In this document: in pieces, positions 1 through 64,000 of the stretch
Position numbering within the stretch: position 1 is the first letter of the stretch
How the letters are laid out: each line of letters opens with the position of its first letter
NCBI GenBank assembly: GCA_964599645.1
Contig: CAZRGQ010000002.1
Location: 22,275-86,274, forward strand
DNA length: 64,000 nt
Reading direction: 5' to 3'
Origin: an uncultured Lentisphaerales bacterium
Lineage (GTDB): Bacteria > Verrucomicrobiota > Kiritimatiellia > RFP12 > JAAYLN01
Notes under the pieces: model-generated
What the model was told of the DNA's origin: nothing
The model's database searches: none
What the model saw: the letters and a program-made list of their open reading frames with translations, nothing else
Made by a program: the position numbers and the translations under genes

Positions 1-467
1 TCCAAGACGCGGCGCACATCATCGGCGGCGGCGTGCTCCAGACGGAAGACGCGCGTCACCAGGCCGCTGACCTCCGCCTCACCGCTGCCGGTGGTACCGA
101 CGGCCAGCCCACCGCCCTCCGGCAGCCGTACGATGCGGCAGGAGTTGCCCTCATCGACAACGCTCAAGCCGGCTGAGGCGAGCACCGAGAGGCCGAAGGC
201 GTAGATGTCGTCGGCCGGCAGTTCGAGGGTGGCGCCACCGGGCACGATTACGGTAAAGTAGGCGTCGATATCGCCGGCCACCGCAAAGGGGCGTCCGGTG
301 GCGTCGCTCAACAACTGGGCGAAGGCCTCTACCTTGACCCGTTCAAGGGCGCCGATGGCGATATTGTTGTGCCGCTCTTGCGCCAGCGCCGGTATGCTCC
401 GGCAGCAGAGGAGCAGCGCCAATAGCGGCAGCCAACGGTACAACTTGTGCCTGCAGGAGGAGTTCAT
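1..467 (-). CDS. Partial CDS (5' part only, runs off the window start): secreted protein with a signal peptide and a secretin N-terminal (STN/N0)-like region
   Basis: My own minus-strand translation from the ATG at 465-467 reads MNSSCRHKLYRWLPLLALLLCCRSIPALAQERHNNIAIGALERVKVEAFAQLLSDATGRPFAVAGDIDAYFTVIVPGGATLELPADDIYAFGLSVLASAGLSVVDEGNSCRIVRLPEGGG... and stays open to position 1. It is absent from the ORF track because it has no stop in the window. The N-terminus is hydrophobic like a signal peptide, and the following pattern looks like a secretin N0 / STN domain. Family assignment is by eye only. Confidence 0.4.
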   Translation of the reverse strand, partial: MNSSCRHKLYRWLPLLALLLCCRSIPALAQERHNNIAIGALERVKVEAFAQLLSDATGRPFAVAGDIDAYFTVIVPGGATLELPADDIYAFGLSVLASAGLSVVDEGNSCRIVRLPEGGGLAVGTTGSGEAEVSGLVTRVFRLEHAAADDVRRVL

Positions 468-479
468 GTGCCGCCGGGG

Positions 480-1268
480 TTAGAGGGTGCCACGCGTCGA
501 CTTCTCGATAAAGTTGGTCAGGTGACGAATCTCGGGACAGTCGAAGACTTCGGTGCGGATACGCTCGATAGCCTGGCTGCGGTTGAGTCCTTCGCGGTAG
601 AGGAGCCGGTGCGCCTGCTTGAGGGCGGTGCGTGCCTCGGGCGAGACGTTGCGCCGCTGTAGCCCGATCAGATTGGGCGCCGTGATACGCGGCGGTATAT
701 CGGCGACCAGCATGTAGGGCGGAATATCCTGCGTGATTTTGACAGCCGCTCCCACCATCGCCATGGTGCCGATGCGGGTGAACTGGTGTACTCCGACCAT
801 GCCGGAGATGATCGCCATGTCCTCCACCTCGACCTCGCCGGCCAACTGTACGCTGTTTGACATGATCACCTCGTGGCCGACTTTGCAACCGTGAGCTACA
901 TGGACGTAGGCCATGATCAAACATTTGCGCCCGACACGCGTCACCTCGCCGTCATGTGTGCCGGTGTGGATCGTGGCAAACTCCCGAATGGTTGTCTCAT
1001 CGCCGACTTCAGCATAGGTCGTGCCGCCGGCAAACTTGAGGTCTTGCGTCTGCATGCCGATACAGGCAAAGGGAAAGAGCTGGCAGTTGCGTCCGATGCG
1101 TGTGTGACCGCCCACCACAACGTGCGACTGCAGTATGGTACCATCGCCAATCACGACATTCGCGCCCACAACAGAGTAGGGACCGATGGAGACATTGGCA
1201 CCGAGTTCGGCACCCGGTTCAACAATAGCGGTGGGATGGATAGTGGTCATCTCTGCAAATCCTCTCAA
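480..1268 (-). CDS. lpxA: UDP-N-acetylglucosamine O-acyltransferase
   Basis: The 262-aa product has left-handed beta-helix hexapeptide repeats (…IGPYSVVGANVVIGDGTILQSHVVVGG…) and the C-terminal helical region typical of LpxA (…LIGLQRRNVSPEARTALKQAHRLLYREG…). The length matches LpxA. Confidence 0.9.
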   Translation of the reverse strand: MRGFAEMTTIHPTAIVEPGAELGANVSIGPYSVVGANVVIGDGTILQSHVVVGGHTRIGRNCQLFPFACIGMQTQDLKFAGGTTYAEVGDETTIREFATIHTGTHDGEVTRVGRKCLIMAYVHVAHGCKVGHEVIMSNSVQLAGEVEVEDMAIISGMVGVHQFTRIGTMAMVGAAVKITQDIPPYMLVADIPPRITAPNLIGLQRRNVSPEARTALKQAHRLLYREGLNRSQAIERIRTEVFDCPEIRHLTNFIEKSTRGTL

Positions 1269-1320
1269 ACAATGTCAAAGATACACGAAAAAGAGCATGA
1301 GTGCAATTCACAACGTTTGC

Positions 1321-3819
<2,499 letters not shown>

Positions 3820-3867
3820 TTATTATATAATATTGAACGCCTGCGCGCAATCAATTAAACTCGTTCC

Positions 3868-5664
3868 ATGTCCCTGATAAAAGATTTTACCATCGATCCC
3901 CCTACCCTCAACGGCCTGCAAAGATTGATTGCGGCCCTGCCGGAGCAGGCCTTGGCCAATTATGCCCACAGCACCCCTGCCTACCGCGTGGGTGGCTTCC
4001 GGCGCAATCAGCCGCATACTATCAGACAACGGATCGAACAGCAGGTTGTTGCCGGCGAGGAGATCGACGAACCGTTGCGTCGCCTGCTGGCGAGCTACAG
4101 CCTCAACCCTTCGCTGGTAGCCCCTCTTGCCAGCACCTTTCTGGCCGACCACCATCAAGCTCTGGCCACCCTCTTCGGTGCCATTCCCCTGCGTCTCGCC
4201 TCGCTGCTCGATGCCCGTTCCGCCGTGCGCCGCCATGCGGCAGCCCAGCCGGCGCCCTCAGAGAGTGCGACGCTGCAACCGGCGGAGACGACTGAGGTTG
4301 ACACCACCAGCCGGGAGAGCTGGCAGATACAACAGCTCCGCGAGGCCCTGTGCCTGATCTCCGGCAGCTTGCTCAGCCAGGATGTCGACACTGAGAACAA
4401 CCATCCCCTCCCCCCCCTGCTCCGTGATCAACGCATAACCACACTTGAAGAGCAGTTGCGCCAGGCCCACGCCGAACTGCGCCGCCTCAAAGGGAGCGAG
4501 CAGCGCCTGGCACGCCTCGAACGCAAGTTGCAGGAGCAGGAGGCGAGCCTCCAGCAGGCACGTCAGGCTGTGACGGCCGGCGAAACCGCGCTCAAAGAGT
4601 GGCGCACACGGGCCGTCGCAGCCGAGACCGGCCTGGCACAGCGCGACGAGCTGGTCGAACGGCAGGTGGCACGTCTGGTCGAGGCACGCCTGGCACAGGA
4701 GTTTGCCGGCTGGTTCTCAAGAGAGCGTACAGCCGTAGCCACCGCTGCCGGGCAACTGGCGGGCGAAAGTTGCGACGACCCGCTGCTGCAACGTGCCGCC
4801 GAGGCGCTGGCAGCGCAGGCGGCAGCCGACCGGATCAGCGGCACCCGTGCCACAGTGCAGACGCGCCTTAACCGGCTCGAAGCGACGCTCGCCGACGTCA
4901 CTGCCACCCTCGGCCAGGCGCTACGCCCGCAAGCCGCCCTGCAGCAAGTGGCCACAGCCCTGGAGGATGAGTGCCGCCACTTGCGCACCCTGCTGCAACT
5001 TGCGCCGCCCGACTCCCCTCTGCCACTGCTGCAGGCCGCCATCAATACCGCACCGCAAAACCACCTCCCGGCCTGGCGCACCACCATCGCGCATCTCACC
5101 GCCGCCGGCCTCATCGACGAGACAGCCGGCCAGGTGCTCCTCACAGCACGTCAACGGCGCCTGGCCGCCCTGACACAAGCCAGCGCTCAGGTGCCCGAAC
5201 TGCGGCCGGAGAATCTCGCCACCGCCGACGACGCCCTGCAGGCTCTGCTGCTGGGCCAGTGTGCCGGTCTGCTGCTGCTGGATGGGCATAATCTCCTCTT
5301 TGCGCTGCAAGCGCGCTACCGTCGCGTCAAAGAGCACGACTACCCCGACTGGCGGGCACGACAGTGGTTGACCGACGATGTTGTCATGCTGGCTGCCGAT
5401 CGCCCCAACTGTCGTATCCGCCTCGTCTTCGACGGCCCCGAGCGCAGTGAAAGCACACCGTCGGAGAACGTCACCACTATCTACTCCGGCGGCAGCGGCG
5501 ACGACCGGGCCGACCGCGTGCTGCTCGAAGAGCTGCGCTACTTCCGCCAAACTCCGCTGGATACGATCATTCTGATCAGCAACGATGGTGAACTCTGCGG
5601 CAAAGCGCTCCGCCAGGGCGCCAAAACACTCCCCGCCACCGCGCTCCTCGCCTGCCTCGGCTGA
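3868..5664 (+). CDS. Coiled-coil protein with a C-terminal YacP/Rae1-like NYN ribonuclease domain
   Basis: The 598-aa product has about 450 aa of Ala/Leu/Gln/Arg-rich heptad-like sequence (…LEEQLRQAHAELRRLKGSEQRLARLERKLQEQEASLQQARQ…). The C-terminus then reads LLLLDGHNLLFAL…IRLVFDGPE…IILISNDGEL, which matches the Asp triad spacing of NYN/YacP nucleases. No signal peptide is present. Confidence 0.6.
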   Translation: MSLIKDFTIDPPTLNGLQRLIAALPEQALANYAHSTPAYRVGGFRRNQPHTIRQRIEQQVVAGEEIDEPLRRLLASYSLNPSLVAPLASTFLADHHQALATLFGAIPLRLASLLDARSAVRRHAAAQPAPSESATLQPAETTEVDTTSRESWQIQQLREALCLISGSLLSQDVDTENNHPLPPLLRDQRITTLEEQLRQAHAELRRLKGSEQRLARLERKLQEQEASLQQARQAVTAGETALKEWRTRAVAAETGLAQRDELVERQVARLVEARLAQEFAGWFSRERTAVATAAGQLAGESCDDPLLQRAAEALAAQAAADRISGTRATVQTRLNRLEATLADVTATLGQALRPQAALQQVATALEDECRHLRTLLQLAPPDSPLPLLQAAINTAPQNHLPAWRTTIAHLTAAGLIDETAGQVLLTARQRRLAALTQASAQVPELRPENLATADDALQALLLGQCAGLLLLDGHNLLFALQARYRRVKEHDYPDWRARQWLTDDVVMLAADRPNCRIRLVFDGPERSESTPSENVTTIYSGGSGDDRADRVLLEELRYFRQTPLDTIILISNDGELCGKALRQGAKTLPATALLACLG

Positions 5665-5789
5665 CACAATGGTGGAACTTGTAAGTAATTGCCAAGATGC
5701 GGGCCTTCGTAAAATATTGGGTAACACAAAATGCGAGCCTGTCACTGGGCACATGTCTCTGTTGTAGTGCGCGAATAAAAGGATATACA

Positions 5790-6270
5790 TCCTGATCCCT
5801 ATGCTTGCGGTTTTTCTTGGGTTATCGCGGTAGGGACGCCCGTTTCCGGGTGCCCCCCGCACAGATCCCGGCGTGCGGAATTCCCGCACCGGGCTCCTCG
5901 AAACTGCTCGCTTTGCACTCGGTCTTCAACGCGACTCCATGAAGGAAAACTGCATTTGCCTGCTTTCTGTGATGCGCGGTTTTGGTAATTGATACCTGCT
6001 GATGATTGCATTGAGACGCGCCCACGTCAAGCCCCGCTTCTGGCTTCTGCGGTTGAGCCACTTGTAGAGCCCCGCCACCACCAGCCACCAGAACTTGCGC
6101 AGACTGCGCCCGTTCCCCGTTACGCCGTAGTACTGCCAGTACCCCGCTAGCTTGCGCCGCAACCGCCCCATGAGGACGGGCAGGCGTTCGCTCCGGGCGT
6201 TCCTGATCCATTTCGTGAATCGTCCTACTGATCGCCGCAGACGGCTTGGGTGATGCGTGCCGGATTCTGG
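5790..6270 (-). mobile_element. 3'-terminal remnant of a group II intron: partial maturase (X domain), domain V and domain VI; the 5' part including the RT domain is missing
   Basis: On the minus strand, the sequence GAGCCCGGUGCGGGAAUUCCGCACGCCGGGAUCU (reverse complement of about 5862-5896) matches the domain V consensus (GAGC…GAAA-type hairpin…GGUUCU). It lies just 3' of a maturase-like ORF fragment. Boundaries are approximate. Confidence 0.55.
5926..6230 (-). pseudogene. Truncated group II intron-encoded protein: maturase (X domain) C-terminal fragment only
   Basis: The C-terminal ~100 aa of ORF 5926..6519 read …RFTKWIRNARSERLPVLMGRLRRKLAGYWQYYGVTGNGRSLRKFWWLVVAGLYKWLNRRSQKRGLTWARLNAIISRY. 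This resembles the …LRGWANYF…W…LRRRHPKK…W… tail of a group II intron maturase. The N-terminal ~100 aa of the ORF do not look like reverse transcriptase. Confidence 0.5.
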
Positions 6271-6325
6271 CTTCTGAATTCTGGGTGCGCATCCACTATT
6301 GTGGATCGCACCCTCAGCCGACCCA

Positions 6326-7003
6326 CTACCTGAACCAGGCAGCGCCAAGCCCCTGGGTGCCGCCATGAAACAGGAAACTTCCCCAGCCGATGGTAAAGAG
6401 CAGGTTGCCGTAGAGGGCATGTTCCAATATCGAGAGCCAGAGGCGTCCGGTACGGCGATAGGTACGCAGAAAGAGTAGCCCGCCAAGCGTGGGCAGCAGC
6501 AGCGCCCAGAGATTGCCAAAGGGGAGATGGCCGAAGCCGAAGACCAGCGTGCCGATCAGCCAGGAGGCACGCGGCGAGGAGAAGAGTGGCGCATAGCGCC
6601 GCTCGTAGAGCCGCCGGTAGAGCAGCGCCTGGGGCCAGACCGAGATAAAGGGGTAACAGACCATCACCATGAGCCAGAAGCGGAGGTTGCTGCGGGGAAA
6701 GGCGAAGAGTAGCCACGGCTGATAGAGGTAGAGCGCCAGCGTCAGAATCAAGGCCGCCAAGAGCCAGCGCCCGATGATCGGCCGCAGTTCACGCTGCCAC
6801 GGCACAGCCCCGGCTGCTACCTCATCCCGCAACAGCAGGCGCTTACCGCGAGACGAGAGCCAGGCAGCCGTCAGGGTTGCCAGCCAGAGTAGAGGTAAAA
6901 TGGCACGTGGCGGCAGGCCGTAGAGCAGCAGCGGCGGCAACAGCAGATAGAGGAGAGCGAACTCAACCAGACGGAGCTGCCTGTTGGCAAGTGGCGACAC
7001 CAT
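6326..7003 (-). CDS. CPBP-family intramembrane metalloprotease (CAAX protease/Abi-like)
   Basis: The 225-aa product is polytopic and hydrophobic. It carries an FxxxH motif (VFGFGHLPFGN) and an HxxxN motif (LEHALYGNL), as CPBP proteins do. Confidence 0.55.
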   Translation of the reverse strand: MVSPLANRQLRLVEFALLYLLLPPLLLYGLPPRAILPLLWLATLTAAWLSSRGKRLLLRDEVAAGAVPWQRELRPIIGRWLLAALILTLALYLYQPWLLFAFPRSNLRFWLMVMVCYPFISVWPQALLYRRLYERRYAPLFSSPRASWLIGTLVFGFGHLPFGNLWALLLPTLGGLLFLRTYRRTGRLWLSILEHALYGNLLFTIGWGSFLFHGGTQGLGAAWFR

Positions 7004-7006
7004 GCA

Positions 7007-7720
7007 CTACTCCGGCTGTAGCGCCGCCGGTGTCTGCTCGGCAAAGCTGATCTGATCATAGCCGAAAATGGCGGCAAAATGCTCTACCACCAGCTCTTTG
7101 ATCCGCGCCATCGGTGGCGCGGTGCCGAGCAGACGCTCCAGCGAAGTGACGCCGGCATCGACCAGTCCGCACGGCACAATACCGGCGTAGTCGGTCAGAC
7201 GTGTCGTGATATTGAGGGCAAAACCGTGCATCGTCACCTGCCGCGACACCTTGATGCCGATCGCCACGATCTTATCGTTGCCCACCCAGACACCACGATT
7301 GCGGCTGTCACGTCCCGCATTGGCCAGACCGCACGCCTTGAGGGTTGTGATCAGAACCTCCTCGACGGCCGTGATATAGTCGGTCACTCCCATGCCACGC
7401 TCTGCGAGGTTGATGATCGGGTAGCCCACCAACTGTCCCGGTCCATGATAGGTGGCATCGCCGCCCCGTGTGGTTGTGACGCATTCGATACCCGCTGCGG
7501 CCAACGCCTCCCGGCTCCAGCGCAGATTCTCCGGTTGTGCCGAGCGTCCCATTGTATAGACCGGCGTATGCTCCAGCAGGAGCAGCCGGTCATGGCACAT
7601 GCCGTTGCGGCGCTCGGCGTGGTACTGCTCCTGCAGGCGGAATGCCGTCTGATATGGCACCGCACGGCCCAAATCTTCGATCGTGATGCAACCAGCCATT
7701 ACCACTCTCTCCCCAAACAC
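7007..7720 (-). CDS. lipB: Lipoyl(octanoyl) transferase
   Basis: The product reads …LLLLEHTPVYTMGRS…GGDATYHGPGQLVGYPII…KIVAIGIKVSRQVTMHGFALN…, which are typical LipB motifs. The true start may be the internal Met near 7699. Confidence 0.85.
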   Translation of the reverse strand: MFGERVVMAGCITIEDLGRAVPYQTAFRLQEQYHAERRNGMCHDRLLLLEHTPVYTMGRSAQPENLRWSREALAAAGIECVTTTRGGDATYHGPGQLVGYPIINLAERGMGVTDYITAVEEVLITTLKACGLANAGRDSRNRGVWVGNDKIVAIGIKVSRQVTMHGFALNITTRLTDYAGIVPCGLVDAGVTSLERLLGTAPPMARIKELVVEHFAAIFGYDQISFAEQTPAALQPE

Positions 7721-7800
7721 CAGAAGCCGTCAACCGATGGTAACGGCGGACGGCTTGCAGTGGAGAACGAACGGCCTCCACAGGTGGAGGCAGAGACCAT

Positions 7801-8070
7801 TTACTTGGTCAGGGCAGCCAGACGCTTGGCCATGCGCGACTTGCGGCGATCGGCCGTATTGCGCTTGATCACACCGCGCTTGGCGGCCTTGTCCAGCGTC
7901 GAAGCGTAGTCGGCCAGCGCCTTGGTGGCGACTGCCGGATCGGCATCTTTGACAACGGCGGCAAAGGCTTTACGGCGCTCGGTGCGCACGCGGCTCAAGA
8001 CAGCCCGGTTATTGGCCCGACGCTTGATCGACTGCCGGGCGCGTTTTTCAGCACTTTTGGTATTTGGCAT
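7801..8070 (-). CDS. rpsT: 30S ribosomal protein S20
   Basis: The product reads MPNTKSAEKRARQSIKRRANNRAVLSRVRT…KRLAALTK, a basic ~89-aa protein of S20 type. The start was moved to the Met inside ORF 7801..8088. Confidence 0.9.
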   Translation of the reverse strand: MPNTKSAEKRARQSIKRRANNRAVLSRVRTERRKAFAAVVKDADPAVATKALADYASTLDKAAKRGVIKRNTADRRKSRMAKRLAALTK

Positions 8071-8245
8071 GTGAAACTCAACTCCCAATCGCCATCATGG
8101 CGACAAGTAACCGTTTATTATACCAATTTTTTTCGTTTGGGCAAAGTTCAAAGTTTGCCGTTTCTGCCTTCCTGTTGTCCGGCAGCTCTGCTACAATTCT
8201 ATCCATCTATTAACAGCATCTACTTTTACCACTTGAGGAACCCTT

Positions 8246-9781
8246 ATGAGCACTACCTCCACTCCGCTACGCATCGGCTGGGCCATGCGCGATGTCTCGA
8301 CCGACAAGCCGATCACGATACCCGGCCAGTTTCACATCAGAGTCTCCACCGGTGTGCTCGATCCGGTTACCGTTACCGCTCTCGTCATCAGCAATGAGAG
8401 TGACGACGTGATCTTCGTCTCAGCCGATATCGTCTCGTGCCGCAACTACTTGCTCGACGAAATCCGGCGTCGCATTCAGGAGTTGGACCCCTCGATACCG
8501 GTAGAGAAGATTGTGCTTAACGCGACTCATACCCATACCGGTCCCCAGACCTCAGGCGACAGCACCGTCGCCGAGGGGGCCACCGCCACGCTTCAAGCCT
8601 GTCCGCATGACGGGGTGGAGATCGCCTCGGGCGATGAGTATCGTGCCTTCTTCGTGGCCCAGACGGCGGCTGCAGTCGTGGAGGCGTGGCAAGCACGCGC
8701 ACCGGGCGGTTATGCCTACGGTTACGGCTTTGCCGTTGTGGCCCATAGCCGCCGGGTCGTCTACTTTGACGACACCTCCCTGCGCCCCGGTGCCCAGAAA
8801 AATCCGCGCCACGGGCTGCATGGACATGCGCAGATGTATGGCCAGACCAACGATCCGATGTTCAGCCACTATGAGGCCGGAGCCGATCCCTATGTGAATC
8901 TGCTCTACACCTTCGATGCGCAGGGCGAGCTGACGGGGGCCATCGTCAACGTGCCGGCGCCATCGCAGAACTCCGAGAGCTATACACGACTCTCCTCCTC
9001 CTACTGGCATGAGACGCGCGAGGCGATCAGGGCCAAGCATGGCAACATCTTTATCTTGGCACAGTGCGCCGCCGCCGGTGACCTTGCACCGCGCCAACTC
9101 CACTACCGGGCAGCCGAGGAGCGACGCTATCGCCTCAAATATGGCCCCGACCATAACCCCGAGCAAATACCGGAGTATGAACGCCGCTGTGATATCGCGG
9201 AACGCATCGCCGCCGCCTTTGACGAGGTGCTCGCCTGGGCGCGTCACGATATCCACCAGTCAGCCGATTTGCGCCACCGCGTTGAGACAGTTAAACTCGC
9301 CAAGCGGATGATCAGCGACGAAGCCTGGCAGCAGTCGTGCGCCGAGTTGGAGCGCCTCAGCCATGAAGAGTTTGTCAAGAGCGACGATCCGCAGCGCGAT
9401 CTCTACACCAACTCTCTCCTGGCGGCCAGCCGCAACCGTCTGCAGCAGGTGATCCGGCGCTATCAGGAGCAGCAGCAGGAGCCCAAGCTGGAGATGGAGC
9501 TCCATGCGATCCGACTGGGCGACATCTCCTTTGCCACCAACCGTTTTGAGCTCTTCATGGACTACCAGCACCGTATCCAGGCGCGCAGCCCCTTTGTACA
9601 GACCTTTGTGGTGCAATTGACAGCCTCTCCCGGCAGTGGCGGCGGCTCCTACCTGGCAACCGAACGCGGCGTCTGGGGACGCGGCTACAGTGCCAGCATG
9701 TATTGCAATCAAGTCTCCCCCGAAGGAGGGCAGGAGTTGGTGGAGGAGACGCTGCGCCTGCTGAAAGAAATCGCCGATTAG
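8246..9781 (+). CDS. Conserved hydrolase-like protein with an HTHxGP motif (possibly a neutral/alkaline ceramidase-like family); paralog of 62394..63938
   Basis: The 511-aa product carries the motif NATHTHTGPQ. About 50% of residues are identical, by eye, to the ORF at the window end. The family assignment is uncertain. Confidence 0.5.
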   Translation: MSTTSTPLRIGWAMRDVSTDKPITIPGQFHIRVSTGVLDPVTVTALVISNESDDVIFVSADIVSCRNYLLDEIRRRIQELDPSIPVEKIVLNATHTHTGPQTSGDSTVAEGATATLQACPHDGVEIASGDEYRAFFVAQTAAAVVEAWQARAPGGYAYGYGFAVVAHSRRVVYFDDTSLRPGAQKNPRHGLHGHAQMYGQTNDPMFSHYEAGADPYVNLLYTFDAQGELTGAIVNVPAPSQNSESYTRLSSSYWHETREAIRAKHGNIFILAQCAAAGDLAPRQLHYRAAEERRYRLKYGPDHNPEQIPEYERRCDIAERIAAAFDEVLAWARHDIHQSADLRHRVETVKLAKRMISDEAWQQSCAELERLSHEEFVKSDDPQRDLYTNSLLAASRNRLQQVIRRYQEQQQEPKLEMELHAIRLGDISFATNRFELFMDYQHRIQARSPFVQTFVVQLTASPGSGGGSYLATERGVWGRGYSASMYCNQVSPEGGQELVEETLRLLKEIAD

Positions 9782-9788
9782 TCCTGAA

Positions 9789-10763
9789 TCAGGCTCCGTA
9801 ACCGTGCGGGCGGTCCCGGTGCCACTGCCAGGCGGTCGCCACAATCGCATCTATCTCCGTGAAACGGGGCTGCCAGCCCAGCACTGCGCGGGCACGTGCG
9901 GCATCGGCCACCAGCCGGGCGGGATCACCGGGACGCCGCGGTATAGTCTCGGCCGGGATCGGATGTCCCGTCACCCGGCGGCACGCCTCGACTACCTCCA
10001 GCACCGAGAAACCGCGTCCGGTACCGAGGTTGAGCGCGCCGGTCACTCCCCGCTCCAGGGCCAGCAGATGGGCCGCAGCGAGATCACTGACGTGGATGTA
10101 GTCGCGGACACATGAGCCGTCAGGCGTAGGGTAGTCGCCACCAAAAACCTTGATTGCAGGCGTCTGCCCCAGCGCGACCCGCAATACGAGAGGAATCAGA
10201 TGGCTCTCATTGGCGTGATCTTCGCCCAGGGTAGCCGTGGCACCGCAGGCGTTAAAGTAACGTAAAGCGATAGTCTTAAAACCGTGTATCCGGCTGTACC
10301 ACCCGAGCATCTTCTCAAAGGCGAGTTTCGATTCGCCATAGGGGTTGGTGGGGCGCTGCGGCGTGGTTTCGCTGATATCCTCTCCGGTCGGCGGTTCACC
10401 GTAGGTGGCGCAGGTGGAGGAGAAGACGAGCCGCTGCACACCGGCCAGGCGCATCGCCTCCAGCAGGTTGAGTCCGCCGCTGACGTTGTTGACAAAGTAG
10501 AGCTCCGGCAGCCGCATCGACTCCCCGACCAGTGCATAGGCGGCAAAGTGCATGACAGCATCGGGTGCCACCGCTGCCACGATCTCCGCTGTACGACGCG
10601 CATCACGCAGATCGGCAACGGTCAGCGGCACCTCCGGTGGCAACGCCTGGCGATGCCCGAATTCGAGGTTGTCCAGCACATGTACCTCATGGCCAGCCTG
10701 CAGCAACTGCGCCACCGCCACACTGCCGATATAACCGCTACCACCGGTTACCAAAATCTTCAT
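9789..10763 (-). CDS. galE: UDP-glucose 4-epimerase
   Basis: The product has an NAD-binding motif (MKILVTGGSGYIGS), a catalytic motif (YGESKLAFEKML), and overall SDR epimerase features. Confidence 0.85.
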   Translation of the reverse strand: MKILVTGGSGYIGSVAVAQLLQAGHEVHVLDNLEFGHRQALPPEVPLTVADLRDARRTAEIVAAVAPDAVMHFAAYALVGESMRLPELYFVNNVSGGLNLLEAMRLAGVQRLVFSSTCATYGEPPTGEDISETTPQRPTNPYGESKLAFEKMLGWYSRIHGFKTIALRYFNACGATATLGEDHANESHLIPLVLRVALGQTPAIKVFGGDYPTPDGSCVRDYIHVSDLAAAHLLALERGVTGALNLGTGRGFSVLEVVEACRRVTGHPIPAETIPRRPGDPARLVADAARARAVLGWQPRFTEIDAIVATAWQWHRDRPHGYGA

Positions 10764-11809
10764 GGCTCTCGCTTCTGCTCGTCGAGACGTGCTTCCAGTG
10801 CCGCAATACGGCTCCGTAGACGTGAAATCTGTTTGTGGGTGTTGAGACCGGCGGCAAATTCACGCATCGTCGTGGCGGGGCTGCCGATCACATAGCTGCC
10901 AGCCGGCACGTCACGCGAGACGCCAGCCTGCGGCCCCACCTGGGCGCCATTTTCAACTACGAGATGCCCTGAGATACCGGCTTGGGCCCAGATCATTACC
11001 CCGGCGCCGATCTGGGTGCTGCCGGCAATTCCAGCTTGGGCGATTACACCGCTGCAGTCGCCGATGATAACGTTGTGGCCGATCTGTACCAGATTGTCGA
11101 TCTTGACGTGGTTGCCCAGCCGGGTCTCACCAAAGCGGGCCCGGTCGATCGTGACGTTGGCTCCGATCTCCACATCGTCTCCGATTACCACGGTGCCGGT
11201 CTGGGGAATCTTCTCCACCTGCGGCAGGGCACCCGGACGCGGCGTCACCTCATAGCCGAAGCCGTCGCTCCCGACTACCGCGCCATTGTGGGCGATAAAA
11301 CGGTCGCCGATACGCACATACTCACGCAGTGAGACTTGGGGATAGAGATGCGAGTCGCACCCGATTACCACCCCGGTAGCGACAAAACATTGTGCCTCGA
11401 TCACCGTACGGTCGCCGATGCGGGCACCGGCTTCAATGACACACCAGGGGCCGATGTGGATATCCTCGCCGAGAACTGCGTCGTCGGCCACCAGCGCCGT
11501 GGGGTGAATACCGGGCTTGCGCAGCGGTATCGGTGGCGCAAAGAGGCGTGCCAACACGCCAAACGCCTTGTCAGGGTCGGCCACCCGCAGCAGGGTCGGC
11601 ACTCTGCTCGTGCCCTGCCAATCGTGACCTACGATTACGGCGCTGGCATTGGTCGTCGCCATGAGAGGGGCATAGTTCCGACTGGAGAGGAAGGAGAGGT
11701 CTCCCGTGCGGGCTTCACGCAACCCGGCCAGCCGGGAGATCATCGTATTGTCGATCCCCTCGATTGCAGCATCGATCTGGGCAGCAATCTGGACTATGCT
11801 CCACTCCAT
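10760..11809 (-). CDS. lpxD: UDP-3-O-acylglucosamine N-acyltransferase
   Basis: The product has an N-terminal LpxD domain and then long hexapeptide repeats (…IGDDVEIGANVTIDRARFGETRLGNHVKIDNLVQIGHNVIIGD…). The start is placed at MEWS…; the track ORF begins 15 nt upstream and overlaps the skp stop. Confidence 0.85.
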   Translation of the reverse strand: MEWSIVQIAAQIDAAIEGIDNTMISRLAGLREARTGDLSFLSSRNYAPLMATTNASAVIVGHDWQGTSRVPTLLRVADPDKAFGVLARLFAPPIPLRKPGIHPTALVADDAVLGEDIHIGPWCVIEAGARIGDRTVIEAQCFVATGVVIGCDSHLYPQVSLREYVRIGDRFIAHNGAVVGSDGFGYEVTPRPGALPQVEKIPQTGTVVIGDDVEIGANVTIDRARFGETRLGNHVKIDNLVQIGHNVIIGDCSGVIAQAGIAGSTQIGAGVMIWAQAGISGHLVVENGAQVGPQAGVSRDVPAGSYVIGSPATTMREFAAGLNTHKQISRLRSRIAALEARLDEQKREP

Positions 11810-11820
11810 GCCGTTGCCCC

Positions 11821-12426
11821 TCACTCCGCTTCAACGGTGACGGCTGCGGCCGCAGCTTCCGGTTTGATCCCCAGGAGCTCCATGATATTGGTAGTGATAT
11901 TGAGCGACGGAGCCGCAAACATCACGCCTGAGGCGGCTCCCAGCTTCTCGCCGGGAAGCTGCAGGACGAGGTCGATCTGCTTGGCCTTGGCATAGGCGGC
12001 CACTGCCTCCTCAATCTCGGTGGTGGTACGGCGCAACATGCGCACCTCCTGCTCGGTAAGCTGCCGCTGCAAGGCACGGACCGTCTCGTCATACTCGCGT
12101 TCGGCCTCCAGCGCCGCCTCACGCCGCTCCAGCGCCTCATCCTCGGCCCGCTTCTTGGCCTTCTCGCTGAGGGCCGGATTGCGCACCTCCTCCACCGAGC
12201 TCTCAAAGGCTTTGCGTGCCTCTTTCAAGCGCAGAGCAAGCTGCTCTTTCTGCCCGGAGTAGTCGCGCAGGGTCTCTTCCAACAGCTTCTTGTCACCCTT
12301 GGTGTTGGGGTGCAACTGCACCAGCTCCTCGATATCGATCACGGCGATCGATGGTGTCTGAGCCCAGACTCCCGAGGCCAAGGCAATGGTGGTTGTCAGG
12401 GTGGTTAAAAGTAGTCTCTTCATCAC
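11821..12426 (-). CDS. skp: OmpH/Skp-family periplasmic chaperone
   Basis: The 201-aa product has a signal peptide (MMKRLLLTTLTTTIALASGVWAQ) followed by a long charged coiled-coil region. It sits immediately upstream of lpxD, as in the usual skp-lpxD arrangement. Confidence 0.75.
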   Translation of the reverse strand: MMKRLLLTTLTTTIALASGVWAQTPSIAVIDIEELVQLHPNTKGDKKLLEETLRDYSGQKEQLALRLKEARKAFESSVEEVRNPALSEKAKKRAEDEALERREAALEAEREYDETVRALQRQLTEQEVRMLRRTTTEIEEAVAAYAKAKQIDLVLQLPGEKLGAASGVMFAAPSLNITTNIMELLGIKPEAAAAAVTVEAE

Positions 12427-12536
12427 TATTCCTTAAAGGTGCCACTTAAGGTGGCATTCATTAAAGTATGACATGTTGGCAGCAACTTGGCAACAGACAA
12501 ACGACAAATCTCTTGCAAACGCCACTACGACTTATC

Positions 12537-14912
12537 TCACTTGATTTCAACTGTGAAAGTGAGGCGTGAGCGGTCGGGCTCAAGCTCGCTGTGGAAGGCG
12601 ATGCGCAGAGCCTCCGGCCCGGTCGCGATTGCATCGGGTGCCAGCGTTGCATAGCAGAAGGAGTAGAAGGGCTCATCGTAGTGGAAACTGCGCAGCGCCA
12701 GCCTGTGCCGACCAGCTCCCAGCAGAGTTGCCAGATTGATGGCCGGCGCAGTGTCGCCGGCATCAAGCCTCTGCGCTGGATCGGAAGTCGCCACAGCGCC
12801 GCGACGATCGATCCAGGTCACCTCCCGCATGGTGCCGTCGGGCATAATCTCCTCCAGCAGAATGGTGTTGTAGTAGAGGTCTACCAGCAGCGAATCCTCA
12901 TAGGTGGCCGCTGGCACCGGCGGCACCGAGACGGTCAGCCACGTCTCGCGCCACTGTGGTGGTGTCTCGCGCCAGCGCCGCTGTTGCTCGATCTCCGCCA
13001 GATAGGCCTCGCCCAAACGGTAGCGGCCGGCTGCCGGCCGACTGTAAGCGGCCAGCAACTGCGCCACGTCGGCCTCCTGGCCGGCAAAGAGCACTCCCGC
13101 CACCCCATAGCCGGACAGGGTTATCTCTTGTGGCAGCCCTGTCAGCGCCTCAGCCCTCTCGCCCAGCAGGTAGAGTTGCCTTCCGGCAAGCTGGAAGGGC
13201 CAGGCGATATGGCCCAGTTGCGCGCTTCCCGGCTCCGATGCAAAGTTGCTGACCACCAACAGCGCCAACCGCTCCTGCTCTGCCACCATCAGATAGTGCC
13301 CTGTCGCAGGCTCGGCAGGAAAGAGACCGGTTGTGTTGTAGTTGTGATAGACCCTCAAGTTGTGCTCCTGACGCACCACGCTCCAGATGCGCCACAAGGT
13401 TTGGAAGGCCTGATCGTTGATACCCGGCTCCGGCGGATGCACCAGACTGCTCGTCAGGAACTGCTCTCCCAGAGGCGAGTGGGGATATTGGCCCGTGGCT
13501 GCCAGAAAAGGCACCATCAGCGCCGATGTATACTCGGGAAAGGCTGCCACCCACATCGTTCCCGGCGTCACAGCCGCCATGCTGTAGTACTCATGCTCCT
13601 CCCGGCTCCGCACCAACGCCCCGCGTTCACCCTCCCCCGAGACGTAGCCATCGACAAAGGGCAGCCCCAAGGCCGAAAAGGAGGGGCCGGTATGGGAATA
13701 GAGCAGCCCCTCCGGTCCCACCCGGCGACGCAGCTCGCGCCAGCGCAGGTAGTGCCGGCGGAAGAGCAGTCTGCCACCGTTATAACTCTCATCAGGCGGG
13801 GCAATCTCATGCAGTGGACCGCCATAATCGACATAGAGGCCATCGTAATTCCGCTCCAGCAGCCTGTCAAACCAGGCACCCCCTCGTGCCATGATCGACT
13901 CCTCATTGCCCCGCACGTAGAGCGCCAGCCTGATCTGCCGCCGCCGCAACTCGCGCTTCAGCGCCGTCAGCGCCGCCAGGTCGTACGGTATGCCGTCGTT
14001 CTGCGCATCGATGCGCCAGTTCTCATGCATGATCAGGAGGTCACAACCAGCCGCTGCCAGCGCCTCGATCTGCTCCGGCTCGGGATAGCGCCGATAGTTG
14101 TCAAAGTATTGATAGATCTGCAGTGGCGGCTTGTGGCGCACCGCCGCCGCCGGACGGATCACCCAGCCCCACTGATTGCGCCACTGATAGAGGTAGGGAC
14201 GCTTGAAAGCGCGCTTCTGAATCACCCAGCGCAACAGCGGTGCCCCCTCATGCCAGGTGATGCTGGAGGCGTTGTCGGCAGGATCGTTGGAGAGCGTATT
14301 GTTGCCCTCCATAAAAAACTCGGCATAGAGCGAGGGTCCCTCCCGGCGGCGCAGATAGAAGCCGGCCATGGGAAAGAGCCCCGTTGCAAAAGAGCGCTCC
14401 GTCCCCGGCGGCAGGAAGCGCTCGCTGGGCGCCATGATCATGGCGCCATCGGCCTGCTGCGGACGTCCCAACAGCCCCCAGCGCAGGCTGTCAAACGAGG
14501 AGCAATCGAGCTGTATTCCAAGTACCATCTGCTTGATGGCAGGGGCGTTGTGGCCCTCCGCTGCGAAGAAGGCGGTGGTAAAGGCTGTGCCATCGGCAAA
14601 GAACTCATGCTGCAGCGTCAACAGCAGCTCCGGTACCATCGTGCCATCGGCGCGCTGCCACGCCAGACGGTTAAACTCCACCCTGGTGGCACCATCCTGC
14701 CTGAAGCGCCGGACCGTATCCGGCAGCGCCAGCGGCTGCAGGCTGCTTCCATCCTCAAGCGTCAGTGTCAGCCGCATGGCACCGGGCGGCAGTAGTGGTG
14801 TGACACGCCCATCTGCCTCGAAGATGGTGACACTATCGGGCAAGCCACTCGGTGTCTTGGCAAAATTGACGGCCAAAGGGCCGCTACGAACTGTAAGGGG
14901 CAGACTGGTCAC
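12537..14912 (-). CDS. Large hypothetical protein (791 aa), possibly a TIM-barrel glycoside-hydrolase-like enzyme
   Basis: This is a long uninterrupted ORF. Segments such as CDLLIMHENWRIDAQNDG…LALYVRGNEES…YDGLYVDYGG weakly suggest a glycosidase-like barrel. It has no signal peptide. The function is not established. Confidence 0.5.
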   Translation of the reverse strand: MTSLPLTVRSGPLAVNFAKTPSGLPDSVTIFEADGRVTPLLPPGAMRLTLTLEDGSSLQPLALPDTVRRFRQDGATRVEFNRLAWQRADGTMVPELLLTLQHEFFADGTAFTTAFFAAEGHNAPAIKQMVLGIQLDCSSFDSLRWGLLGRPQQADGAMIMAPSERFLPPGTERSFATGLFPMAGFYLRRREGPSLYAEFFMEGNNTLSNDPADNASSITWHEGAPLLRWVIQKRAFKRPYLYQWRNQWGWVIRPAAAVRHKPPLQIYQYFDNYRRYPEPEQIEALAAAGCDLLIMHENWRIDAQNDGIPYDLAALTALKRELRRRQIRLALYVRGNEESIMARGGAWFDRLLERNYDGLYVDYGGPLHEIAPPDESYNGGRLLFRRHYLRWRELRRRVGPEGLLYSHTGPSFSALGLPFVDGYVSGEGERGALVRSREEHEYYSMAAVTPGTMWVAAFPEYTSALMVPFLAATGQYPHSPLGEQFLTSSLVHPPEPGINDQAFQTLWRIWSVVRQEHNLRVYHNYNTTGLFPAEPATGHYLMVAEQERLALLVVSNFASEPGSAQLGHIAWPFQLAGRQLYLLGERAEALTGLPQEITLSGYGVAGVLFAGQEADVAQLLAAYSRPAAGRYRLGEAYLAEIEQQRRWRETPPQWRETWLTVSVPPVPAATYEDSLLVDLYYNTILLEEIMPDGTMREVTWIDRRGAVATSDPAQRLDAGDTAPAINLATLLGAGRHRLALRSFHYDEPFYSFCYATLAPDAIATGPEALRIAFHSELEPDRSRLTFTVEIK

Positions 14913-15014
14913 TTCTTAATCCCGGGGTTATAAAAGGTCGAACGTCACAGGCAGTGTTGTTATACTCCCTGTCGCGCCATATGTCAAATAGCCGTGCTAA
15001 ACCCCATTTTAAGG

Positions 15015-15059
15015 GAGTGCATATGAAGTGGCAACCGCAAAATCTTTCACAGTTTCGGG
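15015..15059. repeat. Copy of a dispersed intergenic motif (GAGTGCAT..GTGGCAAC.GCAAAATCTTTCACAGTTTCGGG)
   Basis: It is related to 61008..61045, 18060..18084, 35701..35726 (reverse orientation) and 17966..17977. Confidence 0.45.
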
Positions 15060-15138
15060 CTAAAAAGTCCCCTTGCGCGGAGGCGCGCCAGTTGCTAAAC
15101 TCGAAACTGTAACGCCACCCAATAACCCGCACTATCTT

Positions 15139-16422
15139 ATGAAACCAGACTTCACACGCCATATTACTACTGTCCTCGGCCCGGGGCTCGCCCTGTTGCT
15201 CCTGCTGCCACAGCCGTTGCAGGCCCGCATCAAACTCGTCACCCTGCCGCCGCGCGAACGCGTCGAGGTGCAGCTCGACCATGAGGAGGTGACCCTCGTC
15301 GAAGAGGAGCGTATTGTGCCCCTCACAGGCACCGCTACAGCCGATGCCCCCAATGAGATCGACTTCTCCTGGGCCAACACTTCGATCAACCCCGAGACGA
15401 TCATCCTGCGCCTGCTCGGTCCGGCCCCCGGTAGTGCCAACCGGGGTCTGGAGGCCAAGCTCCTCTCCGTCAGCTATCCTCCAAACGAAGAGGCGCTCGT
15501 CTGGCAGGTCTCAGCCAACCAGAGTGGTGCGGTTCGCGTCAGGATCAGCTATCTGCTCGGCAACCTCACCAAGAGCTTCAACTACCGTGCGGTTGCGGCC
15601 CACGATGAGTCGACCCTCACCCTGAGCCACTACGTCCGCCTCCAGAACTTTGCCAACGAAGAGTACTTCGCCAGCGATACCCCGGGTCAGGGAGCCAATA
15701 TCCAGGCCGGCTGGGGCCGCCACTTCACCCGTCCTGTCGGCCTCAATGAGACCAAGGAGATGCTGATGGCCAAATATGAGGCCGTTCCGCTCCGCAAGAC
15801 CTATACCTGCGACCCTGCCAACCACGGCTACCTCGACCGTGACCAGGACAAACTCCGTGTGCCGATGCACTACGTCATCAAAAACGATCGAGCCTCCCAC
15901 CTCGGCAGCGCCCCGCTGCCCTACGGCAAGGTGCGCATCTTTATCCGGCCCGCTCCTGAGGCGGCCGATCCCAGCGCCACCACCTTCCTCGGTGAAGATT
16001 GGGGTCGCTTCACCCCCATCGACGATGAGATGCTCCTCTATCTCGGCATGGCGCAGGATGTCGTTGTCAAACGCACTATCGCCACCAACATCCGGCAACG
16101 TGTCGCCGGCAACCTCCACCACCACACGGTCGTCCTCAAATATGAGATCGAAAACTTCAAAGATCAGCCGGTGATACTCGATATCAGAGAGAGCCTGCCC
16201 CACCTGCGCCGTGAACTCCCCAACCTCGGCGACACCGGACGTGATGTCGAGTGGGAGCTGCTCCCCGCCACCGATATCGACGGCGGACTCGACCGCGACA
16301 AGAGCAGCTCCACAGAGCTCCTCTTCCACCAGCCGCTCCCGCCACGCCAGGCCGATGACAAAGCCGACAAGGTGATCAGGCATCTCCACCTGCGCCTGCG
16401 CAACGAGTGGTCCGGCAGTTGA
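15139..16422 (+). CDS. Secreted DUF4139/DUF4140-like protein (mucoidy-inhibitor MuiA-like family), paralog 1
   Basis: The product starts at MKPDFTRHITTVLGPGLALLLLLPQPLQA, which looks like a signal peptide. It has the …IDFSWANTSINPETIILRL… and …ISYLL… patterns shared with the downstream paralog. Confidence 0.55.
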   Translation: MKPDFTRHITTVLGPGLALLLLLPQPLQARIKLVTLPPRERVEVQLDHEEVTLVEEERIVPLTGTATADAPNEIDFSWANTSINPETIILRLLGPAPGSANRGLEAKLLSVSYPPNEEALVWQVSANQSGAVRVRISYLLGNLTKSFNYRAVAAHDESTLTLSHYVRLQNFANEEYFASDTPGQGANIQAGWGRHFTRPVGLNETKEMLMAKYEAVPLRKTYTCDPANHGYLDRDQDKLRVPMHYVIKNDRASHLGSAPLPYGKVRIFIRPAPEAADPSATTFLGEDWGRFTPIDDEMLLYLGMAQDVVVKRTIATNIRQRVAGNLHHHTVVLKYEIENFKDQPVILDIRESLPHLRRELPNLGDTGRDVEWELLPATDIDGGLDRDKSSSTELLFHQPLPPRQADDKADKVIRHLHLRLRNEWSGS

Positions 16423-16472
16423 GTTGTAACCGCCAAACCTCTTTTCAACCGATCTCTCTACGGAGCGCCCAA

Positions 16473-17900
16473 ATGAACCCCTGCAAAACCGCCGCCACAC
16501 TCCTCCTGCTCGCCCTGGCCACGACAGCCACGCCACGCAACGTCGATCTCGCCACCGTCCCGCGGCGTGATACCGTCCAGCTTACGATCTACAACAGTGA
16601 AGACCTGACCCTCGTCCGCGAGACGCGCCTGATCACCTTCAAACAGGGGATCAACACCCTGCAGTTCTCCTGGGCCAACACCCTCATCGACCCCTCCTCT
16701 GTCGAGCTCCGCTTCATCACCAGCCCCGACAAACTGGAGCTCCTCGACACCACCTTCCCGCACGATAAGCCGCAACAGCTCTCCTGGAATGTCAGCAGTG
16801 ATTTCGACGGCGCTGCCACCGTCGAAATCTCCTACTTCACCAGCGGCATCAGTTGGAGCGCCGACTACCTCCTCACCAGCAATGAGGCCGAGACCCACCT
16901 CGCGCTCGAAGGCTACGTCCGCATCAGCAACCGGAGTGGCGAAGAGTATGAGAACGCCTCGATCCGCCTCGTCGTCGGCACCATCAACCTCGTCGAAAAG
17001 ATTGCCGCGCTGGCCCGCCTCCCGGTCGAGCGCCTCGCCGAACTCCCGCAGAGCGATGTGAGCTACATGCGCCGCAGTGTGGCGCGCCAGGAGATGGCTG
17101 TTGGCGGCATAGGTCACGACATGGTCTTCTCCGCCCCAGCGGCCGCCCCCAAAGAGATAGTCAAAGAGGGGCTCTCCGAATACTTCATCTTTACCATCCC
17201 CGGCCACGAGACGATCCCCAACGGCTGGTCAAAACGCCTGCGCGCCATCGAAGCGGCCGCCGCCCCCTTTAAAATTCAATACCGCTACCGCCCCCGCCAA
17301 TATGGCGATCGCCTGGTACGAATATATCTCCTCAGCAACGATGAAGCCTCCGGCCTCGGTGCCTCTCCCCTCCCCGATGGTGCGGTGCATGTGGTACGCC
17401 ACAACGGCGGTGACGGACTCTCCTGGCTCGCCACCCAGACCACCAAATATATTCCGATCGGCGACAAGTTCGAGATCAACCTCGGCCCCGATCCCGAGGT
17501 CATCTTCGAACTGATCAAGCTCAAGAGCTTCCGCGACACCATCTGGCTGCACCTCGGCGGTCTCAACGTCTATCGCCAGTTGGACGGTCAAACTGAGTTC
17601 GAGGTCAACAGCAGCGTGGCCGGCTGGGCCGAGCACGAGATCTACACCCAACGCATCCGCAACTATAGCCGCAAAGAGGTGGAGGTTGAAGTCCGCCGTG
17701 CCTTCCCCGGCCACATCACCCTCCGCAGCCGCCTCCCCGAACTCAAGCTGATCGACTTCCAGACACCCCAATTCACCACCAGCGTCGCCCCCGCCTCCCG
17801 TGCCGATCACCTCTTCGAAATCGTCCGTCAACAAGGCCGCAACGCCACCCAGAACAGCGTTACCCTCGAAGAGGCGACTATCCCGTTACCTGAATTTTGA
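16473..17900 (+). CDS. Secreted DUF4139/DUF4140-like protein, paralog 2
   Basis: The product starts at MNPCKTAATLLLLALATTATP (signal peptide). It contains …LQFSWANTLIDPSSVELRF…ISYFTSGISWSADYLLTS…, and is clearly paralogous to 15139..16422. Confidence 0.55.
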   Translation: MNPCKTAATLLLLALATTATPRNVDLATVPRRDTVQLTIYNSEDLTLVRETRLITFKQGINTLQFSWANTLIDPSSVELRFITSPDKLELLDTTFPHDKPQQLSWNVSSDFDGAATVEISYFTSGISWSADYLLTSNEAETHLALEGYVRISNRSGEEYENASIRLVVGTINLVEKIAALARLPVERLAELPQSDVSYMRRSVARQEMAVGGIGHDMVFSAPAAAPKEIVKEGLSEYFIFTIPGHETIPNGWSKRLRAIEAAAAPFKIQYRYRPRQYGDRLVRIYLLSNDEASGLGASPLPDGAVHVVRHNGGDGLSWLATQTTKYIPIGDKFEINLGPDPEVIFELIKLKSFRDTIWLHLGGLNVYRQLDGQTEFEVNSSVAGWAEHEIYTQRIRNYSRKEVEVEVRRAFPGHITLRSRLPELKLIDFQTPQFTTSVAPASRADHLFEIVRQQGRNATQNSVTLEEATIPLPEF

Positions 17901-18059
17901 AGCGGTGTTATGGCATCAGCAAGGTAGGGTGCCCTGAGCTTGTCGAAGGGCCGAGCGCGCCGCAGGTGGCAAAAGCGGTGTGGATTTCTCACGAACGGAG
18001 TGGCGCGGTAACCACGGATAGATTGTAATTTGTGAGCTGTGAGTTGTAACCCGGCGTAA

Positions 18060-18084
18060 CAGCAAAAATCTCTCGCAGTTTTGG
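18060..18084. repeat. Copy of the intergenic motif CAGCAAAAATCTCTCGCAGTTTTGG
   Basis: It lies about 40 nt upstream of the hlyIII ATG. It is identical over 20 nt with the motif at 61025..61044. Confidence 0.45.
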
Positions 18085-18121
18085 ATTGCATCGCTGCCAC
18101 TTATATTCTAGGCTGCACTGC

Positions 18122-18823
18122 ATGAAGCAGCAAAGCGAAGAACAGGTTCATGCGAGCGGTGAAGCACGCGAACAGAGCGTCGGCGAAGAGATCGCCAATG
18201 CCGTAACCCACGGTGTCGGCTTGCTTTTGAGCGTGGCCTGTCTCGCCATTGGCGTAGTCTTTGCGGCGTTGCAGCGTTCACCGATGCTGATCACCAGTGT
18301 GGCGATCTATGGCGCGACACTCTGCCTCCTCTATCTCTCCTCGACTCTCTACCACAGCCTGCCGCCGGGCCGCGCCAAGCGCATCTGGAACATCTTCGAC
18401 CACTCCTCGATCTACCTCCTGATCGCCGGCACCTATACTCCCATCACGTTGGCCCTGACCGCGCAAGCCGAGAGCAGAGGCTGGGGCTGGAGTCTCTTTG
18501 GCGTTATCTGGGGTCTGGCGGCGGTGGGCATCACTTTTCAAACCCTCTTTATCCACCGTTTCCGGCTCTTGTCGACCCTCACCTACCTCGTTATGGGCTG
18601 GCTGGTGATCGTGGCCATCAAGCCGATGTGGCGCTTCCTCGGCCCGCATGCCATGCTCTGGATCGGCATGGGCGGCTTGAGCTACTCATTCGGCGTGATC
18701 TTCTACGCCTGGAAACGGCCACGCTTCGGCCATGCCATCTGGCATCTCTTCGTATTGGCCGGCAGCATGCTCCACTTTCTCGGCATCCTCTTCCATGTGG
18801 TGCTGGGCGGGAAGGCAGGATAA
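18122..18823 (+). CDS. Hemolysin III / PAQR-family channel protein
   Basis: The product has the motifs HGVG, SSTLYHSL, DHSSIYLLIAGTYTP and a C-terminal HLFVLAGS…H, with 7 predicted TM segments. Confidence 0.8.
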   Translation: MKQQSEEQVHASGEAREQSVGEEIANAVTHGVGLLLSVACLAIGVVFAALQRSPMLITSVAIYGATLCLLYLSSTLYHSLPPGRAKRIWNIFDHSSIYLLIAGTYTPITLALTAQAESRGWGWSLFGVIWGLAAVGITFQTLFIHRFRLLSTLTYLVMGWLVIVAIKPMWRFLGPHAMLWIGMGGLSYSFGVIFYAWKRPRFGHAIWHLFVLAGSMLHFLGILFHVVLGGKAG

Positions 18824-18899
18824 AGAGCGCCTGCAGCGCGTAAGCCGTAAGCGGCGCTTTACTTACTTCTTACTGCTCACCGATTACTTGCATAGCCCC

Positions 18900-19826
18900 C
18901 TAGCCCTGCCGGACAGCCGGGTCGAGCAGGTCGCGCAAGCGGTCGGCCAGAAGATTGAAGACCAGGACGAGGCCGAAGATCGCCAGCGTGACGAAGCTGA
19001 ACTCCCACCAGATGCCTTGCCAGAGGCGCAAACGGGCGTTATCGAGCATCACGCCCCACGACGGCTGCCCCTGCACTCCGATACCGAGGAAGCTGACGAA
19101 GACCTCTGTCGAGACGGCGGCCGGAAAGCGGATTGAAAAGGAGACCAGCACGATGTGCATTACGTTGGGCAGAATGTGGCACCACAGAATCCGGCCATGA
19201 CTATGGCCAATGACCCTTGCCGCCTCGACGTAGGGGCGGTCGCGGTGGCGGATTACCTCGGCGCGGATATTGCGGCAGACCCCGACCCAGGTGGTCAGCC
19301 CGATGCCCCAGGTGACCCCGGCCAACCCTTTACCGCAGACGAGCGAGATGGCGAGGATCAGCAGCAGGGCCGGAATCGCCGAGACCGTGGCTGTCAGCCA
19401 GACCACCACGCTATCGATGTAGCCCCCGAAGTAGCCGCCGAGCGCACCGAGCACCACGCCGAGGGGCAGGGCAATCAGCGAGGTAAAGACGCCCACGCGA
19501 AAGGCGATCCGTGTCCCTTGCAGCAGACGCTGCCCCACATCGCGCCCTAGGTTGTCGCTGCCCAGCAGATAGGCCAGCGGAGGCGGCGCAGCCACATCAG
19601 AGGACGTTGCCTTGCGCCGCTGCAGCAGGCGGATCAGGGCCGGCGGCTGATAGCGCCACTCTTCGTGCACCGCGTTATAGGCAGGGGTTGTGCCCCGCTG
19701 CTGTGCAATCTGAAAGGTCACCTCACCATAGAGCGCGGCCAGGGTGTAGAGGGCCAGCAGTATCAGCGCGAGGCGTGTGACAGGTTGTTGCCAGAGGCGT
19801 GTCAGGATGTTTCTTGAGGGGTGCAT
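18900..19826 (-). CDS. ABC transporter permease (DppC/OppC family)
   Basis: The product has an EAA-like region (…YVEAARVIGHSHGRILWCHILPN…) and typical OppC topology. Confidence 0.8.
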   Translation of the reverse strand: MHPSRNILTRLWQQPVTRLALILLALYTLAALYGEVTFQIAQQRGTTPAYNAVHEEWRYQPPALIRLLQRRKATSSDVAAPPPLAYLLGSDNLGRDVGQRLLQGTRIAFRVGVFTSLIALPLGVVLGALGGYFGGYIDSVVVWLTATVSAIPALLLILAISLVCGKGLAGVTWGIGLTTWVGVCRNIRAEVIRHRDRPYVEAARVIGHSHGRILWCHILPNVMHIVLVSFSIRFPAAVSTEVFVSFLGIGVQGQPSWGVMLDNARLRLWQGIWWEFSFVTLAIFGLVLVFNLLADRLRDLLDPAVRQG

Positions 19827-19831
19827 GCCGC

Positions 19832-21148
19832 TTAACCGAGACGCACGCGTGGATCGAGCCAGGCATAGCAGAGATCGGCGATCAGGTTGACAAACTGGTA
19901 GAGGAGCGCCCCGAGGATCACAATGGCGCGCACGGTGGCCATATCGGCCGAGTTGATGGCATTGAGGCTCACGCCTCCCAGACCGGGGATGCCGAAGAAG
20001 CTCTCGAGCAGCAGCGAGCCGGCAAAGAGGAAGGGGATGGAGAGACTCAGGTAGGTGACGATCGGAATCAGGCTGTTGCGCAGCACGTGGCGTCGCAGCA
20101 CCGCCGGGTACGACAACCCCTTGGCGAGGGCAGTCCGCACATAGGGACGATGCAGCTCATCGAGTATCACCGTGCGGTAGAAGCGGATGTCGCGCCCCAG
20201 GCCGCTGCAGATGCCGATCAGCACCGGCAGGAGCAGATAACCCCAATGTTCAAAGCCCCAGATCGGGAAGAGACGCCACTTGTAGGCCAGCAGGTATTGG
20301 CCAGCCAATACCCAGACGACGTAGTTGACGCTCATCAGGAGCGTGGAGAGCGCCAGGATCGAGTGATCCGGTGTGCGCTGCCGCGTGGCGGCGGCGACAA
20401 AGGCGAGCATCAGCGCCAACAGCGTGCCGCCGATGAGAATCGGCACGGTGAGCGCCAGCGAGGGTCCCACCCCCTGCCGCAACACTTCAGCCACCCGCAT
20501 GCCGTAAGCTGTCGATTCGCCGAGATCACCACGCGCCAGATCGTAGAGATAGCCGACAAGTTGTGAATCAAAAAGAGAGGCGCTGCGCTGTAACAGCGTC
20601 AGACTGCCTGCGTCGCTCCCGACAGCCGGTAGCGCCAATGCCACCGCCACTCTCTCGGGGGGCACCTCCCATTCGGCGACCCACCCTCGCCGCCAGCGGC
20701 GCGGCTTGAGTGGCACGCTGAGAGTTGCAGGGGCGGAGTTGTCGGGCGCTTGCAGGGTGATGGTGAGCTCTTCGCTGCCATTGCCATCCGGCTCCGGGCC
20801 ATGCGTGGCTGCTGGCGTTGTTGTCCGGAGCGGGAGGCTCTCACGGCCGCTGACCACAACACGCCACTTGCCGGCGGCAAGGGGAAAGGCCGGCTGCAAC
20901 CGGCCGGAGGCCGGCAGCGGCGTGGCGGCAGACCAGGCGCGGCTGACGGACCAATAGCCGCAGAGCAGCGGTTTGTTGTAGCCATAACGGGCATCAAAGG
21001 CTGCGAGCGAGGCGGCATTGGCGTGTTGCCCCAATGCCACCTCGGCTGGCGAGCCTCCCACGACGTGGAAGAGGAGGAAGGTGAGCAGCAAAACTCCCGC
21101 TGTGGTCGGCAGAAGCTCAAGCAGCCGTCTGGCCAGATAGCGCCACAT
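19832..21148 (-). CDS. ABC transporter permease (DppB/OppB family) with a periplasmic insertion of about 190 aa
   Basis: The N-terminus (LLTFLLFHVVGGSPAEVALG) and C-terminus (…YVRTALAKGLSYPAVLRRHVLRNSLIPIVT…) are OppB-like. A long non-membrane insert separates them. Confidence 0.75.
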   Translation of the reverse strand: MWRYLARRLLELLPTTAGVLLLTFLLFHVVGGSPAEVALGQHANAASLAAFDARYGYNKPLLCGYWSVSRAWSAATPLPASGRLQPAFPLAAGKWRVVVSGRESLPLRTTTPAATHGPEPDGNGSEELTITLQAPDNSAPATLSVPLKPRRWRRGWVAEWEVPPERVAVALALPAVGSDAGSLTLLQRSASLFDSQLVGYLYDLARGDLGESTAYGMRVAEVLRQGVGPSLALTVPILIGGTLLALMLAFVAAATRQRTPDHSILALSTLLMSVNYVVWVLAGQYLLAYKWRLFPIWGFEHWGYLLLPVLIGICSGLGRDIRFYRTVILDELHRPYVRTALAKGLSYPAVLRRHVLRNSLIPIVTYLSLSIPFLFAGSLLLESFFGIPGLGGVSLNAINSADMATVRAIVILGALLYQFVNLIADLCYAWLDPRVRLG

Positions 21149-21159
21149 GGGCGGCAGCG

Positions 21160-22233
21160 TCAGGCCTTGCCTTTGTCGGCGTCGGCGTCGTCCGCGGCAG
21201 CGGCCTCAAGCGGCCGCCCCTTGATGGCGGCGGCGGCCGGCACCACCTCTTTGATCTTCTCGATGATATCCTGCACGATGGCCGGATTCTGGCGCAGATA
21301 TTCGGTCGAGGCGAGCGCCCCCTGTCCGATCTGCTCGGTGCCGAAGCTGAACCAGGAGCCGCGTTTGGTGATCACATTGTGCGCCAGCCCGGCATCGAGT
21401 ACCGATCCCTCCCAGGAGATGCCCTGGGAGTAGAGGATATCGAACTCCGCCTCGGTAAAGGGTGGCGCCACCTTGTTTTTAACCACCTTGACGCGTGTGC
21501 GGTTGCCGATCATGTTGCCCGAGGTCTCCTTGAGGGCGCCAATGCGCTGCACATGGAGCCGTACCGAGGAGTAGAACTTGAGCGCCCGGCCACCGGGGGT
21601 CGTCTCGGGATTGCCGAACATGACGCCGATCTTTTCGCGAATCTGGTTGGTGAAGATGCAGAGCGTCTTCGTCTGGGCGATCGTGCTGGTGAGTTTGCGC
21701 ATCGCCTGTGACATCAGACGCGCCTGCAGGCCGACGTGCGAATCGCCCATATTGCCGTCAATCTCGGCCTGTGGCGTCAGGGCTGCCACCGAATCGAGCA
21801 CCACGACATCGAGTGCGCCGCTCTTGATAAGCTGCTCGGTGATGGTGAGGGCCTCTTCGCCCGAGTTGGGCTGTGAGACGAGCAGATCATCGAGCTTGAC
21901 GCCGAGACGGCGCGCATAGTTGGCATCCATCGCATGTTCGGCGTCGACGAAGGCGGCCAACCCGCCTTCGCGCTGTGCATTGGCGATCACGTGGAGCGCC
22001 AGCGTCGTCTTGCCGGACGACTCAGGACCGTAAACTTCAACGATACGCCCGCGTGGCAGTCCACCGACCCCCAGCGCCAGATCGAGTGAAAAGGCGCCTG
22101 TGCTGATCACCGGAATACGCTTGGCGGCCTCGCCGTCACCCATACGCAAGATGGCGGTATCGCCGAACTCCTTGCGAATCTGTGCCAGCACAGCATCAAG
22201 TTGGGTGGGAGGGGCGCTCTTCTTTTCGGCCAT
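21160..22233 (-). CDS. recA: Recombinase A
   Basis: The product has Walker A (GPESSGKTT) and the RecA L1/L2 regions (…[22 protein letters not shown]…). Confidence 0.95.
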
Positions 22234-22280
22234 GGCTATCTACTCCAGAGAGAGGGTAAGGGGATATATGCAGTGTGCGG

Positions 22281-22356
22281 TGGAGCCAACGATCCGAATC
22301 GAACGGACGACCTGCTCATTACGAGTGAGCTGCTCTACCTACTGAGCTACGTTGGC
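22281..22356 (-). tRNA. tRNA-Thr (anticodon CGU)
   Basis: The cloverleaf folds by hand as GCCAACG-TA-GCUC AGUAGGUA GAGC-A-GCUCA CUCGUAA UGAGC-AGGUC-GUCCG UUCGAUU CGGAU-CGUUGGC-U-CCA. The CCA is encoded. Confidence 0.85.
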
Positions 22357-22511
22357 TGCTAGAAACAGGTGTAAGCATAGGCCAAAAAGGCTTGCAAGGT
22401 CAAGGCGCAAAATTGAGCTTATGCTCCTGACATTTGCCAAACCGCTGCCCCCTCTGTTTAACTTCCATATTTTGACGCACTCAGCCCCAGCCGACAGCAG
22501 TAAACTCTACT

Positions 22512-22548
22512 GGGGACAGAGAATAGGACTGACAGTTTCTCTGTCCCC
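22512..22548. repeat. Perfect 12-bp inverted repeat (GGGGACAGAGAA / TTCTCTGTCCCC) with a 13-nt loop
   Basis: Seen directly in the sequence. It lies in the lower-GC spacer between tRNA-Thr and the fabV 3' end. Confidence 0.35.
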
Positions 22549-22576
22549 ACTGACTGTCTCTGCGCCCTTTATTGTT

Positions 22577-22610
22577 CTCTGTCCCCTCCTACGCTCTGTC
22601 CCCTCCTACG
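22577..22610. repeat. Tandem direct repeat, 2 x 17 nt (CTCTGTCCCCTCCTACG)
   Basis: Seen directly in the sequence. Confidence 0.35.
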
Positions 22611-22875
22611 CTTGAGCGCCACTCGCAAAAAACAGGAGATATGTTTTGACCAGGAATGAGTTCATCAAACTTAACCGGCACCTGAAGATGTGGCTCACTC
22701 TACAAATGCGCTCCGCCACACGCACCACTTTCCCCTTGCATCCCGCCACAACCACTGGCTACACTACCTGCAAACAAACAGACCATTACCAATGGCCACC
22801 AACTCACATATTAGCCGTCTTCCCTGCAACCACTCCAATGCAGAGTTTGATGAGCATGCGTTGGGAATGACTGCC

Positions 22876-24030
22876 TCAGAGATCGTCAGGGCTGAAGCCG
22901 TGCAGTTCGAGAAAGTCGTTGCGATAGCCTTCGAAATCGACCTTTTCGTGGAGGTTGTCGTTGTTTAATCCCTCCAGGCGTTGCAAGACGGCCGCCTGCA
23001 CCTCGGGGCGCATCTCCCAGTCGTCGAGCCTGATGCGTCCGGCCTCATCAGTCGGCACCGCGCCGGCGACACCCAGACGGTCGCGAAAGAGCCGCAGGGC
23101 CTGCTCAAAACAACCTTCGTGCAGACCGCGCTCCTTCATCACACGGTAGAGGGCCGAGATATAGGGTGGCATGGCTGGAATAACCGAACTGGCGCGCGTC
23201 ACCAGCGCCTTGTTGACCGAGACCCAGGCGCGGCCGCCATTGGGTGCCAGCAACTCATTTAACCTGGTGGCAGTGGCCTCAAGATGCTCTTTGGCCCGTC
23301 CCAGGGTGCCGGAACGGTAGATGGCCCATGTCAGTTCCGGACCGATATAGGAGAAGGCAACGGTACGGGCCCCCCCGGCCACCATGTCGGCAGTCTGCAG
23401 ATCACGCAACCAGAGCTCCCAATCCTCGCCGCCCATCACCTTGACCGTCGCTTCGATCTCCTCCGGCTCGGCCGGGTGGATCACCACCTCCACCACATGC
23501 CCAGTTGAGACGTTGATCGTCTCGCCGCGAAAGGCTTCACCGATAGGCCGGATGGCAGAGCGCCAGACCTGCTCAGAGGCCGGATCTTTACGTTGCGGCG
23601 CCGCCAGGCTGTAGATGATGGTGTCAAAGGGGGCAAAGCCGGCCGCACGCGCCTGTGCGACGACCGCCGCACGCGTCTCCGGCAGAAAGGCATCGGCCAC
23701 CATGGTGACAGCACGCCGCCCCTCTGCACGGCAAATCCGGTCGAAAGCTTCGTTGTTGTACCAGCCGGGGGTTCCTTGCGCCGCTTCGTTGGGTGGCCGC
23801 TCGAAGGAGACACCAAAGGTATCGGCACCACCGGCAAAGGCGGCCACGATGCGGGCGGCCAGTCCGTAGCCGCCGGAGGCGCCGAGCACCAGGACCGAGC
23901 GCGGTGCCTGCGGCAGTGGCGCTGCTTCACGGGCACGAGCCACCTGCCTCTCAACCATCCGTTGCAGCCCCTCAGGCTTGACGGTAAAACAGACCCCGCT
24001 GCGGATCTTCGGCTTGATTATCTGTGACAT
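22876..24030 (-). CDS. fabV: Trans-2-enoyl-ACP reductase (FabV type)
   Basis: The 384-aa product aligns along its length with FabV: MSQIIKPKIRSGVCFTV…VLVLGASGGYGLAARI…YSLAAPQR…VMGGEDWELW…YIGPELT…. Confidence 0.85.
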   Translation of the reverse strand: MSQIIKPKIRSGVCFTVKPEGLQRMVERQVARAREAAPLPQAPRSVLVLGASGGYGLAARIVAAFAGGADTFGVSFERPPNEAAQGTPGWYNNEAFDRICRAEGRRAVTMVADAFLPETRAAVVAQARAAGFAPFDTIIYSLAAPQRKDPASEQVWRSAIRPIGEAFRGETINVSTGHVVEVVIHPAEPEEIEATVKVMGGEDWELWLRDLQTADMVAGGARTVAFSYIGPELTWAIYRSGTLGRAKEHLEATATRLNELLAPNGGRAWVSVNKALVTRASSVIPAMPPYISALYRVMKERGLHEGCFEQALRLFRDRLGVAGAVPTDEAGRIRLDDWEMRPEVQAAVLQRLEGLNNDNLHEKVDFEGYRNDFLELHGFSPDDL

Positions 24031-24283
24031 GCAAAAAGTCTCCCCTGTTTAATGGATCGGGCGGAGTCTATCCTTTACGCTGAAATGACAGCACCGCGCC
24101 AGAGCCGTTATTATATCAATTCCGGCCCGGTCAAACAACATTTTGCTGGGAGAGTGTGAATTGTGAACTGCAAGCTGTGGGAGCAAAAGCGCAGCCGCAT
24201 AGGCGTCGCTACGCCTCCGCTACGGCCATTACAGCGTACAGCTCACAATCCCCCCCCCTGCCGCCACGCACATGCTTCCGGCT

Positions 24284-24332
24284 TCGAAAGAATCGAAGAA
24301 GTCGAGGGAGTCGAAGGAATCGATTCTTTCGA
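24284..24332. promoter_or_regulatory. Perfect 13-bp inverted repeat (TCGAAAGAATCGA…TCGATTCTTTCGA) with a 23-nt loop, inside a 500-bp noncoding region
   Basis: Seen directly in the sequence. Nearby are the direct repeats CGGCACAAGCG x2 and GCGCGCT(C)GGAGAGCGC.CCCT.CC x2. The element lies upstream of fabV. Confidence 0.35.
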
Positions 24333-24538
24333 CTCAATCGGAGCGGCACAAGCGAAGCGGCACAAGCGGCAGCCATAGTGGCATTCTTAAACCCCACTCT
24401 TAATCGACTGCGGCGCGCTCGGAGAGCGCGCCCTACCTTGGCTGACGCACTGCGGCTCGGCACAGCCTCGCCCTCCACGGCGCGCTGCGGAGAGCGCACC
24501 CTGCCGTGGCAGATTGCAACAGGCAATGCCAGTGGGCG

Positions 24539-25345
24539 CTATGTCCGTTGGCTGGCAGGTGCCGGGGGGTATTTGCCGGCGATGGCGTCTTCGACGAGGC
24601 GGCGCGTGTCGAGGGGGAAGTCGCCGCGCAGGATCCAGTTGAGGTAGCCGATATCTTCGGTTACAAGGTCTCTGAGACGCCGCCCCTTCATCTTGCCAAA
24701 GTTGATCGTAATCTCGTTGTCAACCCAGCGCAGGCGGCCGGTGCGGTCGGCATTGAAGGGATCGGTGGCGTTGAATTGGCGGTCGAGGGTGGCCATGTCG
24801 TGTGGCAGATCGTCATATTTGCGGAACTGCCCCTTGAGCACTTCGAGCGTGACGCGGGTATCGGCCTCGGCGCCGTGGGCATCGAGATGTTCGCTGCCGC
24901 AGAAGAAGCGGTAGGCGGCTGTCAGGTCGCGCGGCTCTTTGGCGTGGTAGATGCGCTGGGCGTCGAGAATGCGGCGGTTATCGACATCGAGGTTGAGGCC
25001 GACGCGCTTGAACTCCTCTTCGAGCATGGGGATGTCGAAGCGCAGCACGTTGTAGCCGCCGAGGTCGCAGTTTTTAAGAAAGGCGTCGATCTCAGGCGCC
25101 ACTTGGGCAAAGGTGGGGCAGTCGCGCACGGCTTCGTCGGTGATGCCGTGGACGGCGGTGGTCTCGACCGGGATGGGAATGGTAGGGTTTACCAGCCAAT
25201 AGCGCTCAGTCTCGCTGCCGTCGGGCGCCACCTTGATGACGGCGAGCTCAATAATGCGGTCGGCACGCGGGCTGATGCCGGTGGATTCGATATCAAAGAT
25301 GACCAGTGGACGGTCGAGTTTAAGCGGCAGGGGTTGGTTTGTCAT
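24539..25345 (-). CDS. DEDDh-type 3'-5' exonuclease (DnaQ-like)
   Basis: The product has the exonuclease motifs Exo I (LVIFDIESTGI), Exo II (YNVLRFDIPMLEEE) and Exo III (HGAEADTRVT). The start is placed at MTNQPL…. Confidence 0.65.
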   Translation of the reverse strand: MTNQPLPLKLDRPLVIFDIESTGISPRADRIIELAVIKVAPDGSETERYWLVNPTIPIPVETTAVHGITDEAVRDCPTFAQVAPEIDAFLKNCDLGGYNVLRFDIPMLEEEFKRVGLNLDVDNRRILDAQRIYHAKEPRDLTAAYRFFCGSEHLDAHGAEADTRVTLEVLKGQFRKYDDLPHDMATLDRQFNATDPFNADRTGRLRWVDNEITINFGKMKGRRLRDLVTEDIGYLNWILRGDFPLDTRRLVEDAIAGKYPPAPASQRT

Positions 25346-25419
25346 TTTCAACAGATAGAAGGGGGGGGGCCGTTGCCACACCGTCCGGTGCGGCAACGGC
25401 CAGAGGGTGAGAGAGCGGC

Positions 25420-27534
25420 TCAGGCCTCGGTAGCGGCCTGCTGGTCGCGCTCTTTCATCGCTTCGCGACGGCTCAGCTTGATGCGGCCGCGGTCATCGAC
25501 GGCGATCACCTTGACCCACATCTTGTCGCCTACCTGACAGACGTCTTCGACGCTGCGGATACGGGCATCGGCCAGTTCGCTGATGTGGCAGAGGCCATCC
25601 TGGCCCGGCAGAATCTCCACAAAGGCGCCAAACTCCTTGATACCGGTGACGGTGCCTTCGTAGATGCGTCCCTCTTCAACCTCGGCAGAGATCGCTTCGA
25701 CCTCACGCACGGCGAGTGACATCGACTCGCTGTTGGTGGCGAAGATCGAGACGGTGCCATCCTCTTCGATGTCGATCTGGGCGCCGGAGAGCTCGGTAAT
25801 GCGGCGGATGTTCTTGCCGCCGGGACCGATCAGGCCGCCGATCTTGTCGACTGGAATGACGATGGTCGTGATGCGCGGCGCGTGGGGCGAGAGTTCGGCC
25901 CGCGGTTCGGCGATCACGCTCTCCATGAAGTCGAGAATCTTGAAGCGGGCATTGCGCGTCTGGCGCAGCGCCTCTTCGACGATATCCCAGGTTAGGCCGC
26001 GCACCTTGAGGTCGACTTGAAAGCCGGTAATCCCCTGGCGGGTGCCGCTGACCTTGAAGTCCATGTCGCCGCAGTGGTCTTCGCTGCCGAGGATATCGGT
26101 AACGACCACGGTACGGCCATCGGCGGCGGTAAAGAGTCCGGCCGAGATACCGGCCACGGGGGCCTTGATGGGGATACCGGCATCCATCATGGCGAGGGTG
26201 CCGACGCAGACGCTGGCCATCGAGGAGGAGCCGTTGGAGCCCATGATCTCGGAGACGACGCGGATCGTATAGGGGTAGTCGGCGGGAATCACGGGGCGCA
26301 GTGAGCGCTCGGCAAGGGCGCCGTGCCCGACTTCACGCCGTCCGGGACCCATAATGCGGCGCACTTCGCCCACCGAGTAGGGGGGGAAGTTGTAGTGCAG
26401 CATGAAGGCTTTCGACTTCTCGCCGCCGACAATGGCGTCGAGCTCCTGGACATCCTGTTTGGTGCCGAGGGTGACGGTCGCAAGCGACTGCGTCTCGCCG
26501 CGGTTGAAGAGCGCCGAGCCGTGGGTGCGCGGCAGGAGCCCTACCTGAGCCGAGAGGGGGCGCAGCTCTTCGGCGGCGCGGCCATCGCTGCGCTTGCCAT
26601 GTTCGAGGAGGTTGCTGCGGACGGTCTCGATCTCGAGGGCATCAAAGAGACGGGCAAAATCGTCGTCGCTCACTTCGGGGAAGAGCTCCAGCAACTTGGT
26701 CCGCAGCCCGGCCTTGATCGTGCCAACACGCTCCTGGCGTTCGAGTTTGCCGGCAATCTGCAACGCCTGGGAGAGGCTGTCACCGACGGCCTGACGCAAG
26801 GCCGTCATCTGCTCGTTGTTGGGCGGGGTCTCGACGATCACCTTGTCAGGCTTGCCGAGCTTGCGGCGCAGTTCGATCTGGAGGTCGACGAGGCGCACGA
26901 CCTCCTCCTGGGCCACCTTCATGGCGGCGAGGAAGTCGTCGTCGGCGATCTCATCAGCGCCGCCCTCCATCATCAGGAAGCGGTCGCGTGTGCCGGCGTA
27001 CATCAGGTCGAGGTCGCTCTTCTCGCGTTCTTCATTGGTGGGGTTAATGACCCAGGCGCCAGCGACACGTCCGATACGGACAGCGGCGATCGGGCCGTAG
27101 AAGGGGACTTCCGAGATGTGTAACGCGGTACTGGCGGCGATCACGCTCAGCACGTCGGGATCGTTGACGCCATCGGCCGAGAGGAGCATGTTCATCACCT
27201 GCACGTCGTTATAGTACCCCTCGGGGAAGAGGGGCCGGATGGGGCGGTCGGTGAGACGTGCAATCAGGGTCTCGCGATCACTGGGGCGCGCTTCGCGTTT
27301 GAAGTAGCCGCCGGGGAACATGCCGGAGGCGTAGTAGCGCTCGCGGTAGTCGACCTGCAGCGGGAAGTAGTCGATCCCCTCACGCGGGGTATCGGTGTGG
27401 CAGACGGCCGAGAAGAGGATGGTGTCGGCCAGGCGTACCGTGACCGAGCCGGCCGCCTGTAGCGCCAGCAGTCCGGTCTCGATCGTGATCGTTTGTCCAC
27501 CGATGGTGGTGGAGACGGATGTTGTTGTGTTCAT
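25420..27534 (-). CDS. pnp: Polynucleotide phosphorylase
   Basis: The 704-aa product has two RNase PH domains, a KH domain and a C-terminal S1 domain (…[29 protein letters not shown]…). Confidence 0.95.
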
Positions 27535-27686
27535 GTGTCCTTTCTGGACATGGCGTGCCGGGCGGGCACCAGTTATAGCGCTCCACGCTACGGGCGTGGG
27601 TTATGCCACCCTCTGCCTGCGCTGCAACTCCGGCGGAGAGCCTCTCCGCTTTCGGGGCAGAGCAGGTCTGGAGGGTCTCTTTTCGC

Positions 27687-27950
27687 CTAGCGGCGAATAC
27701 CGAGTTCCTTGATCAGACTCTGATAGCGCGCTTCATTCTTGCGCTTCAGGTAGTCAAGGAGACGGCGGCGGGCGCTTACCATACGGATCAGCCCATAACG
27801 GGAGCTCACATCCTTGGGATGCGTCTTGAGATGCCCGGTAAGCATCTCGATCTTTTTGGTAAGCACTGCGATCTGCACTTCGCTCGAACCAGAGTCATTG
27901 GCATGACGCTGGAAGGCTTGGCGTACGGCTGCTTTGTCAATTCGGCTCAT
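27687..27950 (-). CDS. rpsO: 30S ribosomal protein S15
   Basis: The product reads MSRIDKAAVRQAFQRHANDSGSSEVQIAVLTKKIEMLTGHLKTHPKDVSSRYGLIRMVSARRRLLDYLKRKN… (87 aa). The downstream intergenic region has the perfect hairpin CGGAGAGGCTCTCCG before pnp. Confidence 0.9.
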   Translation of the reverse strand: MSRIDKAAVRQAFQRHANDSGSSEVQIAVLTKKIEMLTGHLKTHPKDVSSRYGLIRMVSARRRLLDYLKRKNEARYQSLIKELGIRR

Positions 27951-28259
27951 GTTAACCAGGGGTCCTTGCCCAGCACGACGGTGTCGTTTGTACTTCTTGT
28001 CGTTAATTCCAGCGTGCAATATGGACTCTCCGCTGTGGAAAGTCAAGCGAGTTCGACCTCGGCACGGTGGCTGGGACAGAACACCGGGAGTTCAAAGCCG
28101 CAACGGGGAGACCAGCTCCAAGCACGCCGCAGGTAAATTGCGTTACATCTTACAGTTTTAAGCGGCATAAAGCAAACAGAAAAGTTGCAAGGTTGTAGCC
28201 GGCTCGCCAACCTGCTATGCTCTCCCGCCAGCAACGACCAATGCGAAGAGAGTGACATC

Positions 28260-29336
28260 ATGCTGCTACCAACCGGAAGTGAAGCGCAACGGCGCCAATG
28301 GTATCTCAAACTGGCGGCTGGCAACCCTGCCATGCCGATCGGCGCCGACCTCTTTCTACATACCAAGCCGGACCATGCTACACGCCTCTATGACGGTGCG
28401 GCGCTGGCGGAGGTCATCATCGAGGCGGCAGACTACTTTAAAACGCCGCTGGCGCTGCCGCTGATGGACCTGACAATCGAGAAGCGCTGGTTGCTGGAGC
28501 TGCTTGGCCAGCCGGCGGTTGCGAACGACGACTATCACTTTACCGAACCGCCGACTGCCGCCGCCGTGGCGCAGGTGGCAGCAGGAGTGCAGGGACCCCC
28601 TACCCGACGTCTGGCGGCAAGTTGTGAAGCCCTGTCACATGTTGCGGCACGGGGCGACCTGGTGGCGGTGGGGATGGCGATCGGCCCCTTCTCGCTCCTG
28701 ACCAAGCTGCTGAGCGACCCCATTACAGCGGTCTTTCTGGCCGGCAGCGACGTGACAGCAGCCGAGGAGCCGGAAGTGGCAACAGCCGAAGTGGCGTTGC
28801 AACTGGCGACGATGGTCGTGCTGCGCAGTCTGGAGCTGCAGGTGGCAGCCGGAGCGCGCCTGATCTGCCTCTGCGAGCCGGCGGCCAACAGCGTCTACCT
28901 CTCGCCGCGTCAGATTGAGGCGGGGAGCGACATCTTCGAGCGCTTTGTGATGGAGCCCAACCGCCGCATCAAGGGGCTGCTGCGCAGTCTCGATTGCGAT
29001 CTGATGTTCCACAACTGCGGCGAGTTGAGCGACCGGATGGTAGATGAGTTTAACAGCCTCCACCCCGTGATACTCAGCTTCGGCTCCTCACGCAAACTCT
29101 GGGAGGATGCGGCCCGTGTTGCGCCAGATGTCGTGCTTTTCGGGAATCTGCCCTCCAGGAAGTTCTACTCCGACAGCGAGTGCTCCGTTGCCGCCGTAGC
29201 GGAGATGGCTGCGACGTTGCGCAGCCGCATGGCCGCCACGGGGCACCCCTTTATTCTGGGAACTGAGTGCGACGTCCTCTCTGTGCCAGAGGCGCACGAC
29301 ACGATTATGGCGAAAGTGGCATCTATGATGCATTAG
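28260..29336 (+). CDS. Uroporphyrinogen-decarboxylase (URO-D/MtaA-like) family protein
   Basis: The TIM-barrel regions …LMFHNCGELSDRMVDEF…ILSFGSS… and FILGTECDV are typical of the URO-D / methylcobamide methyltransferase family. The start is placed at MLLPTGSE…. Confidence 0.5.
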   Translation: MLLPTGSEAQRRQWYLKLAAGNPAMPIGADLFLHTKPDHATRLYDGAALAEVIIEAADYFKTPLALPLMDLTIEKRWLLELLGQPAVANDDYHFTEPPTAAAVAQVAAGVQGPPTRRLAASCEALSHVAARGDLVAVGMAIGPFSLLTKLLSDPITAVFLAGSDVTAAEEPEVATAEVALQLATMVVLRSLELQVAAGARLICLCEPAANSVYLSPRQIEAGSDIFERFVMEPNRRIKGLLRSLDCDLMFHNCGELSDRMVDEFNSLHPVILSFGSSRKLWEDAARVAPDVVLFGNLPSRKFYSDSECSVAAVAEMAATLRSRMAATGHPFILGTECDVLSVPEAHDTIMAKVASMMH

Positions 29337-29392
29337 CCGCATGAGCCCGCCAACCAGCAAGGAGCGACGTCTGTGACGTTGCCGATAATCTC

Positions 29393-30616
29393 ATGATCAG
29401 AAGAATCCGCTTAACCTTCCTCTCCACCTTCCGCCCCAACTCAGGCGCACTCCCCTTCTTTACCAGCATTATCGTCTGGGGCATCGGGGCCGGCTGTTTT
29501 GCCGCCACGCTGAACAACTTCCTCGTCGACATTTACGACCTGAGCGAGGTGCAACGCGGACTGCTGGAGTTTTTCCGTGAGATGCCGGGGCTGCTGCTCG
29601 TCTTTCTGCTGGCCCTGCTCCATCGCAAAAGCGACTGGTACGTCTTCCGCCTCGGCCTCCTGATTGCGATGGCCGGCGCCATTCTGCTGACAATACCGAC
29701 CAACTTTGCCGTCGCCACCCTGCTGATCATGATCTGGAGCACGGGCGAACATCTGGCGATGCCGGTACGCCATTCGATTGCGATGAGTGTGGCCCGCAAG
29801 GGGCGGGCCGGCGCTTCGCTCGGTTATGTCAGCAGCGCCCTGAATGGCGGCCATGTGGTGGGCAACCTGCTGGTGGCGCTCCTCTTCCTGCTGGGAGTGA
29901 GCTACTTCAAGGTCGAAAAGAGGGTGATACTCTACAACATCGTCTGGATCCTGATCTTTCTCCTGGCGGGGACTTCGGCCCTCTGTACTCTGTCGCGCCA
30001 CAAGCAGGAGGCGCCCGTCAGGCGACCGCGCCTCCTGTTGCGGCGCAAATTTGGCCTCTTCTACGGTCTGGAGCTCTTCTACGGCGCGCGCAAACAGATT
30101 TTCCTCACCTTTGCCCCCTTTGTGCTGATCCGCGAATATGGCGCCGATACGAGCTACATGGCGCTCCTCCTGGGTATCGCGGCGCTGCTCAACATGGTGG
30201 CCGGCCCCTGGATCGGGCGACTGACCGACCTGCTGGGCTACCGCACCGTGATGGTCTACGACACCTTTATCCTCGTCTTCGTCTGCCTGCTCTACGGCTT
30301 TGCCGGCGACTGGTTCCCCCGCCACATAGCCTTCTGGGTGGTTTCACTCAATTTCCTGCTGGATGCCATTATCAGCACCACCTCGCTGGCAAGCAATATC
30401 TACGTGCGAGACATCTCGTCCAACAGCGAAGAGCTGACCTCTACACTCTCGACCGGCATCTCGATGAACCACCTCGTCTCGGTAGTCGCCGGGCCGCTCG
30501 GTGGCATCGTCTGGATGCGTTGGGGCATCGGGCCGCTCTTTGCCATCTCGGCCCTGCTGGGTCTGGGCAATTCGTGGTGTGCTATGCAGATTCCACTGCG
30601 CAAGGGAAATCGATAG
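29393..30616 (+). CDS. MFS transporter
   Basis: The 407-aa product has about 12 hydrophobic segments and an MFS-like loop pattern. Confidence 0.7.
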   Translation: MIRRIRLTFLSTFRPNSGALPFFTSIIVWGIGAGCFAATLNNFLVDIYDLSEVQRGLLEFFREMPGLLLVFLLALLHRKSDWYVFRLGLLIAMAGAILLTIPTNFAVATLLIMIWSTGEHLAMPVRHSIAMSVARKGRAGASLGYVSSALNGGHVVGNLLVALLFLLGVSYFKVEKRVILYNIVWILIFLLAGTSALCTLSRHKQEAPVRRPRLLLRRKFGLFYGLELFYGARKQIFLTFAPFVLIREYGADTSYMALLLGIAALLNMVAGPWIGRLTDLLGYRTVMVYDTFILVFVCLLYGFAGDWFPRHIAFWVVSLNFLLDAIISTTSLASNIYVRDISSNSEELTSTLSTGISMNHLVSVVAGPLGGIVWMRWGIGPLFAISALLGLGNSWCAMQIPLRKGNR

Positions 30617-31319
30617 CCAGCATCGGACGCGGGTTGTCGGTGATGATCCGCTCGACACCGGCACCGGCCCAGAAGGCGACCCGCAGCGGATCGTTGACGG
30701 TCCAGACACCGACGTGAAGCCCCTGCTGCCTGGCGGCCACCACATGGTCGCGGGTCAGGGTGGGGTTGCCACAGTGAATCCATGGAAGCTGATGTTCCAG
30801 CGCCAGCGGCATGACCGTCTCCACCTTGCCGAGCAGTGCGAGGCCCAGAGTTGGTGCGAGAGCTCTGACGGCCAGCAGGATATCGAGATGGAAGGATGAG
30901 ATCACATAGTCGTCGAGCTTGTCGAAACGGCGCAAGAGCCGCACCACCTCAGCGACGGCTGCGGCTTCATCCGGCTGGCGTTTGATCTCGATGTTGAGTC
31001 CGAGCGATGTGGCGCTGATCAGCTCCAGGGCGCTTTCGAACGTCGGCACCGGCTCACCGGCAAACTCGGCTGCCCGTCGCACGCCGGCGTCGAGCGAGTA
31101 GAGTTCGGCAGCCGTCTTGGTGGCCACGGCGCCTGTACCATCGGTTGTGCGGTCGACGGTGGCATCGTGGATCACCATCAGCGTGCCATCCGACGAGAGA
31201 CGAACGTCGAGCTCGATAGAGGCGGCCCCCAGCACTATGGCCCGTTTAAAGGCGGCCAGGGTATTCTCAGGGGTTTCGGCATTGGCGCCGCGATGTGCTT
31301 CAATAATTGGTTTGGCCAT
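30582..31319 (-). CDS. Glycerophosphodiester phosphodiesterase
   Basis: The product has the GDPD motifs MAKPIIEAHRGANAETPENTLAAFKRAIVLGAASIELDVRLSSDGTLMVIHD and …NIEIK…. Confidence 0.8.
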   Translation of the reverse strand: MAKPIIEAHRGANAETPENTLAAFKRAIVLGAASIELDVRLSSDGTLMVIHDATVDRTTDGTGAVATKTAAELYSLDAGVRRAAEFAGEPVPTFESALELISATSLGLNIEIKRQPDEAAAVAEVVRLLRRFDKLDDYVISSFHLDILLAVRALAPTLGLALLGKVETVMPLALEHQLPWIHCGNPTLTRDHVVAARQQGLHVGVWTVNDPLRVAFWAGAGVERIITDNPRPMLAIDFPCAVESA

Positions 31320-31525
31320 TTCTCCCCAAATTCGGACTTCTTGTTACAGTCCGGTAAGTCTTACAAAACAGTGTAAATTGCCAAGGCGTTTTTTGTACAC
31401 GCCCAAAGTGGCGACATGGCAGATTCGCCGGGGGGAACACCGATTCCCATGCGGAATCAAGCTTCAGAGAGGCTCCGCCATGCCGCAGCTATTATTACCA
31501 TGATTTTCCGGTGGTGCCAGTCTAA

Positions 31526-34500
31526 TCACCTGTCACCTTGGCTGCCGCAACAGCGCTTATATTTTTTACCGCTACCACAGGGGCAAGGGGCATTGCGCCC
31601 TACCTTGCTGTTTTGGAGGTCTTGTGTTGCCGGTGCAGCTCCGAAGCCGGGAGGCTGCCGGGGCTGGTAACCGTCATCAGCTCCGGTCTGGAGTTGTCGG
31701 TATGCCTTAAGGGAAGATTTAAAATCTTCGTCGAAATCATAGCGGTTATTACTCCTATGGTGGTTCTGCTTCACTTCGAACTCCTGAGGCACCTCATCAT
31801 CAAACCAACCGGCGCTATCATAATCGGCCGTAGCAACATCAGACCCGCTGCCGCTGTAGCTGTTTTTCCGCGCCGGCCGTGCAACGGAAGCGGTCTTGCG
31901 CTTCCAATTGCTGTCAAGCAGTTGACCCATTGTCTGGTAAGTATCTTTGCAGTGAACCCGGTTGCCATAGCGGCCAAGTATTCTCTCGCCGATACTTTCT
32001 GTTTTTTGCCAGGGTGTCAAAGCGCTACTCGCAGCCAACTCTCCAAGCGTCAGCACGCGTTTATCAATCAATCCCAAGCGTATCGCGGCCTGAAGCTCGA
32101 GGTTTAATTCGTTTGGGAAATGGGTAGCAGCAAAGGCAACTGCCTGATTGACGATAACCAGGTAGGGGCCCAAGTCGCTACTCTCCCGACAGCCGCGTTG
32201 AATGATCCGCCGCAAGAGCGTCAACATGATGGCGGGATTCAGGTTGCGATACCGGTAGAGCAGCTCCATCGCCCGCAGCATGGCAAAGGTGTGATAGGTG
32301 GCAACATCGCCACTGCTCTGGTATTTGATATCATTGAGAATCGGTTTTAGATTGCCATCGCAGACGGCAGAGATTGCCGGAGCGGTAAAATTCCACCACT
32401 CGCGATAGTTAAGCTGCCCGATAAATTTGGCCAGCACTCTGTGCGCCTCGACCATGAGGTTGTAGTGTCCGGTGGAGCACCATTCACCAAGCTGGGCGAT
32501 GGCATACAAGAGGCCAAACTCCTCATGCTCTCCAATCCGGCCGTGCTCTGTCACCCTCTTCAAAAAGGCGCCGAGCGTCCAGGCCGCCACTTCTGGCTCT
32601 TGCTGCATCCAGGCTATCTCGCCAAAGCGCCCTTCAAGGTGGTTGCCCAGAGCCGACATGGCGTCGGCATGGCGTTGCCGCTCGGCCTGCTTTGTTGGTT
32701 CAGTCGCCCGACCGATGGGAACGCTATCCGCAAGCTCCTGCAGTTTGACCACTTCAGGGAGCGGCTGCCCCTGATCGACAAATCCTGCCGCACCGGCCTC
32801 CTGTTCCTCCGGCTCCCCCGCCGGCATCAGACCGCTCGCCGCATTCAGGCGCTTTACAATGCGGTTGCGTTCCCGCTCCAGATAGTCGAGAAACCTATCC
32901 GGCCCCTCGCCGGCATACTCATTCTTGATCTCAGCCACATGCACCATCTGGTAGAGGTTGTGCCACTGGCCATCACGCTCCAGCTCGATCGCCGGGTTGG
33001 GCAGATAGTAGCCCCGGCTGATGCGCCAGAAGAGCTGGCGGTTGTAGCGTGCCTCGCGATCGACCTCGTTGCCCGCCAGAGTTGCCGAGATGGCGCTGCG
33101 TTTGCCATAGCGCTTCGGGATTACCGACTCGGGGAAGTCGACCAGTTCAGCCTCAAAATCGGCCGCGGTAAAGCCCGGTTTATACTCCACGCCATGAACT
33201 GAAGTGAGCTTCTGCACCAGGCGGGCAATCATCGAGTGGAAGAGGAAGAAGCCGAGTCGGTGGCGGTCAAGTTGCACCAACCGGTTGCCGACACGCAGGT
33301 TGGTGGCCGGGGGCACCAGCAGGGCGTAGAGTTGCGGCAGCGTGTTGCGGGCGTGGAGTACGTTTTGATAGGCCACCCGCAAGGCCAGATGTAGCGGCGT
33401 GCAGCCCCAGGAGTCCGTTGCAGTACGACTGGCACCGGCCGCTATCAGCTCGGCTACCAACCGCTCCTGACCGAGCTGCACCGCCATCATCAGTGGTGTC
33501 AAGTTGACCTGGTTACGGAAATCGACTCCGTGCCGCTCAATTTTACGCCACAGATCGCGGTGTCCCCGCTGATGGTAATCGATACCAAGGCGTCGCATGG
33601 CATCGTTGCGCGCCAGATTGATGCGTATCTTGTCGATTGCGGTTTCGTGATGCTTGAGTTCAAAAAAGAGGGTGTAGAGGCCGTAACAGATGGTATAGTC
33701 AGCCAGTGGGCGGAAGAGGTCGTTTTTGACAGGGTTTCTCTCTTGACGCCACTGTTCGAGGCGCTCGATGAGGTTGTCGGGGGTGATCACAACCCACGGC
33801 ACTGGCTCGAGCTGCAAGATTTTATCGGCAATCGCCTGCGACTGCTCCAGCTTTCCCTGCCGCTCCAGGCGCAACGCCTCGGCGCGCCACTCGTCGTCGC
33901 TCGAACGCTCCTCGACAAGCCCAGCCTGCCCCCGCTCCTGCAGCCTGAGCAGACGCAGCAAGGGGTGTTCCGTCTGGCGTTCCAGAATATAGACGTGCGC
34001 AATGGCGCGCGTCAGGGCCACGTAGAGGGCGTTGATGTAGAACTTGAAGGCGTCCAGCGAGCGGTCGCTCTTATCGCGTGCCCGCCCATATTTAAAGTCG
34101 TTTTCAAGGTCGGCTTCCGTTACGCCCGTCACGATCTGATTAAATTCGGCCGCCTGCCCTGAAACCAGCCCCGGCAGGATGATGTGTTCATACTCCAAGC
34201 CCTTGGCTTCACGTACGCTGAAGACCAGTGGTGTGGCAAAGCTCTGCCGGGCGGCCTCTTTATCCTCATCGCGCAACACGATAACGGCAAAGCGGGTGGA
34301 GCGCGATGTCTTCTGATCCAGCTCGCGTCTGGTGGCCGCTGTATCTGCCAGAAATGTGACCCCACCGGCCCGCTCACTGACCGGTTTGATCAGATAGTGG
34401 CTTTCACGGTCGATTGAGCCGAAACGCGCCTGTTTGATGCGCAACAACCGGTTGGCAACCTCGGTCACCTCGGGCGCATTGCGATAGTTGGCGTTTAAAA

Positions 34501-35650
34501 TCCGTACCAACTCGCCATGAGCGGCCGGCTGATAGTCGTGAAACCACGTCTTGACGCCAGCCCAGGAGAAGAAGTTGGGGTGGACGATCTGGTTGGAGTC
34601 GCCACACAGGACAAACTGCCCCGGCGTGCGCAAGGCCTGCAGCGCCAGACTCAACTGCACCGTGGTCATATCCTGCACTTCATCGGCGACGATGAAGTCG
34701 TAACGTGCCTGGCAACGTTTGTGATGGTCGTAGCAGACTAGATTGAGGTCATAACAGCCGCTCTGGGGCAGCCATGCCAGATAGCGGAGGAAGAGGTCGT
34801 AGATCAGCGGACGCTCATCAGCGGTAAAGATCGAGCGTCGCACCCCGAGCGAGAGGTACTCTTCGCGCGTCAGACAGGGGTTTTCAACGGCTGATCCGGT
34901 CAGGACACCGTTAAACTCCTCGTAGAGTTTGTGTGAATCGCGCTGTGCGCTACGTCCGCCAGAGCGGCGCAACCACTGTACAAAATCGGCAAACCCCAGC
35001 GGCCGCCCCGCTGGCACCGCAATTGATTCGACGAACTCCCGGAAGGAGAGAAAGTCGACCTCCTGGGCCTCGTTCTCATAGTTATGCGAAAAATAGATGG
35101 TGCGGGCATTATCGACCAGGTAGGGAGAGTGCGTCAGATAGAGCACCTCGCCCGGTAGCTGGCGCAACTTCTCAAGTGTCAGGACGGTTTTACCGCTGCC
35201 GGCGGCACCGATCAAAATCAGCGGTGGCGGCTGCTGCAATGCCTCTTGCTGGTCGTCATCAAACGAGATGATCTTGTCCAACAGATGGACGCGTTGCATC
35301 GCAGGGTTGAGATAGGCCAGCGGCACGACATCATCGGTAGTGAGCGGCTCAGCCTTTTCGAGTGAGACCAGACGATTCTCAGCCACGACAGCCCCGCGCA
35401 TAAAACGTGAGTTTTCGTAGTCGTGGTTGCGTATCACCTCGAGCAGGATCAGGGCGCGTTCACCACGACAGGCGCCGAAGCAGAAGAGCAGGCGATCGGC
35501 ATCAGAGAGCTTGGCACGGTAGAGATTGCCGGGCTGCATCTTTTTTACTTCGGCAGCTTTAAAATCACCTGCCGCAAGATATGCAACTGTACGCTCGAAA
35601 GGGCGCTTCAAACCTTGTGTATTGAGATCCTCGTACTGGAAAATTTGCAT
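31526..35650 (-). CDS. Multidomain fusion protein: N-terminal YoeB/RelE-like toxin domain, SF1A UvrD-like helicase core, ankyrin repeats, helical domain and C-terminal SEC-C zinc motif
   Basis: The track ORF begins at TTG 35686; the first ATG is 35650 (MQIFQYEDL…).
- The N-terminus (…NLYRAKLSDADRLLFCF…ERALILLEVIRNHDY) aligns with the YoeB/RelE C-terminus (…HRLVY…SLLIAACRYHY), including the catalytic-position H-x-Y.
- Helicase motifs are present: Q/I (QQEAL…LILIGAAGSGKT), II (ADEVQD), III (CGDSNQ), IV (NYRN), V (REAKGLEYEHIIL) and VI (YVALTRAIAHV).
- Ankyrin repeats are present: …NLTPLMMAVQLGQERLVAELIAAGA…GCTPLHLAL….
- The C-terminus reads …RNAPCPCGSGKKYKRCCGS, a SEC-C motif. Confidence 0.7.
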   Translation of the reverse strand: MQIFQYEDLNTQGLKRPFERTVAYLAAGDFKAAEVKKMQPGNLYRAKLSDADRLLFCFGACRGERALILLEVIRNHDYENSRFMRGAVVAENRLVSLEKAEPLTTDDVVPLAYLNPAMQRVHLLDKIISFDDDQQEALQQPPPLILIGAAGSGKTVLTLEKLRQLPGEVLYLTHSPYLVDNARTIYFSHNYENEAQEVDFLSFREFVESIAVPAGRPLGFADFVQWLRRSGGRSAQRDSHKLYEEFNGVLTGSAVENPCLTREEYLSLGVRRSIFTADERPLIYDLFLRYLAWLPQSGCYDLNLVCYDHHKRCQARYDFIVADEVQDMTTVQLSLALQALRTPGQFVLCGDSNQIVHPNFFSWAGVKTWFHDYQPAAHGELVRILNANYRNAPEVTEVANRLLRIKQARFGSIDRESHYLIKPVSERAGGVTFLADTAATRRELDQKTSRSTRFAVIVLRDEDKEAARQSFATPLVFSVREAKGLEYEHIILPGLVSGQAAEFNQIVTGVTEADLENDFKYGRARDKSDRSLDAFKFYINALYVALTRAIAHVYILERQTEHPLLRLLRLQERGQAGLVEERSSDDEWRAEALRLERQGKLEQSQAIADKILQLEPVPWVVITPDNLIERLEQWRQERNPVKNDLFRPLADYTICYGLYTLFFELKHHETAIDKIRINLARNDAMRRLGIDYHQRGHRDLWRKIERHGVDFRNQVNLTPLMMAVQLGQERLVAELIAAGASRTATDSWGCTPLHLALRVAYQNVLHARNTLPQLYALLVPPATNLRVGNRLVQLDRHRLGFFLFHSMIARLVQKLTSVHGVEYKPGFTAADFEAELVDFPESVIPKRYGKRSAISATLAGNEVDREARYNRQLFWRISRGYYLPNPAIELERDGQWHNLYQMVHVAEIKNEYAGEGPDRFLDYLERERNRIVKRLNAASGLMPAGEPEEQEAGAAGFVDQGQPLPEVVKLQELADSVPIGRATEPTKQAERQRHADAMSALGNHLEGRFGEIAWMQQEPEVAAWTLGAFLKRVTEHGRIGEHEEFGLLYAIAQLGEWCSTGHYNLMVEAHRVLAKFIGQLNYREWWNFTAPAISAVCDGNLKPILNDIKYQSSGDVATYHTFAMLRAMELLYRYRNLNPAIMLTLLRRIIQRGCRESSDLGPYLVIVNQAVAFAATHFPNELNLELQAAIRLGLIDKRVLTLGELAASSALTPWQKTESIGERILGRYGNRVHCKDTYQTMGQLLDSNWKRKTASVARPARKNSYSGSGSDVATADYDSAGWFDDEVPQEFEVKQNHHRSNNRYDFDEDFKSSLKAYRQLQTGADDGYQPRQPPGFGAAPATQDLQNSKVGRNAPCPCGSGKKYKRCCGSQGDR

Positions 35651-35700
35651 ATTTGCAAGCTTATCAATTGCAACCTGCGACAGCAACCACGTTTAACTCT

Positions 35701-35726
35701 TGCAAAGCTGCGAGAGATTTCTGCGG
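35701..35726. repeat. Reverse-orientation copy of the intergenic motif (CCGCAGAAATCTCTCGCAGCTTTGCA on the minus strand)
   Basis: It lies about 50 nt upstream of the helicase-fusion ATG, in the rpoC-helicase spacer. Confidence 0.45.
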
Positions 35727-35825
35727 AGGCCGCTTACTCATGCACTTTCTCCAGCTCTGGCGGCTAACCAGAGGTTCGCCCTCCAGTTAGCCCTGTCAAG
35801 CATCTGGTCTGATTTTGCCGCCGTG

Positions 35826-38800
35826 CTACTCGACTTCGATACCGAGGATATCCTGCGCCTTGCGCTGGGCAGCCTCGACATCGTCGCGCAGCTCTTCGGC
35901 ATCGATCGGCTCGGCGAGTGGCACCAGCTTGATGTGGCGGTGCATCGGGAAGCCGGTACCGCCGGGGATCAGGTGACCGAGGATCACATTCTCCTTGAAG
36001 CCGCGCAGCTCGTCGACGCGCCCCATCGTGGCGGCGTCGGTCAGGACACGGGTGGTATCCTGGAACGAGGCTGCCGAGATGAAGCTGTCAGTTTCGAGTG
36101 AAGCCTTGGTGATACCGAGCAGGGCGGGTTGCGCCTCGGCCGGGCGTTTGCCTTCGGCCATCATCTTGTTGTTCTCTTCGATGAACTGCTGACGTGAGAC
36201 CTGCTCACCCCAGAGGAAGTCGGTGTCACCGGGGTTGTTGATCTTGACCTTGCGCAACATCTGACGCACGATGATCTCGATATGTTTATCGTTGATCTCG
36301 ACGCCTTGTAGACGGTAGACCTGCTGCACTTCGCTTACGAGGTAGCGCTGCAGCTCCTGTGGTCCGCAGGCATCGAGAATCTCCTGCGGCACGATCGGCC
36401 CCTCAGTAAGCTGCTGCCCCTTGCGGACGCGGTCGCCCTTGAAGACAACGATATGCTTGCCCATCGGGATCAGATGCTCTTCGTAGGCGTTGGTGGTCTC
36501 GTCACGGATGATGAGGCAACGACGCCCGCGCTGGTTCTCGCCGAACTCGACGACACCCTCAATCTTGGCGATGTCGGCGGCATCCTTGGGGTGACGCGCT
36601 TCGAAGAGCTCGGCCACACGCGGCAGACCGCCGGTGATATCGCGGGTCTTCTCCTCCTTGCGGGGAGTCTTGGCCAGCAGGACACCGGGCGAGACGCTGT
36701 CGCCCTCCTTCACCATCACGTGGGCGCCGACGGGAATATGGTAGTAGCCGAGGACATCGCCGCTCTTGGCATCGGAGACGACGATCTGCGGGTGGAGCTG
36801 CTCGCGCGTCTCCATCACCACCAGCGTCTGCAGGCCGGTAAGGCTGTCGCGCTCGGTCTGCACCGTCTCATCCTCGACGAAGTCGTGGAAACTGACGATA
36901 CCGGTCTTCTCGGCCAGGACGGGCACGCTGTGCGGGTCCCAGTGGCCGACGAGCTGACCACCCTTGACGGCCTCGCCGTCGTTGATTATCAGCGAGGTGC
37001 CGATCTGGAGCGTGACGCGCTCGAGTTCGCGGCCGGTGGCATCGCGGATGACGATAGCGCCATTCTTGTTGAGCACGATGTTGTGGCCGTTATCGTCGCG
37101 CACGACACGCAGATCGTCTTCGTAGAAGATATGACCGGCATGACGTGTAACGATCTCAGGTGTAGCAACCACCGCCTGCGCCGTACCACCGACGTGGAAG
37201 GTACGCATCGTAAGCTGGGTGCCGGGCTCACCGATCGACTGGGCGGCGACGATGCCGACGGCCGTGCCGATCTCGACGAGCTGACCGGTAGAGAGGTCGC
37301 GGCCGTAGCAACGGGCGCACATGCCGTGGCGGGCATCGCAGGTGAGTCCGCTGCGAATCCAGACACGGTCGATCTGGGCGGCATCGATGCGGTCGCAGGC
37401 AGCCTCGTCGATCTCCTCATCGGCGGCGAGAATGATCTCGTTGGTGAGGGGGTGGATGATATCGTGCAGTGAGGTGCGGCCGAGGATGCGCTGGCGCAGT
37501 GGGAGGTTGCCCTCGCCCTCGGTGCTGGTACTGATCTCAATACCGTTGACGGTATTGCAGTCCTGCATGACGATATTGACGTCCTGAGCGACATCGACCA
37601 GCTTGCGCGTGAGGTAGCCGGCATCGGCCGTCTTGAGCGCCGTATCGGCCAATCCCTTACGGGCGCCATGCGAGGAGATGAAGTATTCGAGTACGCTCAG
37701 GCCTTCGCGGAAGCTGGCGGTAATCGGGTTTTCGATAATCTCGCCCGACGGCTTGGCCATCAGGCCGCGCATACCGGCGAGCTGCCGGATCTGAGCCTTG
37801 GAGCCACGCGCCTTGGAGTCGACCATCATGAACATCGGATTGATCTCGGTCGGGTTGGGCGTCAGTTCGGTCTTGTTACGATCGATGGCACGGTAGAGGT
37901 CGTCGCTGATCTTCTCGTGCGTGGCGGTCCAGACGTCGACCACCTTGTTGTGGTGTTCGCCCTCGGTGATGACACCGGCCTGGAGCTGCTGCTCAACCTT
38001 ACGCACCTCCTGGCGCGCCTTCTCGATCAGTTCGTCCTTGGTTTCGGGACGGATCATATCCTTGAGACCCATCGAGACGCCGGCGAGGCAGGCATGTTCA
38101 AAGCCCATCTTCTTCAGATCGTCAAGCACAGTGACGGTACGGTTGTGGCCGGCTACCTGGTGGCACTGGAGGATGAGGTCGCCGAGTTTGTTCTTGTCGA
38201 CCTTCTCATTGACAAAGCCGAGCTCCCCGGGCCAGATCTCGTTGAAGATGACGCGCCCAACGGTGGTTTCGAGCAGCTTGAGCTCGCGGTTGCCGACAAT
38301 CGTATCGCGGTTGTAGTCGGGATTGCGGAAGCGGATGCGCGAGTGGATCGCGACGTGGCCTTCGGCGTGCGCCAACAGTACCTCATCAGTGGTGCCGAAG
38401 AACGGCAGGCGTTCGTCGGCGCCGAAGGGGTGACGCCCGGCGACGCGGCTGTTGAGTTTGTCCTGCTGTCCGGCGGCGGTGAGGTAGTAGATACCGAGGG
38501 CGATATCCTGCGTCGGAGCCATGATCGAGCGCCCGGAGGCGGGCGAGAAGATCGAGTTGCTGGCCAGCATCAGGAGGCGGCTCTCGATCTGCGCTTCGAC
38601 CGAAAGAGGAACGTGAACGGCCATCTGGTCGCCGTCGAAGTCGGCATTGAAGGCGGTACAGACCATCGGATGAATCTGAATCGCTTCGCCCTCGATCAGG
38701 ACCGGCTCGAAGCTCTGCATCGAGAGGCGGTGGAGTGTGGGGGCGCGGTTGAGCATCACCGTTTTGCCCTTGATCACCTCTTCGAGAGCCGCCCAGACCT

Positions 38801-40022
38801 GGTCGTCGTGACGCTCGATCAGGCGGCGGGCGCTGCGCACCGTGTGGCAGATGCCGAGGTGTTTGAGGCGGCGGATGATGAAGGGCTCAAAGAGGGTCAG
38901 CGCCATCTTCTTGGGCAGTCCGCACTGGTGGAGTTTCAGTTCGGGACCGACGACGATGACGGAGCGGCCGGAGTAGTCGACACGCTTGCCGAGGAGGTTC
39001 TGGCGGAAGCGGCCGGTCTTGCCCTTGAGCATATCGCTGAGCGACTTGAGGGGGCGGTTACCGGTGCCGGAGACGGCGCGTCCGTGGCGTCCGTTATCGA
39101 AGACGGCATCGACCGCCTCCTGCAACATGCGCTTCTCGTTGCGAATGATCACATCGGGCGTCTTGAGCTGCAACAGGTTCTTGAGCCGGTTGTTGCGGTT
39201 GATCACGCGACGGTAGAGATCGTTGAGATCGGAGGTGGCAAAGCGACCGCCCTCGAGCGGCACGAGGGGGCGGAGCTCGGGCGGGATGATCGGCAGCACG
39301 TCGAGTATCATCCACTCAGGCTTGGCGCCGCTGGTGCGGAAACCTTCACACGCCTTCATGCGTTTGGTGATCTTTTTGCGCGTCTGCTTGCTCTTGGTGT
39401 TTTCGATCTGCTCTTCCAGCTCGATCATCATCTGGTCGAGATCGATCTTGGAGAGGCAACGGCGGATGGCATCGGCGCCCATCATCGCCTCGAAGTTTTC
39501 GCCATACTTCTCGACAGCCTCGGCATACTCGGCTTCGGGCAACAACTGGAGGTATTCGAGCGGCGTATCGCCGGGGTCGACGACGAGGCGATCCTCGTAG
39601 TAGAGGATGCGCTCGAGCTGTGTGGCGGTGAGGTCGAGCATCAGCCCGATGCGGCTCGGGGTACACTTGAAGAACCAGATGTGCGAGACCGGCACGGCCA
39701 GCTCGATGTGTCCCATGCGTTCACGACGCACGCGCGAGACGGTCACCTCGACGCCGCAGCGGTCGCAGACGACGCCCTTGTGCTTGATGCGCTTATACTT
39801 GCCGCAGGCGCACTCCCAGTCGCGTGTCGGCCCGAAGATACGCTCACAGAAGAGCCCGTCGCGCTCGGGGCGATAGGTACGATAGTTGATCGTCTCGGGG
39901 TTGCGCACCTCGCCGTGGCTCCAGGAACGCATCGTTTCGGGTGAGGCCAGTGTGATGCTGACGGCATCATAGCTGTCGCCTTCAAAAGCCCCTGAAACAT
40001 CTTTGGCTACATAAGGATTCAC
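35826..40022 (-). CDS. rpoC: DNA-directed RNA polymerase subunit beta'
   Basis: The 1398-aa product has the NADFDGD catalytic motif, a zinc-binding CxxC N-terminus, and overall RpoC layout. Confidence 0.95.
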
Positions 40023-40044
40023 TCTTCGTCTCCTGCTTGGCGGC

Positions 40045-43977
<3,933 letters not shown>

Positions 43978-44086
43978 CGGTTACCTCGGAGGCAGGAGGT
44001 GAAAAAAAGACGACGCATAAAAGCAGGCAAGCAGCCGCCCCGCGTCGGAAGGGCGGCCGCTCGTGTTGTGAGAATCTTGTGCCGGG

Positions 44087-44452
44087 TTACTTAACTTCAA
44101 CCTTGGCACCGGCCTTCTCAACCTGCTCCTTGATAGTGGCCGCTTCTTCCTTCGTGACACCGCTCTTGATCGGCTTCGGTGCTGCGTCTACCAGGTCCTT
44201 GGCATCCTTGAGGCCAAGACCGGTAATCGTGCGCACTTCCTTAATGACTGCGATCTTGTTGGGGCCGACTTCGGCCAGGATCACGTCAAACTCGGTCTGC
44301 TCTTCTGCCGGTGCGGCAGCATCGGCGGCCGGTGCGGCAGCCATCGCCACCGGTGCGGCGGCCGAGACGCCGAGGGCCTCTTCCAGCGCCTTGACGAGTT
44401 TCGAGAGTTCCAGTACCGTCAGGGTACCGATCCAATCGATAAACTCAGCCAT
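44087..44452 (-). CDS. rplL: 50S ribosomal protein L7/L12
   Basis: The product reads [34 protein letters not shown]…(Ala/Pro hinge)…[19 protein letters not shown]…. The start was moved to this Met inside the track ORF. Confidence 0.9.
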
Positions 44453-44537
44453 CTTGCCACTAACTTCAACTTTTGCTTCGTCGTTCATGCTTATTCCTCT
44501 CTGTTCGCTCTGCGATCAGTTAATAATGCGCGGCTGC

Positions 44538-45062
44538 TCAAGCAGCCTCGCTCTTCTTCGTCTCAACTGCCTTCAGGACATACAGCAGAGAGAGCAGTTT
44601 CTGGCTGAAGACTCCAACCAGTTGCGACATGGGCGCCGCCACTGTGCCCACAAAGATGCCAAGCATGACATCCCGTGGTGGCAATGTGGCTAGTGCGTCG
44701 ACGTCCGCCGCCTGCAATACCCTGCCGTCGAGGCAACCGCCCTTGACTGCAGCCTTGTTGTGCGCCTTGACGAAGCCCGTCAGCACCTTGGCCAGCTCGG
44801 AGGGATCCCCCTTGCCGGAAACCATGGCTGTCGGCCCCGTCAGCAGCGCCGAAAGATCTTCCCAACCCAAATCCCTGGCAGCCTTGCCAAGCATTGTGTT
44901 TTTGGCCACCAGTGCGCGTGCTCCCAGCGGATGCAGCGCCTGGCGCAACTTGTACATCTCCTCCACGGTCAAGCCGCTGTAGCCCAGCAGAAAGAGGCTA
45001 TCGGCCTCCTGCAGGCGCTCGGAGATTTCGCGCATAATTGCAATTTTTTCGGGTCTCATCAC
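44538..45062 (-). CDS. rplJ: 50S ribosomal protein L10
   Basis: The 174-aa product precedes rplL in the conserved order. Confidence 0.9.
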   Translation of the reverse strand: MMRPEKIAIMREISERLQEADSLFLLGYSGLTVEEMYKLRQALHPLGARALVAKNTMLGKAARDLGWEDLSALLTGPTAMVSGKGDPSELAKVLTGFVKAHNKAAVKGGCLDGRVLQAADVDALATLPPRDVMLGIFVGTVAAPMSQLVGVFSQKLLSLLYVLKAVETKKSEAA

Positions 45063-45071
45063 TCGCTCCCG

Positions 45072-45761
45072 TTACTCTTTGGTGGGCAGGGCCACCGGAA
45101 TGCCCACACCCATGGTAGAACTGATGGTACATGTGCGGATAAAGTTGCCTTTGGCCGCCGCCGGACGCTCGGCATTGAGCGCCTTGACAATTGCCAGCAT
45201 ATTCTCCAGCAACTTTTCGGCCTCAAAGCTCCGCTTGCCGGCCCGCACGCTGACATTGCCGGTACGGTCCATACGAAACTCGACACGCCCGCCCTTGGCG
45301 GCCACGACGGCCGGGGCGACATCGTCGGTGACTGTGCCGGTTTTGGGGTTGGGCATCAGGCCGCGCGGACCGAGCACCCGTCCCAGCTTGCGCACTTCAC
45401 GCATCGCATCGGTGGTGGCAATCGCGACGTCAAACTCCGTCCAGCCACCCTTGACCTTCTCCAGCAGGTCGTCAAAACCGGCCTCGTCGGCCCCCGCCTC
45501 GCGGGCGGCATCGGCCTGGGCGCCGGCGGCAAAGACGATCACCCGCACCGTCCGGCCGGTGCCGTGGGGCAGGTCGACCGTGCCACGCACCGCCTGGTCC
45601 GACTTGGTGGGATCGGCCCCCAGGCGCATGGCAATCTCGACTGTCTCATCGAAGTTGGCACCGGGGTTCTCCTTGACAAAGGCGATCGCCTCTTGCAGGC
45701 TGACCGCAGTCTTCGGCGCCTTCTTGGCGATATCGCGATATCTCTTGCCGTGCTTGGCCAT
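45072..45761 (-). CDS. rplA: 50S ribosomal protein L1
   Basis: The product reads MAKHGKRYRDIAKKAPK… and has L1 features. Confidence 0.9.
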   Translation of the reverse strand: MAKHGKRYRDIAKKAPKTAVSLQEAIAFVKENPGANFDETVEIAMRLGADPTKSDQAVRGTVDLPHGTGRTVRVIVFAAGAQADAAREAGADEAGFDDLLEKVKGGWTEFDVAIATTDAMREVRKLGRVLGPRGLMPNPKTGTVTDDVAPAVVAAKGGRVEFRMDRTGNVSVRAGKRSFEAEKLLENMLAIVKALNAERPAAAKGNFIRTCTISSTMGVGIPVALPTKE

Positions 45762-45764
45762 GGC

Positions 45765-46196
45765 TCAGGCCCTCCCCGTTACTTCGATGCCCATGCTGCG
45801 CGCCGTGCCTTCGATCAGGCGGATCGCCTGCGCCTCGTCGGTGGCGTTGAGATCGGCCTGCTTCAGCTTGACAATCTCACGAATCTGGTCGCGTGTCACC
45901 TTGCCAACCTTGTCGCGATTGGGGACACCCGAGCCTTTGGCCAGACCGGCGGCCTTCTTGAGCAGCACGGCTGCCGGCGGACTCTTCAAAATAAATGTAA
46001 AGCTGCGGTCGGCGTAGACTGTGATCACCACCGGGATGATCAACCCTGCCTTGTCAGCCGTACGGGCGTTGAAATCTTTGCAGAACTGCATGATATTCAC
46101 GCCCTGTGCACCGAGTGCCGGACCAATCGGCGGTGCCGGATTGGCGGCCCCCGCCGGCACCTGCAGCCGGATAATTCCTGTTACTTTCTTAGCCAT
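45765..46196 (-). CDS. rplK: 50S ribosomal protein L11
   Basis: The product reads [61 protein letters not shown]…. Confidence 0.9.
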
Positions 46197-46255
46197 CTTT
46201 GCTCCGTCGTTATGCGACTCTCCCGGGTCCCAACCGGTGAGAACGAGTCAGCTTT

Positions 46256-46834
46256 TCAGCCGGGAATCCTGGCCGCTTGAGAAGCATCATCAACGACCTT
46301 CTCAACCTGCCAATACTCCAGCTCGACCGGAACCTCTTTGCCGAAGATCACTACGTTGACCTTCAGCCGGCCCCGGTCAGGATCGACTTCAGTAATGGAT
46401 CCCTGCGAGCCCTTGAAGGCCCCCTCGAGGATCGCAACCAGCTCGCCGGGATCGAAGGTGATCTTGGGACGTACCTTGTCCTTCTTCGCCTCCATCTCGT
46501 CGAAAATTGCCTCAACTTCCGCCTCTGCCAACGGCACAGGCTTTTCGCCGCCGAGAAAACCGATCACCCCCGGCGTCTCTTTGATAAAGCGCCAGGTCGA
46601 AGGCATCACCTGCTTCGCATCATCATAGAGCGTCATGTTGATCAGCACATATCCCGGAAAGAACTTGCGCGTCACCGTCGCCTTGCTCTTGGGGTCGATC
46701 ACCTTCTCGGTTGGAATCTTGATATCCCCAATGTAGGCCTCGACCTCTTGCAGGCGTGCCTGCGCTTCAATAAAGCGCTTCACCTTCTGCTCTTGGCCGG
46801 TGAAGGTATGTAATACAAACCACTGTTTAACCAT
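46256..46834 (-). CDS. nusG: Transcription termination/antitermination factor NusG
   Basis: The product reads MVKQWFVLHTFTGQEQKVK… (NGN domain), with a C-terminal KOW (…GELVAILEGAFKGSQGSITEVD…). Confidence 0.9.
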   Translation of the reverse strand: MVKQWFVLHTFTGQEQKVKRFIEAQARLQEVEAYIGDIKIPTEKVIDPKSKATVTRKFFPGYVLINMTLYDDAKQVMPSTWRFIKETPGVIGFLGGEKPVPLAEAEVEAIFDEMEAKKDKVRPKITFDPGELVAILEGAFKGSQGSITEVDPDRGRLKVNVVIFGKEVPVELEYWQVEKVVDDASQAARIPG

Positions 46835-46896
46835 TGGGCGTCTCCTCAACTGCTGCATCTGCCGCTGGCTGCCGGCAGCCTGCCGCTACGCTCTCT

Positions 46897-47106
46897 CTAT
46901 GCGTGAATCACATGCAGCAGGAATTGAATCACCTTGTCGCAGATCAGAACCGAAAACGCCAGCAGGACGATAAAAACCGCCACTACTATCGTCGACTGTA
47001 TCAACTCGCTGCGATCGGGCCAAGTGGTACGGCGGAATTCAGCACCCACTTCACCGGTGAATTTGCGCACCTGCTTGCCAATCTGTTGCACCTTTTCGTT
47101 CATCAC
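46897..47106 (-). CDS. secE: Preprotein translocase subunit SecE
   Basis: The 69-aa product has a single TM segment. It sits immediately upstream of nusG in the conserved order. Confidence 0.8.
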   Translation of the reverse strand: MMNEKVQQIGKQVRKFTGEVGAEFRRTTWPDRSELIQSTIVVAVFIVLLAFSVLICDKVIQFLLHVIHA

Positions 47107-47177
47107 GCTTAGCTCCGCGACCGCTCATGTCGCCCTGTTGCCACTCTTAACCGCCACAGTCAGTTGCGGCAGAAGTT

Positions 47178-47254
47178 GGCAGGCCAGGAGGGAATCGAAC
47201 CCCCAACCCGCGGTTTTGGAGACCGCTACTCTGCCAATTGAGCTACTGGCCTGC
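47178..47254 (-). tRNA. tRNA-Trp (anticodon CCA)
   Basis: The hand fold has acceptor GCAGGCC/GGCCUGC, an anticodon loop CUCCAAA, and a TΨC arm GGUUCGAUUCC. It lies between secE and rpmG, as in many bacteria. Confidence 0.8.
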
Positions 47255-47272
47255 AGAAAAAGCCCCGCAACC

Positions 47273-47425
47273 CTACCTGGTCTCACGGTGCATAGTACGT
47301 TTGCGCTCGTTGGGACAGTATTTCACCATCTCCAACCGCGTCGTCGTCGTACGCTTGTTACGCGTGGTCGTGTAGTTGCGCCGCTTGCACTCGTTGCAAG
47401 CCAGAATTGCCAAATCTCGGGGCAT
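47273..47425 (-). CDS. rpmG: 50S ribosomal protein L33
   Basis: My own translation (not in the ORF track, as it is under 60 aa) reads [50 protein letters not shown]. Confidence 0.8.
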
Positions 47426-47504
47426 CTTTGTGATCCTTTAATAACAGGGGAAAGCCGGGTACCATAGCACACCGGCTTCCTCCTGTCAACTATCATGGCT
47501 ATCG

Positions 47505-48713
47505 TCAGCCGATGATCTTGGAAACGGTGCCGGCACCGACGGTGCGGCCGCCTTCGCGGATGGCGAAGCGCATCTTCTCTTCAAGCGCGATCGGCTGAAT
47601 CAGCTTCACGGCCACAGAGATGTTATCGCCGGGCATGACCATCTCGACGCCCTCAGGCAGCGTGATGTCGCCGGTAACGTCGGTCGTGCGGATGTAAAAC
47701 TGCGGACGATAACCCTTGAAGAAGGGCGTGTGACGTCCACCCTCATCCTTGCTCAAGACGTAGACTTCGCCCGTGAACTCGGTGTGCGGTGTAATCGAAC
47801 CGGGCTTGGCCAGCACCTGACCACGCTCGACATCCTCTTTCTTGATACCGCGCAGCAGGCAGCCGACGTTGTCGCCGGCTTGTCCGCTTTCGAGCAGCTT
47901 GCGGAACATCTCGACGCCGGTCACGACAGTCGTCTGCGTATCGCGCAGACCAACGATCTCGACCTGGTCGTTTACCTTGATGACACCACGCTCAACACGA
48001 CCGGTCACGACCGTGCCACGTCCCTCAATCGAGAAGACGTCCTCAACCGGCATCATAAAGGCCATGTCAAGCACACGCGCCGGCTCGGGGACGTAGGTAT
48101 CGAGAGCGTTCATCAGCTCGGTGATGCACTCGGTAGCGGGATCGTTGGGATCGGTTACCTGGGTAGCCGGCAGCGCCGAACCACGCACCACGGGGAGGTC
48201 ATCGCCGGGGAAATCATACTTGGTCAGCAGCTCACGCACCTCCATCTCAACCAGATCGAGCAGCTCGGCGTCGTCGACGAGGTCAACCTTGTTGAGGAAG
48301 ACGACGATCGCAGGCACACCGACCTGACGCGCCAAGAGGATATGCTCGCGGGTCTGCGGCATCGGGCCGTCAGCGGCACTCACAACCACAATCGCGCCAT
48401 CCATCTGGGCTGCGCCGGTAATCATGTTCTTGACGAAGTCGGCATGTCCGGGGCAGTCGACGTGCGCATAGTGGCGATTCTCGGTTGCATACTCGACGTG
48501 CGACGTAGCAATCGTCAGAATCTTGGTCGCATCACGACGGCCGGCCGACTCTGAAGCCTTGGCCACCTGATCGTACGAAATAAAATCACAATAACCCTTC
48601 AGCGACTGAACGCGGGTAATTGCGGCGGTAAGTGTCGTCTTACCATGGTCTACGTGACCGATCGTACCGACGTTCAAGTGCGGCTTCGAGCGGACAAATG
48701 TTTCTTTTGCCAT
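47505..48713 (-). CDS. tuf: Elongation factor Tu
   Basis: The product reads [32 protein letters not shown]…, then DCPGHADF and NKVD. Confidence 0.95.
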
Positions 48714-48740
48714 TGCTTTGTTCTCCTGCGGTGCTCTTGC

Positions 48741-48816
<76 letters not shown>

Positions 48817-48960
48817 CTACATGGGCTCTCTGTTTCCCGTTGTCCCCACTCAGCCGTAAACAGAGAACTACCCTAGCCGGCACGCACCCGCGTTCCGCAG
48901 TAGCTCACGTCTATTGCCTGAATTGTGGTTACTTAGCCTTCGGGCTAAATAGAAACGTGC

Positions 48961-48989
48961 ATAATACCCTTTTTTCAGGCGGACGTCAA
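48961..48989 (-). promoter_or_regulatory. Sigma-70-type promoter (TTGACG-N17-TATTAT) for the tRNA-Thr/tuf transcription unit
   Basis: The minus strand reads TTGACGtccgcctgaaaaaagggTATTAT, about 150 nt upstream of the tRNA-Thr 5' end. It is a consensus-like -35 / 17-nt spacer / -10. Confidence 0.5.
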
Positions 48990-49127
48990 CCCCCATAAAA
49001 AAAGTTTTGGGGCTTGCGCCGCAGCACAACTTCTGCTAAAGTATACGTCGTTGCAGCACCACGGCTTCCGCTGTCGCTGCATGTTGAGGCTGGTGTCGCC
49101 TGCGGGCAGCACCAGAGAGGCGGCGAC

Positions 49128-49218
49128 CCTTGGCAAGGGCTCGTCCTCCAGTACCCCACCCTCCACCACACTTGCCGTCCCCCCCGACGGCAAGCCTCTG
49201 GAGGACGGGCCCTTGCCG
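49128..49218. repeat. Nested inverted repeats (outer arms of about 22 bp CCTTGGCAAGGGCTCGTCCTCCAG / CTGGAGGACGGGCCCTTGCCGG; inner CTTGCCGTC / GACGGCAAG)
   Basis: Seen directly. They lie in the 490-nt noncoding stretch between the feoB 3' end and the tuf-operon promoter. Confidence 0.3.
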
Positions 49219-49303
49219 GGCCGCCTGCCCATTCCTCGGATCGCGAGGCTCCGCACTCGCAGCTCCACTACGGCTGTTACCGCCGCCACCCATCACCCCG
49301 GCT

Positions 49304-51595
49304 CTATACCAGCGGTACGCGGCGCGAACGCCCCATGTAGTAGAAGCTGGCGCTCATGGCAGCCAGAAGTGCCAGCGGCACGCCGAGCCAGAGCAACTGA
49401 TGCCCCACCATCACCTGATAGTAGAGGGTGGCAACACACCAGCCTAAAACCGTCAGATAGATCATCAGCACGGCGGTATAGAAGCGCCCCAACTCGCGGT
49501 AGGCCGCCCCGACGGCGGCAAAGCACGGCATATAGAGCAGGATAAAGAGGAGATAGGCAAAGGCCTGGTGCCGCCCCTTGGTAAAGGAGCGCCGCATCGA
49601 GGCAAAAATCGTCTCGTCGGCCTCGAACCGCTCGCTGATCTCACTCTCATCCCCCCGGGCATCGCGTAAATGGAGCGGATCGGTTAATGAGGTGACGATG
49701 TCGGCCAGACCGGGGGGAATGGTACGGAAGGCGTCTCCCACCCGCTCCAGAAAGTTAAACCCCTCCTCTTCATCGACCTCGGATTCGAGTCCCTGATTCT
49801 GGCCGTAGAGGCTGTTGAGGGTGCCGATGACCGCCTCTTTGGCAAAGAGTCCTGAAAAGATTGCCACCGTCGCCGGCCAGTTCTCCTCCTCCACTCCCAT
49901 CGGAGTGAAGATCGGCGTCAGCGTGCTGCCGGCCGTGGCCAGCAGTGATTCGCGGCTGTCATGATTGCCGATCAAGCCGTCACGCCCGATCGAATTGAGC
50001 AGGCCGAGCACCAGCACCATCGGCACAATCACCTGACCGGCACGAAAGATGAAGTAACGCAACCGGTCCCAGGCATTCAGCATGATATATTTGAAGCGCG
50101 GCACGTGGTAGGGCGGCAGCTCCATGATAAAGTGGGAGGGCTCGCCGGTAAAGAGCGTCTTCTTCAGCAGCAATCCGGTCAGGATGCCGAGGACGATACC
50201 GGTTATATACATATAGAAGATGAGTCGCCCCGGATTGTTGGCAAAGAAGGCGGCGCCGAAGACGACGTAGATCGGCAACTTGGCGCCGCACGACATAAAA
50301 GGCGTCATAAAGATCGTCAGGAAGCGATCACGCCTGTTCTCCAGCGTACGGGTGGCCAGAATGGCCGGCACACTGCAGCCGAACCCCACCAGCAGGGGCA
50401 CAAACGACTTCCCCGGCAGCCCCAGCCAGCTCATGGCGCGATCCATCACGAAGGCGGCCCGCGCCATATAGCCCGAATCCTCCAGAATCGCCAGACAGAG
50501 AAACATGAAGAAGATCGGCGGTAGAAAGGCCGCCATCGTCTGCAAGCCGGTACCGAGTCCATCGGCCAGCAGGGCGATCAGGGGAGCCGGCGCGTTGATC
50601 TTCTCCAGCAGGAAACGGGGCGTCTCGACAAAGAGCGTGCCCCCCAGGTCTTCAAAGAAGTCGATGAAGGCACCGCCGACTATCTGCGTCACCCAGAAGA
50701 TGACAAACATGACGGCGAAGAAGAAGGGGATGCCGAGCCAGCGGTTGAGAATCCAGCGGTCGATGGAGGATGCCCGGGAGTTGCCCTCGGCATGGCGGTG
50801 AACCACCTCGGCGCAGAGACCCTGAATTACGCCGTAGCGGGCGTTGGCGAAGACCTCGTCGGTATAGGCCCCGGTGGCGGCCTGGATGCGGCGGTCGGCC
50901 TCGGCCAGTTCATCTTCGCTCACCTGCTCGCGGAAGCGGGCGGTAACGTCGGGATCGGCCTCCAGCAACTGGATCGCCACCCAGCGTGCCGGCACATGCA
51001 GCTTGTCGGCCACGGCCTGACACTTGGCCAGCAGATGTGCAATCTCACTCTCGACGGCGGGGGGATAGTCGATCCGGATCACCGGCAGCGCCGGGTGGTC
51101 GACCACCTGCTGCAACTCGGCGAGCAGCTTGCGTGTGCCGACGCGGCCACGCGTATCGGCCGTGATCACCGGTGCCCCCAGATGCTGCGCCAGGTGCTTG
51201 ACGTCGATAATGGTCTGATTCTCCTGCACCACGTCCATCATCGTCAGGAGATGAATCACCGGCACACGCAGCTCAGTCAGCAGCAGCGTCAGATAGAGGT
51301 TGCGCTCGATGTTGGCCGCATCGACCACGTTGATGAAGAGGTCGGCCTCGCGGCTGAGCGCATAGTCGACGGCGATCCGCTCATCCTCGCTCGAGGCCAT
51401 CAGGGAGTAGACGCCCGGCAGGTCTACCACGGTCAGCGTCTTGCCATCCGGCAGGCGGCAGACTCCCTCTTTGCGCTCTACAGTAACTCCCGGCCAGTTG
51501 CCGATCGTCTGTCGCGAGCCGGTGAGTGCATTAAATACCGTCGTCTTGCCCGAGTTCGGGTTTCCGATCAGGGCAACGGTAAAGGGCTTTTCCAT
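49304..51595 (-). CDS. feoB: Ferrous iron transporter B
   Basis: The product has an N-terminal GTPase (MEKPFTVALIGNPNSGKTTVFNALTG…DLPGVYSL) and a large polytopic membrane domain. Confidence 0.9.
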   Translation of the reverse strand: MEKPFTVALIGNPNSGKTTVFNALTGSRQTIGNWPGVTVERKEGVCRLPDGKTLTVVDLPGVYSLMASSEDERIAVDYALSREADLFINVVDAANIERNLYLTLLLTELRVPVIHLLTMMDVVQENQTIIDVKHLAQHLGAPVITADTRGRVGTRKLLAELQQVVDHPALPVIRIDYPPAVESEIAHLLAKCQAVADKLHVPARWVAIQLLEADPDVTARFREQVSEDELAEADRRIQAATGAYTDEVFANARYGVIQGLCAEVVHRHAEGNSRASSIDRWILNRWLGIPFFFAVMFVIFWVTQIVGGAFIDFFEDLGGTLFVETPRFLLEKINAPAPLIALLADGLGTGLQTMAAFLPPIFFMFLCLAILEDSGYMARAAFVMDRAMSWLGLPGKSFVPLLVGFGCSVPAILATRTLENRRDRFLTIFMTPFMSCGAKLPIYVVFGAAFFANNPGRLIFYMYITGIVLGILTGLLLKKTLFTGEPSHFIMELPPYHVPRFKYIMLNAWDRLRYFIFRAGQVIVPMVLVLGLLNSIGRDGLIGNHDSRESLLATAGSTLTPIFTPMGVEEENWPATVAIFSGLFAKEAVIGTLNSLYGQNQGLESEVDEEEGFNFLERVGDAFRTIPPGLADIVTSLTDPLHLRDARGDESEISERFEADETIFASMRRSFTKGRHQAFAYLLFILLYMPCFAAVGAAYRELGRFYTAVLMIYLTVLGWCVATLYYQVMVGHQLLWLGVPLALLAAMSASFYYMGRSRRVPLV

Positions 51596-51603
51596 ACCAC
51601 CTG

Positions 51604-51831
51604 CTATACGATTTCGATTTGGAGACACTCAGCCTCGGCCTTGCGCAGCGAGACGTTGAAACCACGCAGTTCGATCTGTACCGGATCGCCGAGAGGGGCC
51701 TGGTTGACCATACGGATCGGGGTGCCACGTGTCAGGCCCAAGGCCAGCAGTTTGCAACGGTAACCACGATCACCACAACCGTAACCAGTGATTCTGGCGC
51801 ACATGCCAGGTGTCAAGTTTCTGAGTGTCAT
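51604..51831 (-). CDS. feoA: Ferrous iron transport protein A
   Basis: This is a small SH3-like protein of about 75 aa (MTLRNLTPGMCARITGY…) immediately upstream of feoB. Confidence 0.8.
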   Translation of the reverse strand: MTLRNLTPGMCARITGYGCGDRGYRCKLLALGLTRGTPIRMVNQAPLGDPVQIELRGFNVSLRKAEAECLQIEIV

Positions 51832-51920
51832 CGTCAATTCCTGCACAATGCCTGATTGCGTCGAATGGCGAGCAGAATATTAGACACGGCTAACTTTGTC
51901 AAGCGCAAATGAGAAACCTT

Positions 51921-52718
51921 TTACAGCACGAAGTGGACAAACCGCATAATCTCGACAAAGTCGTCTGCTGCGTAGCGCAATCTTCGCTCATCGATCAGCT
52001 CCGCACCGGGGTAGAAGCTCTTGTCGTAGGCCATCTGATGGTCGCGATAGTCGATAACCATCTCGAACGACTCCGGCAGGGCAATCGTAGTATGGCGGAA
52101 GTCGCTCCGCAGGGCTTGCTCGGCGGCCGCCCTGATCCCGGCGATCGCCCGCTCCGGATGGAGCGAAATGGTGGCACCGCCCCGGCAACTCTTGGTCGCC
52201 ACAGTAGTAATTCCCGGCACCCATGCCGCTGCCATGCGACAGAGCGCCTCATCACCGCTCAGCAGCACCTGCGGCAGGCCGATAGTGGCGGCGGCATAGG
52301 CGTAGTAGAGAAACTCGCTCATCAGCTCACCATTGAGCCGGATGGCGGTCGTCAGGCGGTTGAAGGTGTGACTCAGTGGATTGGCGCTGCTGCCCGCCGC
52401 ACTGTGATAGCCGACAAACAGCAAGGCATCAAACTGCTCAAGCTGTGCCCCCGTGATCATCGGGAAGAGGTCGCCGCTACTGCCGCGCAACAGACGCGCC
52501 TCCTGCGGCAGTTGGCTATGGATCAGATTGCGCGTCGAGCCATGCGCATCCCGCACCAGCAGCTCGCCGGCGCCGGCGGCCAGAGCGCCGTGACAGGCTG
52601 CCGCCGCCTCCCGCGTCATCTGCTCCCGTGCCATCTGATAGTCGGCACCGGTGACGGCGCACTCATCCCAATGAGTGACGCCGGCGCACCCTTCGATATC
52701 GCAACTGATGTAAACCTT
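51921..52718 (-). CDS. M55-family D-aminopeptidase (DppA-like)
   Basis: The product reads MKVYISCDIEGCAGVTHWDE… with an overall DppA pattern. Confidence 0.7.
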   Translation of the reverse strand, partial: KVYISCDIEGCAGVTHWDECAVTGADYQMAREQMTREAAAACHGALAAGAGELLVRDAHGSTRNLIHSQLPQEARLLRGSSGDLFPMITGAQLEQFDALLFVGYHSAAGSSANPLSHTFNRLTTAIRLNGELMSEFLYYAYAAATIGLPQVLLSGDEALCRMAAAWVPGITTVATKSCRGGATISLHPERAIAGIRAAAEQALRSDFRHTTIALPESFEMVIDYRDHQMAYDKSFYPGAELIDERRLRYAADDFVEIMRFVHFVL

Positions 52719-52937
52719 CATGGCAACTCTCCTCAAAACCGACTCGGCGTACCGCCATTTCCAATCAATCCGGCAACGCTCTATTGTATGTTAAGCTCGT
52801 GATATCTGGCAAGGATCAAACTCGAAGAGCGTAAGAAGGGGGTGAAGAGGACAACGACCGGAGGATTACACGGGACTTTCACTTGCCCCATCCGCCTCTC
52901 TATGCCATACTCAAACCATTGAGAAAGGTCTTGTACT

Positions 52938-53288
52938 ATGAAGAAGAAGTTTGCCCTTTTCGTCTTTAACGGCGATCCGATGTGCTTTATCCACGTGCTG
53001 CTGAATGCGCTCGACATGCATGCGCAGGGACATGAAGCCCAAATCATCATGGAGGGTGCCTCCGTCAAGCTGATACCGGAGATCGATCAGCCCGGTCATC
53101 GCCTGCTGACACTCTGGAAACGGGCGCTGGAGGCGGGTTTGGTGGCGGGCGTCTGTAAAGCCTGCGCCGCCACTCTCGGCACTCTGGCGGCGGCCGAGGA
53201 GCGTGGCATGACGCTGCTGGCCGATGTTTCGGGACATCCCGGCATGCTCGCCTATCGCGAACAGGGCTACGAAATTATCACCTTCTAA
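52938..53288 (+). CDS. DsrE/DsrF-like family protein
   Basis: The 116-aa product reads [46 protein letters not shown]… and has a Cys-containing C-terminal region. Confidence 0.5.
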
Positions 53289-54034
53289 GGCGTTTGCCAC
53301 CAGGCCAGCGCCCGTTGGATCGCCTGATCCCAGTAGCCCCAGTTGTGGTTGCCCGGCCCCTCCTCATAGGTGTGGCAGAGTCCCAACTGGCGAGCCAGGT
53401 CGCGAAAAGCGTGGTTATCCTGCAGCAGAAAATCTTCGCTGCCACAACACTGGTAGAGTCGCGGCTGCGGCCGCGACTTGTCGGCGGCCAGGCTGCGCGC
53501 CAGATGGAAGATGTCGTTCTCTGTCCCTGCCGGGTCGCCGCCGAAAATCAGCTCCATCTCGCCGATGTGGTCGGTCGCGTTGCGCCAGCGCCGCGCCACA
53601 TCAATGGCGCCGGAGAAGCTGGCGGCAGCGCCATACTGCTCAGGGTACTTGAGCGCCAGCTTGAAGGCACCGTAGCCCCCCATTGAGAGCCCGGCGATAA
53701 AGTTGTCTTCGCGTCGCGCCGAGAGATGGAAGAGCTGTCGTACCACCGTCGGCAGCTCTACGGCGATAAAGCTCTCATAGGCCGGGCCGCTGGCCATATC
53801 GGTGTAGAAGCTGCGTTGGGCATCGGGCATCACGACGGCCAACCCCAGGCCTTCGACGTAACGCTCAATGCTGGTACGGCGTTGCCAGATAGTCTGGTCG
53901 TCGGAGAGACCATGCAGCAGCCAGAGCACTGGCCAATCCTGCACGGCTCCCCCGGCGCGTTGCGGCAGAATCACCTCCAGAGCGCAGGGACGCCCCAGGG
54001 TCTCGGAGAAGATATGAGTGTGAAGTAGTGCCAT
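53285..54034 (-). CDS. Esterase-family protein (putative esterase / S-formylglutathione-hydrolase-like)
   Basis: The product has …[15 protein letters not shown]… and the nucleophile elbow GLSMGGYGA. The start is placed at MALLHTHIF…. Confidence 0.65.
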
Positions 54035-54050
54035 CTGCCAAACTGCTCCT

Positions 54051-55016
54051 CTAGTGGCGGAAGCCACGCACGCGCCCCTCAGCCAGTTCGCGCCGGTAAT
54101 CTTCAACCGTGCGGGCGATGCCTGCGGCCAGTGGAATCTGCGCCTGCCAGCCCAGCGAGTGAATCAAGGCGCAGTCGAGCAGCTTGCGCGGCATGCCGTC
54201 GGGCTTGGTGGCGTCCCACTTGATCTCGCACCTGGCGCCGACGGCGTCGCGCACCATCTCGGCAAGCTGCCGGATCGACACCTCAATGCCGGAGCCGATA
54301 TTGACCCAGTCGGGCGGGTTCTCAAGCTGCATCAGAAAGAGAACCGCATCGGCCAGATCGTCGACATGCAGGAACTCGCGCAAGGCCACCCCCGTCCCCC
54401 AGAGGGTCACCTCGGCGGCATTGTCAAGCCGAGCCTGCTCAAAGCGGCGCAGCAGCGCCGGCAGCACATGTGAGCCGTTGGGGTCGTAGTTGTCACCGGG
54501 GCCGTAGAGATTGGTCGGCATGCCGGAGTAGTAGCGAACCTTGTGCTGCTGCCGGTACATCTGGCAGAGCTTCATGCCGGCAATTTTGGCGACGGCATAG
54601 CCTTCGTTGGTCGGTTCGAGCGCGCCAGTCAGCAGCGCCCCTTCAGCCATCGGCTGCGGTGCCATGCGCGGATAGATGCAGGAGCTGCCGAGGTAGATCA
54701 GGTGGGGCACGCCGCTGCGATAGGCAGCGTCGATCAGATGGGTGGCAATCACCAGGTTCTCGTAGAGAAAGTCGGCCGGCTGCGTCCGGTTGGCCTCGAT
54801 GCCGCCCACCTTGGCTGCCGCCACCACGATGCTGCTGGGGCGCATGTCGCCGACAAACTGCCGCACCGCCGCCTGATCGAGCAGATCAACCTCCGCCCGC
54901 GTGGCGGTGATGGGCGGCGGCAGCCCCTGTTCAGCCATGCGCCGCAGGATGGCCGAGCCCACCATGCCGGCATGTCCTGCTACAAAGACCCGCTCAAAGA
55001 CCGGATTGACTGCTGC
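54051..55016 (-). CDS. fcl: GDP-L-fucose synthase
   Basis: The product reads [24 protein letters not shown]…GSSCIYP…YAVAKIAG… (SDR-type Fcl). It sits downstream of gmd. Confidence 0.85.
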
Positions 55017-55030
55017 CATAACTCTGCTCC

Positions 55031-56038
55031 CTACTCGCTGCGTGCCAGTGCCAGCTCCCGGCGCGCCAGCGCCAGGTCCGACTCCACCATCATCCGCACC
55101 AATTCGCGGAAACTCACCTTGCGCTCCCAACCGAGCACCTGCTTCGCCTTGGCGGGGTTGCCCAGCAGCAGGTCCACCTCGCTGGGACGCTCGTAGCGGC
55201 TGTCGTGGCGCACAAACTGCTGCCAGTCGAGATCGACCAGCCCGAAGGCCTCTTCGCAAAACTCGCGTACGCTGTGAGTCTCGCCGGTCGCCACCACATA
55301 GTCATCGGGATTCTCCTGCTGCATCATCAGCCACATAGCCTCGACGTAGTCGCCGGCAAAGCCCCAATCACGCCGCGCCTCGATGTTGCCGAGGAAGAGC
55401 TGCTCCTGTAGGCCCAGCTTGATGCGCGCTACCGCGCGGGTGATCTTGCGCGTCACGAAGGTCTCGCCGCGCCGCGGCGACTCGTGGTTGAAGAGGATGC
55501 CGTTGGAGGCGTGCATGTCGTAGGCTTCACGGTAGTTGACCGTCATCCAATAGGCGTAGAGCTTGGCCACCGCATAGGGCGAACGTGGATGGAAGGGGGT
55601 CGTCTCCGACTGCGGCGTCTCCACCACCTTGCCATAGAGCTCCGACGACGAGGCCTGATAGAAGCGCACCTTGTGGTCGATGCCCGCCTCGCGAATCGCA
55701 TCGAGAATCCTGGTGGTGCCGATGCCCGTCACGTCGCCGGTATACTCGGGAATGTCAAACGAGACCCGCACATGGCTCTGCGCCCCCAGATGGTAGACCT
55801 CGTCGGGCTTCAACTCATAGAGCAGCTTGGTGAGTCTGGTCGAGTCGGCCAGATCGCCATAGTGGAGAAAGAGCTTCACCCCCATGATATGCGGATCCTG
55901 GTAGAGGTGGTCGATCCGCTCGGTGTTGAAGCTCGACGAACGTCGAATCACACCGTGAACCTCATACCCCTTCTCAAGCAGCAGTTCAGTCAGGTAAGAG
56001 CCATCCTGGCCCGTGATACCGGTAATAAAAGCGCGTTT
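55031..56038 (-). CDS. gmd: GDP-mannose 4,6-dehydratase
   Basis: The product reads [47 protein letters not shown]… and matches Gmd closely. Confidence 0.9.
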
Positions 56039-56074
56039 CATAGCCCCATGATAGCAATTCAACCCGATTTTGTA

Positions 56075-56115
56075 ATTGCGCATTAACGCAATAATTTAAT
56101 ATGATTTTGCGCAAA
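56075..56115. promoter_or_regulatory. Two palindromic operator-like sites in the gmd / regulator divergent region: ATTGCG-CATTAA-CGCAAT (56075-56092) and TTTGCGCAAA (56106-56115)
   Basis: Both are perfect palindromes seen directly. The second abuts the ATG of the AraC/XylR-like regulator. Confidence 0.4.
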
Positions 56116-57248
56116 TGGCCGCTATCCTCACTATCGCACTGCTGCTCGACACCGACTTCGATGAGACTCTGGCCCTCTATCGCGGCATTGAAGAGTATGC
56201 GCAACGCCAGCCGCAGTGGCGTCTCTTGCCGCTGCGTCTGAGCCAGACCAACCTGCTTGCAACCCTGCTGCAGGAGCGGCGGCTCGACGGCATCATCGGC
56301 TCTTTTATCAGCGACCGCTGGTTGCAGGGGATAATCCCTGCCACCACTCCCTGCGTCAACATCTCCGACCTCTCTGCCATCCTCTCGATCTCCGGTGTCG
56401 TTACCGACAACCAACTTGTGGGTCGCCTGGCAGCACAACATCTGCTGCAACAGGAGTTCCCCCACTTCGGCGTCGTGGCTGAGTCGGCCTCGCACGCCGC
56501 CACGCTGCGCCGCGATGGTTTTATTGCCACCCTCAAAGCAGCGGGACATCACGTCGCCGCCCCCCCACTTGCCACCGGCCACACCGCCGACGCCACCTGG
56601 CTCGCCTGGCTGGCCCAACTTCCGCTTCCCTGCGGCATCTTCTGTACCAGCGACTTCCTCGCCCGACGCCTGCTCAACCACGCTGTCACGCTCAAACTGC
56701 CCCTGCACAACTCCATCGGTGTGGTCGGTGTGGGCAATGCCCCCCTCGAAAGCCTGCTGGCGCCCATCCCCATCTCCACCATCGAGCTCGACGGCTTCCG
56801 CATCGGCAAACAGGCCGCCCAACTCCTGGCGCGCCTTCTGGTTACCCCCATCTCCTCCGCCACGCCGCCCCACTCCCTGCTGGTGCCCCCACGCCAACTT
56901 ATTCCCCGTGCCTCCTCTCTCTCTGCGCAGCAGAGCGACCCCCTGGTCGCCCGCGCCTTCAAACAGCAGAACTTTGCCCGTCCCCTTGACGGCGAGGCTC
57001 TTGCCCGCGCCTGTGGTGCCTCGCGCCGCACCCTCGAAAACCGCTTTCGTCAGCGACTCGGCTGCGGCCCCGCCACCCTTATGCGCCAACAGCGCCTGGC
57101 ACACGCCGCCCTCCTCTTGTCCAACACCACCCTCACACTCGAGGCGATTGCCCAGGCTGTCGGCTATGCCCACGCCTCAGCCTTCTCCGCCGCCTTCCGC
57201 CGTGCCTACGGCAGCGCCCCCGGTGCCTGGCGGCACAGCTTTGAATAG
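56115..57248 (+). CDS. AraC/XylR-type transcriptional regulator (periplasmic-binding-protein-like sensor domain plus C-terminal AraC HTH)
   Basis: The C-terminus (…RTLENRFRQRLGCGPATLMRQQRLAHAALLLSNTTLTLEAIAQAVGYAHASAFSAAFRRAYGSAP) has AraC signature. The N-terminal part looks like a sugar-binding fold. Confidence 0.7.
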   Translation: MAAILTIALLLDTDFDETLALYRGIEEYAQRQPQWRLLPLRLSQTNLLATLLQERRLDGIIGSFISDRWLQGIIPATTPCVNISDLSAILSISGVVTDNQLVGRLAAQHLLQQEFPHFGVVAESASHAATLRRDGFIATLKAAGHHVAAPPLATGHTADATWLAWLAQLPLPCGIFCTSDFLARRLLNHAVTLKLPLHNSIGVVGVGNAPLESLLAPIPISTIELDGFRIGKQAAQLLARLLVTPISSATPPHSLLVPPRQLIPRASSLSAQQSDPLVARAFKQQNFARPLDGEALARACGASRRTLENRFRQRLGCGPATLMRQQRLAHAALLLSNTTLTLEAIAQAVGYAHASAFSAAFRRAYGSAPGAWRHSFE

Positions 57249-57274
57249 AGCAGCAGCCTTCTGCGTAGTATGGA

Positions 57275-57386
57275 GGGTTGTGCTTCTGCACAACCGCGGC
57301 AGAGCAATAGCTCTGGCGATCAGAGCAAAGGGTTGTGCTTCTGCACAACTGCGGTAGAGCAATAGCTCTGGCGATCAGAGCAAAGA
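57275..57386. repeat. Two tandem copies of a ~56-nt hairpin-containing repeat (GGGTTGTGCTTCTGCACAACCGCGGCAGAGCAATAGCTCTGGCGATCAGAGCAAAG)
   Basis: Each unit holds two short hairpins (GGTTGTGC-TTCT-GCACAACC and CAGAGC-AATA-GCTCTG). A third copy lies at 60948..61003, on the other side of the RM gene. Confidence 0.6.
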
Positions 57387-57392
57387 GAGTGC

Positions 57393-57578
57393 ATGGAGAA
57401 GCGAACGCAAATCCGGGTGGATGCCCAAGCCTTGACCACGATGCATAATGCGGCTACTATTCTGGCTGTGATACATGCAAGAGATTGTTTCAACATTCAG
57501 GATCGGGGTGAGGGCTTAATCGAAGCCGGTTTGAGCACCGCCAAGGGCAACCGGACCCGGAAAGGGTTTTCACAATGA
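57393..57578 (+). CDS. Small ORF (61 aa) whose stop overlaps the RM gene start (ATGA)
   Basis: The sequence …ttt tca caA TGA gcaac has the ORF's TGA stop overlapping the ATG of the type IIG gene. No recognisable HTH is present, and coding status is uncertain. Confidence 0.25.
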   Translation: MEKRTQIRVDAQALTTMHNAATILAVIHARDCFNIQDRGEGLIEAGLSTAKGNRTRKGFSQ

Positions 57579-60500
57579 GCAACAGGGCACTTTTCACCGA
57601 CTACCTCAAAGAGTTGCACTCGGTCGCCATGCAGGGCGATGCAAGGGAGGAGAGCTTCTACCCTGCCCTTGCGGATATGCTTAACCTTGTTGCTGAAAAC
57701 GCAGGCAAAAAGGTGGTTCGCACTACAGTCCTGCCGAAACCGAACGATGCAGGGAACCCCGATTTACGCTTGTGGAACGGTCGCGACAGGATCATCGGTT
57801 ATGTTGAAGCCAAGAAGCCATCTGAAGAGCGGCTTGACTCCGTTGAGGAGTCGGAGCAGCTCATGCGCTATCGGAGCACCTTTCCTAATCTGATCCTGAC
57901 CAACTTCTTCGAGTTTCGCCTCTATCGCAATGGGGAGCTGGTGCAGAGCGCCCGCATCGCCCGCCCCTTTGTGATGACGCGTTTACGCACGGCACCAGCG
58001 GTTGAAAAGCCGGATGAGCTTAAGGAGTTGCTGGAGCGCTTTCTCGACTTTTCGCTGCCCAAAGTCTTCACGGCTGAGACGCTTGCCGTGGAACTTGCCA
58101 AGCGTACCCGCTTCCTGCGTGACGTCGTCGGCCAGCAATTGGCCAGTGAAAGAGAGACGCCGGGAGAACTGACAGGTTTTTATGAGGCCTTTCAAACCTA
58201 CCTGATTGGCTCGTTGACTCTCGAAGATTTTGCCGACCTCTTTGCCCAAACCATCACCTACGGTCTCTTTGTCGCCCGCATCCGCTCAGGGGAGGGTTTC
58301 AATCGCCTTACGGCCTTCAACAGCATTCCGCATACAATCGGTGTGCTGCGTGATCTTTTCCGTTTCCTCTCCCTTGGCGACCTACCGGAACAGCTTGCCT
58401 GGAGCGTGGACGATATTGCCGAAGTGCTGGCCGTGGCCGACGCCTCCGGCATCCTCGACCGCTACTACCATGAGGGCAAAGGCAGTGACCCCATTGTGCA
58501 CTTCTATGAAACGTTTCTGGCGCAGTATGACCCCGCCGAGCGTGAAAGACGCGGCGTTTACTACACGCCTGAACCGGTAGTAGACTACATCGTGCGTTCG
58601 CTCCACAACATCCTTAAAAGCGACTTCGACAAACCTGACGGTCTGGCGTCGAAAGGCGTGACCTTGCTTGATCCGGCAGCCGGAACGATGACCTTTATTG
58701 CCCATGCCGCCAAACAGGCGGTCAGTGAATTTGAAGAGAAGTACGGCAAGGGTGGCCGAGGCGACTTTATCCGCCAGCATGTCCTCAAAAACTTCTACGC
58801 ATTCGAGCTGATGATGGCGCCCTATGCTGTCGGCCATCTCAAGATGAGTTTCCTGCTCGAAGAGCTGGGGCACAAGCTCACCGATGCTGAACGCGTACCA
58901 TTCTACCTCACCAACACGCTGGACAACGAGGAGCTGGAGCAGAGCCGTCTGCCCGGCTTCTCCGCCCTGGCGGAGGAGTCCCGGCTGGCCGGGGTGGTCA
59001 AAAAACAGACCCCGCTCCTTGTCATTCTGGGCAACCCGCCCTATTCCGGCCACTCCACCAACACGGGCGACTGGATTCGGGGCTTGATCGACACCTATAA
59101 AGTGGTTGATGGCAAGCCTCTGGGTGAAAGGAACCCGAAATGGCTACAAGACGACTATGTCAAGTTCCTGCGCTTTGCCCAATGGAAGATTGAGCAGGCC
59201 GGGCGTGGTGTGGTTGGGATGATCACCAACCACGGTTATCTTGAAAACCCCACCTTTCGCGGCATGCGCCAGAGTCTGATGCAGACCTTCGATGGCATCT
59301 ACCTCCTCGACCTGCATGGCAATGCGCTCAAAAAAGAGACCTCTCCCGACGGCAGCCCCGACAACAACGTATTTGATATTAGGCAAGGCGTTGCTATTGC
59401 CTTTTTCGTCAAGCGGGGTGGCAAAAAAACCAAAAAAAGCGCCAAGGTCTGGCATACCGATCTCTACGGTGCCCGTGAAACAAAATATGGCTGGCTGGGT
59501 AAGCATGACCAGGCTTCCACCGGTTGGACTCAATTGCAGCCTGCCAAGCCCTTCTATCTCTTCAGTCCGCTGGATGTCACACTCTACGACTCTTACCGCA
59601 ATTTTATCGGAGTGCCGGAGATATTTCCCACAAACAGCGTCGGGATTGTTACGGCTCGTGACAGCCTGACGATCCACTGGAGAGAGCAGGAGGTCTGGCG
59701 CACTGTAAATGTTTTTGCCAAGTCAGACCCGGAAATTGCCCGTCAAGCCTTCAATCTAGGCAAAGATGCAGCAGACTGGAAAGTTACTCTGGCACAAAAA
59801 GATTTGATTGACTCTGGCCCGGATCGTGACAATATCACACGAATACTCTATCGGCCATTTGATGTGCGCCATACCTACTACACAGGCCAGTCGCGTGGAT
59901 TCATCTGTAGACCGCGTGCTGAAGTCATGCGTCACATGCTGGCCGGAGAGAATCTGGCGTTAATTCTTCCCAAACGTGTTGAACAGATGGGATCTTGGCA
60001 ACATGCTTTGGCAACGAGCACGATCTCGGGTCATGTGGCCGTATCGTTGAAGACGATCGACTACCACTTCCCTCTCTATCTCTATCCTAGTCAAGTACAT
60101 ACAAAGCGAACCAAGTTAAATCCCGGTCGATTTGTGCCGATGATGCTCTTTGAAGAAAAGGAGATGTACGAAGCAAGGCACCCCAACTTGAACCCTCTGT
60201 TATGCTCTGCATTTGAATCTGGCTACGGAGAGATACCGACACCGGAAACCATCTTCCACTACATCTATGCTGTGCTCTATGCTCCCGCTTATCGGGACAA
60301 GTACGTCGAGTTTCTCAAGAGCGACTTCCCACGTATCCCCTTTACAGCCGATTACGGTCTGTTCAAGAAGCTGGCCACCATCGGTGAAAAACTGGTGGCG
60401 CTGCATCTGCTCAAGTCGCCTGATCTCAACCCGCCGGCCTGCCGCTTTGAGGGAGAAGGTGACAATCGTGTGGAAAAGAGCCGCAAGGCCGGTTTGCGCT

Positions 60501-60769
60501 ACGAGGCAGCAGAAGAGCGTGTTTATATCAACGCGGAACAATATTTTGCGCCGGTACCGGCAGCGGTCTGGAACTATCAGATCGGTGGGTATCAGGTCTG
60601 TGACAAGTGGCTCAAGGATCGCCAAGAGCGCCGGCTCGATCTCGACGACATCCTCGACTACTGCCGTATCGTTACGGCGCTTGGTCAAACCATCGCGCTA
60701 CAGGCTGAGGTCGACACGCTCTATCCGCTGGTAGAAGAAGAACTACTGACAGTCATGCCACCCGCCTGA
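57575..60769 (+). CDS. Single-chain type IIG (MmeI-like) restriction-modification enzyme: N-terminal PD-(D/E)xK nuclease, N6-adenine methyltransferase (NPPY) and C-terminal target-recognition region
   Basis: The 1064-aa product has an N-terminal …NPDLRLWNGRDRIIGYVEAKKP… (D…ExK). It has the MTase motif IV (LLVILGNPPYSGHS) and a SAM-binding region (…LLDPAAGTMTF…). Its GC content is visibly lower than the neighbouring genes. Confidence 0.7.
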   Translation: MSNRALFTDYLKELHSVAMQGDAREESFYPALADMLNLVAENAGKKVVRTTVLPKPNDAGNPDLRLWNGRDRIIGYVEAKKPSEERLDSVEESEQLMRYRSTFPNLILTNFFEFRLYRNGELVQSARIARPFVMTRLRTAPAVEKPDELKELLERFLDFSLPKVFTAETLAVELAKRTRFLRDVVGQQLASERETPGELTGFYEAFQTYLIGSLTLEDFADLFAQTITYGLFVARIRSGEGFNRLTAFNSIPHTIGVLRDLFRFLSLGDLPEQLAWSVDDIAEVLAVADASGILDRYYHEGKGSDPIVHFYETFLAQYDPAERERRGVYYTPEPVVDYIVRSLHNILKSDFDKPDGLASKGVTLLDPAAGTMTFIAHAAKQAVSEFEEKYGKGGRGDFIRQHVLKNFYAFELMMAPYAVGHLKMSFLLEELGHKLTDAERVPFYLTNTLDNEELEQSRLPGFSALAEESRLAGVVKKQTPLLVILGNPPYSGHSTNTGDWIRGLIDTYKVVDGKPLGERNPKWLQDDYVKFLRFAQWKIEQAGRGVVGMITNHGYLENPTFRGMRQSLMQTFDGIYLLDLHGNALKKETSPDGSPDNNVFDIRQGVAIAFFVKRGGKKTKKSAKVWHTDLYGARETKYGWLGKHDQASTGWTQLQPAKPFYLFSPLDVTLYDSYRNFIGVPEIFPTNSVGIVTARDSLTIHWREQEVWRTVNVFAKSDPEIARQAFNLGKDAADWKVTLAQKDLIDSGPDRDNITRILYRPFDVRHTYYTGQSRGFICRPRAEVMRHMLAGENLALILPKRVEQMGSWQHALATSTISGHVAVSLKTIDYHFPLYLYPSQVHTKRTKLNPGRFVPMMLFEEKEMYEARHPNLNPLLCSAFESGYGEIPTPETIFHYIYAVLYAPAYRDKYVEFLKSDFPRIPFTADYGLFKKLATIGEKLVALHLLKSPDLNPPACRFEGEGDNRVEKSRKAGLRYEAAEERVYINAEQYFAPVPAAVWNYQIGGYQVCDKWLKDRQERRLDLDDILDYCRIVTALGQTIALQAEVDTLYPLVEEELLTVMPPA

Positions 60770-60776
60770 TAAGGAT

Positions 60777-60799
60777 GAGATTCAACTTGGTTGAATCTC
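60777..60799 (+). terminator. Hairpin immediately after the RM gene stop (GAGATTCAA-cttgg-TTGAATCTC)
   Basis: It has a perfect 9-bp stem. No U-tract follows, so terminator function is uncertain. Confidence 0.3.
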
Positions 60800-60947
60800 A
60801 CCCCCGTGCCTGAGGGCAGCCCTGTTCTGCGGAGGATGTTAACCTTCGCTGCCACTCTTGATGCTCAACCCCTTGCGCTCACGGCTCGGCAGAGCCTCGC
60901 CCTCTAGCTGACTTAATACACTCGATGGTTGATGTAATCGAAATGGA

Positions 60948-61045
60948 GGGCTGTGCTTCTGCACAGCCGCGGCAGAGCGACAGCTCTGGCGATTAGAGCA
61001 AGAGAAAGCGCATGGGAGAGTGGCAAACAGAAAAAATCTCTCGCA
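60948..61045. repeat. Composite intergenic element: a third copy of the ~56-nt hairpin repeat plus the GTGGCAAACAG-AAAAAATCTCTCGCAGTTTTGGGGG module
   Basis: The sequence is GGGCTGTGCTTCTGCACAGCCGCGGCAGAGCGACAGCTCTGGCGATTAGAGCAAGAG…GAGTGGCAAACAGAAAAAATCTCTCGCAGTTTTGGGGG. It lies about 75 nt upstream of tRNA-Arg. Confidence 0.6.
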
Positions 61046-61120
61046 GTTTTGGGGGCAGCTTTGAGGCTTGAATTTCGCACTCCCTATCCCTTAAGATAGC
61101 AGCCGCAAACGGTATTGAGG

Positions 61121-61197
61121 AGGCCAGTAGCTCAGTTGGACAGAGCACAAGATTCCTAATCTTGGGGTCGCGGGTTCGAGCCCCGCCTGGCCTACCA
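61121..61197 (+). tRNA. tRNA-Arg (anticodon CCU)
   Basis: The hand fold is AGGCCAG-UA-GCUC AGUUGGACA GAGC-A-CAAGA UUCCUAA UCUUG-GGGUC-GCGGG UUCGAGC CCCGC-CUGGCCU-A-CCA. Confidence 0.85.
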
Positions 61198-61318
61198 CGC
61201 TGTCGGTATTTCAAGGCCTTTACTGCTGCCGCCAAAGAGGGTACAATAAAGGATCGTTGCACTTTACCAGCCGATCGACACACGTCGCCGGCGGCCCCCC
61301 TTCACCAAGAGTAGTATT

Positions 61319-62056
61319 ATGAGCAAGCTGGGCATCCAAAGTTACTGTTACCGGGGCATCAAAGAGTTGTCAGGCCTGATCAGCGCTGTGAAAGCAAGCG
61401 GCGTCGACTGCATCGAACTCTGTGGCGTCCACGCCGACTTCTACGACGTCAGCAAACACGCTGCGACCATTGCCGCCTTTAAAGAGCGCCGGATTCGCAT
61501 CGCCTCCATCGGCGTCAACAACATCGGTACTGACCTCGAACAGGCGCGCCCACTCTTTGAGTTTGTCAAGGCAGCCGGCACCAGACACATCAGCATCTCC
61601 TTTGATATCCATACTATCCCCGTCAGCTTCCGCATCGCCGAACGCCTGGCGGACGAGTATGATGTGCGCCTCGGCATCCACAACCACGGCGGTTACGACT
61701 GGCTCGGCAACCTGCCCTCTCTGAGCTGGGTCTTTGCCCAGACCTCCAAGCGTATCGGCCTCTCGCTCGATACCGCCTGGGCCATGCAGACGGGGCGCGA
61801 CCCTCTCAAGTACGTCGAACTCTTCGGCGACCGTCTCTCGCTGCTCCATATCAAGGACTTCACCTTCGACCGCGCTGCACGCTGGACCGATGTCGTCGCC
61901 GGCAGCGGCAATCTCAACCTCGCCGCCCTCCAGGAGAGCCTCGACCAGGTCGGCTACACGGGCGATGTCATTATCGAGTATGAGGGCGACGTCGATAATC
62001 CCGTGCCGGCACTGCAGCAGTGTGTCGCTGCGGTACGTGCCGCCATGAAGGTCTAA
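61319..62056 (+). CDS. Sugar phosphate isomerase/epimerase (xylose-isomerase-like TIM barrel)
   Basis: The 245-aa product has the patterns …GVDCIELCG…, …LGIHNHGG…, …LLHIKDF… and …IIEYEGD…. Confidence 0.65.
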   Translation: MSKLGIQSYCYRGIKELSGLISAVKASGVDCIELCGVHADFYDVSKHAATIAAFKERRIRIASIGVNNIGTDLEQARPLFEFVKAAGTRHISISFDIHTIPVSFRIAERLADEYDVRLGIHNHGGYDWLGNLPSLSWVFAQTSKRIGLSLDTAWAMQTGRDPLKYVELFGDRLSLLHIKDFTFDRAARWTDVVAGSGNLNLAALQESLDQVGYTGDVIIEYEGDVDNPVPALQQCVAAVRAAMKV

Positions 62057-62067
62057 CGGATAACACC

Positions 62068-62397
62068 ATGCTCCAACTCTTGCGTCACCTGATCTTCGAG
62101 CAGAATGCCCTTGAAGCCACCATGCTCGCCTGCTTCTCCGTCTCCTGGTTCTTCGCCATTGCCCGCTCGATCCGTAGTCGTACCACCGGCAGCAAGAGCA
62201 TCTGGTTCCTCTGGATCATCTTCACCGGCTATGCAGCCGGAGTGCTGCACAAACATCTGGTCGAATATAAATGGACCATCTGGCTCTACAGCTTCAACGC
62301 CTTGATGGTCTTCATCGACATTCTCCTCTACTACCGCAACTCCCGTTATGAACGCGCCGGACAGACGCACCTCTGGCAACCACTGGAATATCCATGA
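62068..62397 (+). CDS. Small three-TM membrane protein, possibly lipid-A-biosynthesis N-terminal domain (LAB_N)-like
   Basis: The product reads MLQLLRHLIFEQNALEATMLACFSVSWFFAIARSIRSRTTGSKSIWFLWIIFTGYAAGVLHKHLVEYKWTIWLYSFNALMVFIDILLYYRNS. The family call rests on pattern memory only. Confidence 0.35.
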   Translation: MLQLLRHLIFEQNALEATMLACFSVSWFFAIARSIRSRTTGSKSIWFLWIIFTGYAAGVLHKHLVEYKWTIWLYSFNALMVFIDILLYYRNSRYERAGQTHLWQPLEYP

Positions 62398-63938
62398 CAA
62401 CACAACTCCCCGCCACCGATCTCATGATCGGCTGGGCTACACGCGACATCAGCACCACTGCCCCCGTCTATATTCCGGGGTAATTCGACATCCGGGTCTC
62501 CCGCGGAGTGCAAGACCCCCTCAGCACCACCGCTCTCGTCATTGCCAACGAACAGGATGCCATCATCTTCGTCTCGGTCGACTCCGTCTATATCACGCCC
62601 GAGCTGATCAAGCTGGTACACGAGGCCGTGGCCGCCCGTGATGCCACCGTGCCCACCGCCAACATTGCCATCCATGCCACCCACACCCATGAGGCCCCCA
62701 ACCACGCCACCGGTGCCATCGCCGGCCTGGCGACCCCCGAGACTGTGCCCCATGAGGGTGTCGAGATCGAATCGTCCGCTATCTATTGCGACCTCCTGGT
62801 CGCCGCAGTCAGCGACGCGATCGTCACGGCCTGGAGTCAACGCGCCCCCGGCGGCGTCTCGCACGGCTACGGCTTTGCCGTGGTCGGCCACAGCCGCCGC
62901 GCGGTCTACTTCGACGACCTCTCCCAGCGGCCCGATGTCGCCGCCCTCCCCGGCATGTCCGTCAATGGCCACGCCAAGATGTACGGCTCCACTGCCGACG
63001 CCAAGTTCAGCCACTACGAAGCCGGCACCGACCCCTTTATCAACTTCCTCTATACCTTCGACACTGCGGGCCAACTCACCGGTGCCATCATCAACGTGCC
63101 CGCCCCCTCGCAATGCTCCGAGCACCTCCACTACCTCAGTGCCGACTACTGGCACGAGGTGCGCCAGACCCTCCACAAGCGCTACGGCGCGATCGGCATC
63201 CTGCCGCAATGTGCCGCTGCCGGCGACCTGTCACCCCGCATCCTACACTTCCAACGGGCTCAGCAACGCCGTTTCGCCCTTAAATATGGCAACGACGGCG
63301 AGTACAACAGCGTGGTCAACGCCCAGCGCGCCGATATCGCCGAGCGCATCTGCCACGCCTTCGACGAAGTGCTCGACTGGGCGCGCCACGGTATCAGCAG
63401 CGCCCTGCCGATCCAGCATGAGGTCGCGACCATCGGCCTCTCGCGCCGCTATATCAGCGACAGCGAGGCGCGGAACGAGGAGCAGCTCCTCGCAGAGCTG
63501 ATGGCCGAGCCGCTCAAGAACGACGGCACCCCAGCCGAGCAGTTACGCTACAACTCGATTCTCATTGCCCGCCGCAACCGCTGCGCCCGCATCCTCGACT
63601 TCCACCGCGAACAGCAGACGCAACCCACCTGCGACGTCGAACTCCACGTCGCCCGCCTCGGCAATATCGCCTTCGCCACCAACCCCTTTGAGCTCTACAT
63701 CGACTACATGCACCGCATCCAGGGACGCAGCCCCTTCGAGCTGACCTTTATCGTCCAGCTCGTCGGCAACCCCCACGGCGTCGCCGGCTACCTCGCCACT
63801 GAGCGGGGTGAAGCCGGACGCGGCTACAGCGCCAGTATCTACTGCAACCAGGTCTCCTTCAAAGGCGGCCAGGAGCTGGTCGAAAACACACTGTTGCGCC
63901 TCAACCGCTTCGCCGCCGAGATCCCGCTTACAGAATAG
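62394..63938 (+). pseudogene. Paralog of 8246..9781 (HTHxGP-motif hydrolase) interrupted by an in-frame TAA at 62481-62483; alternatively an N-terminally truncated CDS starting at 62508
   Basis: My translation from the ATG at 62394 reads MTTQLPATDLMIGWATRDISTTAPVYIPG*FDIRVSRGVQDPLSTTALVIANEQDAIIFVSVD…. It aligns residue by residue with copy 1 (…LRIGWAMRDVSTDKPITIPGQFHIRVSTGVLDPVTVTALVISNESDDVIFVSAD…). The stop sits exactly at the Gln position of copy 1, and the reading frame is otherwise intact to 63938. Confidence 0.5.
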
Positions 63939-64000
63939 ACATACCTGGGGGTGCGGCTATTTGAGATTGCAAAAAGGGCGCACCTGGGATATTCTCTCCC

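Follow-up and report, generated by a model that had tools for sequence, protein, structure and literature searches.

RelE/YoeB-type RNases are known either as small toxins restrained by an antitoxin, or as effectors that are switched on by a fused sensor, such as the CARF domain of Cami1, or by the operon in which they are encoded, as for ArmD and CnuH. The pairing of a RelE-like domain with a helicase already has precedent in these last two proteins. ArmD of ARMADA type II (E. coli NCTC 12900, WP_000218177.1) is described in a recent preprint as a RelE-like domain combined with a helicase, and defence is lost in its Walker A K266A mutant, showing that the ATPase motifs matter (bioRxiv 10.1101/2025.09.15.676423). 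CnuH of CoCoNuT types II and III-A is an SF1 helicase that carries a RelE/colicin D-like "RNase toxin-like" (RTL) domain (eLife 2024, PMC11090510); an earlier note on the DNA analyzed here had claimed that no described family combines an mRNase fold with a helicase, and CnuH contradicts this claim. Also relevant are the MBDs of SecA and YecA, which bind ribosomes and SecB (bioRxiv 10.1101/613315, 10.1101/2020.07.21.215244).

The protein described here is encoded in the window, the whole 64,000-nucleotide stretch of DNA from an uncultured Lentisphaerales bacterium that was analyzed, by a coding sequence at 31526..35650 on the minus strand (1374 aa plus stop). The mechanical open reading frame spans 31526-35686 on the same strand, or 1386 aa counted from a TTG at 35686; because the N-termini of homologues, which begin "MR[IV]LQ...", line up with the methionine at 35650, the ATG at this position is the likely start, in keeping with the single polypeptide of about 1374 aa given in the earlier note. 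The gene is real, and its product is a large UvrD-type helicase with a tethered YoeB/RelE-fold domain and without an antitoxin. A 100% identical product is found on 14 contigs from different metagenome runs, four of which were inspected. No direct or inverted repeats pointing to a mobile insertion flank the gene in the window, and no Rfam elements were found inside or around it.

The neighbors in the window are rpoC (35826-40022, same strand), which lies 139 nt from the TTG and 175 nt from the ATG, and a GDPD-family gene; the coding sequence comes directly downstream of rpoBC. The same arrangement in the identical contigs would suit an RNA polymerase- or transcription-linked factor acting in HelD- or UvrD-like RNAP recycling, as would the HelD structures among the Foldseek matches and a weak NCBIfam HelD match (E 7e-4). 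That match, however, scores 17.6 bits where the cut-off is 419, the HelD-type N-terminal coiled coil is absent, and a 13-bp hairpin 3' of rpoC may mark the end of the rpoC transcript. The adjacency to rpoC, which had been offered as a functional clue, is confined to near-identical contigs belonging to this organism (L001-L004); at the remaining loci checked (L005-L088), no rpoC flanks the gene. Linkage to rpoC was accordingly rejected as a family trait, and a transcription-linked role, largely refuted by this lack of conservation, is very improbable.

The RelE/YoeB-fold domain occupies residues 1-96 (35363..35650, minus strand), where beta1 is followed by a helix, four strands and an "RNHDY..SRF" segment, the compact beta-alpha-beta(3-4) arrangement of the RelE fold. 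The fold previously proposed for residues 1-130 was thus found, though this region has no Pfam match, including to PF06769 (YoeB_toxin) and PF05016 (ParE_toxin). In a profile search against PDB sequences the domain matched no toxin, and the best 150 of 722 N-domain profile matches among 1.84 billion proteins include no free-standing toxin, all being members of the helicase family or fragments thereof. Across 336 unique N-domains, K37, R45, R53, E71, H76, and Y78 are near-invariant (R53 and H76 in 335 each, Y78 in 332), while position 34 is Asp or Glu in 264 and Gln in 54; R82 is also nearly invariant in the domain. The register against E46, R65, H83, and Y84 of YoeB was taken from strand order together with non-significant alignments (E 0.1-0.3); two independent hhalign profile alignments of this kind place E/D34 on YoeB E46 and R53 on YoeB R65. 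In this register, the near-invariant Arg, His, Tyr, Lys, and Glu residues appear to occupy YoeB catalytic-type positions, and the catalytic residues look intact. The domain is joined to the motor by a linker, residues 97-132 (35255..35362, minus strand), that is predicted to be disordered, with pLDDT below 50 at 99-104 and 106-132 in a 925-aa model. Routine annotation misses the N-terminal domain altogether, and some gene calls truncate it; the public call P0001, for instance, begins at a later Met and loses its first 37 residues.

Residues 133-560 (33971..35254, minus strand) comprise a helicase core in which motifs Q, I, Ia, II, III, IV, V, and VI are intact, with the strings Q134, GAAGSGKT (148-155), DEVQD (323-327), GDSNQ (350-354), YR (389-390), EAKGLE (481-486), and VALTR (544-548, containing R548); the motif residues are invariant in 53 family sequences. 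Pfam matches in this core are UvrD-helicase (PF00580, 26.6 bits, cut-off 23), AAA_19 (PF13245, 27.1 bits, cut-off 25.1), and UvrD_C_2 (PF13538, 27.3 bits, just under its cut-off of 27.4), and the top Foldseek matches are FBH1, PcrA, UvrD, and Rep (E 1e-11 to 1e-9, TM to target 0.35-0.47). Motifs, Pfam scores, and fold similarity place the core in the SF1A UvrD/Rep/PcrA-like class. When a profile of the family core was compared with PDB sequences, ankyrin/DARPin matches dominated and the search was uninformative on the helicase.

UvrD-like motors usually work on DNA, and we therefore infer a link to the ribosome from the N-terminal domain alone. The likeness of the motor to the DNA enzymes UvrD, Rep, PcrA, and FBH1, and to RNAP-binding HelD, is consistent with a RelE fold that is catalytically inert and acts as a binding module, with the ribosome, RNA, or (as for ParE) a protein like gyrase as its partner, thereby localizing or regulating a DNA helicase that works in plasmid maintenance, repair, or conflicts between replication and transcription. 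Carriage on plasmids and the absence of RNase toxin families from the Pfam and PDB-sequence matches fit such a module as well. An inert fold is nevertheless considered improbable, given that, from the alignments, the near-invariant Arg, His, Tyr, Lys, and Glu residues appear to fall together at the positions of the YoeB active site.

The motor is followed by a conserved all-helical region, residues 561-700 (33551..33970, minus strand), recognized from secondary structure, pLDDT, and conserved columns, and by about two ankyrin repeats, residues 701-778 (33317..33550, minus strand; Pfam Ank_2 E 5e-6, Ank E 1.8e-5), where profile matches to ankyrin/DARPin chains fall at profile positions ~703-763. 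A conserved alpha/beta domain, residues 779-925 (32876..33316, minus strand), with strands at 782-795 and 874-898 and pLDDT mostly above 85 in the 925-aa model, forms the last part of the family core, the alignments of which stop at about 905-925. Beyond it, residues 985-1340 (31631..32698, minus strand) form a subfamily-specific region homologous to DUF1186-containing tails (BLAST to P0004, E 7e-27; full-length alignment with the 47%-identical homologue P0010). PF06685 (DUF1186) is found in P0010 (E 4e-14) and P0004 (E 5e-8); the window protein itself has no Pfam DUF1186 match but aligns with the DUF1186 region of P0010. The C-terminus carries a SecA-type SEC-C metal-binding motif, residues 1352-1369 (31544..31597, minus strand; PF02810, E 7.7e-9, 35.7 bits, cut-off 20.4), the Cys ligands of which, C1356, C1358, C1367, and C1368, sit in "...APCPCGSGKKYKRCCG". 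The SEC-C MBD is confined to a subfamily (PVC, Acidobacteriota, and some others) and therefore lies outside the conserved core; as judged from the alignments, the 925-aa core makes up the family, and the DUF1186/SEC-C tail is an extra carried by a subfamily. Pfam, Foldseek, motifs, and fold thus bear out the earlier reading of the protein as a YoeB/RelE fold, a UvrD-like SF1A core, ankyrin repeats, and a SEC-C motif.

The rarity implied by the earlier note did not survive the homologue search, which returned more than 4200 homologues in at least 10 bacterial lineages, with 41-65% identity across phyla. In GTDB, at least 273 of 185,579 species carry a homologue. The gene occurs in 115 of 5426 E. 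coli genomes (~2% of complete genomes) as integrative-island cargo, two of the four copies inspected being pseudogenes. Plasmid-borne copies are found in Shigella (pINV), Deinococcus, Methylosinus, and Piscirickettsia, and the copy on Shigella and EIEC virulence plasmids is intact and adjoins shf-capU-virK-msbB2. BrnTA or AbiEii adjoins some family copies, and no homologue was found in the phage genomes searched. The protein tree mostly matches taxonomy, with PVC, Bacteroidota, Betaproteobacteria, and Methylococcales clades, and local synteny is common to close relatives.

Immediate neighbors in ~75 genomes are mainly housekeeping genes, and 144 flanking ORFs gave 147 different Pfam families, each in three loci at most. 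A 177-aa ORF upstream of the gene in E. coli islands was seen in E. coli loci only and has no match in Pfam or PADLOC. The absence of a separate antitoxin, as first read from the window, where no antitoxin-like ORF adjoins the gene, extends to the wider family, in which no neighbor is conserved across ~80 loci and a search of 76 loci for a conserved small ORF upstream found none. A type II toxin-antitoxin module was rejected, as no cognate antitoxin gene was found in ~80 loci. PADLOC lacks a model of the family and gives only partial GajB-like matches (window protein E 3e-9, E. coli copy E 3e-11), and Gabija GajB was itself rejected as an identity, since these matches span only ~90-140 residues (motifs II-III or V-VI) and no GajA-like neighbor is present. 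Literature searches returned no paper on the family, on the Shigella pINV ankyrin/helicase gene, or on an ankyrin plus UvrD defence system, in agreement with the original view of a family without a described function.

The best explanation, to which we assign a probability of roughly 0.4, is that these are tethered-RNase UvrD-like proteins in which helicase-gated, ribosome-directed mRNA cleavage serves as a conflict or stress module. The members would be stand-alone UvrD-like (SF1A) ATPases in which a flexible tether of ~35 residues holds a YoeB/RelE-type endoribonuclease domain at the N-terminus. This domain would be an active ribosome-directed mRNA endonuclease, the access of which to the ribosome may be gated in cis by the helicase, ankyrin repeats, and C-terminal body, leaving no role for an antitoxin. 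The motor, on engaging a nucleic-acid or protein cue using ATP, would decide when the RNase cuts, and cleavage of mRNA in the ribosomal A site would then stop translation. In the window subfamily, the DUF1186 and SEC-C tail may supply an additional module; modules of this type are known to bind ribosomes and SecB. By analogy with the proposal for ArmD, such a self-contained module might couple the sensing of phage or foreign nucleic acid to translation shut-off. The E. coli islands, plasmid carriage, pseudogene copies, and BrnTA/AbiEii neighbors form a conflict-type context that argues for defence; the largely taxonomy-following tree, the unusual conservation of all domains (41-65% identity across phyla), housekeeping neighbors, and lack of a PADLOC model or phage copy count against it.

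Much of this contrary evidence would suit a cellular mRNA/ribosome surveillance factor, in which the YoeB-like domain would probe A sites left empty on stalled ribosomes and cut the mRNA, generating a non-stop substrate for tmRNA-type rescue, with the helicase clearing the mRNA or reeling it in. In function, such a protein would resemble helicase-coupled quality control factors like Upf1 and not an immune protein, and it would need no antitoxin because cleavage would be limited to stalled ribosomes. The tree and shared synteny, strong purifying selection on every domain, and the predominance of housekeeping neighbors point in this direction, as may, by analogy, the two ribosome-binding-type modules of the long form (YoeB fold and SEC-C MBD). 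Less readily accommodated are the patchy spread over GTDB species and E. coli genomes, plasmid and island carriage in Enterobacteria with some pseudogenes, the unconserved rpoC linkage, and the motor class, as characterized members of SF1A act mainly on DNA. Surveillance is thus a possible, if somewhat unlikely, role; it is almost equally supported, and the conflict or stress role is preferred narrowly.

Thousands of members in at least 10 lineages keep a RelE/YoeB fold permanently tethered to a UvrD-like motor without an antitoxin or partner gene. Gating of the RNase by the motor, once worked out, would represent a new mode of control for a ribosome-directed nuclease and would decide between an immune and a translation-surveillance role. 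If the latter is true, the family would signify a prokaryotic counterpart of Upf1-like helicase-driven quality control and a case of a toxin fold being domesticated in the absence of an antitoxin. The family lends itself to experiment and has a medical connection, being present on Shigella and EIEC virulence plasmids and in ~2% of complete E. coli genomes.

Among known systems, ArmD likewise carries at its N-terminus a RelE-like domain, predicted to be an RNase, in fusion with a (GajB-like) helicase of the UvrD family. The distinctions drawn here follow the published description of ArmD, as far as accessible. As there described, ArmD is the fourth gene of a strict armA-armB-armC-armD operon and needs ArmA, ArmB, and ArmC (BrxHII-like helicase, PglX-like methylase, and YprA-like helicase), whereas genes of the present family stand alone, and no helicase or methylase neighbors are conserved at their loci. 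The Walker A lysine is residue 266 in ArmD and 154 in the window protein, and the accessible description reports no ankyrin repeats, alpha/beta C-terminal domain, or DUF1186/SEC-C tail for ArmD. CnuH, similarly an SF1 helicase with a RelE-like domain, is predicted to target RNA or ribosomes, but its RTL is flanked by an SmpB-like OB fold on one side and the helicase on the other, and the protein is encoded in McrBC-type operons (PMC11090510); the window family is UvrD-like SF1A, with its RNase-fold domain at the N-terminus and without an operon. In Cami1 (CARF-RelE, a type III CRISPR ancillary effector, PDB 8phb), sensing falls to a CARF domain that binds cyclic oligoadenylate, not to an ATP-driven helicase.

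Unlike the type II toxins Txe/YoeB (and RelE, HigB, and YafQ), the N-domain matches neither the PF06769 nor the PF05016 profile, has one long helix where YoeB has two, and carries His-x-Tyr in place of the C-terminal His-Tyr of YoeB; it is also covalently tethered to a ~140-kDa protein without an antitoxin gene. The UvrD-like core is shared with GajB (Gabija), Nhi, and AbiO, though the Nhi-type nuclease domain is absent from the family. Finally, the C-terminal CxC...CC motif matching PF02810 is that of SecA, YecA (AscA), YchJ, and DUF1186 plus SEC-C proteins, but the SEC-C MBD here terminates a helicase.

The target gene, which encodes a UvrD-like helicase, occupies an open reading frame at 31526-35686 on the minus strand of the window and reads 1386 aa from a TTG codon. 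Homologous proteins begin with 'MR[IV]LQ...' in register with an ATG at 35650, and the product is therefore 1374 aa long, in agreement with the earlier note on both the existence and the size of the feature. In public databases the identical protein is listed as P0001 (1337 aa), a gene call that begins at a later, internal methionine and so omits 37 residues from the start of the N-terminal domain (N-domain, residues 1-96), encoded at 35540-35650 on the minus strand. The omitted part contains the first strand and the helix of the RelE-like domain. Because of this truncation, together with the lack of an HMM for the N-domain, routine annotation misses the toxin fold.

Pfam recognizes SEC-C (E 8e-9), UvrD-helicase/AAA_19, UvrD_C_2 and ankyrin regions in the target protein, with no match in residues 1-130. 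No toxin family was returned when a profile of target residues 1-100 and 32 homologues was searched against all PDB sequences, or when Pfam was run on each member of that alignment. The AlphaFold2 model built on the same alignment is confident (pLDDT 92.8) and comprises a strand (2-6), a helix (15-26) and three further strands (43-47, 53-61, and 64-73) in a RelE/YoeB fold. Among 336 unique N-domains, drawn from all homologues collected, the nearly invariant residues are K37 (334/336), R45 (329/336), R53 (335/336), E71 (332/336), H76 (335/336), Y78 (332/336) and R82 (316/336, with K in 15 others), while position 34 is D or E in 264 and Q in 54. Two profile alignments of the N-domain with E. coli YoeB, for which the query sequence was 99-100% identical to database YoeB, are non-significant (E 0.3 and 0.1) and share a register that sets E/D34 on YoeB E46 and R53 on YoeB R65. 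The strand register places H76 on YoeB H83, and Y78 one residue beyond YoeB Y84. This residue pattern suggests a working YoeB-type site, with a mapping onto YoeB that we infer, and the N-domain is predicted to be an active, ribosome-directed RNase. That it is instead an inert RelE fold used for binding only appears less likely.

In a model of the family core (925 residues, 53 sequences, pLDDT 81.6), the N-domain is connected to a RecA-like motor by a linker of low confidence (99-132); C-terminal to the motor are a helical region, roughly two ankyrin repeats and a domain of alpha/beta type. In Foldseek comparisons of the motor, FBH1, PcrA, UvrD, and Rep rank above HelD, AdnAB, and Upf1/Ighmbp2, and the SF1 motifs form a complete set in the target that is invariant across the family. 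Helicase matches in NCBIfam and PADLOC are only weak and partial (best, GajB-like, E 3e-9; NCBIfam HelD at 17.6 bits, where the cut-off is 419), and SEC-C is also matched. Past residue ~985 the target aligns with the tails of homologues bearing DUF1186 (PF06685); Pfam gave no match, DUF1186 included, on residues 985-1340 of the target itself, and a CxC...CC SEC-C motif closes the C-terminus. The domain reading made earlier from the sequence proved accurate, through the AlphaFold2 model for the RelE/YoeB fold, Pfam and Foldseek for the SF1 helicase, and Pfam for the ankyrin and SEC-C regions. We regard the RelE-type fold, its conserved polar site, the intact motor and the tether as established, and propose that the motor, ankyrin repeats and C-terminal body would control the putative RNase in cis.

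The SEC-C tail is of a ribosome-binding type, since binding to SecB and to ribosomes is known for SecA-like metal-binding domains (bioRxiv 10.1101/613315, 10.1101/2020.07.21.215244), and it favors a role for the protein in the cell's surveillance of ribosomes or mRNA, as does the strong conservation of every domain. The C-termini of the PADLOC models PDC-S12, E1-E2, and E2 match the target SEC-C at residues 1357-1381 (numbered on the 1386-aa frame), so zinc motifs of the SecA type are also found repeatedly among candidate defence proteins.

More than 4200 homologues turned up among 5.8 billion proteins searched, and the best 120 share 45-65% identity across the first 900-950 residues. Most are 930-1000 aa in length and correspond to the core alone, with DUF1186 and SEC-C added in a subset of 1320-1440 aa. 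With each GTDB species represented by a single genome, a scan confirmed relatives in at least 273 species, and those listed include members of the PVC group, Bacteroidota, Gamma-, Beta-, and Zetaproteobacteria, Nitrospirota, Desulfobacterota, Myxococcota, and Chlorobi, with Methylomicrobium lacus, Mucilaginibacter psychrotolerans, Thauera aromatica, and Paraburkholderia among the cultured carriers. The N-domain profile matched 722 proteins among 1.84 billion cluster representatives, and the best 150 of these are all target-family members or fragments, with no free-standing toxin. Phage genomes held no homologue. A neighbor-joining tree of 76 core sequences largely tracks taxonomy, which again speaks for surveillance: PVC, Bacteroidota, most Betaproteobacteria, Methylococcales, Zetaproteobacteria, and Myxococcota form single clades, with a few clear transfers (Nitrosomonas within Methylococcales, Chlorobiaceae within Betaproteobacteria).

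In the window, rpoC (35826-40022) and rpoB (40045-43977) lie upstream of the target on the same strand. A G+C-rich hairpin of 13 bp (35762-35792, minus strand; GGCUAACUGGAGG-GCGAA-CCUCUGGUUAGCC), perfect-looking with G-U pairs included, stands 34 nt past the rpoC stop without a U tract, and the rpoC-target intergenic region folds slightly better than its shuffles (z -2.1); the hairpin may be a terminator or a processing site. The position beside rpoC had been read as a functional clue, and it would also suggest a factor linked to RNA polymerase. The adjacency is confined to four near-identical contigs of the same organism carrying the identical gene (L001-L004) and is absent from all other loci checked (L005-L088); since the linkage is not conserved, an RNA polymerase-linked role is less likely and largely refuted. 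Downstream lie a GDPD-family gene (30582-31319), an MFS transporter gene (29393-30616) in convergent overlap with its 3' end, a URO-D-family gene (28185-29336, plus strand) two genes from the target, and pnp, encoding PNPase (25420-27534). The stretch 25420-29336, which also holds rpsO and an RNase T-like gene, is rich in RNA-metabolism genes, an arrangement not conserved around homologues elsewhere. A 1339-aa homologue, P0055, carries a URO-D (PF01208) domain, which may reflect fusion by the gene call or a linkage peculiar to the lineage.

The survey of neighborhoods that the earlier note had called for found no conserved partner gene: no family is common to more than 5 of ~80 loci, and no small upstream ORF is conserved across 76 loci. 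The 144 immediately flanking ORFs from ~75 genomes carry 147 different Pfam families, each in at most 3 loci. These neighbors are mostly housekeeping genes, a further point for surveillance, with a few toxin-antitoxin or defence families (AbiEii twice, BrnA, ResIII twice, DUF4143/AAA_14 twice). One homologue adjoins BrnT/BrnA and a reverse transcriptase, another AbiEii, and further homologues sit amid ordinary metabolic genes. The gene for the homologue P0020 (L092, 7039-13000) is flanked by two BPD_transp_1 permease genes within a cluster for an ABC sugar transporter; an SBP gene and a permease gene immediately precede it, and it looks as if inserted into the operon.

Enterobacteria present a different setting. 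Carriage on plasmids and islands points to a conflict or defence module, which we rate slightly above surveillance. Plasmid records with full-length copies, 42% identical across 98% of the core, number 101 for Shigella and 13 for E. coli, and plasmid carriers also include Deinococcus, Methylosinus OB3b, and Piscirickettsia. On the virulence plasmids (pINV) of Shigella and EIEC the gene adjoins shf-capU-virK-msbB2 and is annotated only as 'Ankyrin repeat protein' or 'UvrD-helicase domain-containing protein'. IS remnants flank the pINV copy, as at 8938-11862 of L089 (S. dysenteriae pSLG231). Examples of the E. coli or Shigella pINV protein are WP_000686652.1 and AHA69123.1. Of 5426 complete E. 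coli genomes, 115 have the gene, with 106 places chromosomal, where it is integrative-island cargo after 'inovirus Gp2 family - HTH/AlpA - hypothetical of about 178 aa'. This patchy distribution and the pseudogenes, which make up 2/4 inspected E. coli chromosomal copies, likewise favor conflict or defence. The pseudogene copies (L091, 12049-14898; L095, 10001-12912) carry an internal stop in one case and a frameshift in the other. In 4/4 inspected E. coli chromosomal islands, the gene is immediately preceded, on its own strand, by a ~177-aa hypothetical ORF (L090, 11422-11955; L091, 11401-11937; L095, 9402-9965; L096, 9420-9941). This ORF is 76-83% identical between strains and has no match in Pfam or PADLOC, and neither the Shigella plasmid nor any non-enterobacterial locus has it; it may be a partner particular to this lineage or just island backbone.

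Our search found no paper on the target family or the pINV gene. The family is large and unstudied, with a distinct, stand-alone, antitoxin-less architecture, and the Shigella virulence plasmid copy offers a tractable member. The earlier note knew of no described family that combines an mRNase fold, a helicase and ankyrin repeats, but for the first two of these there is precedent: SF1 helicases bearing a RelE-like domain have been described twice. The first is ArmD of ARMADA type II (WP_000218177.1), which is required for defence along with ArmA, ArmB, and ArmC (PMC12458937), and the second is CnuH of CoCoNuT types II and III-A, whose RelE-like domain is termed 'RTL' (PMC11090510). Because such fusions are known, the target architecture is not categorically new, and ArmD, CnuH, and the CARF-RelE effector Cami1 provide precedents for the conflict or defence role slightly favored here.

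Follow-up and report, generated by a model that had tools for sequence, protein, structure and literature searches.

The Type IIL enzyme DrdV of Deinococcus (PDB 7LO5/7LVV) recognizes an asymmetric site and cuts only upon multi-enzyme assembly (bioRxiv 10.1101/2021.01.06.425610). The restriction-modification (RM) protein considered here is encoded in a 64-kb stretch of DNA, hereafter the window, from an uncultured Lentisphaerales bacterium. Both proteins are single chains of ~1030-1060 aa with the same domain order, and they are collinear over residues 10-1020 (E = 2.8e-53, or 5.9e-66 with a family profile). The two also share an MTase-TRD portion akin to that of Type ISP enzymes, and the absence of a translocase domain. 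However, sequence similarity to DrdV is low, with a patchy HMMER alignment (accuracy 0.66-0.77), and motif I reads GTMTF instead of GTGTF. Because the variable loops of the TRD also differ, the DrdV specificity (CATGNAC) is not transferable to the RM protein.

[quoted passage not shown] Alignment begins at residue 681 of LlaGI and residue 845 of LlaBIII, from the MTase onward only. The RM protein therefore cannot cleave by the collision mechanism that follows translocation. The label “type ISP restriction/modification enzyme” and similar NCBI-derived names given to homologs mislead on this point. The MmeI family (Type IIL; PDB 5HR4), as described in PMC2731913 and PMC4833311, matches the RM protein in functional class, domain order and single-chain architecture, whereas membership in that sequence family is undetectable.

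C proteins of RM operons usually adopt an HTH fold. In close homologs of the RM gene, a small gene of DNA-binding type likewise follows a conserved promoter and extends across the RM start codon, but its predicted product is a ribbon-helix-helix (RHH) protein and only a putative regulator. For the repeats that flank the RM gene, the closest described counterparts are the REP/BIME repeats of proteobacteria, which are likewise short, extragenic and hairpin-forming, lie at gene ends as single or tandem units, keep their stems through compensatory changes and are spread over unrelated loci. A 5' GTAG tetranucleotide is typical of REP elements; it is not conserved in the window repeats. Also unlike REP/BIME, the unit here combines a pair of dissimilar hairpins with promoter-like and tail modules that are optional, is known from only ~6 loci, and belongs to a PVC-group bacterium from anaerobic digesters. 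The features of the locus, and two related elements elsewhere in the window, are as follows.

18055-18086, plus strand: lone 3' part of a tail (T) module (AAATCTCTCGCAGTTTTG), directly upstream of an ORF start
35699-35790, minus strand: related element with a different 13-bp hairpin and a T module, between the stop codon of rpoC (identified by Pfam) and a 1386-aa helicase-like gene
55031-56083, minus strand: gmd (GDP_Man_Dehyd 1.4e-147), divergent from the XylR-like gene
56115-57248, plus strand: XylR-like regulator, the left flank, with periplasmic-binding-like and AraC HTH domains (Pfam Peripla_BP_3 2.6e-18, HTH_18 3.2e-23)
57270-57328, plus strand: repeat head (H module, two hairpins), copy 1, 22 nt past the XylR-like stop codon
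57325-57383, plus strand: repeat head, copy 2, followed by the first tail part (T5'); whole 57325-57412
57432-57460, plus strand: predicted cassette promoter, TTGACC-17 nt-TACTAT (promoter scan; nucleotide conservation)
57468-57578, plus strand: remnant of a small RHH gene (alignments, HMM)
57575-60769, plus strand: RM ORF, 1064 aa, single-chain Type IIL/IIG enzyme (Pfam, PADLOC, PDB DrdV 7LO5, homolog motifs)
59962-60182, plus strand: variable TRD patch, ~aa 797-869 (DNA and protein comparison with homologs)
60773-60803, plus strand: hairpin with 14-nt arms and a 3-nt gap, 4 nt past the RM stop codon
60892-60946, plus strand: U module of copy 3, promoter-like, CTGACT ... TGATGTAAT, extended -10
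60943-61001, plus strand: repeat head (H module), copy 3 (sequence and folding comparison)
60995-61056, plus strand: T module, GAGAAAGCGCATG...AAAAAATCTCTCGCAGTTTTGG (nhmmer 4e-15)
61121-61197, plus strand: tRNA-Arg (anticodon CCT), the right flank (ARAGORN; Rfam tRNA 69.4 bits)

Taken as a whole, the locus is probably an acquired Type IIL (Type IIG) cassette that lies between the XylR-like gene and tRNA-Arg(CCT), flanked by host-derived repeats whose hairpins would function at the RNA level. Judged by its sequence, the RM protein is a single-chain Type IIG/IIL enzyme, a DrdV relative with a Type-ISP-like TRD. PADLOC assigns it to REase_MTase_IIG at 855 bits, in agreement with the first-pass annotation, and Pfam finds N6_Mtase in addition to Type_ISP_C (aa 682-1039), which constitutes the TRD. 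From the N-terminus, the order is a PD-(D/E)XK nuclease (D63, E78, K80), a helical connector, a gamma-class N6-adenine MTase (motif I, LDPAAGTMTF; NPPY motif, GNPPYSG) and the TRD. The nuclease residues (D..ExK) and both MTase motifs are unchanged across 11 homologs. As a statement of family membership, the “MmeI-like” label originally given to the gene is not supported: Pfam MmeI_* domains are absent at E ≤ 1e-3, and PDB searches with the protein, or even with the family profile, return no MmeI or BpuSI chains at E ≤ 1, the relatives found being DrdV, LlaGI and LlaBIII.

The RM gene, an ordinary single-protein restriction-modification (anti-phage) gene, was almost certainly acquired horizontally. 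Homologs with 68-80% identity are present in MAGs of Kiritimatiellia, Lentisphaerae, Acidobacteriota, Brocadiia and Bacteroidota, whereas the XylR-like neighbor has no relative above 58% identity (best 52-58%), a disparity that points to horizontal acquisition. These homologs occur singly, within unrelated housekeeping neighborhoods; the 79-80%-identical one has 51% GC within a 44%-GC genome, and another has 62% GC within a 58%-GC genome. The low GC content noticed at first reading is confirmed, and codon usage, proposed as a check, is deviant as well. The RM ORF has a GC of 0.544 (GC3 0.638) between 5-kb flanks of 0.618 and 0.604, the lowest value (z = -2.9) among 42 window ORFs of at least 150 aa, a greedily picked set that includes some spurious wrong-strand ORFs. 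GC3 values of called neighbor genes range from 0.72 to 0.84 apart from a 76-aa outlier (0.62). In codon usage, the RM ORF lies at a distance of 0.104 from host genes, versus 0.047-0.064 for host genes of similar length.

That the RM gene is instead ancestral to the lineage, its lower GC reflecting functional or mutational constraints, is very improbable. Such an origin would fit the finding that population contigs from several studies all carry the gene in an identical context, and the codon usage is only moderately deviant. Nevertheless, the gene is 80% identical to that of the 44%-GC genome, family members at ~70% identity occur in five phyla, and the names of the homolog sources suggest an RM phylogeny incongruent with marker genes. 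Moreover, Lentisphaerae MAGs retain the fcl-gmd/xylR synteny, with queA/polA downstream, and lack the RM gene. Searches for an empty site yielded one candidate, a “single-copy” contig that is an assembly chimera, and no close relative's genome without the cassette was found, the closest relatives available being too distant; we thus infer the insertion from composition and phylogenetic discordance.

The cassette proper extends from ~57430 to 60769, since similarity to other cassettes does not reach left of 57430 or right of the RM stop codon; the following 127 nt (60770-60896) are non-homologous DNA. The first-pass annotation had proposed a compact acquired defense cassette. Acquisition is upheld by the composition and the cross-phylum homologs, but the repeats lie outside the cassette. 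As delimited by homology, the transferable unit is smaller than first proposed and comprises the promoter, a 5'-truncated RHH remnant and the RM ORF. The promoter is predicted to be of the sigma-70 type and appears to be the cassette's own, being conserved together with the following CTGTGATACAT in the homologous cassettes L027, L028, L030 and L035. In close homologs, a small intact RHH gene precedes the RM gene. The window retains its C-terminal ~27 codons in recognizable form, and ~105 nt corresponding to the SD, ATG and N-terminal half are missing. Pfam RHH_10/HicB is found in the intact small ORFs of L030, L035 and L028 and gives no match in the 61-aa ORF of the window; an HMM of the intact ORFs scores the remnant at E = 2e-4 versus 1e-38 to 1e-42 for intact members. 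Because of the truncation, a product of the remnant cannot bind DNA as an RHH protein, and any autoregulation has presumably been lost. The mechanically called 61-aa ORF (57393-57578) runs through the cassette promoter, and neither the promoter nor the remnant gene had been noted before. The hairpin just past the RM stop codon is terminator-like yet has no U run.

The two tandem repeats upstream and the third downstream that the first reading described are all present, as direct copies of 56-59 nt that are 90-92% identical, copies 1 and 2 having a 55-nt period. The 64 kb contain no further full copy, and shuffles give 0 matches. Each copy folds into an 8-bp stem with a TTCT loop followed by a 6-9-bp stem (z = -2.5 to -4.1). 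In the alignment, 96% of cells are paired; pairing in helix 1 is complete (100%), and two of its columns show compensatory change. In the hairpin-1 stem of copy 3, CT/AG replaces the TT/AA of copies 1 and 2. Several G-U pairs are valid on the sense strand only. Rfam has no match for the element. Additional modules, overlooked in the first reading, lie on both sides of the repeat and elsewhere in the window. A U module is common to copy 3 and locus L021 (HMM), and a U-like stretch at the rsmE-locus copy is matched by eye, the U-module HMM having missed it. An exact 18-mer of the T module occurs three times in the window versus 0.02 expected. Tail similarity in copy 2 is certain to 57395 and extends by eye to 57412; BLAST of L017 against window positions 57329-57395 gives 86.8%.

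These repeats are best read as a modular intergenic family (U, H, T) of the host lineage, with no part in the mobile cassette. The family is known from ~5-6 loci in the 64-kb window and fetched contigs. Copies adjoin rsmE in five independent samples and are also found on contigs LSQX01018928 and LSQX01385775. Conversely, 49 other loci (562 kb), including every fetched RM-homolog locus as well as XylR-ortholog loci, contain no H, T or U module; only same-organism rsmE-locus contigs match. The absence of repeats from the fetched RM-homolog loci, the cassette boundaries, and the presence of repeats at unrelated loci of the same organism argue against the original suggestion that they may be remnants of a mobilizing element; among the alternatives offered at the time, “REP-like insulators” fits best. 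A same-strand gene precedes each of copies 1-3, the L019 copy and the rpoC variant. The H module would most likely work in the transcript, forming hairpins at the 3' ends of genes (terminator, stabilizer or insulator); it might thereby shield the RM promoter from transcription running on out of xylR, and the tRNA from transcription running on out of the RM gene. The hairpins have no U tracts, and a terminator function is therefore conjecture. A generic REP-like role leaves unexplained why three full H copies in the window cluster around this one gene.

A non-autonomous mobile element (a MITE or composite transposon) that carries the RM gene and has the repeats as its termini is largely refuted and scarcely credible. 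Although the repeats bracket the gene, and the L019 family member adjoins an IS transposase, the flanking copies are direct rather than inverted, and that IS interrupts the repeat instead of using it. No target-site duplication or terminal inverted repeat came to light; 91 of 2000 shuffles reach the score of the best inverted match, which is not significant, and called neighbors include no transposase. A tRNA-targeted island is likewise unsupported: the tRNA-Arg gene does begin 120 nt past copy 3, as first reported, but its 3' end has no second copy in the window, and no integrase is present among the called neighbors. Repeat-mediated capture, in which a single (Campbell-type) or double homologous crossover occurred via a host-repeat copy on incoming DNA, which might for example have come from a close relative by excision or donation, is unlikely. 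The direct repeats would then be recombination joints (attL/attR-like) that could also mediate excision. They bracket the insert in the same orientation; the left copy retains only the first tail part, to ~57395-57412, where cassette-unique sequence starts, and the right copy is complete (U+H+T). Such an asymmetry is expected from a crossover of this kind and counts against the favored reading, and the 127 nt of non-homologous DNA would have traveled with the cassette on the right. However, with the copies only 90-92% identical, the event must be old or its partners diverged. An excised or empty form is absent from more than 10 metagenome samples, the sole “single-copy” contig being the chimera; no recombinase gene is present among the called neighbors; and the tandem duplication of copies 1 and 2 is left unexplained.

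It is improbable that U+H+T forms a small multi-copy transcription unit, either an sRNA gene or a mobile promoter with a structured leader. On that reading, expression of the downstream tRNA-Arg would be driven or regulated from copy 3, and copies 1 and 2 would represent fragments without a promoter. The promoter-like U module fits such a unit better than it fits a 3'-end role: a conserved extended -10-like sequence (TGATGTAAT in copy 3, TGATGTAAC in the rsmE copy, TGATATAAC in L021) lies ~7 nt before the head. Genes start shortly after the T modules at 61.05, 35.7, 18.06 and 15.0 kb and after that of L021, and the strand-specific G-U pairs favor RNA. Yet neither an Rfam match nor a clear terminator is found, and stop codons directly precede copies 1, 2 and L019, none of which has a full U module. 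The rsmE copy, promoter-like by eye only, points into the 3' end of a convergent gene. Furthermore, just three full copies are known, such that their conservation may reflect recent common origin.

In the acquired cassette that we favor, the RM protein, by homology to DrdV, would bind an asymmetric site in the space between MTase and TRD and use SAM to methylate one adenine (m6A) on one strand. It would cut at a fixed short distance only once several enzymes on unmethylated sites had assembled, such that multi-site unmethylated phage DNA would be cut and the host merely methylated. The variable TRD patch (59962-60182) has no DNA similarity to the 79%-identical gene of L027 and is the local GC minimum of the RM gene, at 0.47. 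Among homologs, this patch falls into two allelic types.

The gene at 57575-60769 appears from its sequence to encode an intact single-chain Type IIL/IIG restriction-modification (RM) enzyme of the DrdV lineage. It stands between a xylR-like gene and a tRNA-Arg gene and is flanked by copies of a hairpin repeat.

Features of the RM locus and of related elements elsewhere in the window
57270-57328: repeat copy 1, two-hairpin head only
57325-57383: repeat copy 2, in tandem with copy 1 at a 55-nt period; head and first part of the tail
57432-57460: cassette promoter, also detected by a consensus scan
57575-60769 (+): RM open reading frame, 1064 aa
60943-61001: head of repeat copy 3, within a full element (upstream module, head and tail) at 60892-61056
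61121-61197: tRNA-Arg gene, anticodon CCT (ARAGORN and Rfam)
35699-35790 (-): variant element, a different 13-bp hairpin plus tail, between rpoC and a helicase-like gene
18055-18086 (+): tail alone; a diverged tail lies at 15016-15060 (+)

The nuclease motif of the protein, NPD63...E78-A-K80, aligns with PD...ESK of DrdV and places a PD-(D/E)XK nuclease at the N terminus. The same chain carries a gamma-class N6-adenine methyltransferase (MTase; Pfam N6_Mtase, 6.1e-8) and, fused C-terminal to it, a target recognition domain (TRD; Pfam Type_ISP_C, aa 682-1039, 1.6e-86). Motifs I (LDPAAGTMTF) and IV (GNPPYSG) and the D63/E78/K80 triad do not vary when the protein is aligned with ten homologs, and because motif I is invariant its unusual methionine is a family trait rather than a sign of decay. 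The PADLOC Type IIG model PDLC03610 (REase_MTase_IIG) gives 855 bits, and no NCBIfam model matches the protein. Among solved structures DrdV (7LO5) matches best and is collinear from residue 10 to 1020 (segments 10-771 and 866-1020); alignments to LlaGI and LlaBIII cover the MTase-TRD parts only. Like the Type IIG/IIL enzyme DrdV, the window protein thus combines the nuclease motif, the MTase motifs and a fused TRD, and the single-chain RM defence gene proposed in the first-pass annotation is supported by Pfam, PADLOC and the DrdV alignment alike.

The family assignment made there, MmeI-like, has to be replaced by DrdV-like. No Pfam MmeI_N, hel, Mtase, TRD or C domain is matched at E ≤ 1e-3, and neither MmeI (5HR4) nor BpuSI was found in the PDB at E ≤ 1 with the single sequence or with the family profile. 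Type ISP enzymes have the MTase-TRD part in common with the window protein, but the protein lacks their translocase: no RecA-like ATPase lies between nuclease and MTase, and no helicase or ATPase Pfam model matches anywhere in the 1064 residues. Databases nonetheless call these ~1050-aa proteins 'type ISP' despite the missing translocase. A BREX PglX identity was also rejected, since PADLOC gave ten matches at E ≤ 0.001, to RM, MTase or mad2 models (PglX, 0/10); no BREX genes were found among the RM neighbours, which are gmd, xylR, the tRNA gene and a TIM-barrel gene.

DrdV places m6A on one strand of an asymmetric site, and it is allowed to cut, at a fixed distance, only once several DNA-bound molecules assemble (bioRxiv 10.1101/2021.01.06.425610). 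By homology, the window enzyme would likewise methylate one strand of an asymmetric site with m6A, and would cut at a fixed distance only upon assembly of several DNA-bound molecules. It extends by one member a DrdV-like Type IIL family that is very large and has spread widely by transfer; for practical use it would offer only a new specificity, and that only after characterisation of the enzyme. Variable patches of the TRD form a mosaic at 59962-60182 (RM aa ~797-869) and at aa ~620-690, and the homologs fall into two discrete allelic types (ISGHVAVSLKTIDYHFP vs IIQHHTVSLKEVNYLFP, for instance), which suggests that specificity may be swapped through segment exchange. Many Logan contigs from several samples begin or stop at 58336-58367 inside the gene, a stretch coding for the family-invariant IGVLRDLFRF; these breaks most likely reflect k-mers common to homologs of other community members, not a structural variant.

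Composition sets the RM gene apart from its surroundings. As the first-pass annotation had noted, its GC content is lower than that of its neighbours (0.544 vs 0.60-0.62 in the 5-kb flanks), and it is the lowest among 42 ORFs with a length of 150 aa or more, a set that includes some spurious wrong-strand ORFs. GC3 is 0.638, against 0.72-0.84 in adjacent called genes with one 76-aa exception at 0.62. Codon usage deviates as well: measured against host genes, the synonymous-codon distance is roughly double the value for host genes of comparable length. RM homologs number in the thousands, and the best 120 listed are 68-80% identical over their full length, coming, where a source is named, from Kiritimatiellia, Lentisphaerae, Acidobacteriota, Brocadiia and Bacteroidota MAGs; the flanking XylR-like regulator, by comparison, has no relative above 58% identity. 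Lentisphaerae MAGs with the fcl-gmd/xylR arrangement have queA and polA after xylR and no RM gene there. Homolog GC contents lie in between host values, at 0.51 (host 0.44), 0.54 (the present gene; host 0.61) and 0.62 (host 0.58). The homologs are solitary among unrelated housekeeping genes, usually with no mobility genes. The deviant composition and the identity of homologs across phyla argue for horizontal acquisition, in agreement with the earlier reading of the gene as acquired.

The order xylR, two repeats, RM gene, repeat, tRNA is fixed in the population; ten or more sequencing runs yielded contigs that show it. The tRNA-Arg gene beyond the third repeat copy is confirmed, and the insert lies on its 5' side. 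No integrase occurs among the called neighbour genes, and the tRNA 3' end (26 nt, up to 3 mismatches) has no second copy in the window; since both an integrase and a far-border direct repeat are absent, we reject a tRNA-targeted genomic island. Thirty IMG/VR contigs (L039-L068) encode RM relatives at 28-70% identity. The one inspected, the closest viral-database relative (L039), has no phage genes near its RM gene, so that phage carriage is only putative. A Lentisphaerae genome (L037/L038) carries two tandem paralogs of the family, at 534-3734 and 4001-7213 (1066 and 1070 aa), without a ribbon-helix-helix (RHH) gene and with a 267-nt spacer filled by a GGAC-rich repeat.

The limits of the acquired segment can be drawn from close homologs. 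The window shares a promoter, TTGAC(C/G), 17 nt, TAC(T/G)AT, with three lineages of RM-homolog loci (L027-29, L030 and L035/36); in L027 and L028 the promoter is followed by CTGTGATACAT. In all three lineages a 64-66-aa ORF with a Pfam RHH_10/HicB match follows the promoter and either overlaps the start codon of the RM gene or lies directly against it. Compared with these homologs, the window lacks ~105 nt that would hold the N-terminal half of the RHH gene together with its ATG and Shine-Dalgarno sequence, such that the last ~27 codons alone are recognisable and give no Pfam match. A 61-aa ORF at 57393-57578 is a mechanical call that reads through the promoter. The locus belongs to a subclade of the RM family with a conserved promoter and RHH gene, the latter decayed in the window; other family members, namely L037, a further homolog locus (L075) and every IMG/VR relative, have no RHH gene. 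A controller-protein-regulated R-M operon was rejected because no intact regulator gene lies upstream, the C-terminal ~27 RHH codons being what is left. DNA similarity to the L027 gene (79% identical) runs from 57452 to 60754 and stops at the RM stop codon, with a gap at 59962-60182 that corresponds to the variable TRD patch, the lowest-GC part of the gene. From these left and right limits, the transferable unit would span ~57430-60769 and comprise promoter, RHH remnant and RM gene.

The repeats lie outside this unit. A repeat finder returned a single three-member family in the 64-kb window, with copies 90-92% identical and 0 expected by chance, which matches the two tandem upstream copies and one downstream copy described earlier. 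Each head contains two hairpins, GG(Y)TGTGC-TTCT-GCACA(R)CC and CAGAGC-NNNN-GCTCTG, with z-scores of -2.5 to -4.1. Ahead of it can stand a promoter-like upstream module of ~45-55 nt, with TGATGTAAT/C ~7 nt before the head, and behind it a tail, GAGAAAGYGCATG...AAAAAATCTCTCGCAGTTTTGG. Alignment of all copies gives the complete arrangement in copy 3, in a copy next to rsmE and in a further repeat-bearing contig (L021), although the upstream similarity of the rsmE copy was judged by eye and an HMM of the module gave no match there. Six distinct heads have 96% of cells paired; helix 1 is paired in 6/6 and has two columns with compensatory changes (TT/AA, CT/AG, CA/TG), and several G-U pairs are valid on the shown strand only. 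With six related sequences this pattern is suggestive and falls short of proof. In another repeat-bearing contig (L019), the head is cut off beside a putative IS transposase gene. There the repeat lies at 2102-2158, and a 587-aa ORF at 208-1971 (-) follows the head in the place where a tail would be expected. This ORF presumably encodes an IS transposase, which by eye resembles IS1634, and IS insertion can apparently disrupt members of the repeat family.

An 18-mer, AAATCTCTCGCAGYTTTG, recurs in the window just before gene starts, at three exact sites (0.02 expected), 18066-18083 (+), 35703-35720 (-) and 61034-61051 (+), and more weakly at 15016-15060 (+). One possibility is that it serves as a promoter or 5'-UTR motif in this lineage.

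Head, tail and upstream module are all absent (0 matches) from 562 kb of other fetched loci, among them every RM-homolog locus fetched as well as XylR-ortholog loci, with contigs carrying the rsmE copy as the exception. A scan of IMG/VR viral contigs gave no repeat match, and GTDB representative genomes hold no genuine copy; the sole GTDB match, without a hairpin and within a coding region of an Acidobacteria MAG, is due to chance, as are two similar metagenome matches (L018 and L020). In this organism, 64 kb and some short contigs yield at least 5-6 loci. The absence from RM-homolog loci, IMG/VR and GTDB argues that the repeats are part of the host lineage's own genome rather than of the RM cassette, so the suggestion that they are remnants of a mobilising element is not upheld.

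One contig seemed to represent an empty site. LSQX01166266.1 (GCA_001577815.1), from a biogas-reactor metagenome (PMC5985405), joins xylR via one repeat to rsmE-dnaJ; over its left 2713 nt it matches the window at 100% identity, and 5/5 mismatches fall inside the repeat. However, in five independent Logan contigs the sequence upstream of the rsmE-side repeat is a different one, and the xylR and rsmE loci have a single exact stretch in common, the 29-mer ATGGAGGGTTGTGCTTCTGCACAACCGCG. On these grounds we reject the empty site and regard the contig as an assembly chimera through the 29 nt common to two repeat copies. The chimera itself proves that a further repeat copy exists at an unrelated locus of the same organism. 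Several Logan contigs stop inside repeats. An undersampled digester lineage, Lentisphaerae-like by best matches, has modular hairpin repeats that break metagenome assemblies and have produced at least one chimeric public contig. This lineage-specific family is a side product of the RM-gene finding, and neither the gene nor the repeats change the current understanding of defence systems.

As to function, heads follow xylR, the RM gene, the L019 gene and, as the variant, rpoC, each time on the sense strand directly behind the gene, and the obvious post-gene hairpins of this genome lack U tracts. For these reasons we favour a REP-like role, in which the heads would act as RNA 3'-end hairpins serving as terminator, stabiliser or insulator; like REP elements, they are short extragenic imperfect palindromes whose stems are kept through compensatory change. 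This role leaves unexplained why three of the four full heads in the window flank the RM gene alone, and why the tail is truncated in the left copy, where cassette-side sequence begins, and complete in the right one. Both features keep alive a less likely alternative, entry of the cassette via a crossover through a repeat on the incoming DNA; the truncated left tail and complete right one are exactly what such a crossover would produce. A second alternative, less likely still, takes the complete element to be a small transcription unit. We consider it improbable that the complete elements are mobile or recombinogenic 'terminator-promoter' modules of an undersampled PVC lineage, through which the RM cassette was captured and can be exchanged among strains by homologous recombination; if so, lineage-specific intergenic repeats would serve as landing pads for defence genes, with no dedicated recombinase needed.

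Other readings of the repeats were examined. A MITE or composite transposon carrying the RM gene is contradicted by the direct orientation of the flanking copies, and neither terminal inverted repeats nor a target-site duplication were seen around the unit; an inverted match near copy 3 (60850-60879 vs 61007-61025), considered as a REPIN- or MITE-like inverted copy of the tail, is not significant (91/2000 shuffles equal or exceed its score). By inspection, an outer stem between the upstream module and the 3' end of the head shows no covariation across copies, and the reading frames of the tail differ from copy to copy, which speaks against coding potential. Within 56000-62000, Rfam at E ≤ 10 reports the tRNA only. 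With regard to an integron attC reading, the hairpin loops have 4 nt, a comparison by eye showed no RYYYAAC/GTTRRRY cores (the R''/R' consensus), and the called neighbour genes include no integrase.

Two other loci in the window deserve mention. Right after rpoC, with a T-module repeat (the tail) ahead of it, a 1386-aa ORF at 31526-35686 (-) has weak SF1 helicase/AAA matches, ankyrin repeats and a C-terminal SEC-C motif; with a GC content of 0.575, below that of its neighbours, and a GC3 of 0.68, it is a candidate for a second acquired or defence-type gene. Finally, 8676-9754 and 62821-63893 have 72-73% DNA identity and lie in paralogous genes of ~480-510 aa (8246-9781 and 62508-63938), the second of which has a weak neutral/alkaline-ceramidase match.
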